Assembly: GCA_036172245.1 (NCBI GenBank)
Contig: JAYWIR010000020.1
Coordinates: forward strand, 3,100,001-3,164,000
DNA from: Raillietiella orientalis
Taxonomy: Eukaryota
DNA length: 64,000 nucleotides
Direction: 5' to 3'
Numbering within the stretch: position 1 is the first letter of the stretch; each line of letters begins with the position of its first letter. Below, in pieces: positions 1-64,000 of the stretch. The notes beneath the pieces are model-generated. The model searched no databases and was not told where the DNA came from. It saw only the letters and a program-made list of their open reading frames with translations. Position numbers and translations under genes: made by a program.

Positions 1-1260
1 GTGTTTGAGCGACGACCTCAGGGGAAGAGTCTCAGGGACAGCCGATTCCTCTCAGAGAGCGGCGAGAATGCAGCCCTAGCAATCTCGTTCTTTCCAGCAA
101 TGCTGCTGCCGAAGCGAACACAAAGCGAACTGACTCTCTCGTGGCGACGCGTCTGGACACGGCGCACTCCGCTTCCGTCCAGAGGCCGGTAGCGGATTCG
201 CCGCCGACACCTGATCGAGAGACCACAGGCAGACCTGGGAAGCCACCGATGCCTCCTGTCAAGGCGCTGCGATCTCAGCGCTTCCTTCCTCCGTGGTGCC
301 CGAGGTTGTGTTAGCCGGGATCAGACGAGATAGGTTTCGCTCCATTTCTAGAGGTCTCTGTGGCACGGACTCGACGGAAACTGCTGCCATCGACCCCTTG
401 ACCCCTTCGAGGGGCGAGTCGCATTCTCGTCGGTGGAGTCGACCGTCATGGGACTCACCACTGCGCGGCACTCCTACTTGCGGACTCCAGAATTCTCATC
501 TCCTGAGCTGGAGCATAAGGCTCGACCCTCCGTCAGCAAGAACTCCGCCGGCTGGTACGGTGCCATTCTTCTGGTCTCTCTCTCGAAGGATGCTGGGGGG
601 TGTGGTCCCTGAAAATCCAAGGAACCAGCAACAACGGGCAAGCAACCCGCACGAGCGCACTACCCCAGCTAGTTTGCGCAACAAGCTGCTTTGCAACGGC
701 AAAAGACAGGATCTCGCCTTGAACCTGACCTCAGACGCCGCCTCTGATATCACCATCACTGCTAAGGTCACACATAGTCTTTCATTAAAGCACCGACCAG
801 CTTGCCGAAGAAAGGAAGAGTTCTTGACGTCCACGAGCTGTTTTGAGGTGGTCGGCAAAGACGCTGTTGTCGGGGAGCGGCAGAAGGTGTCACGAGCGCG
901 CGAGAGAGAGGTAAACCAGGATGGTAGCAGCTAGGAACCGTGCCTCACGGGAACGTGGCAACCGAAGAAAATCACAGAAGATCCAGAACCAGCGGTCGGA
1001 AGAATTCCTCTCTCTCTGAAGGCCTATGCCTTCATCTGCATCCACTAGGCGCTCTTTCTTCCTGCAGAGAGAGAGAAATTAAGGATGATCAGCACCGAAT
1101 CTTGCCGCAAGTCCGGCAGCCACCCATGCAATTCTTCTCCTACGCCTGTCGGATAACCATGCATTATCGGAGAATACTCGCCAGGTTACATCCCTTTGAC
1201 GGGATGCCCCTCCCTTCGAGAGGAGAGGAGGACCCCACCGAGACTGCAAGATGGTTCTAA
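1..1260 (-). mobile_element. Degenerate BEL/Pao LTR-retrotransposon gag/protease fragment
   Basis: Minus-strand translation across stops gives a Pao-type Cys/His region (DTFCRSP...FLRQAGRCFN) followed by an aspartic-protease-like VLADGGSS (cf. LLDxGSQ). Heavily decayed; boundaries approximate. Confidence 0.45.
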
Positions 1261-1299
1261 CGCTTCCGGCAGGAGTTCCGAGAAGTAAGCCAGCCTTGC

Positions 1300-2520
1300 A
1301 TGGGAGCACCACCGCTCCGTAGTGACGTGAGCCGCATCGTTGCGAGCTACGTCTGTCCCGACATCCCCGCAGTTCCTAGTTGAATCTCCTGTCCCTGAGA
1401 GCCCGAACGCAGCACTCTTGTTATTGCACTTTTGTAGTAAATTGCCTCAATAATCCGGAATCCTGACGTCATTCTTTCGGGTGCAAGGTAGGAACTGGAA
1501 CCCCACGAGGGGCAAGTTGATGCCTGTTACCGAGGCAACAGAAATCCTCCGACGTCTGGATTTCCCGTGGCTTTCTTTCCTTTTCAGCAGTCTGAAGCCT
1601 TAGTTTCGATCTCAGATGAGCACAGCTGCTTGATGTTTCTGCGTATCGTCGTCAATGCAGCGTTTCCGAGATGCTTTTTTTTCTTCCACTTCTTCCAGAT
1701 GTCTTGGACAGACAAAGATGTAATCAGAAATCCACAGAATCGTCCTCCGTTGCTTTGTCCTCCTCCTCCGAAGATACAGCGTCTTTTAAAAGAATTCAGT
1801 GCTCCTCGGTCAAACTCTGGAGCCATCGGCTTGCATGGCTCCGGTCGGACCACCTCTTTTAAATGGAAACCTGGCTGCTGCTTGCCTGCACGAGAGGACG
1901 CCGGCTGCTGAGAAGCCACATGAATACGTGAAGCAAAATTTCTCCCGTCCGTGAGCGAGGGAGGCGCCATCATATGACGGAAAATTCTCAAGGAGAGGCA
2001 GGAGACGCCAAGGAACGTCTTCCTGGAATCCAGCCTGGTAACGTGAGAGATGGCACGCCACGACGGGCGCGTTAAGAAAGATAGCACGTCCCGACAGTGT
2101 GTGACCCTCGCGGTTGGTCCTAACTGAAATCCTTTGAGTCTTCGGTTTACAGCTCCCCACTGATGCATCCCCCCTCCCCCGCAGCTTGCCTGCATGCTGC
2201 TCATTCCTCCTACAGCAGCATCTCTTCCCCCACCGAAGAAGAGCGCGGCAAAGGACACCAATCAACCCGTCCAACAAGCCGAAGACGCAAAAGGCTCAAC
2301 AGGAGCCGATTCATGCGAAATGTTCCAGGAATCTCTGATGCTGGATGTGTCATCGATATAAAAGCAGTGGAACATTTGATTGAGACGATCCTGGTGGATG
2401 CATCCCTAGCGCAAGCTGCAAATCACGGAAGAAACGACCCAGGGATCTCATCGCCCGGGTGGCTGCCACCCCTTTCGTCCAGGAAGAAGTAAATAAAAAA
2501 AAACACATCTGGGAAAAGGT
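1300..2520 (-). mobile_element. Degenerate BEL/Pao pol 3' end (integrase, DUF5641-like tail) with PPT and start of 3' LTR
   Basis: Minus strand: FLDERG (cf. PFLDxxG), integrase-like segment, VQDIWKKWKKKKHL...PDVGGFLL (cf. FWxRWxxEYL...VGDxVL), then purine tract GCGGGGA (1370-1364) directly followed by TGTCGGGA starting at 1363. Confidence 0.55.
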
Positions 2521-5500
2521 GGAAAATGCCTGCTCGGGAAAACATGGGACCAGACACATGAGATGGAGAAGGAACGATCGTAGTAAGAAGTACTGATGTC
2601 GATGTTCAGTATTTTCCTCGGAAGAAGAATTCTCTTCTATCCTGCTTCTCCAAATCTCCTGGGGTCATGAATGATCGCCAGCTGGCCACCCATATCCATT
2701 GACGATTGTATCCACAGACTGCGCACCGAATGCTTATCGAGGACTGTTGCTGTGCAACCGCGTTTCACTTGCCCTCTCTTTCCCTGCAGCAGGGTTCCTG
2801 TTCTGCTCTCCAGAACCCCTGGACACTCGAGGAGAGAATTCGCGAGTCCGCCGCGTCATCTCGCAGACGTACTCGGAACCCTCTCCGTCACGTGGCCGAT
2901 GCGCCGCACCCAGCAGGGGACCCAAGCCGCTGCGGACCGCAGCATCCGGCACCATGTCTCCAGCTCCGTCCACGCACCGTTCCTTCCGGAAGGAGGAGAG
3001 CACGTCTCAGCACACCCGAATCTTTCCTATTTTTTGTTCCCCTTCTGCCACTCTGCCTCATGAGTTTTGCGCCATCGGTCGCTCTCCTGTCTTCTCTCCC
3101 TTCTCCCGGGAGTGCAGAACGGGGTCCTCATTATAAAACCAGGGAGACCTGCGTTTCTGCCCCTCGGATATCGATCTGTGCCGGATGGACCTGGCGAGTC
3201 GCGCATTACGGACGGGGTAATTGCACACCCGAAACACTGGAACTGCCACGAACGCATCCGTCCGGCATGCAATTCCTGCTCATCCCCGGGAGATCGCGCT
3301 GAAAGGAACCAAGCGGCTACATAAAAGAAATGAGTTTCCTCTTCCTGGTCTCTCTGTCACGCGCGCTCCGGGAGCGCATCCTATGCGTCCTCGGAGCCCG
3401 TTCCATCCCAACGGGTAGACAGATTCGCCCGGTCGGGACACGCACGGGACAACCCCCCAAGCAAATCTCTCCTGGTTGAGAGTTTCCCCTTCCTCTCCCC
3501 TCCCCTCCCCTCCCTGCCGAGAGAATTTCGAGCTTGCAGGTTCCCATCCCTTCCTCCCCCTTCCCTTCCCCCGTGACGCCTTCCCGGAAGGAACGAGCGA
3601 TGGTAGTAGGCAGTGTCTCCACGCCCGTCCGAAGCGAGCGCGCGCGCGGATTGCTCGCTTCCCATTTTCGGAGCTTCGCTCTCGGGCCAGTCGCAGGGCT
3701 GCACGAGAAGAGCGCGGGACAAGAAACTTCCGGAGTACCTCAGCAACGAAGACTTTGCAATTCCTGCTGGTAGCGGGAAGAAGGCGAGGAGGACAAGTAG
3801 CAGGGATCCAGCCGTTGCACCGAGTTGCCCGGCAACGCGTGGTAGAGCTGTCTAAGAGAGAAGCACAGCGCATCTTCCAGCAGATGGAAGAGGGGGGCGG
3901 ACCATCATTTTCTGTAGAAGGCGAGGGGGGAAGAAGAAAATGTCCTCCTCCAAATCGGATTGAGCCTCCGCATCCTCATCAGATCAGGAGCTCTCCGCAC
4001 CGCCGGGGGACGGTTGCTGCTCCTCCTAAACCGCTAATCGTTAAATGTGGGGTTGCCTAGCAATCGACCTCAAAAGGCAAGCAGCAGCACCGCGTCTGGC
4101 TCTAACAGTCGACTGCCTCCCCATCCTCAAATCCTTTCATCCCGGGACTCGGTTCAACTCAGGGATGCAAGTAAGAGAAAACCCTGCGCACCTATTGCTC
4201 GTTTGTAGTGAGAGGTGGCGCTCACTCGGAAGAGGAGAGCGAGAGCAGCGGTTCTCCACGCAGCTGCCGACGGCCGAAGATCGAGAGGGTCGCTGATGCA
4301 CGTGCCCCGCGCGGTCTCGAGAGCACCGGACTTTTCTGCAGTCGAAAAGAGAAGCTTTTTCTCCTCCCATCCGGATGCCAGATGACGCGAAGGAGCGGAT
4401 AGACTTGACCGCTTCCGCTCTGCTGCTCAGCGTATCGCCAGTAGCGGTTTCGGCTGGTTCGCGATGCAGCCAGGATTGGGATGGAGTTGCGGGAGCGCCC
4501 CATTCAAAAGGATGCGCGGCCGGGGTAAGGGAGGAAGAATCCCTTAGGCAGGGTGACTCCTCTTCCCAGCCTCGTCGATCTTGACCACCACGGATTAGCC
4601 AAGGTCCTCTTCTCTGTGTGTCCACTCCGTGCAGCGAATTTTCCAAGTCGGGGAGGGAGAGTTGTAGAAACCGCACCGGAGTCTCGTCAGGAGAGAAGTC
4701 TCAGGGGGTGCTTTCAACGGACATCCCTGCACTGCTGTACGACCGTCGAGGCCATCAGCCCGCGCAGAGCTCGGCGATTCCGAGGTCCCGCGAATCCCAA
4801 CCGAGAACCAACAACCAGTTTCGGACAGATGTCTGGGTTCCGAGTGAGAGGAGAACGGGAACGGTCGCAAGAGCCTGTCCCTCGGGCGCCCACGCTTGGG
4901 AGCGGAGAAAAGAAAAGGGAAAACCCCGAGACAGTGCAGGAACGCGGCCTTCGACGACTTTACGGGGACGGCGGCGGCGGCAGCGGCAGCGCACAGGCCG
5001 ACGACCAGCCTGGAACCAGCCGCGAGCATCGCCGCCGCCACGCCTCGCAGCCTCCGGTGCTGCTCACGAAGGGCTGCCGTCCGCCGAGCGACGCGACGGG
5101 CAGGACGGTGCCGCGGGGCGGGGTCCGTCCGACTGCAGTCAGACGCGGGGAAAGCACCCGAGGGACGGAAACGGCCTCCTGAAACGTGCACGGTTACGAG
5201 ATCAGGAAGCGGAATCACCACCAGCCCATCGCCTCCCTGAGAAACTGAGAGGGTCCCCCCGTAGGGACGATGCTGGAATGGGGAAAGACCGCCGAGGCAG
5301 TTCATCGGAAGAGCCTCTCTCCCTCCGCCGGTTCCTCCTTCCCGCGCTCTTTTGCCGCGGCCAGGAACGCAGGGAAGCGCGCTCGCGGGTCGAGCTCGAG
5401 CCGCGCTCGCTTCCCGAAAGGAGGCCGTCCGGAAGCGGGAAGAAGGAGGAGCACAGCCTGGGTAGGCGATGCCAGGGGCGTCTCGCCAGAAGCGTCTCTC

Positions 5501-7449
5501 GTTTGCATTCCAGCGAGGCATCGCACAGCCACAACGGGTCGGCACCTCTACACACCCATCCATCCTCTCCCCCGACGGACGATCGCCGGCTCCGAACCCT
5601 CGCAGGTTACATCGAGATTTGTGCTCACGGAACACAACGAAGCGCCTCTGACGCCCGTTTTCAAGCGAGCGCCAGACGAGACCAAGATGGCGGCGATCCT
5701 GTTTCCCTCCTGGGCCATGTCCTGATTCAATGGGATGACCTCGAACGATCCGGGCTGCTGGCCTCGACCCCCCATAGACTGGCGGTTTCCCTCCTTAGTC
5801 TGTGGAACACGCCTCAGACGTAGCGGCAGACGGGGATGCTTTCTGTATGCGATGGTTTAGAAGATGCTGTGGAGCCTCGTCCCGTCGTTGGCAGCGTACT
5901 CAGAACCGATCTTCTTGCCGAGCGTTCTCGGATGGGGAGGATGCTGAAACGAGCTGAGTGTGGATGAATCCGGAAAACTCGGCCTTCACCGGTGCAGAGA
6001 GAGTTTTGTAGGTAGGTATTGACTGGCTGCCCTTGGGAGAAGATGTAAGTGCTTCTTAACAATCTGTCTGATACTTCTATTAGTGAAAGAACATTCTTTC
6101 TTCGGCTGGATGCTCCGCCCGTTGATGATGGACCGGTCCTGAGAAAAAAAATGTTCTCAATACATCCATCCACCTTCTTCCAGGCGGATAGTCTGCTATG
6201 AATGAAGACGCATGCAATCGCAAGAGCGAGGCAAAGAAACATCAACTATGAGAAAGTTCTTTCAGCGCAGGTCATCCACCACACGAAAGTTTTGCAAAGG
6301 CGTTGGCTTTTACCTGAGGCTTTCTCTGCCTTGAAAAAGTTGATGAGACTTTGCCGAAACCCCGCGCCGTCCCGAAGACCATCTTCCCGTCGATGAAATC
6401 CATTGCACCAGTGCTGCAGGCGGGAACGGAAATAACGAGCAGCTGCATGCGCACGCATGCAAAATCGGAAAAGAACTTTCCATTTCTGGTTTAATCTTTT
6501 CTGTCCACTTATGTGTCTTTCGATTCTTGTTTTGTTTTGTTTTTGTCCTATGGCACCAGCTCAGTCGCATGACACAAGAGAAATCGAATGGGACCTTCGT
6601 GAGAAGATGGAAATTCAAGTGTATTTGAATGGCACCTCTGCCCTCCTCCCTATCTTCGTCCCCGATGGTTTTTCTTTTCCCTATCGAGCTTGTCATCGAG
6701 TCGTGTATGGAGCTGATAAGGATCTGTTACGAGCTGCGAACATCAGGCATGTAACGAGGCGAGCTGACCAGCGAACCCGTTAAGGCGGTCCGTGCGCCCA
6801 GGGAGTTCCTATAAACAGCTTGTTATGGACGTTTGTTGCCTGCAAAGACGAGAGAGCTGCTCCGTTCTTCCTTTCGTGCGAAACAACTTGTTTGGCGGGG
6901 TCCAGGTCCCCTTTTGACTGTTGCGCTCACTCAGGTCTGGAAGGTTCTCCAGTTGCTTCGAAAGCGGCGACAGGCGGCGGTACAACGGAGACGGCTTCCT
7001 CGGCCAACTCGCCCACGAGGGCGAACGTCGAACTTCCTTCGAGACGGATCGAGCATTGTAGGCAACGACTTCGTCGCAGCTTCACGCCCGCGTTTCCGGA
7101 AGAAACGAAGTGATTGCATGGAAGGTCGAAGTCATTTCCCGCCCTCCCTTGATAGCGTAGCCCGTGCGTCCCCTGTCCATTGAAACACACGGAGCCTCCT
7201 ATTCTGCAGGGGAATGCATCTGAATTTCCCTTGCCTTCTCCTAGTGTTTCGCCTAGCATCACCCTACTCTTACCCAGATTTTACCTTTCCAACAAAAGAG
7301 ACTGTCACGGCTCACTTTAACCTTTAACCCAAGGTCTCGTTGTTCATGCTCCCCCGATTCTTAGATTATCCATGTCTTAATTGTGATTGTATAGCCGCAT
7401 TGACTCGATTGCTTGCATCCGGAAGCCCCAAGATCCCCGGAGCGTTTGC

Positions 7450-8950
7450 TTTCCTTTACTCAGCCATTTGCATGCTGTTCGTCATGACGTTAGCATGACG
7501 TGTTTGCAAGGACATGCCATCGGTGGGACCGAGTAAGGAAGATGCTGCTGCCTTGCGCCTGTACTTTGGTTTTTCCGGAGTTGGAGACAGCCTGCAGGGG
7601 CGTGTTCTCCTGGGTCGTTCGCCTCTTGCTATCGTGATGACATGAAGCAGCCAGGCAACGAAGCGTCTGTCAGGTCTAGTGGGATTGTTTCGGTCGATTT
7701 CCAGGAAGGGCCTTCCCCGTAACATCATCTCCCATCGAAGATGCTGTTCTGCATTCCTGTTGAAAACAGGAATGCAAAATAGCGTCATCCACCCAGCAGG
7801 GCCCTCTTGGAGGAAATTGGATCCTCGGATTCTTGGCCATCCCAGAAGCAGGTTAAGCATTGCTTGCGCCTTTCTCACCTTTAGGGTGCCCTTCATCTGG
7901 ATGCTCACGCAAGAAGTTCCATCCCTCTAGTTTTCGTGGACCTCTCTCCACTCCAAATCGTTGACAGTGCGACGTGCCTACAATCCCCTTAAGGCCAGGT
8001 TCTGTGCCGATATCTCCTCCCTTCTGCTGCCACACCCAGCCGTAGTCCTCACTTTTGCACGCCCCTATTCTGCCCAGCAAAATAAGTTGTGGTCCATCGT
8101 GGGTCTTGTCTGCTTCCTGTGGCTGACTCTCAATGTTGGTGTTCCTTTAGATTGAATTGCAGGATTTCCCGTTCCAGTGGTGGCACAAGGAAGGTGTTTC
8201 GTTGTGCCACCGTCGGCACAATGAAACACTTTCCTACACTTTCCTTCTCTGAAGTGTTTCGTTGATAGCATCTCTCGCACCGAATGAACTGCGTGCTTTG
8301 CAGGTTCTCGAAGGTTCCGGTGCTCTCCAGGACGCAGTTGGACTGAGAGAATGCCTACGTCTGCTTTCGTCGAGATGCTGCAACAGATGCAGCCCGTCTT
8401 CTCCCGAACTGCATTTCTCTCAGTGTACACACAGCCAGGACTCCCCATTCCATGGGAACGAAATCCTGTTCGTACGCAATCTATGCTAATGTCGGCTATG
8501 GTACACACACTGAGCATCTCTTCTCTCCTGGAGAAAATTGTCCAGATACTCCTTGTACTGTTCTCTCTCACAGGGTTGGCTGAATTATGAGGCTTCCCCT
8601 GTTCTTCTATGCATGTTGTATAGACAACTCCACCTTCCGTTGAGCCTGCAGAAGTATTGCGTACAGAAGGCGCCCCCTTTAGACAGAGAGAATCGTTGCT
8701 GTACTTGGAGAGAGTTCTTCTTCTCCATTCCTTCCGCACTCTTCATGTCACAAATGTCCGTCTGGATGGCATTCCTGGACTATTTCCAGTGTGTTCAGGA
8801 CTTCCTCATTGTCCATCCCCCTCCGTTCCTCTTCTTTTTTTCCATAGACTGGCAACATATCTTCGTCTTCCGTGAATCCACTCGGGATGTTGCCTCAGCA
8901 CGGAGGAGCACCCGTTTGCTCCAACTTCCGACCTTTATTGCTGTGTTTTC
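7450..8950 (-). mobile_element. Degenerate BEL/Pao gag-like region
   Basis: ORF 8065-8739 contains a decayed Pao zinc-knuckle array (LSTKHFREGKCRKVFHCADGGTTKH..; SLCH in the adjacent frame). Frameshifts and stops throughout. Confidence 0.4.
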
Positions 8951-9599
8951 ATCTTTCCTTGAAGTTGCACCCTGAACAGAACTTCAACTTTTTCACTAAT
9001 AATTCTAAATAATCAAAAGCGAGACCTTGAAAGGATAAGGAGTGCCTCCGCAGTCAGGGAGCGAATTCGCCGATGATACGCAGGAAAGCCATGGCTCCAC
9101 ACCACTCCACCGTTCGTCCGCGTGCATGGAGCATTTTCCCATCTGTATAACTTTCACTTTTCCAGTGTGCCAAGTAAAAACACGCTGCGTTGGGCGTTTG
9201 TCTGTAAGCGGCGTGAGAAATGCATTTAGGAAATTATAAATTGGATGTCTGACGTATCAGAAACACATGAGGGGAAGACGAAGGAATGTGGTTTTACTGA
9301 TGTTCTGAGTACACCTGCTCATAATTTGGATAATGCATTGAAAGTGTACTCGAGCAACATTCTTGGCTTCAAGAGGCAGATCAGCAATCGTTACGAGCTC
9401 TGCAACCCAGTGAGGTTCAGATATTTCCGTGTTGGCTGCTTGTACAGTGGCGCAAATAGATGCCACAAACGCGACACTCGGATGTGTTTTCTACACATAT
9501 ATAAAACAGATGCGGAAGCACCTCCACGTATGCATCCGTGCTCTTATACACACAGGATTCACGTGTGCATGTGAAATGGCGAAACGATGGGAAACGTGA

Positions 9600-10150
9600 T
9601 TACGAAAATCCCATCATCTAGTGATCCCACCCACCTCGCAGGCTAGCGAGATGAGAAGGATTATCGATCATAACAAATCAAGCAGGCTTGAGTAGTTTCT
9701 CTGGATGGGAACTCTCTGGGTTTCTGGACTGTTAATTACTGCAAAACCTCCAAAGCTCTTTCGATAATTAACTTATCTGTTTCCCTGACTACGATGACTG
9801 CTCGTGACGTGAAGCATGCGACGATGAAACACTTTCCCCGTACTCTTCGATCTGAAAGAGCAACGTGATATCTCAGCCGGTCTGTAGCATCGAAAGAGAT
9901 GACGATCTATGAGACTAGCGAGATGTTTGTCCAGGAAGCTCTCTCCGAATGCATTTCGGCTTGGCAACACTATGACAGCATACCAGAGGTGTTCCCCTTC
10001 ACGTGATCCGTTTTCGAAACGTGGGTCACATCGAGCTTCGAACTCTCTCATCATGTGTGCCGCCTCCTATAGGAAAGCAAGAAGGACTGTCTTTAAGAAG
10101 GACCCACCTCCCCGGATCTGACGCTGTGCTTTAAAAATTAATCTTCCTGC
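9600..10150 (-). mobile_element. Degenerate BEL/Pao integrase fragment
   Basis: Minus frame reads KCFIVACFTSRAVIVV (cf. CLFTCxxTRAVHLE) and SFSSR*PARWVG (cf. FIPPxAPWWGG). Confidence 0.55.
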
Positions 10151-10438
10151 ATTTCATCTAGCTATTCATGCAGTCTGTGATGAAAACGCGAGAATGTCAA
10201 GATGTCAATCCTTTGTTACTTCGCATAGAGGATGACCGAAGGAATTCATTTTAGGAATGGAGATTTCGTTCGAAGAAATAAATATCTATCCTCCTTCTTA
10301 CATGCAAATGAAGCGAGACTGTGGTGGAATCCAGGGAGAGGCACAAGACCGGTAACCAGGTTGCGATTAACGGGAACGAATTTCAGGGTTTCCAGAAAAG
10401 GGTTCTCTCGCATCATCATGATTGATTCGATGAGTTCA

Positions 10439-11155
10439 TGATGCTCCCATTGTGAAAAACCCTTTCACACGTTGAAGAATTCGAAAAGCATCAAGAACAT
10501 TATACGGAAGAAGCTACAGATGAAGATGTTTCGATGCGGTTTTCATGCCAATTCCAGTCCTTTCTCCTCTTTTCTGGACCATGCTTTTGTCTTGCCTCCA
10601 ACCTGCAGTAAGAAGATCGAGATCACTGCACTCTCGCGATGAAGGATGGAACCTGCCTTTGCTCCAAGCTTCTGCTTGAGCACCTAAGACTGGGAGACGC
10701 TGCCCATCTTGTGATCTTGAACCGCCTGCCATCTAGCTGGAAGTGGAATGCAAGCCCCTTCCCAGGCTGCTTCCGAAAAAGCCGGGCTCTGTCCTGAACC
10801 AACCCTCCTGGGAACTCAGTGATCGGGAAGTGGTGGTCTGAAAATCCAGATCTCTCACCTTGCAAGATATTGCAGAGTGAAAGGACGTGAGTGTCTATGC
10901 TGGATTTTTGTGCTGGATTCAGAGAGGTGGCAGAGAAGGCTGTATCCTGATAAGAACCGAACTTCTGCCACCGGAATCTCCCACACTTCTTCAGCTCATT
11001 TCCCCTTTCAGTTCTGCTTGTGCCAGGATACTCATTGATCAAACATAGGATTGTTTTCCATCGAAATAGTTCCGACCTGTAGCTCCTCCCTACGGTTCCT
11101 GGTGTTTTTTCGAATTCTTCAACATGTGAAAGGACTTTTCACAATGGGAGCATCA
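10439..11155. repeat. ~80-bp imperfect inverted repeat (10439-10519 / 11077-11155) formed by two opposed Pao gag zinc-finger fragments
   Basis: tgatgctcccattgtgaaaa...gaagctacag matches the reverse complement of ctgtagctcc...ttttcacaatgggagcatca. Both arms encode CSHCEKxFHxLKNSK; the minus copy continues to a GDSGGRSS protease-like motif. Confidence 0.75.
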
Positions 11156-14100
11156 ATAGTTCACTGCGTGGGGGCAGAACAGCAGATCAGTGGACCATGT
11201 TGTCCGCCAAACTACCTGTGACCTCAGTGACTTGCGTTTGTGTTTCCTGATGAAGTTGGTCCTGATCTCCCCATAATCCCACCACTGGTGCTATGACTTA
11301 CCAGCCTGAATCTCTGATGAGTCCACAGTGTTTTGTGCCTTCATTTGAAATTTACAATACTCCACACGAATCTAGTTACTTTACTTTAGGCACTGTCCGT
11401 ATTTGACTGTTCTTCATGCACGACTGCTTGCTTGTGATCACGTGATTGTTTCTTCTCGCTTTCTGAGGTGAAAATGCCAAGTTATCTCAGAGATTTTCGA
11501 GAAGCCTGCAAGAGCAAGTAATTGACTTTTCTTTCTAGAGTATCATTTGTCTTTCCTAAGACAATCCTTTGTTATGACCATTTCCACCATTTTTGCTAAT
11601 GCAACCTTTTCGGTATTCTTCACTTCACATGCATCACATTCTCATAGGATAATTGGTACGAATCCCCAAATTAAACTTCACACTTCGTCCAACTTCAATC
11701 CCCACCCCACTCCTTACAAAGATGTCATTTCTCATGTACTGCCTTTTAAGACGCCAGCCACGAAAACTCTGGTTGAATCTCCAAAAGCTTCTCGAAATTA
11801 TAATGAGTTTTAATAAGAACCATCTTCTCTAAAATTTAAAATACTTTTAACTGGGTTCGGAATTTTCGCGGTGTTACACATCTTTCTATTTTTTACAACA
11901 TTGATTCCAGACTTGTGTCTCAGACTACAAGGCTTTCTAGACATCTCTTGAATCTCATTCAAAATACTGGTAGAGATTTATGGAATTTCAAATACTTGGG
12001 CGATGATTAAAGTCCTCTGACACTGCGGACCTCGAAAGTTTGACTTCAGGTTTCAAATCTAATGTTGACGGTAAAGACAGATGGAGAATTTTGCGAGTCT
12101 TAAGCTCTCTTCAGTTTTCAAGGTGATCATGTGCATACATGCAACTGCGTATGCATTTAAATCCATATACCGACTAATATATGTGCATGAGTATCTATCG
12201 TTCTTGCATCTGTATCATTGTATCATTCATCTTGTACAGATACGCTGCGTCACACTACTGTATCTAAAGCAGTAAGTGTTGCCATAAAGAATTGTGCATT
12301 GCTTCAATATGCATTATAAATGCTCATGCCATGGTTTGTTTGCAAATGTTTGCTTACTTCTCCTATGTTATTTAGCTTTATGTTCATGTCTGTGTGATAA
12401 TTGGTTATATTTCATATGTTTGCATGACTATTCTTCGTCTTAATGAAATCATCCTCCAGACTATTGAACTGCTGTTCTTGTAATAAATCACAAATAATTG
12501 TTATGAAGTTATTACGTACAATCCTCTTCATGGTTTCTGCACTGCTGTGCATCCTTATCTTTTAATAAGAAATCCAGGGCTCTTGTAATCAATTCATAAG
12601 CTGTCCTTAATTTTGTTTCTGTTTTCCACTTTTTATTCAAAAGAGGAAAAATAACATATTGCTTGGCTTATCCGTTAACTCTGTGCTAGTTTTGACAGCC
12701 TTCATTACATAAATGGTTAAATTATTTTTGAGAAAAAGGAGGAAACTGGGAAAAGGAGACCCAATTCAGGTATTGAAACATGCAGTTTTATGCGAGCTGG
12801 AAGTTCAGTTTATCTTAATCGTTACTAAATCCACCAAACTTCATTCCTTCCTCCATCCTATACATGAGATGTATGCGTAGTTTGGCAATGATTTCTTCTT
12901 ATGAAAGTTCGAACGAAGGTTTTCGTATAATGTCTGTGAAAAGCATCACAGTAATCTTGGGATATGCTAAGCATTATATTTCAGTGATTTTCTCTCTGAG
13001 AAGAATCGGGTAGCAAATATTTTCCAATCTCACGCCAGTACTTGCAATAGAGGAAAATGATCAAAGACAGCATTGCGTTCCTCCTATGACGATCCATTCT
13101 GCTTCAACAGACTTAAAACCATCACATGTTTAAACAGATTCTGTGTATAAGTTATTGGTTCCTTATTCTGAAAATTGGAATGTCTAAGAACCATATTTTC
13201 TCGTTTTTCTTCACTTTCCTCTATGCATTTGCTTCTTGGGCACATTTATCCTAGGTTAAACGAACACACTTTCCATAAAATAACAATGTCCTCAAGAACA
13301 ATAAATCATCATAAAACCTTCATTTTCCAAAATGTAGAATTAAATGCAAAACTTATATGACCGGCAATTAATAATGGTAATTTGCAGTTAGATACTCTGT
13401 TAATTAAAGGATTCATCAGGAAAGGATTCTCACATTGAACAGAGAAAAAAAAACATTGAACATCACGATTGCAAATAATTCTTTAAAATTGTTCTGCATA
13501 ATTAACACGATTAAGGGTTGATTGGTAATGACAATGCATTTTCCAATTTTTAACATCTTCACGTAATTAATGTAAAGTCAGCACCTCAACCTCGGTTCCA
13601 TTGCGTCCATTCGTATTTCTCCTATGTTTCATCACGCACTTATAGGACGTGATTTTCCCATTATGGAAAGAATTCTAACTTTGAAGGGATTTGTTTTTTA
13701 ATTTTAACGAACTATTTGAAAATGTGATTTGCAGCCATATTTTGTGAGCAACTTGAAGGTTTTGTCGATATGTTTTTTTGCTGTGAGTATGAGAAAGAAA
13801 CTCCCAAGTGATTCCTGTTTGGTGGTCCTCCCTTTGCTGAAGATTGTTCGTGATGTTTTTAACATATTTCAGTTAACTTAGTTTTGTGCACATTTCTTCC
13901 ATGTACTTCGTTCTCTAACATTAATCCTTGCATGGCAAGAAACTAATTCCATCTTCAAGAGTACACTGTTTCTGGTGGAAGCATCTGTTACGGGTATATA
14001 TGTCCTCCTTGCCTCACCATGTAATGTACCATTCCATTTCAGCCAAAATCTTAGCATAATAGTTCAAATGAGAAACAGGAAGTTAAAACGAATCCTTCTC

Positions 14101-14625
14101 TTTGGCAAGTAGATTGCTGTCTAGTGGTTCATTGGTTTAGAGAAACTGCTTGCAAGTACCTTCATTTCCAAATAGGTTATCAGTGCACTTATTCTTTCAG
14201 TGGACAGTCACATAATTTAAAGAGGAAAGAATGGGACAAATGCCCTACTTTCCCCCAAGTATCTTTTAAGCTTTTTAACATATTTATCCATTAAACTGTC
14301 GTGTTTACTATAATGGAATTGCTGTTCCCCAAGATATACCAAATGCATTTTAGCCTTACACATGTTGTCTTTTCCTTTGGGATTTCCAACTGTTACTATA
14401 TTTGTGGCCTCTGCTTCAGTCACTTTTGTCAAAAGAATCTGTAACTGACTAAATTTTCAACTTGGAGACTAACTGAAGCATGAAGCTCGCAATATCCTCT
14501 AAGCTTATTTTTGACAGTTATGATTTAACTGATATGAATGTTGTGATTGTGTTGTTATAAAAACATTCCAGTTATATTCTCATTGTACGCTTGACCATTC
14601 CTTATTGCAGCCATAGCTAAAACTT

Positions 14626-15775
14626 ATGATGGAAAGTTGTAAAATACTACATCCTTCAACCAGAAATCATCTTTCTATCTTGCTCAATCCCAAAAAGCTG
14701 CTTACAACAGATAATGGTCTCCCTAGGTATAAAATAATAGCTTAAAGGTTTAAAGTCTTCCATTACTGTTATCTCACCAGAGACTGGCGTGGTTTAGCTG
14801 AAATGATTGGGTTGCCAAGTACGTATATTTGTAGTTGTGAGGCTAGCAATGATCCCACAGCATTAGTGCTGCAGCTATGGCTAAACGACAAGTTGGCAAT
14901 AACTCCCACCATTAATAGTCTGATTCACTGTCTTGAAAGCATAGACCGATTTGATGTCATTGATGATATAATGCCTTTAATTGGTGAGCTATGTAGCTTT
15001 CTAAAATACTCATGTTTGAACCCATTTATCTCTAGAGAGAGACATTTCCCAGCAAAACTCCCAGAAACGCATTGCATCAGATTGGAAGCATGCTGATGTG
15101 TTCTTGCTGTATGCAGATTGTGATGTACAATTTGCACAGCAAATTGCTCAATTTTTAGAAAATGAGACAAAGTTACAAATCTATTTTGCAGACAGAGACA
15201 TGCCAGGAGGCATGTTGGACATCCCTACTAAGCTAACAATTGCAGAACAATGCCACTATTTCATCATCCTACTGTCACCTGCATTTTTTCATTGTCCCAT
15301 TGCTCAAGTTTGCACCAGGTTTGCTCAATGTATGTTAGCAAGTAAGTGGCCCAACCCTCCATAGGATATTTCCATTTGTTACATAGATAACAGCAAAATC
15401 ATCCCCATCATTTACCAAGCTTGTAGCATCCCCAAGCAGTTTGAATTCCTCACATATTTCAGCAAGCTTGATTACTCTCGCAGTGAGCAGCCAGACATGT
15501 TCTGGCAACGACTGAAGAATGCCCTACTGATGAAATACAGTGCTTGGGAAACCAACAAAACAGATGGGAACCACCATGATGAGGATTCTGATTACTGTTC
15601 AGAAGAATCTCTGGTTGGCATGGTTACATCAAATCCAACCAATCAGGTGTCTTCCCTACCACAACAATCAGGGCCAATTTCACTCTTGCAGCGTGTGTGC
15701 AGAAGGAAAAAAACACACAGCAGATCCAAAGGTTACCTTCAGCTTAACATCCCTGAGAACAATTTATTAAATTAA
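14626..15775 (+). CDS. MyD88: Myeloid differentiation primary response protein MyD88 (death domain + TIR), ~332 aa
   Basis: Exons 14626-14726, 14781-14983, 15036-15341, 15387-15775 with GT-AG introns of 54, 52 and 45 nt and consistent phases (999 nt). Death domain LSILLNPKKLLTTDNGLPRDWRGLAE...LESIDRFDVIDD; TIR DVFLLYADCDVQFA...DRDMPGG...KIIPIIY...FWQRLKNAL. An acceptor-like ttgcag at 14610 suggests an upstream exon. Confidence 0.92.
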
Positions 15776-18700
15776 CTTCACGACCATTGGTTCCCCAATG
15801 GCACATTGTTCAAGTTTAACTTTTCTTCGTTGCTTTTTTATCTCTCTTTTATCAACAGGCTCAGCTAACAATTTCTACAAATCCGTTAGCCCCGCATTTC
15901 ATGATTACTCTTCATATCTTACCAGTAAGCTCTCATCTTTCAGTTCTTTCTCTGAACTATAGAAGGACTTATCAAAGGGCAGTCCTGTAATTTTGTGTGA
16001 GCCTGTCTTCATCAACAGCACCGTAAATTTGAACTGGGTAACAATTTCACCTGGTTTCTCGTACAAAACATGGAATGGCTCCACTAATTTGTGAGTCACA
16101 CACTCCACCAAACCCATTCTTGCTTTCTTTTGGTCAGAAAAATTCCGTAAATGGAAAGGCAACAACTGGAACCTCTTCTCTGTTTCAGAAAGAAAGATCC
16201 TACTAGCCTTCAGCTTTAGATTGTAGGCTACCTCAGTTTTCTTGTAGACAGTGGGACGGGGCTCCTGCTCTTTTGCCTGTGAGAAATAACTTTTGTTTTA
16301 AATGCCTACAGACAGTAGATGCATGTGGTACCTGTCCTTCTCCAGTGGACATGAGCACATCCATAGCATATACCTCATACATTTCAAATGTTTCTTTTTC
16401 TTGATCACGCCGTTGTTGCTCATTAGGGTTCTGAATGATAGTTTTCTTGCCATCAATATGGAACTGTTGTAACTGATGACTTAACATGCCTTCCATAGGA
16501 TGGCATCCAAAAGCTTCAGCAACTTTTTGTACAGCATCAGTTACTGCTGTATTCTGGTGTCTTCTGTTATCTCTTGATTTGGAATTCCAGAGATCCTTAC
16601 CTCATTTCCTGGCTGCACAAGTCTCAAAGCAATTTCAGATGCATAGTATGCTGCCAGCATAGCATCTGCTTTTGGTCCAGTGACCTTTTTAAACTTGGAA
16701 GCTCCAATCACAATTGTATGAGCAACCACTGCTATGAAGCCATCAATATGTGCACCTAAGTCACTAACAACAGAATCTTTATCCGTTACTCGATTTTATG
16801 TATCACTTACATTTTGACCACATCACCATCCTTTACAACAACATCTGTATCACTAGACAATGGGGAAAAATGACACACACAGTTGTTTATTGAGATGCAA
16901 GTAGGAAAGGCAATCCCTAACAAAAAAAAAAATCATGAATGCCTGGAAAAACTGAATATGATCAAGGACTTGTAACTTCTGGAAACTTTAATCAAATATC
17001 TTGAAATAAATGAATGAAATTAAAACAAAAAATTGAAGGAAAAAAAAAAAGACTTAAATGTCTAAAGACTCTAATATAACAAATTTGCTAACAGTACGAA
17101 CTAATCATTATGGACAGTGATTTCTAAACACTAAGGAATTCATAGAACTAAAAATAAAATATGAACTTTAAATTAATAAAATGAGAACAGAATACTACTT
17201 CTATTATGCAATGAATTCAGCATTCACAAGAAACTTTTAAAATTAGATGGTATGCATATATATGCAACAAAACATCATCACTATAGATATCTTAAATCAA
17301 TACCACTAATTCCAAACAAGTGCATCAACTGTTGACGTTACATGCTGCAATATGCATTTAACAAAATGAGAATCCACTAACAGTGCTGGCAAAAATACTT
17401 CCCAAATCTATTTACTCTTACATAAGCAATAATTACTAACATATATACAAAAGGGTACATAATTTAACCTTTTATTGCACAAACTTGAACTTTTGATTCT
17501 CTAATCATGGTTTTCCACTGAAATTTGGGGAAGTAAATATCATGATTTACTTTTTATGTAAAAAACTTTGGCAATAACAGTTGCTAGTTAGAAAACCTGA
17601 ATGTTCAATTAAGTGTATCATATTTCCAACATTTCAAAGTTCAACTACGATCTTTTACACTAACAGCATGAAAAATTGATACACCCACTCAAACCTATGT
17701 TAATTAGAAATTACAACTTTGTGTTCAGAAGGCATCACATACTTCATCAATTACTTTCAACAGAATACTAGACATGAAACTTCCACTACAGAAAAGATTA
17801 GAATACCTGATGAAATACAAAGTACGGATGATAACTAATTAATGGATTTAGCATGTAGCCATTAAATTAATAAACACTGATAACATACTTACATCCTACA
17901 TACTAAAAATTAGAGCAAAGAAATCATTTATCTTTCAATAGTATGAATAACTGAATTCTTTCAGAAAAAAAAATCGAATTTTTTACTTCACAATTGATTT
18001 TTTCATAGATCTCATTATTAACGTTTACGTATAATACGAAAACAAAACATGGAAAATAACCAGACATACAATCAGTGGACAGATGAAGACCAGGGAAAAA
18101 ACAGCAAAGCCTAATTTCTAACTGGTTTGCCTCTGATGATAGCATTTATAGATGGACAAGTAAATAAATCTGAAACATGAACACCCTAGCTATTTAATAA
18201 ACCTCAGGGATCCTTCTTGCTTGCTTCAACATAGTTCTTTAAAATACACTAATAACCAACACTTCCGGAACATGGCTTATTTACATATTGCATAAAGAGT
18301 TCAACAATGAATTGTACAACTCTAGTTAAGGCTAATAATTTAAAACAAATTAAAGCAGATATAGCATAAAATTATTTGCATTAATTCATTAAGCTGTAAC
18401 ATCAATACATCATCACTAAAAAATGTGTATCAAGAACATAAAATCATAAAGTTTAAATCATTCAGCAAAGAAATTCTCAGCTGAAATTTGAAAGTTAAAT
18501 CAACAAAAAACAAAATCTATCATAATTCTTAATTTAAGCTATTGCTTAGTAGTTTAAATAAAGAATAATTACAATAGAAAGAAAGAATTATGATAGAATT
18601 TGTTTAGTAATTTAAACAGAAATTTGTGCTTAGTACACTCCTTTGCTTTTGTTTTTTTTAAATTTAATCTCTTCATGTTGATGCTAAAACAAAGTCTTGT

Positions 18701-19253
18701 TGTACTAAATGAGGTGCACTGTTTAAATTTCTAGCCTCACATTCCTAAGTTCCATAACATGTAATCCAACATCTATACTCTTTTACATGACCACATGCTT
18801 GTAGATGTTACTTTTATAACGTAATCTGAATAAATCAATTTATTATTTTAAATACCTTTCCTAAAATCTTTTTCCTTTTTAAAAATGGCATCCGTTTTCT
18901 CAATTATTAACCTGTCACCTTCCTCACACAATTCTCTGACAGAGGTTCCGGACTTACATTTTTCTATTAATTGTGTCAAAACACCTAAAACAAATAAAGG
19001 GTACATCCAACATGCAATAACCTCGATATTAAATCTAGAATAGTACAACCATAAAAAGTGTGGCCGTTTTTAACAGCCGAATTACAAATACGTACAAATA
19101 CAACAGGGAAATGAGGAATAATCACAAACTTTCAAATTCAGGATTTAACATAAATTCAGGAGTTTTGTTCTTACTATTGACAATAATTCCACATGCTTTG
19201 TATTTGGTGACAACAGCATCTTCAGCAATAGTTTTTTCATCCTTTTCTGCCAT
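15767..19253 (-). CDS. PA2G4: Proliferation-associated protein 2G4 (EBP1, M24-fold), ~386 aa
   Basis: Exons 19175-19253, 18856-18984, 16811-16916, 16601-16763, 16332-16553, 15923-16276, 15767-15874 (1161 nt, all GT-AG). Motifs: [91 protein letters not shown]. Confidence 0.95.
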
Positions 19254-20909
19254 TTTTTAAACCATTGATAACGCGCTTTTATTATGGCGCTTTCCGTCCA
19301 CACACATATGACGCAAACTTTAAAGTCAATTCTTTATACTGTAATTATAGAAGAAATTGTATTATCATTAAATACTTTTACTTGGAGAAAACACATATAT
19401 ATCTAGCACACATATTTAATAAACACAAGAAAATATAATATGTTGCGAAACTTCTTTGTAGCGAATAAGTATAAAAGAATACAGTAAATGCAATAAAAAA
19501 AAAATTCGAATGGTCAAAAATACCTAAAACTCCAAACTTGAAACCATCCTGACATACTCATACCTCTGTATGAGATTGAAAAGATAGTGCATTTGTTTTG
19601 TTTTAAGATTAATACCACTTATGAACGCAAATGAGCATGTATTTGAAAGATTTAGATATTGGAAGCATTATTCATTCTTTCAGCAACCTTCCTGAAAAAA
19701 GAATACATCAAAGATGACATCCTCTGTTTCTTTCTCAGAAATTGAGAAATCACTTATTGAGAATTTAAAAAAAACATGCAAATCTAGCGTATAGGTCTCA
19801 ATTCCAAATGTTCTTATTTTCTGCAAAGTATGATTACTAGTTCATAAAACTTTCTAGTTCTCCGGAACTATAATAGTTCAAGTATTCGACAAAAGCCAGA
19901 ATCTACAAACGGAATCAGACAAAAATCGAAAAAACGTCGAAAAATCAAGCTCTACGAGGTGAAAAACAGATCCTTAATATTCAGCTGTACCTTCGATTAT
20001 TGAAAACTGAGCTACTAATAACAAGATGTATATAAAACACGAAATTTGTGTCTATTTGAATACACATTATCTTTATTTTTTAGTTTGATAGTTGTCGATA
20101 TATCAATTTGTGATTCCATGTGACATAATGTACTTCAAAAACAATTATAATAGAAAAGATCTGTAGAGCGAACCTTTCTTTACTTAGCGAATTCAAAGCC
20201 GCCTTTTTTTTAATATAAATTCACTGAATAAAGTAGCACGTAATAATGAGAAACTGAAATGAATGAATTCTATAGGAAACTTAACTACAATTTCTAGAGA
20301 ATTTTATTGCATGTTTCACTAAATTTCGAATAATTATGAAATAGCTCAGCTGTATTATGAAATGTTGGAGCAGTATGTATAAAATTATTGAAACAATATT
20401 TAGAAATAGATGACATTACAGAATTAAATTTAAAATGAATGAATGGAAAGATAAAAAAATCCCAGAAACTAATCTCATACCAAAATCTAGGAAAAGTTTA
20501 GAGGATCTCCCAAATCTGAAGCAAGGGATGGAAAAATTATATAAAACTGATCTCACTTCATAATTTGAACCAAATACAAACTAAAAGAACTAAGACTTGA
20601 ATGTTTAAGGAGTTTTTATTTTTTTTATACTATCATTAAAGACTTTAATATTAAATTCTAATTAAGCAGTGCTTAATAAATTCATGCTAGAATTACAAAT
20701 AGCCACAAGAGAAGAACTTTTTTTGAAATTTTCCCCCATTTTACCTAATCACGCGATCTAACCTGGTTAACGACTATAGCGATTGCCTATGAACTTGTAG
20801 TCACTCAGTATTTCGTGCTTATCTTCTCCAATCTTACCTTCCAACTCGGTTACTTGGCTCTCTGTTCCTTCGTGTGTTGCCTTTTTCGACGAAACTCTCG
20901 CATATAAAC

Positions 20910-21003
20910 ATTATGCTTTCACTTGTTTCTCCCTCTCCTTACAGTTCCCTCGTGAAATTATGCTTTCACTTGTTTCTCCCTCTCCTTACAGTTCCCTCGT
21001 GAA
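20910..21003. repeat. Perfect 47-bp tandem duplication
   Basis: attatgctttcacttgtttctccctctccttacagttccctcgtgaa occurs at 20910-20956 and 20957-21003. Confidence 0.95.
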
Positions 21004-22984
21004 TACAGCTGTTTTGGACAACTGTTTTTGCCTAATTGGATTACTTCTGTAAACTCTACAACTCTACCACTTCTTACCATCCGTTTTTTTTAGATGTCAT
21101 TCACCTTCAATCATTAGCCAGATCTACGAATTTTTTGCTTTACAGTTTTTACCTAATTATTACATGTCTGCTGCTTTTCTTATTTATAATCATCTCTTAT
21201 TCGAAATATTATCATTATGCCATCAAGATTAGTTTCCATCCTCTCAACTAGGGCCCTTATTATACTACGTTTACCCAACCTATCTAACTGATTAAGCTTT
21301 GATCTTATCCCAGAAGAGACCTCTTTCATGCTATTATATGAATCAACTCTTCTTTCTCTGGTCCATTATTTTTTATTTATTCCTTTTTCTCTTCAGTTTC
21401 TTTTAAACATTGTTTTGTTGCCTTAATACTTAGCTTAAATTCCCTTTGACTTAGGTATTCTTCAGCATTCCTATCAATTAGTCTTGAAATCTCTCGTTTT
21501 AACTCGCTTTTTCTCTTTCAAGATCTTTCTCGGACGCTCTTTATTCTATACAGTCATTTCCATTTTATTTAAAAAATTATGAGAGTTTGATTTTCCCAAT
21601 CACGTGATTACTGTCAATTAGTATTTTTGTCTCTTCAAAAAAGGAAGTTTAGTTGCCTTGATCGTATACATGTGTTTTAGGTAGTAGACCCTATGCTTAT
21701 TTTTGGTTAGTTCAATATCTTTTCGAAAGCTTAGTCATAATTTATACGTTAAAATGGAGTATTTTCAATGAACTTCTAAAGAAAACTGGATCTCTCTGTG
21801 TCTGGGCAGTGGGTTGACATGGGCATTTGGTCTGACGAAAAAGGGTATCATTCTAGCGCGGGAAAAAAGTGAAAAAAGTGCATATTTTTTTTTTAAATAC
21901 AGAGAAGTGTTTGCATTCATAATTTATTTGTAATATACTAATTACATAGTATTTTTTACTCAGGATGCAATATCAGTGGTTTTAAGGAAATACGTGAACA
22001 GTGAGTAGTAGTAGCATTCAAGGAAAAAATGGTCGAGAAAAGTAACCAAAGGATTTTATTAGAGTGCAAATTTGAGCACTAAATGTAAATGTTTACTTTT
22101 CTCATGAAGTTGAAACGAGTTTTGTGCTGCAGAGCATAAGCAGTGAGAACTATATCGTAGTCGTAGCTTTATTTGATAAGAGTGTGAATACTCAGAAGTA
22201 GAAAGTATCTGAAAGATATGAATAGGAAAATAATATGTGACTTCAGTGACATTGAGGAAGATACATATGAAGCAATATTAAACACAGTTAAGCTCATTTT
22301 TGATGTTAGATCTTTTCCGTTTGACTGAAGTCAAGGAAAGTAGTCTTCAGGTAACTTGGTAGACTTGAGTTTGTTACACCTATAGATGTCAGTGTAATCT
22401 TTAATTTAGTTTCATTTGGCCGCTTCTCTTGCTAAAGATTTCAGAAAGGTATGTGAACTGTAACATGTTTATTAAAACAACTGAGACGGAACAATATTTG
22501 TGGCACAGTAAATTACCTAGTGCAAAGTTGCATAAGCAATTTGAAAACATGTGTTCATCAAGAATGAAAAGATGTGAAAATATTAAAATAGTCTGTTCTG
22601 TTCTTAATAGTCTTTTAAAGGTTAAGGTGAATGATGTGTATATTAGGAAAGGAAAGTTTTTGATAACTTTCATTTTATTGAAAGTACAGTGCAGTGCATT
22701 ACATCACCTGTAGACCTGTATTTTTTAAGTTAATAATAATTGCAAAGCAAAGAACAATATTTGTTTAAAGGTAAAATAATAAGACATCCTTACTAGTCAG
22801 CAGGATTGGATATAAATGGCTTTGTGTGTGTCCCTGTCTAGAAGGCAAGAAGCTTCAATTCTTATACTTGTGATATGTGATAATAAAGTGGCTAAGCTAT
22901 TAACAAATGAAGAAGCTTTATATCCAAACGAGACATTTGATAATTGTGAAAGTCATCACTGTCAACTTATAAATTAAACTGATC

Positions 22985-23795
22985 ACCAGCCATAGCAAAA
23001 TCAAGCAGCGTGCGATTTTTTTTTTTCCTCATAATAATATCAGAACTATGCTCTAGAAGGGCTATAGCAATTTGTTCATGCCCTTCATTAGAAGCAATCT
23101 GAAGAGTTCTACCATATTCATACCTACTCACATTCTTTAGAATCAATGTCAGTGCTGAATTTTAAAAGAAGCTCGATAATTTCTTTTTGAGCAACAATGT
23201 GGAGTGGTGTTAGGTCAGTTTTAACTTTGCAATTAACATCTGTGTTGTATTCCAACAGTGCCTCAATAACTCCCACATATAGTTCACATTTTTAAGTAGC
23301 AGCATGTAGCATTGTTATACCATTTTTAGTTTGAGTATTTACATTAGCTCCTGGACTCAAAAGCAACTTGGCAGTTTCTCCCTTAATATTAACATTAGGA
23401 TCTTTATCAAGAAAAATACAAAAAAATCCTCTATCCTTGTCTAAAGCAATAATACGCGATAGCATTCTTCCATGTTAATCCCTAGCATCAACATCAACAC
23501 CATGTTGTAAAAGAACTTCAACAATTTCTCTGCATTCCTTCTTAACAGCAATATTCAATGGTTCAGGATTATCTTCTACATTAGCATTACCAGTTAAAAG
23601 TAGCTTGGATATTTCTATATCGGCATTCTCAGCAGCCTAAAGTGGAGTTTTTCCAGTTTTATATTGAGCACCTACATCAGCTCCATGGCGTATCAATAGC
23701 TTAGCTACTTACGCCTATTTGGTTTCGGTTTCAAGAACATGTAAAGGCAAACCTTTTCCAGATGTTGGGTTGTATATACGAAGAGTTGTATAACA
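22985..23795 (-). pseudogene. Wolbachia/phage WO-like ankyrin-repeat gene fragment (pseudogenised nuclear insert)
   Basis: Minus strand, intronless, with stops and frameshifts: VAKLLIRHGADVGAQYKTGKTPL, IVEVLLQHGVDVDARD, DPNVNIKGETAKLLLSPGANVNTQTKNGITMLHAA, ALLEYNTDVNCKVKTDLTPLH. The ankyrin call is clear; Wolbachia origin is inferred from recalled similarity and from adjacency to argD and repA fragments. Confidence 0.75.
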
Positions 23796-23824
23796 TACGA
23801 ACAGCAGTACCGTATTTTAAGACC

Positions 23825-24588
23825 TCAACTGTGATTTACCAGCCAAAGGAGTCTTAAGCTCTATTTCTATTAGTAAACCCTCTCCACGAACTTATGAAAT
23901 TATCTTTGGAAATTCTTAAGCCAAAGGTAACAGTTTTTCTCTTAGATACTAACGAATCTTAATATGATCAAGAAAACTTTTTAACGTTACATTCGGAACT
24001 GCATTACAAAGGCCGTAGCAAGTGGACTACCAATATATGCTGATGCCTGAGTTCCTGCAGTGATTGCAAACGCTATATAATCTTTTAGTAAACATGCATC
24101 CATGGCAAATCCGTTACCCATTGCCTTTGCACAAATTAGCATGTCAGGTTCGATTTTTATATTTTGATAATGGAATAAAGAACCGATGAGCCCACATCTG
24201 CATTGCACTTCATCAAAGCAGAAGATCAAGTCTTAAGTCTCTGTTATCTCTCTTGCTTTCGAAGTTACTCCACATTCAGTGTACACACTCCAGCACATCA
24301 ACGTCATTCCTTGGAACTTTATGAAGTCTACAAATGAATGGAGTGAAACAGCGTGATTTCCCATTTCGTCCAGCAGAAATCGCAGGGCAGCACTGCGGTC
24401 ATTAAATCCTTTTTCTATTGGAATGTTGCGGTTACGCTTTGCTTGTCCCCTCTACGTGGAAATAACGGCAAATAGATGCAACTGCAGATTCTGTTGCTTC
24501 AAGCCTGCTAAGGCAAAAAAAAAAAAAAAAATCCGCATAAGTTAAGTGCTGCTGTTAAACACTCAGCAAGCCATTCTTGGTCTGTATC
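23825..24588 (-). pseudogene. argD: Bacterial (Wolbachia-like) acetylornithine aminotransferase pseudogene, 5'-truncated
   Basis: Collinear class-III PLP aminotransferase motifs across stops and frameshifts: SRLEATESAV, QAKRNRNI, AISAG, KVPRND, FCFDEVQC, EPDMLICAKAMGNGF, GSPLA, YLREKLL, VRGEGLLIEIEL. Closely resembles Wolbachia ArgD as recalled. Confidence 0.85.
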
Positions 24589-25600
24589 AATTGAGCGCGA
24601 GGTCAAGAAGCAGACCTTTTCCTGTTTCTCCTATTGTAGCTACTGTTTAAGGAAGACCGACAGGAATTTTTGCCTTGACACTGAACCAGTTTAGCCATTT
24701 ACTTTCCAACCCAGAATTTGCAGTGCTAGTTTCATAATGATTGTTCTTCAGTTGCTTTTAGCAAAATGAAAAAACTTTATCTTTTCCCAAACACCATCTC
24801 TAGTATCACAAATTTTTGGTTTTATCTTGCGGAATTTCTAGAACAGAAAGCGATGCAACTCCAAGTTCCAAAAGGCTTTTTCCAGTATTTTCGAGGTATT
24901 TATTACTTGCTTCATCATTATCCGGCCATATAATGATATGTTTGCCCTGTAAGCAGTCAGTTTTTTCAGGAGACGTTCGGGCCGATCGTTGTAGTTGTAG
25001 CTGTAGTAATTTCTTCCTCTATTAGCGCGTCTGCTCATTTGTCTCCTTCTACTAAGACAGCTTTATAGGATTTTAAGATATCTGGAATGTTATACAGAGA
25101 CCTCGTTCCTTTTGGTGCAATAAGTCTGGATCTTTTTGCGTCAAATAGTTTACACTCTTTTTTTCCTTAAGGGGAGTCATAGAGGTAAACCTTAGGGATG
25201 AACTGATCGTTTTCATCGTAGTAATTCCAGCTGTAAGTAGCAATTTCATCAAGCTTTTGATCAGTTTTTTGCGCTCCTGGACATTTTTTTACCACATCCA
25301 AGCCAGCCACTCACTTATAAAAGCCATCACTTCATAAAAGTCTGTTTGCACCTTTTCCCTGTGCACTAGCCTCCCCATATAGCAATAACATCACCTTTTT
25401 CTCCGGTTGCTAAGTCCTGCCGGACTTCTAGCTTTTCCACCAGTTAATGCTACCTACTTTCTAAGAGTACCGCTTACTTGGAATTAAGCGATGCTCTTAG
25501 GCTGTGTCCTTTGCTACCATCAACGTCACCTATTCAAAATTCGTCCCCATAAAAAGTACCTTTGGGAGATGGGTGAGAAAGGCAGGATGTTTATTTTGAT
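24589..25600 (-). pseudogene. repA: Phage WO RepA-like (TOPRIM primase + AAA) pseudogene fragment
   Basis: PKGTFYGDEF*IGDVDG, DLATGEKGDV, SWNYYDEND, RSLYNIPDILKSYKAVLVEGDK*ADALIE (TOPRIM Glu), IIIWPDNDE (DxD), LLELGVASLSVL, then Walker-A-like GETGKGLLLDLAL. Truncated where it joins argD. Confidence 0.8.
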
Positions 25601-25769
25601 GATGGTCGTGCTTTAACATCGTATGACACATGCATAAATTCACTTACAAATTGCCTTGATTGTATTCATCTGATTTACGAAAACTGTTCAGTTCTGTCTA
25701 ACCAAAGTTTTGAATTCTGAGAGTTTAAAAAAAAACTTTATTTTTTTAGAGAGAAAAAAAAAATCATGA

Positions 25770-27300
25770 CCTTCTAAGGCATTGTTTCCATGTCCTACAA
25801 TATTTACTAAGAAAATTTGGTCCCGAAGTCTTTCATTAAGATGATCTAGAAACTCCTTAGGAAACTCTGATCCTTAAGTTATAAATCACCTGAGCGCTCC
25901 GCTGGCCAAGATGTGGAAGATATAGAACAAGACCTTTTCTGCAACTTTTTTTCCATGCATAGATGAGTACGATAAAAGTGAGTGCAGTCTTTCGAGTTTT
26001 GCTAATCAGGGCACTCCTAACTCTGAAAACGATATGCGACAGTGAAAGAAAAAAACTGTTGCTTTGAGGATGAAGCGATAACTACGCGTTGATGCTGAAC
26101 AAATCATTCTGGAGCTACCAAAGGAATGGCAGGGTTTGTGTGAACAGCTGAAACAAGATACAGCATCGCTGCAAGTTGCACATAACAACATATCACGAGC
26201 TGCTTTACACATCTCAAGAAAATGCCATCCAACTGTGCACCTATTAATGGAAAAAGGCGCGAGAATAACTGAACCCCCCCCCTCCTTCCTGAAATTTGGC
26301 GAATTCATATACAGGGAAGTAAAAGTATGAAAATCATAAATGGTGAAGAAAAAGCAAAAAATGGTAACAGGTGTGAAGTAATTTTTGGGGCTCGTGGAAT
26401 CAGCAAGACTATTTAAACGGGTACTACTTGTTTTATTTCTTAGGCCACTTGAAACTTTCGATGAGCCCACACCACTATGTGTGGATTTTGAAGAAGGACT
26501 CCTTGCTGTGCGGCACTGGGAAAAGGATTCAATCAGCATGCTCACTTGGAATGAGGCAAGGGATCTCGTTTGCCTTCTTGGCGGACCTGCAGCAAAGTCC
26601 GATAAAGCATACAGTTAAAGAAACTAATATGGAGATCTATCTGAGATCCCTAAATACCGTCTCATTTTTATCGACAGTGTAATTCTTGCGACCTTTTTGT
26701 GTCTTTCATGGGCAAGGATGCAACCTGAGGCTTCTCCTGATAGGTCGTGTGAAAAGGATATAAAACAGCCGCTAACGGTACACGTGCTCAAGAAATGATG
26801 GCTTGGCTCAGTCAGTTTCAACAGACCAGAAATAAAGATATCATTACAGTTGGGATATTTGTTCAGTAGCTGGATGCTCTTAATCGTCCAATATGGCTGC
26901 CTCGACGCGAAGGAACCAAAACTGCAGGTGGAATTCCTCGGATTACTGGTGAAGCAATCAGCATGGTTGGAATCAAGCAAAATGATGGTACAGAAGTGCA
27001 TTCATTTATCTGTTAGGCCCATTAACTCCTGGGGAAACTCTGCTAAAGATTAAAGTGAATGCCTTAGTGCGGCTGAGGGACCTCGCTTAGGTAAACTACT
27101 TACAAAAATCCAGAACCAACTTCGACCTTAGAAACCTTAGAAATGGAGGAATCTGACTGATTTCAACATTGCGAAATCACAGAGTGATTTAATACCTAGA
27201 GATACAGTAGTAAATCACAATGCCTATGAAACTTAGAGGTTATGAATGCAGTCCCACTAAAAGGCCCCACTACGGGTAGTATCTATGTAAACGCAGTTTA
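25770..27300 (+). pseudogene. Endogenous viral element: orthomyxovirus-like polymerase subunit PB2 (central part, decayed)
   Basis: Ordered motifs across frameshifts match recalled influenza PB2: SYNIY*ENLVPK (AYMLERELVRK), FLKFGEFIYR (FSFGGFTFKR), VRHWE (IRVHE), DSVILA (EAIIVA), WLSQFQQ (LLRHFQK), ISMVGIK (MSMRGVR), KIKVNALVRLRD..GKLL (VSIDRFLRIRDQRGNVLL). No introns. Confidence 0.65.
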
Positions 27301-27579
27301 CCGTCACGGAAGGTCCATATTCAAAGAGCAATATCCATCAAGAAATTGGGATAAATGAAAGGCAAAACAGAAGGCACTTAAGATGTCTGGAGAGAAATAG
27401 GTAGTTCTTTGATTCGAAGTACTTTGGAGTCAGCACACAATATCCATCCACCTGATAATTCTGAAAGGGGACTCTTTCCTGTAAACTGAACTCCATTGCA
27501 CATTTAAACAATTTGGAATTCAGGGCAGCGGTGTGTAGCTGATCGGTATAAAGTGAGATTGCTGCGTTTATTATTCCAA

Positions 27580-28150
27580 ATGAGCAACACCAAAATGTAC
27601 CGAAATGGATTGGTGCACTTTATAAAACTATTTTTGGAGGATGTTTTCTTACATGAACAAATCCCAAAGGAATCAAACGTTATCGATTAACAACCTGAAC
27701 GAATGCCTCTCTCATTTGTTGCTTGGTGGCAATTTCATCAGTGATATGGATGGAAGTGTTGAACAAGAAACGGATTTCTCAAGATGAAAACGTAGATAAA
27801 GCTAGACTTTCATCCACTTCAACTGGAACCGATACAAACCTAGTTACAGGATTACTTGCTGAACACGAAGGAGCCACCAAGTAGCTTGGCAAAGAAAATG
27901 TGATACCAGTTTACGGTTCATTTACAAAGAAGCCCTCAAACGAAGCCCGGTAGAAAGCGTTCCATCCGTTAGTGTACGGATAATTTGGCTACTCAGGGAT
28001 AAATGGGATTTCACAAAACAAAAGTACCAAGAGGCAGATATGGATTGCTATGCGTTGAAACGTGAGAGTGCTTTCATACTGGATGGGCAACCATGGAAAT
28101 ACAGGGTGCAAAAGGAAGTGTGGTGATACTAATTTAGAAACCGGGCACTT
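27580..28150 (+). mobile_element. piggyBac-like transposase remnant
   Basis: VHFIKLFLEDVFLHEQIPKESN (cf. FxLFFxxxxxxxIxxETN) and a degenerate KxHP motif; highly decayed. Confidence 0.35.
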
Positions 28151-28349
28151 TGGTTAATGGACCGCGTAGGTGAAGACGGAAGTCGTGCTGTCATCGTTCC
28201 TGACCACTTCCACGCTTGTATCACGTGATCGCGTTTGACATTCAGTCCCGAGGTGCCAGCTAACGTTTCTGCGGTTGTTTTTCTGCATCCTGTCGAGGGG
28301 TCTGCTCACTTGCTGTCCTGGGTCATCAGAAACCCAATCTGTCTGCTAT

Positions 28350-29490
28350 TTGGACAATACTAAGAAATTTGTATTCTTCAGTTGTTTCAAGTAGCACTCT
28401 AAAGATGCGGATACTTGAAGTTGACTGTTTACTTACAACTTCCGTGTCATTAACATAAACAGTATTATCTACTACGTTTGATCTTGATAGTTTCTTCTCT
28501 TGATAAGTTATCTTTTGCGGCGGTATATAAGAATAACAATTTAATGCTCGAAAAGAAATATTGGGTTATAATAATACTAGTACTCCCTTTTCACCTACCT
28601 CGTTTAGCACTTCATTTAGGGTTCGATGTTCACAAATGAAACCAAACATAGGAACAGCGTACAGAGTTAGCAATGATCTGAGATTTTTTTTCCGTTGAAA
28701 CTGAGCAAAGCAATAAGTGAGTTTTTCACTTATCTACGGTTAAGTATGATTTATCAGAGGAACAATCTGGAATAATCACGCTTACAAAGTTTGTACTAAT
28801 AATCACATAATAAACTCCTGTTGTCACTTTATCCCAAGTGATGTTTGAAAATTGCTAATTGTTGAGATCCATTCTATAACTTACAAATATTAGCTTTTAT
28901 CTCTGTGGGGTAGTAACGTTTTTTGTAGGTATCAGGAAAAACATCACTATTACAGAGGTCACCCATTATTGGTTCATCATATTCTTCATCGTGGTCACTT
29001 GCGATTTCTAGCCTACTGCTACAGAAAGAATCCATTACATGGAGATCAAACTCATCTTCATAGTTCTTACAGATCATAAAGTAGCATTCTCTCAAACTTA
29101 AGTCTCTCTCAAACTTAACAAAAGTCTCAAGGTGCCCAACTTCTATGTAATACTGACTGATTGAAGCATAGGAAGTATTCCACTTTAGCAAGTCAGTAGC
29201 TATTTTTTGGCCTATAATTAGGGGATTGTGCTTTCGCAAAGATGGTAAGTTCATACGTCCTTGAACAAACATTTGAGATCTTCCCGATTTTTTTTATCAA
29301 GTTCGTCCTCCGAGTAGTTCATTGCTGTATAGTTTGAATCCTGTACCTGTGAGGATAAGGTAGCCTTTTTGATTTTAAACATCACCTCCGCGTATTGGAT
29401 GAGGGAGATCTCATGTAGCACGCAATCAACCGAAGGTTCTAATACATTTAGCCCATTTTTTTCAACGCCATTTGTAATCAACGTGAGATA
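28350..29490 (-). pseudogene. Decayed intronless ORF, probable RNA-virus polymerase fragment (Bunyavirales L-like, tentative)
   Basis: ORFs 29251-29481 and 28874-29272 join by one frameshift and continue as interrupted protein-like frames (WDKVTTGVYYVIISTNFVSVIIPDCSS). No TE or cellular motifs recognised; viral family assignment is weak. Confidence 0.35.
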
Positions 29491-30579
29491 AGTCTGTGGT
29501 TCAGCCGAAATTGGGGTTTACCTACGCTAATACCATTCAGCCCTGATTTTGGTACACACGAAATGAGGAAGGTACGTATTTGTGCTACTGTGTTTTGACC
29601 ATGTTAGCTGACAAACGAACATTCAGGATGAAAATAAAAGTTTGCAGTACCTGCAATACTGTTTGCTGGTTTTAAACCGTACTCAATTCTTTTCATGGAT
29701 AAATTGACTGGATCGGCCTTAGAGGAAAAGTAAAGAATAATCCGACCAGGTTCGTGACCGTGTATGGCTTTATTTTGAAGTCATTGGCAAATCTTTCTTT
29801 TCACTGGCGGGCGACTTATAAATAAGTGTATACTATTCGGTAGTAAGACGTGAAACTGACCTTGAAAACCATCATTTTCAGAGAGATCACCTTGCTTGAG
29901 CACTGCCTGCACAGTCCTTTCCCTGAAATGGAGCAGACTTTCGTTCCGTACAATGTTTTGAACACGGAGGGTAAAAAGTCTTTCTTTGTACTTGATCGAA
30001 GCAGGAAATATGCTTCAGAAACTTGTGATTCGTTATGAAGGGAGTGAAAGAAGTACTTTTGGTCATATTTGTTATTTTGCAGCAGAGATGGCTTCAGAAG
30101 ATTTTGATTTCACACCAATCGTGCTACTCCAGCGGCAGTTTGTCTCTTACTTTGAACTACTAACAGACCGATTAACCGAATAGTAATTAAACGAAGACAC
30201 GGAAGTGTAGATAAGCGTTTCGCTCTTTTCTTGAGTTGAGACGTCATCATATTTCCCAAATTCCTAATCTTTAAGCAGTTGTCCATTTTGCACATCTTGA
30301 GAACACTGGTTAAAGGTAATGCTCATCTGCCTACCAGAAAGAGGATTATAGGATTCGGAAAGTCCTTGAGCAGAGACAGGCATTTCCACTCTACTTCCCC
30401 AAAATCCCCTGCCAGCATGAGAACGCATCATGCCTAAAGACAAATGTGTTGTATCTAGTGTGGATTAAAATGAGTCAGCAAAGTTCTTTTTGATAAAAAA
30501 AAAAAACAACCTTTTTCATTAAAAAAAAATACCGAGCAGTTTTTGTGATTTTGGTGAACATATATATAATACAGAAGTC

Positions 30580-30960
30580 AAACTTTCAAATGCGAATCCT
30601 CACCCAATTTGGGGAACAATGATAACAACATGACACTTGTCTTTTGACAGATAAGACTAATTTGATGGATACCAAAGCAGTCTCATTTTTGACTGGTGTT
30701 GTGATACACTGGCATGCAAAACATTGACGAAATGGAAGTTACATTGGTTAGCTCAGCATTTTCAACTGCCTTTATTCAGCAAGCTAGTTCTTCCGCCAGT
30801 AAAGCTGCCCTCTTGCATTTTCCCCAATAATAGCTTATTACTACTTCTGTGCTACTTTTCTTGCTTCCACGGTCCTTTTTACCTTCTCTTCCTCTGTGTC
30901 CATAATACCTCACAAATTGTAGGCTCCCAGTGTCGATCACAGTCTTGAAAGATCATAAAA
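30580..30960 (-). mobile_element. Retroviral-type (Gypsy-like) integrase H2C2 fragment
   Basis: YGHRGRE...TEVVISYYWGK resembles the GHxGxxKT...YYWP integrase zinc-binding region. Confidence 0.35.
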
Positions 30961-31138
30961 GATGAATACATGATGTTATGTTAATGCATACGGACTAACA
31001 TACACATTTATTTTAGCATACATATTCATTAATACAATTAATAATATGCATTAATATATCGTTTCGATAATTGGCCTGTTCATGCCAATTCTGCCGTGAA
31101 TATCTATTCCATGAAAATTGCAGCCAACAGGTGTCATC

Positions 31139-32360
31139 CTATCGGGTAAAGCCCATTCTGTTATCTTGACTAATCTTCTTTCTTACGGTGTTAATTAGTT
31201 CCTCTGAAGGTGTTGATAACCCTGTCGATAAAGTCGATAACTGTGAGCTTTCTGGCATAGGTGATTCAACGGACGCATCCTGAACTTTAGAATCAGCTGA
31301 GTGCATGAAAAAAGCGTAGTGCTCTTTTCTTCCTCCTGTGTTCCAGCCAACTATTTTTTGCTCTGCTTTTTTTCTAAGGAGTTCTTCATCTTCCTCTTCT
31401 TGTCTTTGTACTCCGTAAAATTCATCTAGGTGATCGATGTCTTCTCCTGCAAATTTAAACAAATTACTTTTCGTAGCCTCATCTATCATTTGCCGTAGTA
31501 ACAGGTCTCTCCAAGCTGCTACTTCCAGTCTTTGTCGCTGAATCATTTCCTACCAATGCCGTAAATCTTTTATCATAACTTCCCAACTCCTCTTCCGTGT
31601 GCGACGAAAATTCCTCGCAACCTCGTAAGTGTTGAGAGAAACTCCATAGTTCGTTCCATTCTCAAATGATATTTTTTTGAAGTATTCTCATCACTTGGCA
31701 CATACATTCCCTCATGCGAAATGGTAATTTTTCCTTCTTTTACCACCGCGATCTTTATTTTTCCAGTATGGACCCTTCTCCCCATTTCTCCGGCACCTCA
31801 TCCGTGGCTGCAGACATCTCAAATGTGACATCACGATGGTCTGGTCGATGAACTAACTCGAGTAATCTTCATCCACAGTCCCTAAGAGTAATCCTGCTGC
31901 CCCAGTCGGAGTGGTCAAAATGTCAGCGATCGACTGTTTAGGTGCTCTAATCCTTGGCCCCTTTCTCCCATTTTAGCATGCATACCTCTCATTTTTAGCA
32001 TACGAACACGTCCCCACTGTCACTTATCACTTCAAACTCGGATGGAACCAACGGAGAATTTACTTTGACCAACAGGCCATCGTTGCATGATGACGAAAAG
32101 TCGCAAAGAAAGATGGAAAGCATTTGAGACAGCATTTTTGGTATATGAGAAAAAAATTCATCTCGAGAAGATCTGTAATACACTATTGGACCAAACTCTG
32201 GAATTACCTCTCATGTGCTGATAACGATTTCCTCAGCATCCCCTGTTGGACAGGAAAAATGCTTATCGTTGTGTTCCTCTCCATGAATAATCTGATACCA
32301 CTGAATCACTAGGAAGCTTCTTCCTCATGCTGTTGTAAGCTTCCTCGCTGCTTTCTGAAG
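31139..32360 (-). pseudogene. Decayed C-terminal part of a large intronless protein, probably viral (EVE candidate)
   Basis: ORFs 31995-32183, 31573-31785 and 31139-31546 chain by stops and frameshifts into ~400 codons, end in TAG, and are followed by an AT-rich UTR-like tract (30960-31070). The 5' side is cut at the hairpin element at 32361. Confidence 0.4.
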
Positions 32361-32425
32361 TTAACCAAAAGCGCCACGTTCACTTTGAGCGTGGTGCTTT
32401 TATTATTATTATCATTATTATTCCT
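32361..32425. repeat. 16-bp stem-loop plus (TAT)n tract, Helentron/HINE-like terminus
   Basis: aaaagcgccacgttca-ctt-tgagcgtggtgctttt (32367-32401, two G.T pairs), preceded by TTAACC and followed by tattattattatcattattatt. Confidence 0.45.
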
Positions 32426-32699
32426 ACTCTTTCGAACTGAATTCCTCAGTCAAACATTTATTGTAACACCGGCACCTTATGATGTGCTACTTTTGATAGT
32501 CAGAAGACTTGTTTGAATAAACTGAACTGCGTTGCTTCACATTGAATCTAGAGAACAAATTGAAGTGATTTTGCATAAAATCGACCTTTCTTATTAGTGT
32601 CTGCTAAAAAACATTACAACTGCAAATAATAACCCTATGCTACCAAACGGTCAGCGACTGTTCGTTGCCGTAAATCGCTAACTTTATGTCTACCGTTTA

Positions 32700-33691
32700 A
32701 TCGTGCTACTCTCGTACCTCTTATGTAGCAGAATCACACAAGGAGAGGTTTATTGGTATGCCAATAAACAGTGACCTACGACGATTCTTAGCAAATACCA
32801 ATTTTGAGAAGATCATCTGCCTATTCACTCACCGAAACTTTTGGACTCACAAGCGTTTCTTGACACACGACCGACCGGCAACTTCTGCATGCCTTCGCAA
32901 TCAAAAATTTGAAAAGAAATGGCTTTGCTTTGATAAGAAAACAAAAGTATAAATGTTCATTCATCAGATGTTTCGCTACGACGATTCTTTTTGCAGAGCT
33001 GTTGGTTTCTTCGATGATCCTCTTGACAAGCTCTTCTGTGAAAAATAACTGGAAACATTCTATTGGTTCCACAATGTTAGATGCAATCTGTGTGTGGTCC
33101 AGTGACCCTGGGCGATACTGTGAAATCAATCCTTTTTGGAATCCTTTTGCTATCCGTTCTATCACCTTCTCCGAAAGAGTTTTCACTCAAACATTCCAAT
33201 TCTTCGTCACCTGTTCACAAGAATTTCGCCATCACTCGCACTTTCTTCAGATGCACTATCAGTTGAATTGTCATCGACTGGGTATAAATGAAGTTCTTGA
33301 CTTTCACTCGATTCGAAATTTACACAGCCCCTTTCCTTTTTATCAGCAAATCGCTTTGCAACGAACTGATGGCAATTAGAGAGCAACTTTTATAGAAAGG
33401 TCGACGTCCTGTTCGAAAACAAACTTTAAGTCACGGCTGCCGCTTTACACTGTGTATCACTTGCAGAGCAGAGATCTGTGACTGGAAGCTGTGAAGGATC
33501 ACGGCGCTTGCTTTCACTCACTTTGCATGCCGACGAACGGGTTGCACATTTTTGGTCTGCAGTGTAAAGAATGCATAACTGTGGTCCATCATTCTAACGC
33601 ATCAACACAATGCACGTCCCCTCAGCGGCGCCAGTCGATCCGTGGTGCCATTTTGAATGTCCCCTCAGAGGAGCCAGTGAAGTGCAAATGG
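32700..33691 (-). mobile_element. 5' portion of a piggyBac DNA transposon with terminus and TTAA target site
   Basis: ORF 32821-33186 has EPIECFQLFFTEELVKRIIEETN (typical piggyBac/PGBD N-terminal motif). Minus-strand end reads TTAA|CCATTTGC (TTAA at 33692-33695), with subterminal direct repeats GTCCCCTCAG(C/A)GG(C/A)GCCAGT at ~33616 and ~33659. Confidence 0.75.
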
Positions 33692-35580
33692 TTAAAGTCC
33701 GCTTCCTATGTCTCAGATCTCCATTTTCAAAATGCATTCAGTCTAACAAACAAAGAGCTTTACAATATGAATGCAAACTATAAATTGACCAACCAGCCTT
33801 CATGAAGACGAATTTCGTTCTCCCTTCTATGAGAAAAAGGAGCTCCAGTGATGCAAGAACCGTTCATTGCTGGCAAGGTGCTTTCTTCAAACCTCGACTC
33901 TGAGGTGGCAGTGAGTTTCTTTCCAGTAACTCAACGAAAATACCGCATTCACAAGCAAGGGATCGTTTTACATATGATCTGAGAATTCAAAGGTGCATTT
34001 TGCTGAAGCTTCATGACATTTGAACATTTTCTCTCATTATTCGAGAGAACTAGGACCTATTTCCTTCGATGCCCGAGAAATTCCAATATGTGAAAATAAC
34101 CGTCACGTTCGGGAAACTGCCGCACATGCAGCCACAAATCACAGCAAGTTCCGGATGAGATTTTGCGACAAATTGCTGTTTTTTTATTTGAAAGCTGGAA
34201 AAACTGTGATACTTATATGCAGAAAATGAATTAAATTTTTAGATGGTGAGAAAGGGATATTCTGGATTACTGTTATTAGGTGGAGTAAATCCAAAGTAGG
34301 AATCTTGGGAACCAATACTTGAATACTCGTACATCAATGAAACTGCGACCTGCTTTATTGAAATTAACTCCTTCTAATGATGAACAAGATCACTTGCATT
34401 TTAAAATCGTACCATAAATCAGCAGTGAATTCCATCCGAAACAGCCTACATCTATCCAGTGTACTTGTGTTCAAAACACTTCATCAGTTGAAGTCTTCCG
34501 AAGAACTATCACATGGTTTCATATTTCAGAACCATTTCGTTGAAGCCTTTCTTCCACCGTTTCCAAAATAGTTAACAATTTAAATTCTTTCATAAAAATC
34601 TGACTATATAGTCGGACAATCAGAAATACCTGGAAAGGGTGGCAAAATTGACGGAAACGCCAAGTTGAAGGAGATTCAGTATGTTGGAAATTGAAGTCGT
34701 AGGCTAGCAAAGTATTCTCTTCTTTTGGCTTAGCCTTTGGGTGTGATCAATTCATGATTCTCCTAAGGCGGTCAGCGTAAGGTATAAACATTTTACTCCG
34801 GGTTGCGTCCTTAATGAATACCAAGTTTCGAACGTAACTTTGCTTTTACCTCAATTTATTCTTCTCTCCTTTAGCTTTATTCAAAGTAGGAAGTTTAGGG
34901 AAATTTTAAATTGGTCTTACGATAACTTTCTATTCCACTCTTGCAGCACGAACAAATTCAGAATATCTATAGAAGTGAAGCAGCATCCAGATTCTGTTCA
35001 CCATTCTCAGTCTTATAAAGGAATGGTTTGAAGCAATCATGTAGACTAATTTGAGAGGAAAAAATGGCAGACAATTCGAAAGATCCTTGGAGTTGACAAA
35101 AATGGTCAATATTGAAAGATTGTTCTATTTCAACTCTCGTCTTTATTAAACGGTCACACAAAAAACTTGGAATTTGGATTTTACTGCAAGAATAATGCAA
35201 GAAAATGCAAATTGAGTTCCATTCGGGTCATCCATCATTATAACTCATGTAAACTGATACAGTCGAATATTATCTAGTATGAAAAGAATGTATTGAAGAA
35301 AAGTAATTTTGAAGATACTTTTTCGAATGTTTGGAGACAATTTTTAGCAGAATAATTTAACAAGAGGGCTCAAAATAAGCCTTTTCGTGGAACGAAAAGT
35401 CTTATTTTGTTTTAAAATGAAAAACATTAGTTGTTGAAAAACATAGTTTGTCTGAAAATGAGAAAACATTTTTTCCATGTCATGTATTTTGAAAGTTTGC
35501 ATATCTTCCAAAGAGAGAATGCAAAACAGCTTTGTAAAACACTAAAACCGGTAGTCCTTAGGGAAGTTCACCTGGTCATT

Positions 35581-35813
35581 GTGAAATTCCTTCAACTAGA
35601 AAGCAGAGTGCAATGAAATGAAAGAAAAAAAAAAAAAAAACATACACGCTTGATCACCTTTTACGGGAACTACCTTATTTTTTTTAAAAAAATAGCGAGT
35701 AGCTTGAATGACGTCGTTTGTGATTCGCAAAAATAGTCGGTCACCAAGGGACTGAAATGCTGGAACGTGAAATTCCTTCAACTAGAAAGCAGAGTGCAAT
35801 GGAATGAAAAGAA
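35581..35813. repeat. ~45-bp direct repeat, 186 bp apart
   Basis: gtgaaattccttcaactagaaagcagagtgcaatg(a/g)aatgaaa starts at 35581 and 35767. Confidence 0.9.
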
Positions 35814-37335
35814 CAAGAAAGGATACCGACCCCATGAACGAATGCAGTCCGAGTCAGATGCAATAGGGAAGCTCACGTCGGCTTTTTCCCTCAAAATAAG
35901 AAAATAGTTCATGAACTGACTTGTTGTTTGATTGAGTAGTTGGTTTTTCATTGATCATTAGCAGACCCATTTTAGGCCTATTAGGAAGAATAAAAATGCG
36001 CCTCGTTTTTTTTCTCCACAACAGTCAATGAAAAGAACTGTTCCCGAAAAATCCGTTGCATCTACATAGATTATGCCTCAAGGCAGGAACAACAGAATGA
36101 CTCCAATATCTTCAATAAACACAAGAGATCTTAATATGGTCTTCCAAGGAGATCAATACACTTGCTTCGTTCCATACCCCTAACATTCCTACGATAAAAA
36201 AAAAAAACAGTCTATAGAACGGGTCAAAAATTTCCTACCTATTTCCAGTTTAACAGGAATACTATGTGCTATCTAGGATTTTATGGGGCTCTAAATGTTA
36301 AAGTACTACACGTTATGGAATCTCGAAATGTAAACTATGCGAGCACCACATTCACCACGACTAAGAATACAAAGAATATAATTTCTTCGATCGATTTCTT
36401 TCTTCGATTTCTTCGTTCAATCGTATGTATTTCAGAAAAGTTTCTCACATCCTGGTCGTGAGAGTTGTTAATTTTTTCCGACATGTATGTTAGTCTCGAT
36501 GAGTTGTCAGTCCAAAGAGATGCTGCTCATGAGAATATTCTCTCATCATAAATGAATCTTCTACATTAAGGCAGGAAACATATTTTCTCTTTTCCAAAAG
36601 AAAAAAAAAAAAGATTAGTTTTGAGAAGCATGATGGTATAACAAAAGCTTCGAATAAAAGAAAGGAAGTCGCTAAGGTGCAAAAAGATCTCAGGAGAGTG
36701 GCCAAGCAATGCATTATGTCAGTATAACTAGATTCCTTTAATGAGCCTCCGGATTACGGTTCGTTGATAATAACTCAATAGTAATATATATACGAAAAAT
36801 AATTCAATTGGAAGCATCTTCATTCGAAAGTAAGAAAGCAAACTAGAGACAAAAGGAAGGCACGGAATGCTAATGGCAATCATGAAATCAACAGTTCTAC
36901 AGTGTCATGATTTTTGGATCATTATTCTTTGATTAATCAATTAGACCTCATGTTTTTACAAAAGCGTTGCATATGCATATTCAGAAAAGTTCAGTTCATT
37001 CCGAGGATCCGTTTTGTCTGAACAAGATGCAATGCTAGACCTGTAACCTACACCGTTTTGCAGAGGAAACGTAGCCACATTAATCAAGTGACCTAGGAAC
37101 ACAGTGTAACTGTGTTAATCGGAAATTCCTGGTAATTTGCATGAATGTGAACAAATTGTCTTTTTATACTTAATAACACATACTTTCAAGTTTTAATCTT
37201 ATATAATCTCACAAGTACAGTGAATTACATATGCTCTTTCAGAATTTCGAAGCTTGAAATTTGTCAACAGTATAAAAAAAAAACTTGATCATTCCAGGCA
37301 TTTCATGAAGTATTTCACACTCGATCCATGAATTT

Positions 37336-37836
37336 TCACGGTTTAAACTCAATCCTTTTCTTACACGATCCTGAAAAATCCAATGCATATCCTGGCTTGC
37401 AGAGCCGGTGGCGCATTTGAAATATGGAGGAGACACTGTTCTTGCGTGCACCACCCGGTGTGCCCGGATGCTTGTGGCCCATGAGGAGGGATGCATTCAG
37501 AAATATGTTCATGAACCGGTCGAGTACGTCATGTACCACGTCTTCTATGGTAGTGTAGGAAACCACTCCAGAACTGGCTCCTTCGGGCTTCACAAGGGAC
37601 AATCTCACTTTAGATAACTCTTGCAACTCGGAGACGCTTTTCGAACATAGGGAAGAATTCTGGATTGGTTTCAGGGACCTCACTTGCCGAAGCAGTGCAG
37701 AAATGTTTCGCATTTTCTCTTCCCAAGGCAAATCGCACGAGTCTTCTGCGTTGCCGTTGTCCTCGTACGTCTCGTTGTCTCTTAAGGAACACGAAAAATA
37801 TAAACAGGCAATGATGATGAATACAAGATCCAGCAT
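37336..37836 (-). CDS. Putative secreted protein, 166 aa, with C-terminal CxxGxxxDxxGxC motif (Fog-like / arthropod secreted peptide)
   Basis: Single uninterrupted ORF in AT-rich surroundings; hydrophobic N-terminus MLDLVFIIIACLYFSCS; N-glycosylation sequons (NET, NIS, NSS, NAS); ends SSIFQMRHRLCKPGYALDFSGSCKKRIEFKP. Confidence 0.6.
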   Translation of the reverse strand: MLDLVFIIIACLYFSCSLRDNETYEDNGNAEDSCDLPWEEKMRNISALLRQVRSLKPIQNSSLCSKSVSELQELSKVRLSLVKPEGASSGVVSYTTIEDVVHDVLDRFMNIFLNASLLMGHKHPGTPGGARKNSVSSIFQMRHRLCKPGYALDFSGSCKKRIEFKP

Positions 37837-40758
37837 TTCTCAAATAAGATTTCCGAAGCAGACGATTCTATCTCTAACTAGCACCGTACTGTTTGGGGTT
37901 ACCTTTTTATAGACGAAAGCAAAAATAATTCTAACGTGTATAAAGAAGGCGTCGACAAAATGCATTACAAACAAAATATCTCCATATGCATCTCCCTGCA
38001 AACATTTACTGAGACTTATCGGGGAGTTGAGCACATCGGGGTATCGCGATACAAAGTTCATCTTGCCCGAATTAACAGGAAAACACTTTCACAGGGAAAT
38101 GCTAACAGAAAAGTTATGTACAGTGTAAAGAATGCTTTGCTGCATGAGGTTTTCAATCTACCGACATGATATAGTTCATAATAGTGATTTTTTCAGAATG
38201 CATCACCGTAGCCAGCATCATTTAAAAATGAGGTTTTCCATAGATGTTTGATGCAGTGGAATGTACAAAAAAGGCGTAATTAAATCTCCATCTGTTCTGA
38301 ATTCACATATTTGCACAGAATCTTAACTTGTAGAGGAAGGACATTTTGGACAGCGATTCATAAATACTTTTATTTAACCTACATGAACGATAATGATTTG
38401 TAAGGTATTTTCCCTCAATTTTCATTACAGAATTATGTAGGCACTCGTAGCGGCAAATGCAAAAACTATTTATTTGTGGGATTTTTTTCGAAAAAAGAGT
38501 ATTATGTAATATCTATTACTTATGAAGGAATTTTAATAGGTTTATTTGCCTTCTAATGAGAGTAAAATTCAAACCTAATTGTTCGTTTCCAAAGAAAAAG
38601 TATCTATTTTCCAACGTTGTGATTGTAATTTTAATGTATGAATAGAATAATTTAACAATCATTATAATTTAGATGGTAAGATTTTACTTCAGCATTTTTC
38701 TACTATTTATTTTTCTCGACAATGTCGGCTGTGGCATTGAAATGTACTGACTGTCGTGAATGCCCATCAGATCTTTGTCCCCGTTGGAATCACTTTCCCA
38801 TGATACTTCCACTTTCGTATAGCAACCGTTATTTGAATGGATCCGGAAAGAAAGCCCGGTTTTTGTCAACTGTCCAAAAATTAGAGCCGTCCTTTCGTAT
38901 TTCTAATGGGGAATGAACACAAGTTTGCAATCTTTCTATCGTACTTATTTTCAGCACACGTCAGGATGTCAAATTGCCGACTGCATTTAGAATATGAGAA
39001 GCTCGAAACAAATATGTATAAACTGATAGAACTGTCTGCGTAAAAACTTGTGCTTCACGTGTGCAGAATACATAAGATGAGTGCTCACTTCCTGCTATTG
39101 GTCATCCTGGTTACTGACCGCGGTCCACAAACCGTGATAACCGGAAAAGACTTGTGTACAGTAACGTGTGTTTTTGTAGTTTACACAGTTGTAACCAAAG
39201 CACATAAAAATATAAGGGCCAATGAGGAAAGCATGAATGTATGACGACTAATGGGAAAAGGCGTATTTCTTTATAAAGTATAATTTCTGTAAATCCAGTT
39301 TTCATAAGAAAACAAAAATGCGAAAACATTCGTGGTTTTCCGAATGGAACTATTTGAATATACTCTGTTCTAAACCAATACGATTAGGAACGTTACGGAA
39401 GGTTGTCGTACAACTGTAACCTTGAAAGGAAAGAAAGTATTGTTTTCTTTAATATTTTCAACTTCACTTGGAGAACTATGCTTGATTGAGAAAAAGAGTT
39501 CTGCATGAATTCTGGTTCTGCATCCATTGTCTGCTATTGCCATACATTGATTTTGCATGTGAAAGGACAACAGAGGAAAACGTAAAATAAGTTTACAGTG
39601 AAATTTGTTTAAATCTTCCTATTCTGAAGTGAAATGTAAACGAAATTCTCTTAAATTTGTTTGGCATTTCACAAAGTACACTTGTGTGAGAGGATGAATT
39701 TGTTTATAGATATACATTGGTGAAGATCTTAATTCTTGCACAAACTCAATGGATTGAGATAAGCACAATAAAATAAATGAGGGAAAGAGCGCACACATAA
39801 AATGTAGTCATGGCCACTGGTTGGAAAGAGCTTTAATGACATACTATTTGAAAAGAGGTTTTCAACTTATGATCATGCGCTATGTGTCCTAAATTCTCCT
39901 ATCCCTGCAATTCACTTCATACCCTACCATACCGATAAGATTCTACTTCTCAAAGTACATAATTATTTCCAGGAATAAAAACATACATATTTACTTTAAA
40001 TATAATTACATTGAGTAATAAGAACAATTATCTTATAGTCGCCCTAACAGCATTGTTCATATAACAGTCCTTGAATCCACTGGGATGCTACAATGTGTGT
40101 TACCATTACATCATCTGCTCATGTATAAATTTCTCCATTTTGATTGTAATTCATCAAATAGTTATCAACAATTAATACCCATAATATGCAAGTCTTGGCT
40201 ACTATAAAAATCTATAATTATTTTCTCAGTGTGGAGCTATGCCTTTTTTTTTTAAAATCATATGTACATTTGAAGCTGATAAACTACATATATACATATA
40301 CTATATAACTACATATGAATATAAACGATTTAAATCTATGCCTGGTATTTTTTTATATAAAATGCGTTTCAAACTGAGCACCAACAGTTTCACTTTATGG
40401 CCTCATGAATGCATATAAATCATGCCACCCTTCAAGTGAACATCAAGAATGAGTGTACACTCTTTGTCATCATGAGTACCATTCATCATGCACTTACACA
40501 AAAAACCCAAAATAATACATCATAAATTCATTAACGATCTGCATAAGATTTATTTTAGATTCACATCACCCATATCTATACCACTTGTAATGTGGGAATA
40601 CGTAAATTTGCCAGGTATGCTATATATGAGTGGTGCATATTATAAGCATTTTGAAAGAGAAATTAGAAACCCATACATGTTTCATATTTCATACAAATAT
40701 CTTTTGCTTCAAGTAATTTCACCTATATAATATCAATACAAACAGTGTTCATTCATAT

Positions 40759-41583
40759 TTAATCCGTACTTGTAATTTCTACACAACATTCAGTGGATGG
40801 ATACTTTGGAAGATTCAACTCATACTGTTCTTCTAAACATGGGGGCACAAATCGCCCACCCAAATAATGAATACCTTTGAATTTCTTTGCACATAATTTA
40901 GGAGCTGTTAACGAAATTAACAAACTTGGCTGAATCCCATCACAATCACCATCTTCTACATTCCAGCCAGAAGGTATGTCAATAGAACATAAAGGGATTT
41001 TCGCCTTTTTCATAAGTTCAATGCAATCTACAAACTCACACCGAACAGGTGGTTTAAAGCTAAATCCAAACAAAGCATCCACTATAATATTATATTTTAC
41101 ATTTGTTTCTCCAACAGAAGGCAAGTGTTCTAAAAAACTTATGCCCATTGCCTCACACTGCACAACTAGTTTACTATACAAAGGATTCTCGGTTTTCTTT
41201 GGGTAAAATACATCTGGACTATACCCAAATAGTTTTAAATGACGCGCACAAACGAGGCCATCGCCACCATTATTACCTGGTCCAGCTAAAACTAGAACCT
41301 TTGTGACTGTGGCAGAAATAGAATAGCATTTAGCAATTGCAGTAGCACAACTTAAGCCAGCCAATTCCATCAATTGTGCTACATCAAACTGGTATTTATG
41401 AAATAATTCCTGGTCTATACAGATAGCTTCACCTTGCTTCAAATACTTCATAGTTTGCTTGTTGTTTACTGTACAGTAACGTTTAATGGAATAGAACTTC
41501 AAAATGCTAATACCTAAGTGCTTATAGTCCACATATAATCGTTTGACGGGTTGATAGCACTTAAAGATTTTATCTATCACCAT
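40759..41583 (-). CDS. NAXE: NAD(P)H-hydrate epimerase (YjeF_N / ApoA-I-binding protein), intronless, 274 aa
   Basis: [83 protein letters not shown]. The conserved domain starts at a second Met (41451). Confidence 0.95.
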
Positions 41584-43027
41584 TAAAGTAGCACTATTCT
41601 GGTTGAATCGACTTGCAGCTGAGCCTTTAGGGTTACCATGTTTCTATTTTCAGTTCTAGGCAACATATTTATATTTTTGGTTTGCGCATATTGAGATAAT
41701 CCTTATTTCAGATATCTTTAAATCAGCAAGGTTCTATTTAAAAAATTGAAATCATTTGCAAAGTGTCCATTTATTTGTATTCCCTCAGTTTGACACGACA
41801 GAAGTCCAATCATTTTGTTGATCTGATCTTTGCTGATTCTGGTAATTCCACTTTGTATTTTCGATCTGAAGGAAAGAACACAGTTTCAGTTATTCGAAAG
41901 CTAAGAGTTTTTTTTAACATTGACATTATAACGCAGTAGGTATTAACAATCCCATTTTTTGGTCCCCCAAATTTTCACAATTGGGACGTTTCCTTTCAAT
42001 ATCAAAATTTTAAGCATCCTTAAACCAATTAATAATAATTTCAAAGTCATTGATTTTAAAGTATGTTTCATTTTAAAATAAACTTTAATGTCATTTTTCA
42101 TAGTTTTTTCATCTTTACATCTCAAATGGATGTTATGACTTGCAAATTAATAATTACTAGGGAATGATTACTTTTTACTTTCTGAATTTTGAATAATTCA
42201 CTGTTGAACACAGTTTGTTTTTCGTTGTTTTTTGTATTCTCTTAGCAGTTGCCAGTTTTCTAATGCTGGATCCTCTTTTTTGGGATTCCATATTTTCGGG
42301 TAGCATCAGTGGACGCTGATCCCAATTCATCTTAAGGAAATTAAGCAATATTAATGAGTGTTGCCTAAGCGAGAAACAACCTGTCGTTTTCGACACCACA
42401 TTGTATTATCTACACTGAAAGCATTTGTTATTTTCGGTAACGGTTTATAAATCGCATGTGTAAAACGAGCTGGAGTCGATTAATTCTGTAAACACATGTG
42501 TAGAAAGCATTCCGAACTGATTCCATTTCGATCGCTTCTATGGTATACTTTACTTCACTTTTTCTCAGCAAATAGAACGCATGATTTTGGATTGATGCTT
42601 CGGTACTTTCCAATAGAAACTAGAACGAGCAGCTTGAACGTATTTTCTACTCATCCAAATTTGTGCTTCGATCTAATTGACAGTGTGGATGGAGCACCAG
42701 CTTACGAGGTACAGAAGACTCAGACTGCGGTGGCACGTTCGTTTCCACAACAGCTTTAAAGATTAGATACTAATGACTCCAAAGATACATAACCGGAGAT
42801 TCGTGAAACGGTTGAGCTATTGAAGACAAGGAGGTCGTTCTTCAGAATAGGAGAGCCCAACAATTCAGATCTTCTGTTTCAAAAAGGTACAGCGACCAAG
42901 GATCACCTGCCAATCTTTGCAGTTTCTTAGAGTGCATTCTAAACGAAGCAGCAAAGAACTACTCGCTGCAACTGTCGAAGCAGTAAAGTGAAAAATCAAG
43001 TAAACTTGCTTATAATTTCCAAAAAAT

Positions 43028-43106
43028 CAACATTAAGTAAAAATTATTTACTTAATGTTGTAATACAAAGTTTTTCCAACTTTGTATTACAACATTAAGT
43101 AAATAA
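43028..43106. repeat. Perfect 29-bp inverted repeat with an overlapping 14-bp inverted repeat
   Basis: ttatttacttaatgttgtaatacaaagtt (43044-43072), loop tttcc, exact reverse complement (43078-43106). Also caacattaagtaaa (43028-43041) pairs with 43047-43060. Confidence 0.95.
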
Positions 43107-45872
43107 GAAATTACACATGAAAAAGATTCGCATGCTTTCTGTGTGCAATGTAACCATCATCATCATCATCACCACCATTATTATTATTCCTTTTTGTTTA
43201 TCAGTTCTTTTTGCATTTCCCAAGAATATCTGGTTTATATTTTCATCTTAATACAACTGACAACGAGAATCCGTTCTTTACGTTCCCACGATGTACGGTA
43301 CTCACAGAGAACCTCATGGCTTCATGGTCGAGGAGCTTTTCCAATAAAAAAAAGCATCTGTTAATTTGTGAAAATGGGTGTAATGGGTAAAGACGGAAAG
43401 AATTATATATTTCATGACATGGTAAAATACAACTGATCTAAAAAGCCATTCGTGCCATCATAGGTGAATCAGGATTTGGAAGACTTCCCAAGCATTCTGC
43501 AGTCTCAATTGCAGTCGTTCTGAAATTTCGACCTCTTTCGGTGCAAGGATCTTTTCGATCCCCCAAAGCAACTGAATGAACCTCAATCTAATGAAAAAAA
43601 AAAAATGAAGAATGAGGACTTGATCTAACGAAGAAGAATGCAAAGGTTGAAAGAATACCAACTTTTGCTCCCTCCCCCCTTTTTTAATTGTTTGCTAAAA
43701 CTATAAAAAATTCTTCACTAACCCAATGCATCTTCAAACCTTCACCGGGGGAACCGATAATTTCTAACCAGTTAGACAGCAATTTCTTAAGATACAATTT
43801 CATCTGGACAGTCAATGGATGAGATTTTTGTGCAAAGATGCCTTTGAATTTCACAATAACGTTTTAGCGTTTGGCCTCATTTCATTATATAAGATCATCT
43901 GCACCCTTCGGATTTTTACTGCTATCTGGAGAACAGAAAGCATCGTGTCTGGAGAGAGGATATACACTGAAGAATTACACTCCACAGGGGGGCGTGTAAT
44001 TCTTCAGGATAGGGGCACCCCGGAAGGGGGATCCGCCCTATGAATCCAGGAAGTCGGAGTCCGTTCCTCTCACGCTTGGGGAGGGATCCTCCCGGACGGG
44101 GGGATCGCACCTCCCACCCTGGTTGTCTCCGAAGGGGAACATGGTGCCTCTCTGATCATCGAGTCAGAACTGCATTTTGTTACGGTCATTATTTCAGGTT
44201 GAAGAAATGACATGGACACGCAATGACCGCTTTCTCACGGATCAAAAGTTCGTTCCAAAGGACATTTCGATCCTTCAGATCCCAAGCAATAAGAAACCCT
44301 AGCCAAGATACTTTTCCAGATATACCGCCGTTCTGCAGTTCTTTGTGCACACCGAGACAGCTCAATAGTAGATTTGGTGGTTCTTGAAGACATTTTAGAC
44401 AGTACATCTCATGTAGTTTTCCCACGTTTTCATTCATGAATTCACCCTCCTCTCGAAGCTTAGCCGTCGGTGGATCTGGATGTTTCCTCAGAGTACCTCG
44501 GACGCTTTCATGGAAAAATACTGACAGCAATCAATTTCTTCGGTGAAACCTTTTCAGTTCCACTTCTTATATCGCCGCAAAGTTCTCTCTTTTTGCATAA
44601 GATCATTGCTTTCTCGTGATTCATTTTTGAATCATCAACCAGACAATAACACTTGTGTAGGTGCACACATGTGCGTTCCACAAAGACTTGGCCTACTTTT
44701 TATATCTATGGATTAGTCTTCTCGAATCGGAAATATTTCAGTGATCTTTTCATGACTTTGTGACCTAACACTAGAAAAAGCCATATGGAAGGTGTATACA
44801 GGCAATTTAACACTTCAATTCCTGGGAATCCCAGACAAGCATCCAGTGCTCCTGAAAGACCTGAAAATAAAAGTAAGAAAAATGCTCTGGAAAAAAAAAT
44901 GAAAATCCTTTAGGTAGAAACTCAAGTGGCATGTAGGTGCTGCCGTCGCGTCATAAAAATTTCCGAGAACTTTCAAGAAAATAAACTTACTTTCTATTCG
45001 CATTTAAAGCAATTAGAAATCGGTTAGTAATTATAACTGTAGTGAGGAATATGGAAAAAGCGTCGTACTCATTTTTTTTATATCGATTCTGCATCTAACC
45101 GTAACGATCAGCGAATGTGTTTGCTATAGGGATGCATTAACTGACATGTACGGTATAGGGATGCACTAAGAACCACGTGGTTCCAGGGGAGAAATTATGA
45201 AATCGAATTCTTTTTTTTTTCCCCCATTTCAAAGTTGTTCCCCACCCGACTGATTTTTTTCAGTACCTTTTGATCTCTGAAGTGAATTTCCATCAGGTTA
45301 TTTAGTAGCCGGGAATCAACAAATCATTAAATCAGAACCGAAACTTTCAATGATTTCAATGATTCGACATGTGCAGTAATTAGCCATAGTGAAAAGCGAG
45401 TGTTCGAAGGCTTTATCCTCTCATTCTGTCGAAGATTTTCAAAAGCATCACCATGCCCACCATGTTTTCCAGAAATTAGATCTTAGATACCCGCGAGCAT
45501 TCAAACTGAACTAATGGTGTTTTTTGTGAACCATTTGACAACTTTCGTTGGTACGAAATGCATTCTGCATTTCGAGAGAAAAAGGAGCAATAAGGTGTTT
45601 TGATCAAATGGTACTTTGAAGGAGTGGCACATGATTTTTTTTTTTTTTTTTTTTGCGGGAATCCCAAGTCTTTCACCGGATAAGATTACGACAGCGATTC
45701 AACCAAAAAGGAGTCAAAAGATAAATGTAAATTCACTGCAGCCTTGCTGTATTGGATTTACGAATGCTTTACATAACGTGTAGATTTCTGTATTACCGAG
45801 CCGAATTCACCAAGCTGTTCAAAATATGGATCGTCTTGATGTATGCAATATATCGGACTCTTGTGCTTCCAG

Positions 45873-48800
45873 ATACCTCCAGTAATTACCCTCAGCAAGG
45901 AAAAGCATTTCTGACAAAGAAGAAGCTGATTATCATTGTCATCGTAATAGTTTTGATAGCATTTGCTGTATTCATGATATGCGTCTTAAGAGAAGTGAAA
46001 GGTAAACTTTGGATACATTTTCATTCAACTTCCCTTCCTGGGAAAGAGACGAGGGTGCTTACCGTCATCCACCTCTATCTGGAATAGCTGCATGAGAACC
46101 GGTTATTCTTTCTAATTCCCAGCTTGTGGAAACTTTGAACCGTGAGGATGAAAGTGTTGGCACAGCACGCGTTCCCTTAGCTTACAAGAAACTCTTCATT
46201 CTATGCGGTTTCATTTGAAATCTAAGGGAAGAAGAAAGAAATTGGTGGGGGTTCTGGGAACAATTTTTTAAATGCCTACGGTTGCTTTTAAAAAGTCCTT
46301 CTGGACTCATCTTCATTCAGGAGGGCGGCGTAAAAGGTGGGATCGGCTTGGAATTCCTAGGGAGGGGAGGAGGGGAAGAAAAAAAAAGAAAACTCGATTT
46401 ACATGGACTCATGAAAAATGGATAAACTTATGTCTAAGCATGTACGAGCAAGCACATGTGCGTATGCAATATGCATACACACACGTGTGTGTATGTGTGA
46501 GTATATTTAAAGTTGCAGAGTTTGCAAAGGTGCAAACAGAAAGGAATGCATTCGCATGTATTGAGACTGGAGATTATTTTAAAGGCGGTTTGACAGATTT
46601 TTCAGTTTCCTTTCAGACCAAAAACCAGAACTTTTGAACTGAAAACGTCAAGGGATGTAAGTACGGCTACAGATGATTTGTTCTTTGTGCCTTACGGTGC
46701 AGTTTGCATGTTTCATGGAATGTGCTTGTTTGCAAACAGCCACGTTTGGTTGCTTCTTTTCTTGGACGTAGGCTTCCGGTTGTCACACGGAGCCCCAATC
46801 TTGGTCGGTACGCGTCGCTGGAATTACGTGACGTGGAGGATTTTTCCAAATGGGATCTTACTCATATAGTTTTCCCATCTTGGTATGCGACTGCCCCTTC
46901 TATTTGGAGAAAATTTTCAAGATTGCGATTTGGACCAGATGCAATCTAGACAAAGCCAGCCTCCTCTTAGTCACATTGAAAATTTTCTAAACCAATGCCT
47001 GGTCTGTCACGGTTGCATAAGAGGAATGCCCTTTCTTTGTTTTTTTGACTATGTGAATAACTACTTTTGCTGGTGCAAAACGCATTCTGCATCAGAAAAA
47101 ACAAAAAACAAACGAACAAAATATCTGATCAGATTCTGATCAGATTGTACTTTGAAGAAATGTAAGCACATTTCTGGACACTACTTTCTGAATATTCTGT
47201 CTTCTCATGGCTGGTTTCGATGTCCACTTTTAACAAGAACGAATCCTTGGTAAGCTTCCAAACCTCCGGGTTCAGATGGATTTCTTCCTCAAGGAGTACT
47301 CAGGGATGCATTTTCCTCTTGATTTTCTCAGAACTCATCGTTTTCTTATTCAAAAGTGACCTGCATCATTGGAATCAGCGAGCCTAAGAACGGGATGAAT
47401 CCTTTGTGTTTGAGTAAAACCACGACTGGCGCAGGTATAAGCTCGTGCTGCTCGGCCATCAGGTGGCATCTGCTATCATCTCTGGATCTCATGGAAACAG
47501 CTGCTGCTTCCATGTTCCGTTTCCCCACTGGATGCTCCGCGCTAAGCAGGTCTTTCGCGGAACTTTCCAAATGGGGCGAAACTGCTTCCTCGCTGTCTGC
47601 TACGCGCTTCTTGGGGATTCTCCGGAAACGTGTCCACCTCATTTTGCACTGAACCACGGGAATTTCCATTTTTTGCAATTCTGCCATGGGAACACTGCAC
47701 TGAAATTCCCGAGCCCCACTTGACTCTTGAGATTTCAATTGCGGCACGAGGGGGTGGTGCCGTTTCAGCTGCGGGATCCTAACGTGCAATCCTCAAGTTG
47801 CCACGCAGTCCTGAGAGCAGAAGCTCATCCTGTTCGATCGACGTTGCCGAATTTAGGTTCTGTGTCATTCTTTTCCAGCCCTTTGCCTTCTCATTTTGTC
47901 AGGGGCTTCATAAACCCGAGTTCGTGATGCTCAACTAATTGTAGCTGCAGAACGCTATCCAGTACTTCGGTCTGAACTTTGCAATTCATACGCAAATTTG
48001 ACCTCTTCAATGGACATAAAGTGTTGATTGTGTTTTCATTTTAACTGCATTTTCAGGAAGCCACGAAGTGCGGTGGTTTCCTGCATGACGTGACTGGCTG
48101 GTTGTGTGTGTTTGCTTTACTGTGTTGCGACCCAGCCACCAATGATACCTATTTTTCCCCTAGAATGTGAAACCGTACATCCAAATGCCACAACGACGAT
48201 TCCTCCACCGACGACCACAAAGCGAATAGGGAGCAACGGTAAAGAGTACCCATGGGATGACATCAGTCTTCCTGATTCAGTCGTACCATCTCGCTACCAT
48301 GCGCGGATATATCCCGATCTCGAGAAAGAAAACTTCCAAGGTAGGTAGGTGGCTGGAGATCCCAGAGGGTCACAGTGCCATGGGAATTTGGGAACTTCAT
48401 CTTGTGCTTGTTGTTCTGATCTGAATTTTTACTCATCCACGTGACTGCGAAGCTGCAAAGTTTAAGCAAACCGAAAAAAGCAACCGGAAAAACACACACA
48501 CAGCAACCGTAGCAGAATGGAAGACTCTCTACCCAGTCCACGCCGCTTTCCGTTTCTCATACAGGACTCTGCCGGTTCTCCTTTAGCTTCATTTACACGA
48601 TCGGCGAGTTGTCTTTCACTGGTCCATCTCAAAACGGGGAACTGTCGAACGTATGCGGAAGCAACGGCCGCGTTGCTTTCGGAGAGACGGGTCACGGAAT
48701 CACACGTCACTTTCTGCCGCTGCGGATTCCTCCAAGAAATCCGGCTGAAGGGATGGCGTTGGCGCAGCATTGGAAAGAGCAGTACACTTCACGATTGTAG

Positions 48801-51800
48801 AAAACTGGCATCGCATATTTCCTACAAGGCGGGTAACCGAGCCGTGTCCCTGAAACAGTCTGTGGTGGGGTGGGGTGCTCAAGGCAACAGAGTTTATGAA
48901 GCAGTTGCAGTGATCCAGTCCCGAATGATGTTGAAGAACACTCCACTTGATCGGAGACCGGTACGAATGTATCCGAAAATGCGTAAGGGTGGCTGATTCG
49001 GTTGTGAAAACTTGCTCTCCTCCAGCACACTAGTGGGGGGGGGGGGAGGGGGGGGGGAAAGAAAACCGAACAGACGAATCACAAACATAGTTAAACAGGG
49101 CCGTCTCGAAGCAGGCCAGTAGTCTGCTGCTGATTTGTCTCAAGACGAGTAGCGCGACCATGCTTTCCTCGAGTGAACATCGCAAAAATCATCTTCCGAA
49201 TGGAAGCATGCTTTCCGTGTCGAAGCAACTTTTGATTCCTGTAAAACTTGCGACAGCTGCTGGATCTAGAAATGGAAGCTGCGAACCGAGGGATTGGGAC
49301 GCTGCTCAAGCGAAGTTTCACTGCCATGATCGCTCTGCGTTCTCTCCAGTGATTTGTTGCCAAGCAACAGGTGCATTTGGAAACTGGAGTCCTAGAGAGG
49401 GAAGCAGGCCGGTCCCTATTTCTCAGAACTCACTTGAGACATCGCTCAAAACTGCATGGGGGCACTCACACTTCCATCCCGTCTTCCAATCTCACAGCAC
49501 CTGAAGGCAAGATTTGAGTGGAGTCTCTTCGATTTCATGGGGGACAGGCAGTTCGCATGTAACCAGCTGGAATTGATTTGTGCTTACCGGAGTCGGCGGC
49601 CACCCGCGGTTCGGAAGACCACAATTTCGGTGCTACCGATACCATCAGTAAGCAACTGATAAGACCCAATGGGCGATTGGCGCATTCGGATCGGGTAGTC
49701 ATGAGGTTCAGTTTCCTGGTGTATTCGTCACTGAAACGGAACACAGCATCACCGATGCGTTCTCATAGCGATACGAGGACGCGATCATGGGATGGAAGAT
49801 GTTCGTCCCCGTTGCCGAAAAAAATTCCCCGCAGCATTCGTCCGTTCCTCAAAACATTCCATAGACTCGAAGTTACTTCACTTCTTCTCTAGCCTTTTCG
49901 TCTGTCACATCACGAGCACGCTGTTTCATTTCAGCAGATCTCTTGAGGTCTCGTGAAGCGTCAGAATGAGACATCATAAACCTAAGAATTTTGAAATGCT
50001 GTGAAGTTTCGCTGGGAGGGAGGGGGGGTTGGATGTCTGAAATTCCGGTATTGTTTCTTCGGAAGCATCTCGTAGATCATTCTCGGAAAGACAACGGCTT
50101 TTTAGTTTTCAAAAAACAAGGAAGCAGATGAATCGAGAGAGAGAGAGAGAGAAAGGGAAAATCTTTTTCGTGATTTTCATTCTGGATGAAAGACTTTCCG
50201 ATGGCCTGCGAAAAGAAGGAAAATTTACGACTCCACCATCAGCGATACAGCGAAACAAACGATGTCCGGGGATGACCGTTGTTGGTTGCACACCATCCTG
50301 CGAGGTTCGGCGCACAAGAGCCATCTGAACACATCGGAATGCCAATTTGGCGCAACTCGACGATGACCCTTCCCTAACCCCAAAGGGAATCCCAGAAGAT
50401 TTACCAGGAGGACCGGCTGACTATCGATCATAACATATTTCCACGTCGTTGGAGATACCCGCAAATTGGCGCAGTTATCTGATGGATTCCTTCTCGCGCA
50501 GGATATTAAGAGTGCACAACTCAATTGGGAAAGGCGGTTACGCCCAACGATCAGATATGTACCGCAAAGGTACGTTGTGCATAAAATGATTTGCACTGAC
50601 GCCTCTTGGTAAGTGCCTCGTATTCCTGCAGAAGAAATGCTGCTCTGCCTTAAGAAGTGAAAAGGCGTGACGGGCGGGAAGTGTTTCATCGAGGAAATTC
50701 CCCCTTCTGCAACTCCCCCGCAACGGGCGCCCGTGCTGAGGAGCATGCGAGTCTACAGCTTCAGTTTCTAGGCGAAGCGAGCCTCTCGACGCGGAGTGCC
50801 GGTCCTTGGCACGGGGTCGGCAGGATTTTGGTCAACTATTAGGATGCCATCCGAATTGCCCAGCCGGTGGCAGGAAGGGAAGCGAGCGGGGCTGCGTGCG
50901 CGCGCTCCAAACGCCGAGTTTTGTGTATGTGTGTGTGTGCATGTGTTTTGTGCTTCGATGTGATGGAAGACCTTGGCCCCACCTGTGGATCGGATCGCGC
51001 ACACTCAAACCTGTTGGAACATCCAGGTTATTCTGAGGGTTTGCCCAGAAAATTCGGCAGAAACCCATAAACAACTTCAGCCTCTCACTTCAGGGCCCGT
51101 ATCCAAAGAAACACGCTGCGGCAAAGGAAAATGGCTGCAGCAGGTGTCAAGGGTTACCGAATTCCGATTGTAATTATCATTATTTTTGTCTTGTTAAATA
51201 AAGAATACGATGGAAAGAGCATCAACCTGGGCTTCCGCAGATATCAGCCGAACTCTTTGCCTCCTCAGAAACTCTTCCTTGTAGATGCGTTTTTGCATCG
51301 GTTTCCTACTCCTCCTCAACCACTGAGTCGGGAAAGAGGCTGTTTCGGATCTTCCCCGATCTTGAAGACGGAAATGAGTCCACGCCTTCGCTTTGTTCTG
51401 CTCGCTATGCGTCTTTCATTGCTGCTTCTTTTGACCGTTGTACGAGCCTGTCTTCCTGCCTCTGTTTCGGGGTTCCAGAGGACGTCTTTTTTCATCCCGA
51501 GTGCTTGGGGCACTAATTTTCCGAACTTCATCACGATGTGTAGTGACTGCACACCAAACCTTTTTTTTTTTTTCAGGGAAGATTGAAATTCTTCTGCAGT
51601 GTGTCAAAAGCACCAGTTTCTTAGTGCTGCACATCCGGAATCTGACCGTCGTGAACCCGGTCATCATCAGCCAAAACAAACTTCCCATCCTCATAAGAGA
51701 AACATTCACATATGCTGCGTGGGATCAACTCTACATCGATCTTCAGAACTTCTTGAAGAAGGGTACCAAATATTACTTGACGTTCGATTTCAGGGGCACG

Positions 51801-54800
51801 ATGAGCAAGCAAGCCAACGGGCTGTATTCCATCACTTACAGAGATTATTCTGGAGACTTCAGGTGAGTTCCAAAGATTTTCTGACTGCTTTGAATTATCT
51901 GGTAAATTTCTGCCTGCTGGCAGGGGATGCGTTCCGTGGTCACTTCAGCTTTGTTGTGGACGAAACGGAATTAGTGAATGCACACCCACATGCACGTAAA
52001 CCCTCAATGCACGCGCGAAAGAAGCGGTCCGGTACGGTCACCACTCCTACACAACCTTCTGAGTGACCCGTGAGCACATCCCCTCGAACATCCATGTCAG
52101 CGGCGAGTTCGTGTGCGAGGATTTGCCCAGAATCCAACCACAGTCGGTGGGTCCGGTGAAATGCCCCGAGAGCGTGCGTTCACCGACGACCACCACTCAT
52201 TTTTATGCGCTTCACATTTCTTCTTCATTCTGTAGCTTCCGACACTCGAGACTCCGACAGATCCCACAGGGCACGGGGCCTTTCGTAAACTGCACGATTC
52301 GGAAATTCCCGGCTCAGATAAAGGGAATCAGTTCCCCGCTACGTGGGTGCATCCGCATGTGGTCCAGTGTTCCGTGGTAAAGTCCGTGGATGGATGATGG
52401 TGAGCGACGTGTAAAAACACACACACAAACGAAGACTGGAATCTTTCAAAACACGCAAGTGAGAGCATACACGTGAGGAAAAGAGATCACGAAATGCACA
52501 GCATTGTGCTTTGTTTTCCAAACCCCAAGATCTCAGGAGACCCATCAGTCAGAGCGCACTCTGCAGCAATTCGGCATACTCTCCATCCGTTGGACAGTTT
52601 TTGGTGCTCTTTTTTTGGTGAAGAAGAGGAAGACGTGCCATACACCCTCTCAGATTCCAGAGCTCAGAATCCAGGATTTTTTCTCACATCGAAAGCAAAA
52701 GGAACTCCAGCAGCAGGAGCAAACTTTGCGAAACGTTTGTCGTTGTTTGTTCTCACCGGAAGCGAGGAGGCTGACCTCAAGGAGGAGGACCAAGGATCGG
52801 GTGGCGAAGCATCCCAAAACTGGAACGGATTCTTGGATCCAGAAGGCTTGCGGAGATAAACTGAACTCATGTTGCTCAAGATCATGGGCAGTGCTACGAA
52901 GAAAGGGAAGCGGATGAATCCCACGAAGTTGGAGAAGGGGATAATTTTTTTCCGTGTGGAAACATGGCGGTGTGCGGACCGTGCTCTGTGCAGAGTCCGC
53001 ACACCGCCGTGTTGGTGAATCCTGGAGTGATACTGTAGCCAATACAAGTGTCCAAACGGTCACTACCAAAAGTATCATGAAAGGACACAAACACTGCGGC
53101 AGGAAATGATGGAAACCTCGGCAACTCACCTTCCAACACAACGGATACAGTAGATTTCAAACTGGAAAGATTGCGGGCCTCTTCTGTTCTCGTAGCACAC
53201 GTAGGAGGAAACCATGGCCTTGCTGTGGCTCACAGAGCAAGATTTGAACAGCAGCATCAAAACTCGAACCTATGACGAAAATCCTGAGGACTGACTGGCT
53301 TCGATGACAGCGAAAGTTGACACACAGAAGAGCGAGCGATCCTTCAAATGCGTGGCGAAGGTTCCCGTAAGGGAAGCTGAATCCTTCTGCTTCAAAACTT
53401 CTTCCTTTTCTCTCCTCGAAACTATTTTTGGTCTCTCTGTATTGCATTCCATGGATGAGACCGCAGCGGTTCTCTTTGCGGCAGCACGCCTGGCGTACGA
53501 CTGATTCTTCACCATCGGTGCCCAGGGGGAATCTATGAAGTCCGGGAAAAACTTCCCAAACATCTGATCCTTGTGAACCTTGGTCCCCGGAATGATTGCG
53601 TCAATTTTCCTCTTCGATCACGTGGTTCGCCCCCTGCAACTATATCCTGCGATTTGTTGTCATCGCGTCTCGAAAATCCCGCGATGCTTTCTTGCCAGCA
53701 TCCGCGTGGCGCAAGGATGCTCGTCGCACTTGTCTTGGGAATGGCAGCAAGAAGCTTTTCAGCGCTTTGCAGCCATGCTGAACTTGGGAACCAAGTTGCT
53801 CAATTTAGCGAAGGTCGAATGTGTGATGGGCTCTAGGGACCAGGGGAGTTCAGCACCCACTCATCAGTCTTCGCGGATGCACCAAATAGAGGAAGACACC
53901 AAATCACTCATGAAGCTCCGAGACTGTAGCAGTCCGTCAAAAGGAACACTCTTATTTGCTGGTCGATCTGCTCCATGTGTGCAGGATTCCCAGCGTATTT
54001 TAAATCTTGAGAACAGATGAAGCCAAAATTTAAAAATCATGGAGGATTTTTCGCAAGATGGAAGCTTAGGGGGTTCCGCAGATGAAGGGGTGTCTCCCCC
54101 CAATGATGCCTACACTGCTCCAAAGCGTGCCTAAACTTAGCACTTCGCACACAGACGACTGCGGAAGAAGATTCTCCCTCGTGGATTTATTGATCTTGGG
54201 GCCACACCATCATTTACTGATGCTTTTCGCATTTGTTCTCATGTTTATCAGCATGGCTGATCCTCAACTTGTCAACTTTTTATTGTCTTCAGCCTCCACG
54301 GATCCTAAATAGGCAACATGCACTGAGATTCCATGACAGAAGTCCCGAGGCAATGCAAGCGTTAAGAGTTACGCGTGGTTTGCTTCGGGGTCGCGATAGT
54401 GAACACGACAGGTCAATAAAACACTCAGCAAATGAGCCATCAAAGGTACTACGCCATTTCCAGCACACTTTTTTTATTGTACAGTGCACGATTTTTAAAC
54501 ACACATCACTGGAACTCTCTTGAGAAGGTGTGGGGCGAATTCGCAGACGGAAATGGTCTCAGAAGACGTGGAAGCGCACTGAAGATTCCCATTCTTTTCC
54601 TGCATGCACGTATTGTGCATACGTAAATGATTCAAGATACATCCATTACGTAAACTATGCCGTACACATATAAAGTGTATCATAGAGAGATATAATACAA
54701 ACAGCCTGAAACATCGATACGTGTTCTATGGTACCAGAAACATTTCACATTTTCCTATCAGTGTGTCATTGCAAGACTTCATGCAGTACCGCAGCCTTGC

Positions 54801-57800
54801 GCTTCATCCCCCCCCCCCCCTCTTTCTAGTATGATCTAACCATTTTAACAGTCATTCTGTTGTTTGTTTGATTTTTATTCTTCAAGCAAAAAAAAAAGCA
54901 CCACAGCTTTTGTCTGGAAAACGAGATCTTGAAACCAGCCTAACTGCGTTTTGTGTCACCCTCTGTGCAGGAAGGCAGCGGCGAGTCAGATGGAACCGAA
55001 ATTCGCCCCCAGCGTGTTCCCGTGTTTCGACGAACCCTCTTTGAAAGCAGTCGTCAAGCTGTCGATCGTGCGGAAAAAGGGAGAAATCAGTTTGGCAAAC
55101 ATGCCCTTGGTCAGCTCGGAGGACTACCAGGAGCACGCCCCGCAATTGGTATTGCCCTTTCCAAGGCCTTTCACTCGAGTTCGTTCGGAGGGAACTTCCA
55201 TCGGATGCTCCCTGGTGAAAACGGAGCATTCCGAAAAACTGAAAAGCACCTGTCGTCTCCTCCCGATTTCTTTCGCTCCTTTCCGGCGTGCGAAGCAGCG
55301 AAACCGGCGACGTTTCAAGAACCCCGAGTAGCCGGCGGCGTGCCGGAAGGGTTTCTTCTGCAAACCCCATCCGAAAAATGGACCTTCCAGACAGACACCG
55401 TCTGGAACGTTCATCTTTCCGTTCGGTGGTCCCCGCTCGTTCAGCGCTGCATCCGAACGAAAGCGACTCTGACGCAACACGCGCCCCCCTGGGTAAGTAG
55501 CGCAGAGACTCCGCAAAGTGACCAGCTGCGGTTGTGCTTCTGGTCGGACAGGTGCGCGATCGCCGCTCCATCGGACAGGAGTTCGATCCCAGTCAGATCT
55601 TCTCTCCATTTAGGAAGAAATGCACGATCTGGGTAGACATCCTGCGACCGATCGGCAGAGTCCGATGCTCTCAAAGGTCGCAACTCTCGGAACGAAAGAG
55701 GCGATCCCTCGAAGATGGACGACAGCCTCGCACCAGCATCCAGCAGGGACTTCCTTTTCGCCGCGGTATCCATTTCCCCCTCCTGATCGAGCGTCGACAT
55801 CCTGTCTGCACAGAGAATGGGGACTACTTTTCCGCACTGCTATCTGTTTCGTGACAAAAGGAGGCAAACGGTCCTCAAGGGTTGGTCCAAGCGGTGAACA
55901 GAAAGACCAGCAGACGCTTCTTTCCACTTCCTACGGAATCCGTTGCTCGCAGTTCTTCTTGGGAGGGGGAATGTCGCGCCCGCGGGTGGCTCAATGAACT
56001 TCTTCAAGCCACTCTTGAACATGGGACTCTTTGTGAGCCGCTCGAACCGAGGCAAGCCCGCCAGTTTGGGGTTAACCGCAGCCCACGCACGCGAGCTACT
56101 GTCCACGCAAGCTCGTCTTCCGCTGCTTTCCTCACATCTCCCACCCGGCCTCCTCGGAAGGTAGCGAGTGAACTTGAAGAGCTCTTGGACCGCTTTGAAT
56201 ATTTCCTCCTGTCCCTGTCCCTCAACCGGCTCTCACTTCGAAAGAACACGTTCGCGATTCCAGCAGAGTGCGAAAAACTGGGCCGACGAGGCTTGTTTTC
56301 CGTCGCCTGACGTCAAAGAAGACAGAAGGATCACCTCCCAGGGAATGCCTTTTCTCGCCTTTGCTTTCTGTTTTCACCACTGCTCGGTCTCCACACACTC
56401 GCAGCATCCTCGTTCGAGACCAAATCTCCCCTCGCAAGCACTCGTCCCTCGAAACGCGCGCTTCACGGTCTTGCCGAAAAACAAAGCCCGCGCTGGAGGC
56501 CGCGTGGCCACAGCGGTCTCTAAGCGTGGAACCACGCGTTGCGGGTTCGAATCTCCGCGTAAAGGATCGACGTCGAGAACACAGTGTGTGCCAAGGGTTT
56601 CGAACCCCCCCCCCCCATCCCACCCCGCAAGATGACGCTGACTGGAGTGTCACGGACTTCGGATGTGGCACCAGCGGAAGGCGGAAACCTGGTTCCCCCG
56701 TCTATTCGCCGAGATTGGAAGTCGACCCTCTGGGCTTCTTCTGGTAATCAAGGAGCCTTTTCGGGTTCACCTTCGGTGGTGAAAATGGAGCGATCCGTCT
56801 GGTACCATGTAGCTGGTGGATTGACGCTGCCTCTCCAGAGCATCAAGAGGTGCGCTGATCCCTTCGGGAGTGACTTTTCAGAGAAAACTGGGAAGTGTTC
56901 CTTTGGTGCTCTCTTCAGAGGAGGAGGAGACAGGCAGAGGTTTTCTTGAAGGGGTCCTTACGGAGAAGAAATTCCAGGAGTGCGGATCCTTCGGAGAGGA
57001 AATGATAGAGTGAGCCCCCTTTGGGTAGTCCCTTCGGAGAGAATAAGGAAGAGGTTCCCTTCGGGCACTCTCGGATGGCGTGAAACAGAGTAAAAGAGTT
57101 TGACGAACCTTTAGGAGAACGGCGGTTCTTGAGTGCATAGCGAATCAGAAGGAAAAGAAAGAAAGAGCTCGAAGGAAAGTAACCGAAAGCAGAAGAGAAC
57201 CCAAAAGGATTTCCGTTATCCCAGGCCAATGGTACCTCCCTCCCTCCCCGTGAGGGCGCTGCTGGCCTCTTTGAAAAGCTAAGCTCAGAAAACGGAATGC
57301 TGATGGTTGCCTGACGCATCTCCTTACCGCTGTCCCCAAAGCCGGAATGCCTTTCGCGCTGCAGCAGTAAAGATGCTCCTGACCAGCCAAAACCGAGTGG
57401 TTGACCGAAACGGAGGTGTCTGGAATGAACCAGTGGTCAGCGGGTGAAAAGCGTCTGACTGAGGGCGTAAGAAATGGCACCCGTTGATGCAAGGGTTCAT
57501 TGATGCATTTATTGGAGCTTCGGATGCCCGCACGTTTGGCCCTTGGGAAGGAACTCCACCCTGTTTATTCCTGTCTTTTCGCGTGTGCAGTCTCTCTTTG
57601 CAGTTTCTGAAGCAAATGTTTCAGCCACCACCCTTCCGCAGTGATTCCTCCTACAGAGCAAACTTCCTCGCTGGCATTCGATCCTCGACTCGCATCCCAA
57701 TCATAGAGATGTTTTTCCTTTTCCTTCCTTTCCCCCTCTCGCTCTTCAGCAAATGTATCATCTGACGGAAGCAAGCTTGCAGCTTCGACGGTTCTTTCCG

Positions 57801-60800
57801 ACGCGGATGAAAGCGCACCCGTTTCACGCGGGATCAAAGATGAATGAATGTTCTCGAAGGGGCAGGTTTTCTCATCTTTCTTCGAAGTGGACTTGTAATC
57901 TTGTAAGGACAGCATCCGCTGAACCTTCTTCCGTGACCCTCGTGACGGGCTGCGATGATGACGCACGCATCTAGGAGTACAGCATCTTCTCGCGCAACTA
58001 CGGGCTGCTCGTGGGCGCTGACGCACGAGGGGGGGGGGAGCATTAGCGTCCACCACCCACCCGAACTGACCCACCCTCTGAATCAGGCAAAGGAGGACTG
58101 GCCGATCCAGATTATTTTGCTTCTCCTGAGGAGGGAATTCTCGGGTTCTTCAGCGGGTATCTTCGCGCTGGTCAGTGAGTGCAGAACGAATGGGCACGTC
58201 TTTGGCTGTCGGAGCAGGAAGGAGGGAAGGCGGAAGCGTGCAGCACAGGGGGCGGGCACGGCCACTTCTGCCGTCCGTGTGCCCGCTGCTCGCCGCCTTC
58301 AAGTCAGAAGGCGAAAAGCACTGCGGAGCTGGATGTAGTTGGTCGGGAAGCGGGCGATAGGAGGTGGCGTGGGAAAAGGAAGGGAAGGGGGTGAGGAAAC
58401 GGGGCGGACACGTCGCTTCGCCAGCAAGGATTGTGTACCTGGGATTGCAGGACTGGATGCCTTCCGTTTCTTTGCTGATGGCGCCAATAGGCGAACCGAT
58501 ATCGGCATCTGGCGTCGAGTGAAATTCCCCGGTGTTTCGATGTTGCCGACGAAGAGGAAAGTCTTCTGGCTTAGGGGAAAGCGACTTACTCACGAGCAAC
58601 GTGCATGCCGGCGCAGCCGAGAGCGTCGATCTTCCCGGGTTCTGCGCATCCCGCGCTTTTCACAGCGACAGCCTGTTGTCTTCCAGGTGATGGACAACTA
58701 CCAGTCCTCGCAACCGATGAGCGTTCACCTGATCTCATTCTTCGTGGGCAACCTCTCCAATGTGAGCATGCAGGAGGCGAGCCGACCACGCATCAGCGTG
58801 CACGCCATTGGGTACCAAATCGACCAAGGAAGATACGCGCTGAACCTCAGCAACGCCACGATCTCCTTCTACGAGAAGTACCTGCAGTACCCTTATCCTT
58901 TGTCGAAGCTGGGTGAGGGCTGCTACTATCCTCTTGCGTGAGATGGCGGTCGGGTGCGAGAGAGGGCGCGCCGCCGCTCAGTGATAGAGCGTCCGTCCGA
59001 TCCTCGGCTCAGGGAGAAAAGAAGCGAAAGGGGTCCGAGTTGCGACTCCGGTCACCTGGGTCAAGCGGCCCGTAGCCTTGTATGCTCGCCATTCATTCAT
59101 TCATCCGTGCTCGAGATTCCGTTGCCATGCCAGTGGGCCCGATCCCCTCGGCTGGCCTTCTTAAGTTCGAAGCTGCCCGGCGGAGGCGGGAAGTACACGC
59201 AGACGCTCAGAAGTCACGTTTCGGGAACAGAGATCCGTTTCCCTTCCGACCCGCTCCGGTGCACCTTCCAGGAATGCCAGAGATGCCATTCGAAACGATG
59301 TGTGGAGGGAGCGCCGCGCTTGCGCCCGAAGCCGTCCGATTTTGCGCCGGTAAAGGCAGCAGCGCTGCTGCCCTTTGCGCACGGACGAACGCTCGCACGT
59401 GCCTGCGGTGTTCCCTTCGCAGGCACGCCGAGGGGATGCCTGCCTACCTATTCGGGAGGCACTGTACACGCCGCTCAGACATGTTTATGACGAGCACAGC
59501 GCGCACGGTGGTGCTGCATACACACGAGTGTCTAACGCATCGCTCGACCGCCCGAACCGGTGCCTTGCACACGTAGAGCTGCGAACTCTGGTGCACGGGG
59601 TGCGTGCACCTCGTGCGAGGCTTCGGTTCGATGTGCAGAGTGCATGCGAGGGGGCGCTGAACACGTGCGAAGACATGAGGAGCACTTCGCTCATGCGCAG
59701 CAGCGAAAAAGCAAAGAAGGTTTCGTACTTCACTCATGGGCAGAGAGAGGATCTGGGATTCTTCGGAGTTCTGCGTCTTTCCGAAGTATAAGGAGCTCTC
59801 TTGGCGGCCCACCAAAGCAGCCGCTGACCTCCCTTGCATGGCTTCAGAGCTCTGCTTGAAAAGCGCTGCCGTTGCAACGATCGTTCGCTGATTTCCTACG
59901 GGATATTCATCAGCAGACTCCTGGATGACTTAGATCCGTCAGGGCGGCTTGGCACCAACTGCTGCAGCCAGCTGGTGCTGAACAGTGTTGAGCAAGAGAT
60001 CAGCTTTCCTTTCTCTCCCTCTCCTCCTCCCCCTCCTTCCCGAAAAAACGGAACACCAAAAACGGGAGATTCTCGCCACATGCGTACGGATGGAAAGCCC
60101 ACCCGGCTGGTTTTCGGGAGCTTTCGAAAATTCCTGAGGCCGTTTCCAGCATCCCACATCCCTCTATTTCCCGTTCCCTTCCGCATTTAGGCCAGACAAG
60201 TGCGAATCTCCGCTGCTGGACCGCCCACGCGACGAGCGAGCTCCCATCGACCGATGTGCGAACGGATCCCGACGAAGAGACCACAGGAGTCGCTTCAGAG
60301 AGGTCTCTTCCACGAAGATCCTCCTACCCAACGACCCAAGGAGCATCAGGACCGTAGCTGCAGCAGGTGCCAAGTGCGGGACGTTGCTTCGCATGCTCTA
60401 GGTCGCTGCTCGTGGCATTATCTCTGATGCGCTCGGAGGCACGATACCTCCACGCAGAGGCCGAAGCTGGCGCTTGGAGGAAGCTGAACAGGATTGCTTT
60501 CCAAGTGGACTCTGGTGTCCTTCTGGATTCAGATTTACGCAGGGAAGAAGGATGATCATCCTGGATGTGGCTTGTCTCTTCGAGAGCACTCTTGAGGCGT
60601 TCAGAAGCTCTCGAGAGGAAAAGCGGACCACGCACAGTGATCCTGTCGTCTCCCTATCAACGAAGGATTGATGTGCCCGATCCTGAATAGCTGCTTCCTG
60701 GAATCTCCAAGATGGAAAGGCAATGCGATAGCTGGGGATCCCGGGGCTATGCCTGGATAGAAGGAAGCTCCTTACTGGTTGCGTCTAACAACCAATATGG

Positions 60801-63371
60801 CCGAGCTTCCCACTAGATTCGTAGGCTGGGAGATCTCTCCGGTGAGGAAAACGACCTGAACGAGCAAATGGCATCCGGCATAGATGTGGACAGAGTTTTT
60901 TTTTTCCTTTTTGGAAAAGATGCCATGACCTCACACTCATGGAACAAAAGGATGGACGAAACATGGATATGAAGAAGATGGTGACTGTGAAGAGTCTCTT
61001 GAATTCGATCTCGCTCCCTGTTTCGGATGCATGTGTGCTCCGAATGCGTCGGATCTTCGAGAGATGAGATCTTTGATCTAAGTCTCATTGCGAAGATCCA
61101 TGAGTGAGAATCTCTTCGCGCGCTGGTGCCAGCGACCGCTGAAGTCCCTTTCATGGTACGAAAGGCGTGGCGAGCGGACGCCTTGCCTCCGGTCTCCCGG
61201 GAAGCGATTCACATCCGCTTGCGATTCCGCAGGTAAAACTCTTCCCTTCGACCCCGAACTGAAACGCGCTGCTCAGAGTCTGCCCAACGTTGCCGTCGCA
61301 GATGAAAGCAAGAGCCGGGGAAAAAAAAAAACATCCCCAGGTGCAGAAGCTGGATGTGGCAATACTGTGCACCTGACAATGTGCTCCGAGCTTACGCACA
61401 CTCCTGCCTGCCTGCTTACACGCCGTTTAAGCGCGTACAATCGTGGACGGCATCTCGGGGAGGAAACCTGCAAGACAGCTCGGTGCCTGCGATGCGATTC
61501 GGTAAAGCCGAAGGGCAAGTTGAGAAGAACTCTGTGAGATGAAAGCGTCCTGGCGGTTTAGAAAGCTGAGGCCGAGTCTCCTAATCGGATTCGACCCTCC
61601 TGCTTTGGATTCACCAGGAGATTCTGCATCTTGTTGAGTCGAGACGCGTGCCAGCATCCGTGACGGAAATCATGTCTGGCGGAGGAGTGATCTCGACGAA
61701 GACCTTCGCACCTCGAGACGTGCGGGATCCTTCACGGCTGCGGGAATCGGGAAGGTTTGGGACCGAGAAAGAACAAAGCTGCTCCCAGGGTTCTGAGGAG
61801 GAATTCTCATGCTCGCAAAGGAGGCGAGAATTCCCACCGATCAGGAGTTTCGCGTTCTCGGAACGAGAGAGACAAGAGTTTCGGAGTGGCGAAGATGCAG
61901 TTCCGTCGTTTGCTCGAGATCACCCCCGTCGAGACGACGTTCGAAACAGCCGGAGGTAGTGGCGGGTCCGGAAAGTGCTTCCGCACCTCCTCCGTTTCCT
62001 TGCAGCTTCGACCGTCCGTCCGGGAGGAGTCCCGGATCAGATGAGTCAGATCTCCGATAAGTTTTAGAGAACATAAAGTGCGAGATGGAAGCGCCAGGGA
62101 GGAGCCAGGGTTTAGAAGGCTTCGATGTGGCGCCATCTGGTCGAGAGCAGCTGGGAGTTTGGAAATTTCGAGAGTCAGCAAGCAACGCCTCCACAGGCAT
62201 TCCGGGAAATTCTTTTACACGGGCAGAGATGGTTCGGAAAAACAACCGAGTGTTTGCATAAAGCATCCTGAATTTTTGAAACCGAGGTCCGGGGTAAGCG
62301 ATAAGAAAGAGATGCTGCGAATCTGAACCTTCTTTCCGATAACATTCTTCGTTCCGAGCAGTTTGCAGCAATGCACCGGATAAGTCCATTCATCAGAGCC
62401 TCTGAACAAAGAGAGACCAACACGAAAAGCACCACAACGCCACCTCCATTCGCAGTCTTGAGGACAAAGAAGAGTCTGAATGAGCTTTAGGAAGACCGTC
62501 GACGGTGCTCTGTGATCGGTAGAGATCAGCATAAGCCGGCTGAGCTGCGTTCTCACGGCGATTCCGCGACCCTTAGTCGAAATCGACAGCACGAACGAAC
62601 CGCTGAAGGGATGAAACGTCTTCCAAATGGTCAACAAAGTCACAGAAAACAAAGCCCAACGAAGCCTCACAAATTCGTTAGAGTACATTGTGGTGGTTCT
62701 GTTGGTTCCCAGATTTAAAAAAAAATTAAAAATAAAGGAGCAAAAAATAAATAAATAGATAAATTGCCCCTTCGAGAGAACCTGTTCTTATTTTCAAGAC
62801 GTTCTAGAAATTTTAGAAAAAATTACGAAGATATCTCTGAGTCCCTTTTGGACGCACACAGGCACGTGTGTATCTGGATGAAGACTCTGAGAAATGAGAA
62901 AATGCAAGCCATGCTAGGGACTCGCCAGATACTTCCGCATTATCTTGAATATACGTACGACCCCCGAAATGCAGCTATCTGTGAGCACCAAAGGATAATT
63001 CATCAGGATCTTTGATACTATTATGATTTTCACGAAACTCCTCCAATGACGGAGAAAGCGCAACCTATCGTTGGCCTATACTACGTGACGCCCATTCTTT
63101 CAGAACCGAAGAATTTGCAACCAAAGAGGACAAAGACTAACGCTAATTCGCGACTCTCTGTGTTTTTATTCCTCATTGTGATGGAGCGTGTTTAACCTTC
63201 TGGACTCTTTTTTCAGATCTAGTTGGCCTCCCTGACTATGAAGAAGGAAACATATCTCCTTGGGGATTGGTGTTGATGAAGGACTCTTCTCTTCTGATTG
63301 ATTCCAATCAGACTTCTCAACTGGACCAGAGATACGTGACCAGTAAAGTGATGTACTCCATTTCACACCAG
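45873..63371 (+). CDS. M1-family aminopeptidase N-like type II membrane protein, partial (6 exons seen), catalytic motifs degenerate
   Basis: Phase-compatible GT-AG exons 45873-46001 (TM anchor KKKLIIIVIVIVLIAFAVFMICVL), 48164-48340 (PWDDISLPDSVVPSRY), 51577-51862 (LVLHIRNL...GLYSITY), 54971-55148 (SQMEPKFAPSVFPCFDEPSLKA...LANMP), 58687-58912 (PMSVHLISFFV...YPLSKL), 63217-63371 (DLVGLPDY..GNISPWGL...VMYSISHQ). Start codon not located; 3' end outside the window. Confidence 0.88.
56498..56560 (+). mobile_element. tRNA-derived SINE-like head (Pol III A and B boxes) in an intron
   Basis: A-box-like TGGCCACAGCGG (56505-56516) and B-box GGTTCGAATC (56544-56553); no complete cloverleaf. Confidence 0.4.
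62780..63130 (+). mobile_element. Possible Penelope-like GIY-YIG endonuclease remnant in an intron
   Basis: NAAICEHQRIIHQDL*YYYDF resembles the SAxxEH...H..DF motif; otherwise decayed. Confidence 0.3.
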
Positions 63372-64000
63372 GTATTAAAGTGTTTTGTGATCCGGAATTG
63401 TGGAAAATGGGGGATCAGAAGTAGAATGAGAAATTCCATACCCTTTCCTGGACAAGGAGGCATAGTACTCATTTTCGAATCTGTTTAACGTTGTTGGATG
63501 AGATCATGGATGATGATGACTTCTATCAACGTTTATAAGATAAACCTAATTTTTGTATACAAAGCTTGCATAAGATCGTTGCAAGGTGCCAGACAGTGAA
63601 AGTGCCACTCTTGACGGATCGCTCAAGAGCCATCCACGGAAATGTGCTTTCACTTGATATCTGACGCTGTGAATGGGACTTTATTGATCTCAGAGTGAAT
63701 CCTGTAAGGCCGGTTGCAAATTGCTTAGGCCATTCGGGATTGACAGCTATGAGAAAAGTCCAGAGCTTTTCGTAGTTTAGGAAAAACAGAAAATTTTTAG
63801 GAAGTGCAGAAGGTGCAAAAGGCCTCCGCTAGTGACCTAGGGAAAGAAAAAAATCACGAGGCAAGAGAACTTCTTAAAGATCAACAAGGGAATTTAAAGC
63901 TGAATTTAAGTCACGCAACGTCGAATACTACCTGTCCACTAAGTTCAAACCAAAATCGAAAAAGGGAAACGGCAAAAAAAAAAGAGAAGTGTTCTATTAT

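What the first reader, a model, noticed from the sequence alone, without database searches (positions are those of the whole stretch)
20700..35300. ~15-kb mosaic of captured virus, endosymbiont, phage and transposon fragments next to the PA2G4/MyD88 pair: candidate piRNA-cluster-type archive
Seen: back-to-back, 0.4-1.5 kb, truncated, intronless pseudogenised pieces with little spacer and no recognisable host gene: ankyrin, argD, repA, PB2-like, piggyBac-like, unassigned viral-like ORFs, integrase, hairpin element and a piggyBac end. Most read on the minus strand. Established: arthropod piRNA clusters accumulate TE fragments and non-retroviral EVEs. Inference: this locus captured RNA-virus cDNA, Wolbachia chromosome and Wolbachia phage DNA together and may yield small RNAs against all of them. 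Its start within ~2 kb of the PA2G4 ATG raises the possibility of divergent transcription on the + strand, antisense to most fragments.
Basis: partly seen in the sequence, partly recalled or inferred. Interest (0 to 1): 0.85.

Follow-up and report, generated by a model that had tools for sequence, protein, structure and literature searches.

The report
Decayed Wolbachia and phage WO insert
An arthropod chromosome carries an old, thoroughly broken 11-kb block of DNA from the bacterium Wolbachia and its phage WO just upstream of the PA2G4 gene; this is a known kind of genomic fossil, and no RNA-virus piece or sign of a small-RNA archive was found.

Summary
Window 20,791-31,996 holds about 16 truncated, stop-ridden gene pieces with little spacer, flanked by host genes: MyD88 and PA2G4 on the left, a YjeF_N gene on the right. 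Every piece I could identify in this block comes from Wolbachia or its prophage WO. They are recombinase, uvrD, ankyrin, argD, primase/helicase (the "repA"), sigma-70, AAA_24, gp9/gp10-like genes, an alanine symporter and baseplate J/W. No RNA-virus ("PB2-like") piece exists. The stretch where it would lie belongs to a 5.8-kb block colinear with a modern WO replication module, so much of the "mosaic" and its mixed strands is native phage gene order. One short piggyBac-like transposase start lies at 32.8-33.4 kb. No canonical piggyBac end was found, and no notable hairpin element lies inside the finding's coordinates. The argD piece nests inside crown Wolbachia on a very long branch, and codon-position patterns show neutral decay. 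This is an old nuclear Wolbachia transfer (NUWT), a known kind. The piRNA-cluster idea could not be tested because no sequencing runs were listed. Low transposon content argues against it, as does the near absence of piRNA-length identity to sampled Wolbachia. Interest is low to moderate.

The parts
14746..15361 (+). Host MyD88 exons (Death and TIR domains); left-flank landmark, not part of the insert
   Evidence: Pfam Death E=1.2e-9 and TIR_2 E=2.1e-6
15900..19253 (-). Host PA2G4 (EBP1) gene, several exons; the putative ATG at 19253 lies 1.5 kb from the insert
   Evidence: PDB PA2G4 chains: E=6e-28 for 16236-16601(-) and E=4e-9 for 18851-19069(-). The ATG is read from the translation. Exon 1 alone gave no PDB hit.
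20791..20907 (-). Scrap of WO large serine recombinase, N terminus (aa 6-45 of 579)
   Evidence: tblastn with WOVitA1 gwv_1156, 55% identity; weak Pfam Resolvase E=0.005
20910..21003 (.). Perfect 47-bp x 2 tandem duplication between the two recombinase scraps
   Evidence: TRF 100% matches; the repeat finder family D3
21192..21517 (-). Scrap of WO recombinase C terminus (aa 470-517) plus adjoining Wolbachia ORF-like sequence
   Evidence: tblastn with gwv_1156; L039 ORF hits at 21192-21335 and 21410-21517; blastn 73%
21562..21742 (-). Scrap of Wolbachia UvrD/Rep helicase gene (about aa 408-463 of 648)
   Evidence: blastn 73% to G002; the ORF there is UvrD-helicase in Pfam; tblastn
21742..21956 (.). 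Short Wolbachia-like non-coding or repeat matches
   Evidence: the genome search rows at query 2243-2321 and 2364-2457, 75-80%; L040 blastn 75.5%, with no ORF of at least 60 aa over the match
22985..23885 (-). Ankyrin-repeat pseudogene of WO type; 5 in-frame stops in 205 codons
   Evidence: Pfam Ank/Ank_2; 74% nt to a WOVitB ankyrin gene; 56% aa to gwv_1092 aa 407-612; stops
23820..24545 (-). argD (acetylornithine aminotransferase) pseudogene, aa 83-346 of 392, with stops, frameshifts and an internal deletion
   Evidence: Aminotran_3 E=3e-16; 30 loci found, nearly all Wolbachia or Rickettsiales; tree
24593..25587 (-). WO primase/helicase (RepA-like, Toprim+AAA_25) pseudogene, N-terminal half only
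   Evidence: tblastn with gwv_1128 aa 37-341, gp5 aa 1-221 and the L035 ORF; Pfam of the wStri ORF
25663..26210 (+). WO intergenic region plus sigma-70 factor pseudogene (25947-26210); this is where a 'PB2-like' piece would have to lie
   Evidence: blastn colinear with L035 5902-7426; tblastn with the L035 sigma-70 ORF; Pfam Sigma70_r2 for that ORF
26397..27113 (+). WO AAA_24 pseudogene (4 in-frame stops)
   Evidence: tblastn with gwv_1124 aa 14-243, 42%; L035 ORF; phrog_32843; stops
27147..27533 (+). WO gwv_1126-like pseudogene (8 in-frame stops)
27893..28056 (+). Weak scrap resembling the C terminus of the WO primase/helicase
   Evidence: relaxed tblastn, E=3.7e-4
28195..29209 (-). WO gp9-like pseudogene (phrog_25990), nearly full length in 4 pieces
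   Evidence: PHROGs E=1.8e-26 for the best piece; tblastn with gp9 aa 7-351
29257..30613 (-). WO gp10-like pseudogene (phrog_21102), then the upstream spacer and first ~18 codons of the next WO gene (on +)
30662..30862 (+). Scrap of Wolbachia sodium:alanine symporter gene (about aa 310-380 of 452)
   Evidence: blastn 79% to G002; Pfam Na_Ala_symp for the ORF there; tblastn
31060..31528 (-). WO baseplate J pseudogene, aa 43-193 of ~261
   Evidence: the best protein among 5.8 billion is 62% identical, a Wolbachia baseplate J
31696..31996 (-). WO baseplate W pseudogene
32824..33389 (-). Short 5' fragment of a piggyBac-like transposase gene (acidic N terminus plus first ~40 residues of the DDE domain); not bacterial
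   Evidence: Pfam DDE_Tnp_1_7 E=2e-4, below cut-off; PDB 6x67 E=3e-4; 5 of 7 representative hits carry the same domain start; no hit among longer proteins
33390..35300 (.). Unassigned sequence inside the finding's coordinates
   Evidence: No Pfam, PHROGs or NCBIfam hit; no Wolbachia match

Best explanation
Window 20,791-31,996 is an old nuclear Wolbachia transfer (NUWT). A stretch of Wolbachia chromosome carrying a prophage WO entered the host germ-line genome 1.5 kb upstream of PA2G4. Since then it has decayed neutrally through substitutions, stops, frameshifts, deletions and rearrangements, leaving about 16 recognisable gene scraps. Shown: the Wolbachia/WO origin of each scrap; the colinearity of 24.8-30.6 kb with a modern WO replication module; pseudogenisation; the long neutral branch; confinement to this 11 kb. 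Inferred: that most scraps came in with one complex insertion rather than many; that the block has no function today; that it is tens of millions of years old or more (uncalibrated). A separate, short piggyBac-like transposase fragment lies next to it.
For: (1) Origin. All 12 matching records and all 15, out of 50,697 phage records searched, are Wolbachia phage WO. Twelve of 65 WOVitA1 proteins hit the window, all within 20791-31939. argD, gp5, gp6, gp9, gp10, gp25 and gp26 hit.
(2) Confinement. Five Wolbachia genomes gave 76 DNA matches, all within 21279-31996, against 0 in 1-20000 and 3 marginal ones in 35000-50000. I ran 887 Wolbachia ORFs against the whole window with tblastn, and all hits fell in 21192-30772.
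(3) Colinearity. Window 24815-30608 aligns in order and orientation with wStri prophage L035 5131-13558 at 67-74% nt. The genes are primase(-), sigma-70(+), AAA_24(+), 1126-like(+), gp9-like(-) and gp10-like(-).
(4) Donor. The argD piece falls inside a 17-row crown-Wolbachia clade (support 99/95). Its terminal branch is 0.43 against a median of 0.057.
(5) Neutral decay. Differences at codon positions 1/2/3 are 0.27-0.30/0.23/0.49 for window versus WO baseplate J, but 0.09/0.07/0.24 for WO versus WO. argD shows the same pattern. There are 53 in-frame stops in 2,220 homologous codons. The best protein match to the J piece among 5.8 billion is 62%.
(6) Host setting. MyD88 and PA2G4 lie to the left and a YjeF_N gene to the right on the same sequence. 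The YjeF_N ORF's nearest Atlas clusters are mostly arthropod.
(7) Literature. NUWTs as neutrally evolving, fragmenting genomic fossils are described in PMC12693587 (passages read).
Against: No reads could be laid, so physical contiguity rests on the assembly alone (one search listed no runs). The scraps are not in one native order. uvrD, argD and the symporter lie far apart in the five Wolbachia genomes searched, the recombinase scraps are in reversed order, and baseplate J/W is separated from the recombinase. A single insertion therefore needs later rearrangement, or concatenation of pieces at entry. The long branch makes the exact placement of argD within Wolbachia unsure (warning). About 2.5 kb inside the block, including 21956-22985, and all of 33.4-35.3 kb stay unassigned. 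Lack of function is inferred from decay and was not measured.
Confidence: 0.85

Rival explanations
1. One reading: the locus is a piRNA-cluster-type archive that trapped virus, endosymbiont, phage and transposon DNA. It is transcribed, perhaps divergently from the PA2G4 promoter, into small-RNA precursors directed against these invaders.
For: Foreign, non-coding scraps are packed together, and 11 of 16 mapped pieces read on the minus strand. The block begins 1.5 kb from the PA2G4 start. That arthropod piRNA clusters hold viral fragments is established knowledge, recalled here and not checked in a paper.
Against: No RNA-virus piece is present: 0 of 138 ORFs. I found only one possible transposon scrap, and no reverse-transcriptase, integrase or gag domain in 19.3-40.7 kb. 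The strand mix of the largest chunk is simply native WO gene order. The block sits between housekeeping genes. Only 13 of about 11,180 24-mers (two sites) are shared exactly with 563 kb of Wolbachia/WO reference loci, so piRNA-length guides would not match sampled modern relatives. Bacterial and phage transcripts stay inside the bacterium, out of reach of PIWI proteins (established knowledge, inference).
Confidence: 0.08
2. The block grew by several independent Wolbachia DNA insertions into one permissive spot, at different times, rather than by one complex insertion.
For: There are at least eight donor segments with breakpoints inside genes. Their order matches no searched Wolbachia genome. 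uvrD, argD and the symporter are tens to hundreds of kb apart in G002-G004.
Against: Decay is similar across the pieces. Identity to the nearest Wolbachia is 73-79% for the three chromosomal scraps, and stops are spread over nearly all pieces. Wolbachia genomes are heavily rearranged between strains, so a lost donor could have had this order. In wMel, argD lies about 5 kb from a WO prophage end.
Confidence: 0.25
3. Assembly artefact: reads from a living Wolbachia were wrongly joined into a host scaffold.
For: No read-level check was possible.
Against: The pieces are pseudogenes: 53 stops in 2,220 codons. Nucleotide identity to any Wolbachia found is at most 79%, and protein identity to the best match is at most 62%. 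The pieces are 0.1-1.4 kb scraps, and a live symbiont would give intact genes.
Confidence: 0.03
4. One or more pieces were domesticated and now serve the host, as a coding gene or as a regulatory element for PA2G4.
For: The block is close to the PA2G4 start. Baseplate J keeps an open 136-codon frame.
Against: Every other piece over 100 codons has in-frame stops. The J frame is truncated at both ends and shows relaxed codon-position differences. No intact ORF over 139 aa lies in a homologous frame.
Confidence: 0.03

Closest known systems
Nuclear Wolbachia transfers (NUWTs) in arthropods and filarial nematodes
   Same: Wolbachia-derived DNA sits in a host chromosome. It is non-functional, evolves neutrally and is broken up by deletions. 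It serves as a fossil of past infection (PMC12693587, passages read; PMC3998919 on Glossina seen only as a search listing and abstract start).
   Different: This block is far more diverged (about 65-79% nt) than the recent, near-identical inserts that I recall as the usual arthropod cases. It is made largely of prophage WO genes.
Prophage WO of Wolbachia (e.g. WOVitA1 KX522565, WO of wKue AB036666, the wStri prophage)
   Same: The replication-module gene order and orientation are the same: primase/helicase, sigma-70, AAA_24, 1126-like, gp9-like, gp10-like. Recombinase and baseplate W/J pieces are also present.
   Different: It is not a prophage. No head, tail or terminase genes hit: 0 of those WOVitA1 proteins matched. 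All genes are broken, and the block lies in a eukaryotic chromosome.
Arthropod piRNA clusters holding endogenous viral elements
   Same: Foreign, non-coding sequence scraps are packed at one locus.
   Different: There are no RNA-virus pieces and almost no transposon content. The setting is gene-dense. No small-RNA data could be obtained.

Membership tests
Nuclear Wolbachia transfer (NUWT) | Sequence derived from Wolbachia, placed within Wolbachia by phylogeny | tested here: met
   argD nests inside a crown-Wolbachia clade, support 99/95, with a long-branch caveat. All phage-collection matches are WO records.
Nuclear Wolbachia transfer (NUWT) | Lies in the host nuclear chromosome between host genes | tested here: inconclusive
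   Host MyD88/PA2G4 and YjeF_N genes flank it on the same sequence. No reads were available to confirm the joins.
Nuclear Wolbachia transfer (NUWT) | Not from a living bacterium: pseudogenised, neutrally evolving | tested here: met
   53 stops in 2,220 codons; relaxed codon-position pattern; terminal branch 0.43.
piRNA cluster | Dense 24-31-nt small RNAs with 1U bias or ping-pong signature | not testable with these tools
   No sequencing run was listed for the stretch.
piRNA cluster | Rich in transposon fragments | tested here: not met
   One short piggyBac-like scrap only. No RVT, rve, gag or other transposase domain turned up among the ORFs scanned in 19.8-47 kb.
piRNA cluster | Fragments mostly antisense to the direction of precursor transcription | tested here: inconclusive
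   11 of 16 pieces are on the minus strand, but the orientation of six of them is native WO order. The direction of transcription is unknown.
Endogenous non-retroviral RNA-virus element (e.g. orthomyxovirus PB2) | Protein-level similarity to an RNA-virus gene | tested here: not met
   0 of 138 ORFs hit such a family at E<=0.05. The candidate interval is colinear with WO.
Prophage WO (intact) | Complete modules: recombinase, replication, head, baseplate, tail | tested here: not met
   Only 12 of 65 WOVitA1 proteins hit. No terminase, portal, capsid, sheath, tube or tape-measure gene matched.
piggyBac-type transposon | DDE_Tnp_1_7 transposase domain | tested here: inconclusive
   Only profile positions 2-41 of 349 match, below the cut-off. 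Supported by PDB 6x67 at E=3e-4 and by 5 of 7 representative hits carrying the same domain start.
piggyBac-type transposon | Terminal inverted repeats at TTAA | tested here: not met
   The recalled canonical end motif was not found near the fragment, and no inverted-repeat pair flanks it. Divergent ends cannot be excluded.

The most novel reading that the evidence does not exclude
The decayed Wolbachia/WO block is nevertheless transcribed, for instance divergently from the PA2G4 promoter, and processed into piRNAs or siRNAs. That would make it a case of bacterial and phage DNA co-opted into a small-RNA source locus. A second, less speculative reading: because the block keeps the modern WO replication-module order, finding it at the same site in related hosts would give a dated minimum age for that phage architecture.
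Probability: 0.08. Interest if true: 0.6.

Novelty: new member of a known kind. Interest (0 to 1): 0.25.

Why it matters
The block records a past Wolbachia infection, with its phage WO, in this arthropod lineage. It also shows that a WO replication module with today's gene order already existed when the transfer happened. If the insert is shared at the same site by related species, it could date both the infection and the phage architecture. It is a warning for annotation and contamination screens too, since these pieces are too decayed for simple similarity filters. It does not by itself reveal a new mechanism.

Tried and rejected
I used ORF pieces instead and shorter read-through stretches.
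- No whole genome is held for this window, so genome-wide background density could not be measured. The window's own flanks served as the control.
- The scan holds no earlier notes on this genome.
- The look-up of sequencing runs: none was listed and no RNA holder was listed. Read laying was therefore not used, and neither expression, small RNAs nor contiguity could be examined.
- 'PB2-like' was rejected.
- The recalled canonical piggyBac end motif was absent.
- No significant repeats lie within the window apart from a 47-bp duplication and a 54-nt pair at 35.6/35.8 kb.
- Rfam gave only one sub-threshold snoRNA-like match, and there are no tRNAs.
- The piggyBac fragment found nothing among longer proteins.
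- NCBIfam on 77 ORFs from the unassigned stretches gave nothing credible: one MobA hit at 16.7 bits against a cut-off of 151.85.
- Relaxed tblastn of the unassigned stretches gave only marginal hits. One was a folD-like 37-aa match at 38156-38251 (E=0.013), which I do not accept.
- Pfam on long read-through frames missed PA2G4, and its first exon gave no PDB hit.
- The ORF at 37339-37839(-) has no homologues.
- Two literature searches found no paper treating Wolbachia nuclear inserts as piRNA sources: 'Wolbachia' + 'lateral gene transfer' + 'piRNA cluster' and a six-term search. Only listings and abstract starts were seen, so this is not proof of absence.
- In one search, ankyrin rows under 60 bits were dropped from the printout.
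- The argD tree left out L033 (no blastn match) and L034 (a Planctomycetia row).
Full report
SETTING. The window is eukaryotic and most likely arthropod. A Death+TIR pair (MyD88) lies at 14746-15361(+). PA2G4 exons run on the minus strand from about 15.9 to 19.25 kb. PDB PA2G4 chains match 16236-16601(-) at E=6e-28 and 18851-19069(-) at E=4e-9. The ATG as I read it is at 19253; exon 1 alone gave no PDB hit. A single-exon YjeF_N gene lies at 40762-41643(-), and its nearest Atlas clusters are mostly arthropod. No whole genome is held for the window, and there are no earlier notes on it.

WHAT IS IN THE REGION. I scanned 138 ORFs of at least 45 aa from 19.85-36.13 kb against Pfam. Only ankyrin repeats (23127-23636, minus strand) and Aminotran_3 (23990-24232, minus strand, E=3e-16) passed curated cut-offs. 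Weak hits pointed to a resolvase, Baseplate_J, AAA_24 and a piggyBac-type transposase start. None of the 138 ORFs hit an RNA-virus family at E<=0.05.

DNA comparison with 50,697 phage records returned only Wolbachia phage WO records: 12 of 12 and 15 of 15, at 65-76% identity. The matches covered an ankyrin gene, argD, the RepA-like gp5, WO 'hypothetical' genes and baseplate J/W. PHROGs added two WO families of unknown function over 28.1-29.8 kb. Their only phage-collection relatives are WO records.

I then ran tblastn with 65 WOVitA1 proteins, 43 proteins of WO-wKue and a wMel flank, and 887 ORFs from 36 Wolbachia loci. Together with a DNA search of five Wolbachia genomes, this gives the following map:
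- recombinase N-terminal scrap, 20791-20907(-)
- recombinase C-terminal scrap, 21192-21335(-), with adjoining sequence to 21517
- uvrD scrap, 21562-21742(-)
- short non-coding Wolbachia-like matches up to 21956
- ankyrin, 22985-23885(-)
- argD aa 83-346, 23820-24545(-)
- primase/helicase N-terminal half, 24593-25587(-)
- sigma-70, 25947-26210(+)
- AAA_24, 26397-27113(+)
- gwv_1126-like, 27147-27533(+)
- weak helicase C-terminal scrap, 27893-28056(+)
- gp9-like, 28195-29209(-)
- gp10-like, 29257-30428(-), with spacer and the first codons of the next WO gene to 30613
- sodium:alanine symporter scrap, 30662-30862(+)
- baseplate J aa 43-193, 31060-31528(-)
- baseplate W, 31696-31996(-)

By my sum of these segments, about 8.65 kb of the 11.2 kb is assignable.

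IS IT MORE THAN CHANCE? The same five Wolbachia genomes gave 76 matches to 19500-36500, all inside 21279-31996. They gave none to 1-20000 and three tiny marginal ones to 35000-50000. All hits of the 887 Wolbachia ORFs fell in 21192-30772. The cluster is real and sharply bounded. It ends near 32.0 kb, not 35.3 kb.

MOSAIC OR CHUNK? Window 24815-30608 aligns, in order and in one orientation, with a prophage of the Wolbachia of Laodelphax (L035 5131-13558) at 67-74% identity. Pfam names that region's ORFs as primase/helicase(-), sigma-70(+), AAA_24(+), an AAA_25 gene interrupted by a group II intron, two small ORFs(+), and two unknown ORFs(-). The window lacks about 2.9 kb of it (L035 7426-10321).

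Its strand pattern is the phage's own.

The remaining scraps (recombinase, uvrD, ankyrin, argD, symporter, baseplate) have breakpoints inside genes and are not in any order seen in the five genomes. In wMel, however, argD lies about 5 kb from a WO prophage end. I consider one complex insertion followed by erosion the most likely history. Several insertions into one spot remain possible.

DONOR AND AGE. A search with the argD piece found 30 loci. Nearly all are Wolbachia or unnamed Rickettsiales, with similar identity throughout. In a 29-row nucleotide tree, the window's argD falls inside a crown-Wolbachia clade of 17 rows (support 99/95), nearest to strains from Cantharis and 'wStur'. Its terminal branch is 0.43 substitutions per site against a median of 0.057. 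The tool warns that long branches are hard to place.

Codon-position differences show relaxed constraint. For baseplate J they are 0.27-0.30/0.23/0.49 for window versus WO, against 0.09/0.07/0.24 for WO versus WO. argD shows the same pattern, although part of that alignment is garbled by a frameshift.

Homologous frames hold 53 stops in 2,220 codons, and only the 123-codon J segment among the longer pieces is free of them. The best match to the J piece among 5.8 billion proteins is 62% identical, a Wolbachia baseplate J.

Taken together, roughly 0.2-0.4 neutral substitutions per site have accumulated. At insect neutral rates as I recall them, that means tens of millions of years or more. This is an order-of-magnitude inference without calibration. 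The decay also rules out contamination by a living symbiont.

THE REST OF THE FINDING. At 32824-33186(-), with an acidic ORF at 33210-33389(-), there is a short start of a piggyBac-type transposase:
- Pfam E=2e-4, below cut-off.
- PDB piggyBac transposase 6x67, E=3e-4.
- A full HMMER search found 7 hits, of which 5 carry the same domain start and 2 are repetitive proteins.
- A word-based search among longer proteins found nothing.

The canonical end motif (recalled) is absent. No inverted repeats flank the fragment. The only hairpin is an 18-nt-arm one at 35371-35409, outside the finding.

Sequence 33.4-35.3 kb and about 1 kb at 21956-22985 remain unassigned. No transposon or viral domain was found among ORFs of at least 40 aa in 36.0-40.77 kb, nor among the ORFs.

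THE piRNA-CLUSTER IDEA. It could not be tested directly, because no sequencing run was listed for the stretch. Indirect evidence is against it:
- Transposon content is minimal.
- There is no RNA-virus piece.
- The locus sits between housekeeping genes.
- The strand bias (11 of 16 pieces on the minus strand) is largely inherited from the phage.
- Only 13 of about 11,180 24-mers, at two sites (25789 and 28339), are shared exactly with 563 kb of Wolbachia/WO reference loci. Guides from this block would therefore not match sampled modern relatives.
- By established biology, bacterial and phage transcripts stay inside the bacterium.

I give it about 8%. Two literature searches turned up no paper describing Wolbachia nuclear inserts as piRNA sources, but I saw only listings and abstract starts.

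COMPARISON WITH WHAT IS KNOWN. Nuclear Wolbachia transfers are well documented in arthropods and filarial nematodes. They are described as neutrally evolving fossils that fragment with time and can outlast the infection (PMC12693587, passages read; the Glossina case PMC3998919 was seen only as a listing).

This locus meets the sequence-origin and decay criteria. The chromosomal-context criterion holds as assembled but is unconfirmed by reads. It is not an intact prophage: no head, tail or terminase gene hit. It is not an RNA-virus element. It fails the transposon-richness criterion of piRNA clusters.

VERDICT. This is a real but ordinary feature, an old and decayed Wolbachia/phage WO insert beside PA2G4. 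Its main value is as a datable fossil of a past infection and of WO gene order.

Noticed in passing
window 20910-21003: A perfect 47-bp x 2 tandem duplication lies between the two recombinase scraps. Its 100% identity means it is much younger than the decayed DNA around it.
   Followed up: partly
window 37339-37839 (-): A 167-aa open frame (P0007) in a stretch with few stops on both strands (37.2-38.2 kb). It has no Pfam hit and no homologue in the near-length protein search. It may be a host orphan exon or chance.
   Followed up: partly
window 1-8000 and 56000-61000: G+C is very high (0.55-0.62) at both ends of the window, against 0.30-0.41 in the middle. This gives long open frames on both strands (e.g. 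4585-5820 + and 4598-5794 -) with no Pfam family.
   Followed up: no
window 35371-35409: A near-perfect hairpin (18-nt arms, 94% complementary, 3-nt loop) just outside the finding. No family was assigned.
   Followed up: partly
window 40762-41643 (-) and 51435-51863 (+): Host genes to the right of the insert: a single-exon YjeF_N (NAD(P)H-hydrate epimerase) gene and a Peptidase_M1 N-terminal exon.
   Followed up: partly
L035 8368-9852 (Wolbachia of Laodelphax prophage): A group II intron reverse transcriptase/maturase interrupts the AAA_25 gene of the WO replication module in this strain. The corresponding stretch is absent from the window.
   Followed up: no
window 38156-38251 (-): A marginal 37-aa similarity to Wolbachia folD (E=0.013, 35% identity), seen with folD ORFs from several strains. 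folD lies a few genes from argD in wMel, but the hit is too weak to accept.
   Followed up: partly

Follow-up and report, generated by a model that had tools for sequence, protein, structure and literature searches.

Fragments of three bacterial-type genes, an ankyrin-repeat gene, argD and repA, lie side by side and broken on the minus strand of a nuclear contig, raising the question of where they came from and how they came to be joined. The original prediction read them as a chimera of three genes of Wolbachia and phage WO type, possibly assembled by template-switching reverse transcription of symbiont transcripts or by large internal deletions. We compared the 64-kb window (the whole stretch of DNA analysed) with fetched Wolbachia and WO loci, 60 Wolbachia genomes and a collection of phage records. 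The three fragments proved to be real, decayed and derived from Wolbachia and phage WO (E-values to Wolbachia genomes reach 1e-127), and to form the middle of an 11.3-kb, eight-piece insert rather than a three-gene chimera.

Eight abutting pieces of Wolbachia and WO DNA

The blastn comparison delimited a nuclear Wolbachia transfer (nuwt) of 11,302 bases at 20747-32048, and matches to the fetched Wolbachia and WO loci cover 10,344 bp of it; the rest of the 64-kb window gave no blastn match to these loci, and further Wolbachia DNA was looked for beyond 32048 and not found. Matches to the nuwt occur in 58 of the 60 Wolbachia genomes. When the part at 21500-29400 was searched by blastn against 50,697 phage records, 12 were matched, all of them Wolbachia phage WO, with the annotations "ankyrin repeat protein", "acetylornithine aminotransferase" and "similar to RepA" under the matches. 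The eight donor pieces come from WO recombinases, uvrD, an intergenic repeat with a hypothetical gene, an ANK-PRANC gene, argD, a replication block, a symporter and baseplate genes. They abut or overlap, with gaps of 0 to ~70 bp except at the site of a host repeat, and WO-type DNA makes up ~8.7 kb of the 11.3 kb (77%). The view that everything lies on the minus strand held for ankyrin, argD and repA and failed for the insert as a whole, where the plus strand carries 6 of the 16 gene pieces; the common strand of three neighbouring pieces is thus unremarkable.

At the left end, piece A (20747-21545, minus) comprises the end of one WO serine recombinase and the start of the next from a tandem array, both decayed, at 73-77% identity to the tandem recombinases of genome G030 with collinear spacing and with Pfam Resolvase/Recombinase domains on the donor ORFs. 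Within it, a perfect 47-bp tandem duplication at 20910-21003 is apparently recent. Piece B (21558-21742, minus) is a ~185-bp shard covering aa ~398-466 of a core 638-aa gene, matched at 72-76% in many Wolbachia genomes, whose donor protein sequence suggests a UvrD/Rep-type helicase. Piece C (21743-22944, plus) carries a multi-copy Wolbachia intergenic repeat and upstream DNA followed by the N-terminal ~290 aa of a ~700-aa hypothetical protein, and is collinear, intergenic DNA included, with G005, G056 and G008. The donor hypothetical protein matched no Pfam family, and an identification as cifB was dropped, being unsupported by Pfam and by the donor neighbourhood. Inverted repeats flanking pieces B and C were taken as chance, one arm being ordinary Wolbachia intergenic DNA.

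Piece D (22968-23829, minus) is the broken middle, aa 394-740 of 946, of a phage WO ankyrin-PRANC gene, 76-77% identical to copies in G002, G041, G036 and the wVitB WO record. The donor gene encodes Ank and C-terminal PRANC domains (Pfam), a gene type placed in the WO eukaryotic association module in the available part of the source (PMC5062602). Relative to the intact 946-aa Wolbachia ANK-PRANC protein, piece D has 6 stops and 7 frameshifting indels, and in the tree it clustered with four Wolbachia copies, apart from 11 host copies (bootstrap 100, terminal branch 0.20). It is therefore not a host ankyrin gene, in line with the original prediction, and its Wolbachia grouping and stops set it outside the CLANK-like ANK-PRANC family of this host.

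Piece E (23825-24582, minus) is argD (acetylornithine aminotransferase), a gene annotated in MN180251.1, and is 69-77% identical to 49 Wolbachia argD genes. Predicted to be the N-terminal part, it is in fact the middle of the gene (aa 72-343 of 392), with 5 stops and 9 frameshifting indels against the intact donor gene. The predicted switch from argD to ankyrin repeats exists, and the alignments move it from ~23800 to ~23825-23835. A run of 16 A at 24516-24531 aligns to a run of 7 A inside donor argD, reading as T on the coding strand.

Piece F (24572-30608) is a ~6-kb WO replication block, collinear with prophages of G044, G030 and G055, in the order repA/primase (minus), intergenic DNA, sigma-70, AAA_24 and two hypothetical genes (plus), and two further hypothetical genes (minus); Pfam searches of the donor ORFs returned AAA_25/Toprim, Sigma70_r2 and AAA_24. 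The minus-strand repA starts near 25620 and runs down to a break at ~24572-24591 directly after GETGKG, a Walker-A-like motif, as predicted, with the expected switch into argD at ~24588 correct to within ~10 bp. It is not the free truncated fragment that was envisaged: its 5' end is whole, and a single 2,462-column alignment to G044 continues through intergenic DNA into the plus-strand sigma-70 and AAA_24 genes. An internal deletion of ~1 kb at 27109/27156 was the largest seen within the block, and 265 bp at 27934-28198 had no match in the 60 Wolbachia genomes and none among the own-genome matches listed.

Piece G (30662-30851, plus), a shard of ~190 bp, derives from a core gene for a 447-aa transporter and has a single-copy match at 67-80% in most of the 60 genomes; judged by the donor protein sequence, the transporter is presumably of the alanine/glycine:cation symporter type. 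Piece G is followed by the remnant of a host interspersed repeat (30934-31062), present at 36 other sites of the same genome at 74-94% identity in copies that are alike beyond this stretch. Piece H (31060-32048, minus) contains the WO genes for baseplate J and W, both broken, together with their upstream DNA, 65-75% identical to WO prophages, with Pfam Baseplate_J and GPW_gp25 on the donor ORFs.

Donor, nuclear setting and decay

In a tree with Wolbachia argD genes, the argD piece fell within Wolbachia diversity on a long branch (support 60-61). None of the six placements was rejected in placement tests from which three short rows (G012, G009 and G046) had been dropped, with p-AU of 0.58-0.86 for five of them and the sixth already in the quick tree without support. 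Together with the breadth of the matches to WO records and Wolbachia genomes, the sequence comparisons point to a WO-carrying Wolbachia as the probable donor, with its supergroup left undecided by the argD tests.

The nuwt is single copy and sits in a 3.45-Mb contig of a 210-Mb genome. Its left end lies 1.5 kb from the start codon of the spliced host gene PA2G4/Ebp1 (15905-19253, minus; exon matches to PA2G4 chains at E=8e-16 and a first-exon translation), so that the insert is upstream of PA2G4. A MyD88-like gene with Death and TIR domains (14746-15775) stands tail to tail with PA2G4, and host repeats occur inside the insert and to its right. The repeat at 32840-33697 has a weak DDE_Tnp_1_7 (piggyBac-like) match, one 98%-identical copy on contig C35 and many copies at 70-80%.

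Across the 16 gene pieces, we counted 43 stops and 123 frameshifting indels in 2,878 aligned codons, after dropping one spurious 12-codon row and with indel counts inflated by alignment noise. At donor-invariant sites, the argD piece differed at 42 of 182, 31 of 224 and 9 of 75 sites for codon positions 1, 2 and 3 (23, 14 and 12%), whereas eight living Wolbachia argD sequences in the same test had 2-14 times more differences at position 3 than at position 2. The lack of a position-3 excess indicated divergence without purifying selection. This divergence, ~17% raw and 0.19 corrected, corresponds to an age of tens of millions of years if neutral rates of 2e-9 to 1e-8 per site per year are assumed. 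The codon-position-blind divergence, the 43 stops, the host repeat inside and the spliced host genes 1.5 kb away identify the nuwt as an old nuclear insertion that has decayed neutrally and has no coding function. The stops and frameshifts in the original prediction had thus been rightly taken as signs of age; the A16 run cited with them is the donor A7 run, expanded. No target-site duplication was seen among the repeats listed.

The same features make an assembly artefact, in which a symbiont contig was mis-joined into a host contig, hardly credible: the DNA of a live symbiont would be intact, and here it is riddled with stops and frameshifts, shows no position-3 bias, encloses a host repeat and forms a single-copy part of a megabase contig with spliced genes.

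Two other features of the window were recorded. GC content is 0.46-0.64 towards the ends (1-11000 and 47000-63000) and 0.27-0.32 around PA2G4 (17000-23000). An intronless NAD(P)HX epimerase ORF at 40759-41643 had no relative above 66% identity among 5.8 billion proteins, which suggests that the host lineage is poorly sampled; proteins of spiders, insects, tardigrades and molluscs matched it about equally well, at 58-66%. A search for the odorant-receptor family gave no match, in its controls either, and the host is taken as an invertebrate, probably an arthropod.

How the pieces came to be joined

We examined the junctions against the 60 Wolbachia genomes. The three pieces of the original prediction were non-contiguous in these donors, as it had supposed: no match spanned the argD/repA junction (143 rows listed; 56 of 60 genomes matched) or the ankyrin/argD junction (49 of 60 matched). 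Median spacings between the core genes, taken from the single-contig genomes among the rows listed (15-31 of 60), were 364 kb for argD and the symporter (31 genomes), 338 kb for argD and uvrD (15) and 211 kb for uvrD and the symporter (15). Several donor stretches of different location and orientation were thus combined in one insert, as in complex insertions of the organelle type.

Microhomology was clear at one of the four junctions tested, weak at one and absent at two; old joins erode. At ankyrin/argD, the donor homologues share 6-11 identical bases in register, and the best donor pair, TCAACAATTTT, was equalled by none of 3000 random position pairs; 6 of 15 donor pairs gave p<0.005 and the other 9 p~0.07-0.09, the junction position having been picked after the alignments were seen. 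The recombinase/uvrD junction has a weak overlap of 4-6 bases (best p=0.014-0.08), and neither argD/repA nor hypothetical/ankyrin had microhomology above chance (p 0.6-0.97).

These observations make it probable that fragments of symbiont DNA were end-joined at insertion, like complex numts and nupts. End joining is favoured because the pieces abut, their junctions are absent from the 60 genomes and the core genes lie far apart; because the two core shards measure only ~190 bp and no deletion seen in the 6-kb block exceeds ~1 kb; and because the ankyrin/argD junction has microhomology and two of three other nuwts tested in this genome are mosaics as well. Broken DNA of a WO-carrying Wolbachia would have been present in an ancestral invertebrate germline cell, in the form of large prophage pieces and small chromosomal shards from distant loci. 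The fragments would then have been ligated end to end, by non-homologous or microhomology-mediated end joining as in complex numts and nupts, sealing one chromosome break 1.5 kb upstream of PA2G4, and later neutral decay would have brought substitutions, small indels, homopolymer growth, the ~1-kb deletion and the host repeat insertion. We infer that the joining took place at the time of insertion and by such a repair pathway.

Large internal deletions, one of the two mechanisms first proposed, are a live reading that we rank second behind end joining and consider rather unlikely. One much larger Wolbachia segment would have been inserted and then reduced, by several large deletions and at least one inversion, to islands in donor order. 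Some donor genomes do bring the loci together. In MN180251.1, argD adjoins a WO prophage; G053 has argD and a repA in the window's order and orientation, separated by 13.4 kb; uvrD and argD are collinear at 14 kb in G060; and in G030 and G016 the replication block is collinear with the baseplate genes at a distance of ~47-49 kb. Such single-genome adjacencies (G053, G030 and G016) mean that deletions could give some of the junctions, and microhomology marks deletions too. Yet no single genome has more than one or two of these adjacencies, in all four genomes where argD and the symporter are less than 50 kb from each other their relative orientation is the opposite one, seven big deletions that spared islands of 190 bp would be required, and a younger nuwt on contig C36 is already a mosaic. 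It is improbable that the mosaic was already built in the symbiont, as a WO prophage that was defective or transducing, and reached the nucleus in one piece. The WO-type share of the insert, the recombinase at one end and the baseplate at the other, and the order and strand that the outer pieces share with one WO module in G030 would all suit this origin, and the transfer of neighbouring non-phage genes by WO has been reported (PMC5062602, in its available part); against this, no such junction occurs in the 60 genomes, genes are cut mid-frame at every junction, and nuwts of core genes are at least as frequent in this host as those of WO.

The other mechanism first proposed, template-switching reverse transcription, drew on three adjacent pieces sharing one strand, and RNA-mediated transfer has been suggested for nematode nuwts, with DNA mediation for insects, in the part of the source available (PMC3849323). 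It is nonetheless largely refuted, and we give it next to no weight. Divergent genes and intergenic DNA fall within single collinear blocks of mixed orientation: one alignment runs from minus-strand repA via intergenic DNA into plus-strand genes, piece C carries upstream intergenic DNA collinear with G005 and G056, and six gene pieces are on the plus strand. The idea therefore fails, and the transfer took place at the DNA level. The pieces are not the single-strand, transcript-like pieces of a retrocopy or cDNA chimera, and there is no poly(A) tail, the A16 run being an internal donor A7 run with T on the coding strand.

Known transfers and other insertions in the host genome

The nuwt is a large instance of the well-known transfer of symbiont DNA to hosts, and works like a complex numt. 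According to the available text of PMC6215612, complex organelle insertions arise by non-homologous end joining before or during integration, and their junctions, with short microhomology or blunt, erode with age. Like them, the nuwt joins stretches of different donor location and orientation in one insertion; the donor here is a bacterial endosymbiont with its prophage instead of an organelle. Host genomes with decayed Wolbachia and WO fossils are documented (PMC4046930, PMC8962096, PMC12693587 and PMC4299567, each in the part available), including those of Dictyocaulus viviparus (PMC4046930) and Sirex noctilio (PMC8962096). As in these two, degraded recombinase, ankyrin and structural genes are assembled together with host genes and record past infection; unlike in the available portions of those accounts, which carry no analysis of internal junctions, eight non-contiguous pieces abut here in one insert. 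The chromosome-scale nuwt of Drosophila ananassae, from what the available text of PMC4299567 describes, likewise reflects DNA-level transfer with later invasion by host repeats, but is recent and near whole-genome, whereas the present one is 11 kb, ~17% diverged and scrambled. Our literature search, a limited one, found no paper devoted to the internal junctions of multi-piece nuwts.

The nuwt thus records an old infection of the host lineage by WO-carrying Wolbachia, and, as a large and well-mapped multi-piece case, suggests that break repair is the way into chromosomes for symbiont DNA, as it is for organelle DNA. It has no function of its own, and its value is that of a single case within a genome that has many mosaic nuwts. 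Nuwts are common in this genome: queries of 13 kb and 15 kb from the Wolbachia core matched it 17 and 12 times outside the window, and 20 kb of WO DNA matched it 10 times, all at 66-92% identity, which amounts to no phage enrichment. Core DNA is at least as common as WO DNA among these nuwts, so we place little confidence in a further reading, that complex nuwts are scars of phage WO induction, in which lysis would amplify prophage DNA and shred the symbiont chromosome, and the germline would end-join long phage pieces and short chromosomal shards into breaks. If true, this would link the activity of the phage directly to the passage of genes from symbiont to host, and so also to how the host ANK-PRANC family arose.

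Three other nuwts, on contigs C21, C24 and C36, were compared with five Wolbachia genomes; those on C21 and C36 were mosaics with abutting pieces and the remaining one a single fragment. The C21 mosaic (~1.275-1.278 Mb; L077:2744-5905) combines a 1.4-kb core piece, a 1.2-kb repA piece and two further multi-copy pieces. The C36 nuwt (~437.7-440.6 kb; L082:332-3255) has a core piece 92% identical to G044, a WO piece and a recombinase piece, abutting, and continues past the end of the stretch examined. It is younger and offers better material for junction analysis, and young mosaic nuwts of this kind could test the joining mechanism.

The host genome also contains an expanded, intronless family of WO-like ankyrin-PRANC genes (L068-L076, L078 and L079, on contigs C14, C104, C20 at 3.21 Mb, C65, C6, C80, C29 and C82). 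The family includes several open frames of 615-788 aa, forms its own clade, has pairwise dN/dS of 0.57-0.79 among four copies, and has C-terminal relatives in Wolbachia and several insects. In this it resembles the Nasonia CLANKs. Piece D shares with the CLANKs of Nasonia and other insects the donor gene type, WO ankyrin-PRANC (PMC6161386 and PMC5062602, in their available parts), but unlike those domesticated genes it is a dead fragment, and it clusters with Wolbachia rather than the host family.
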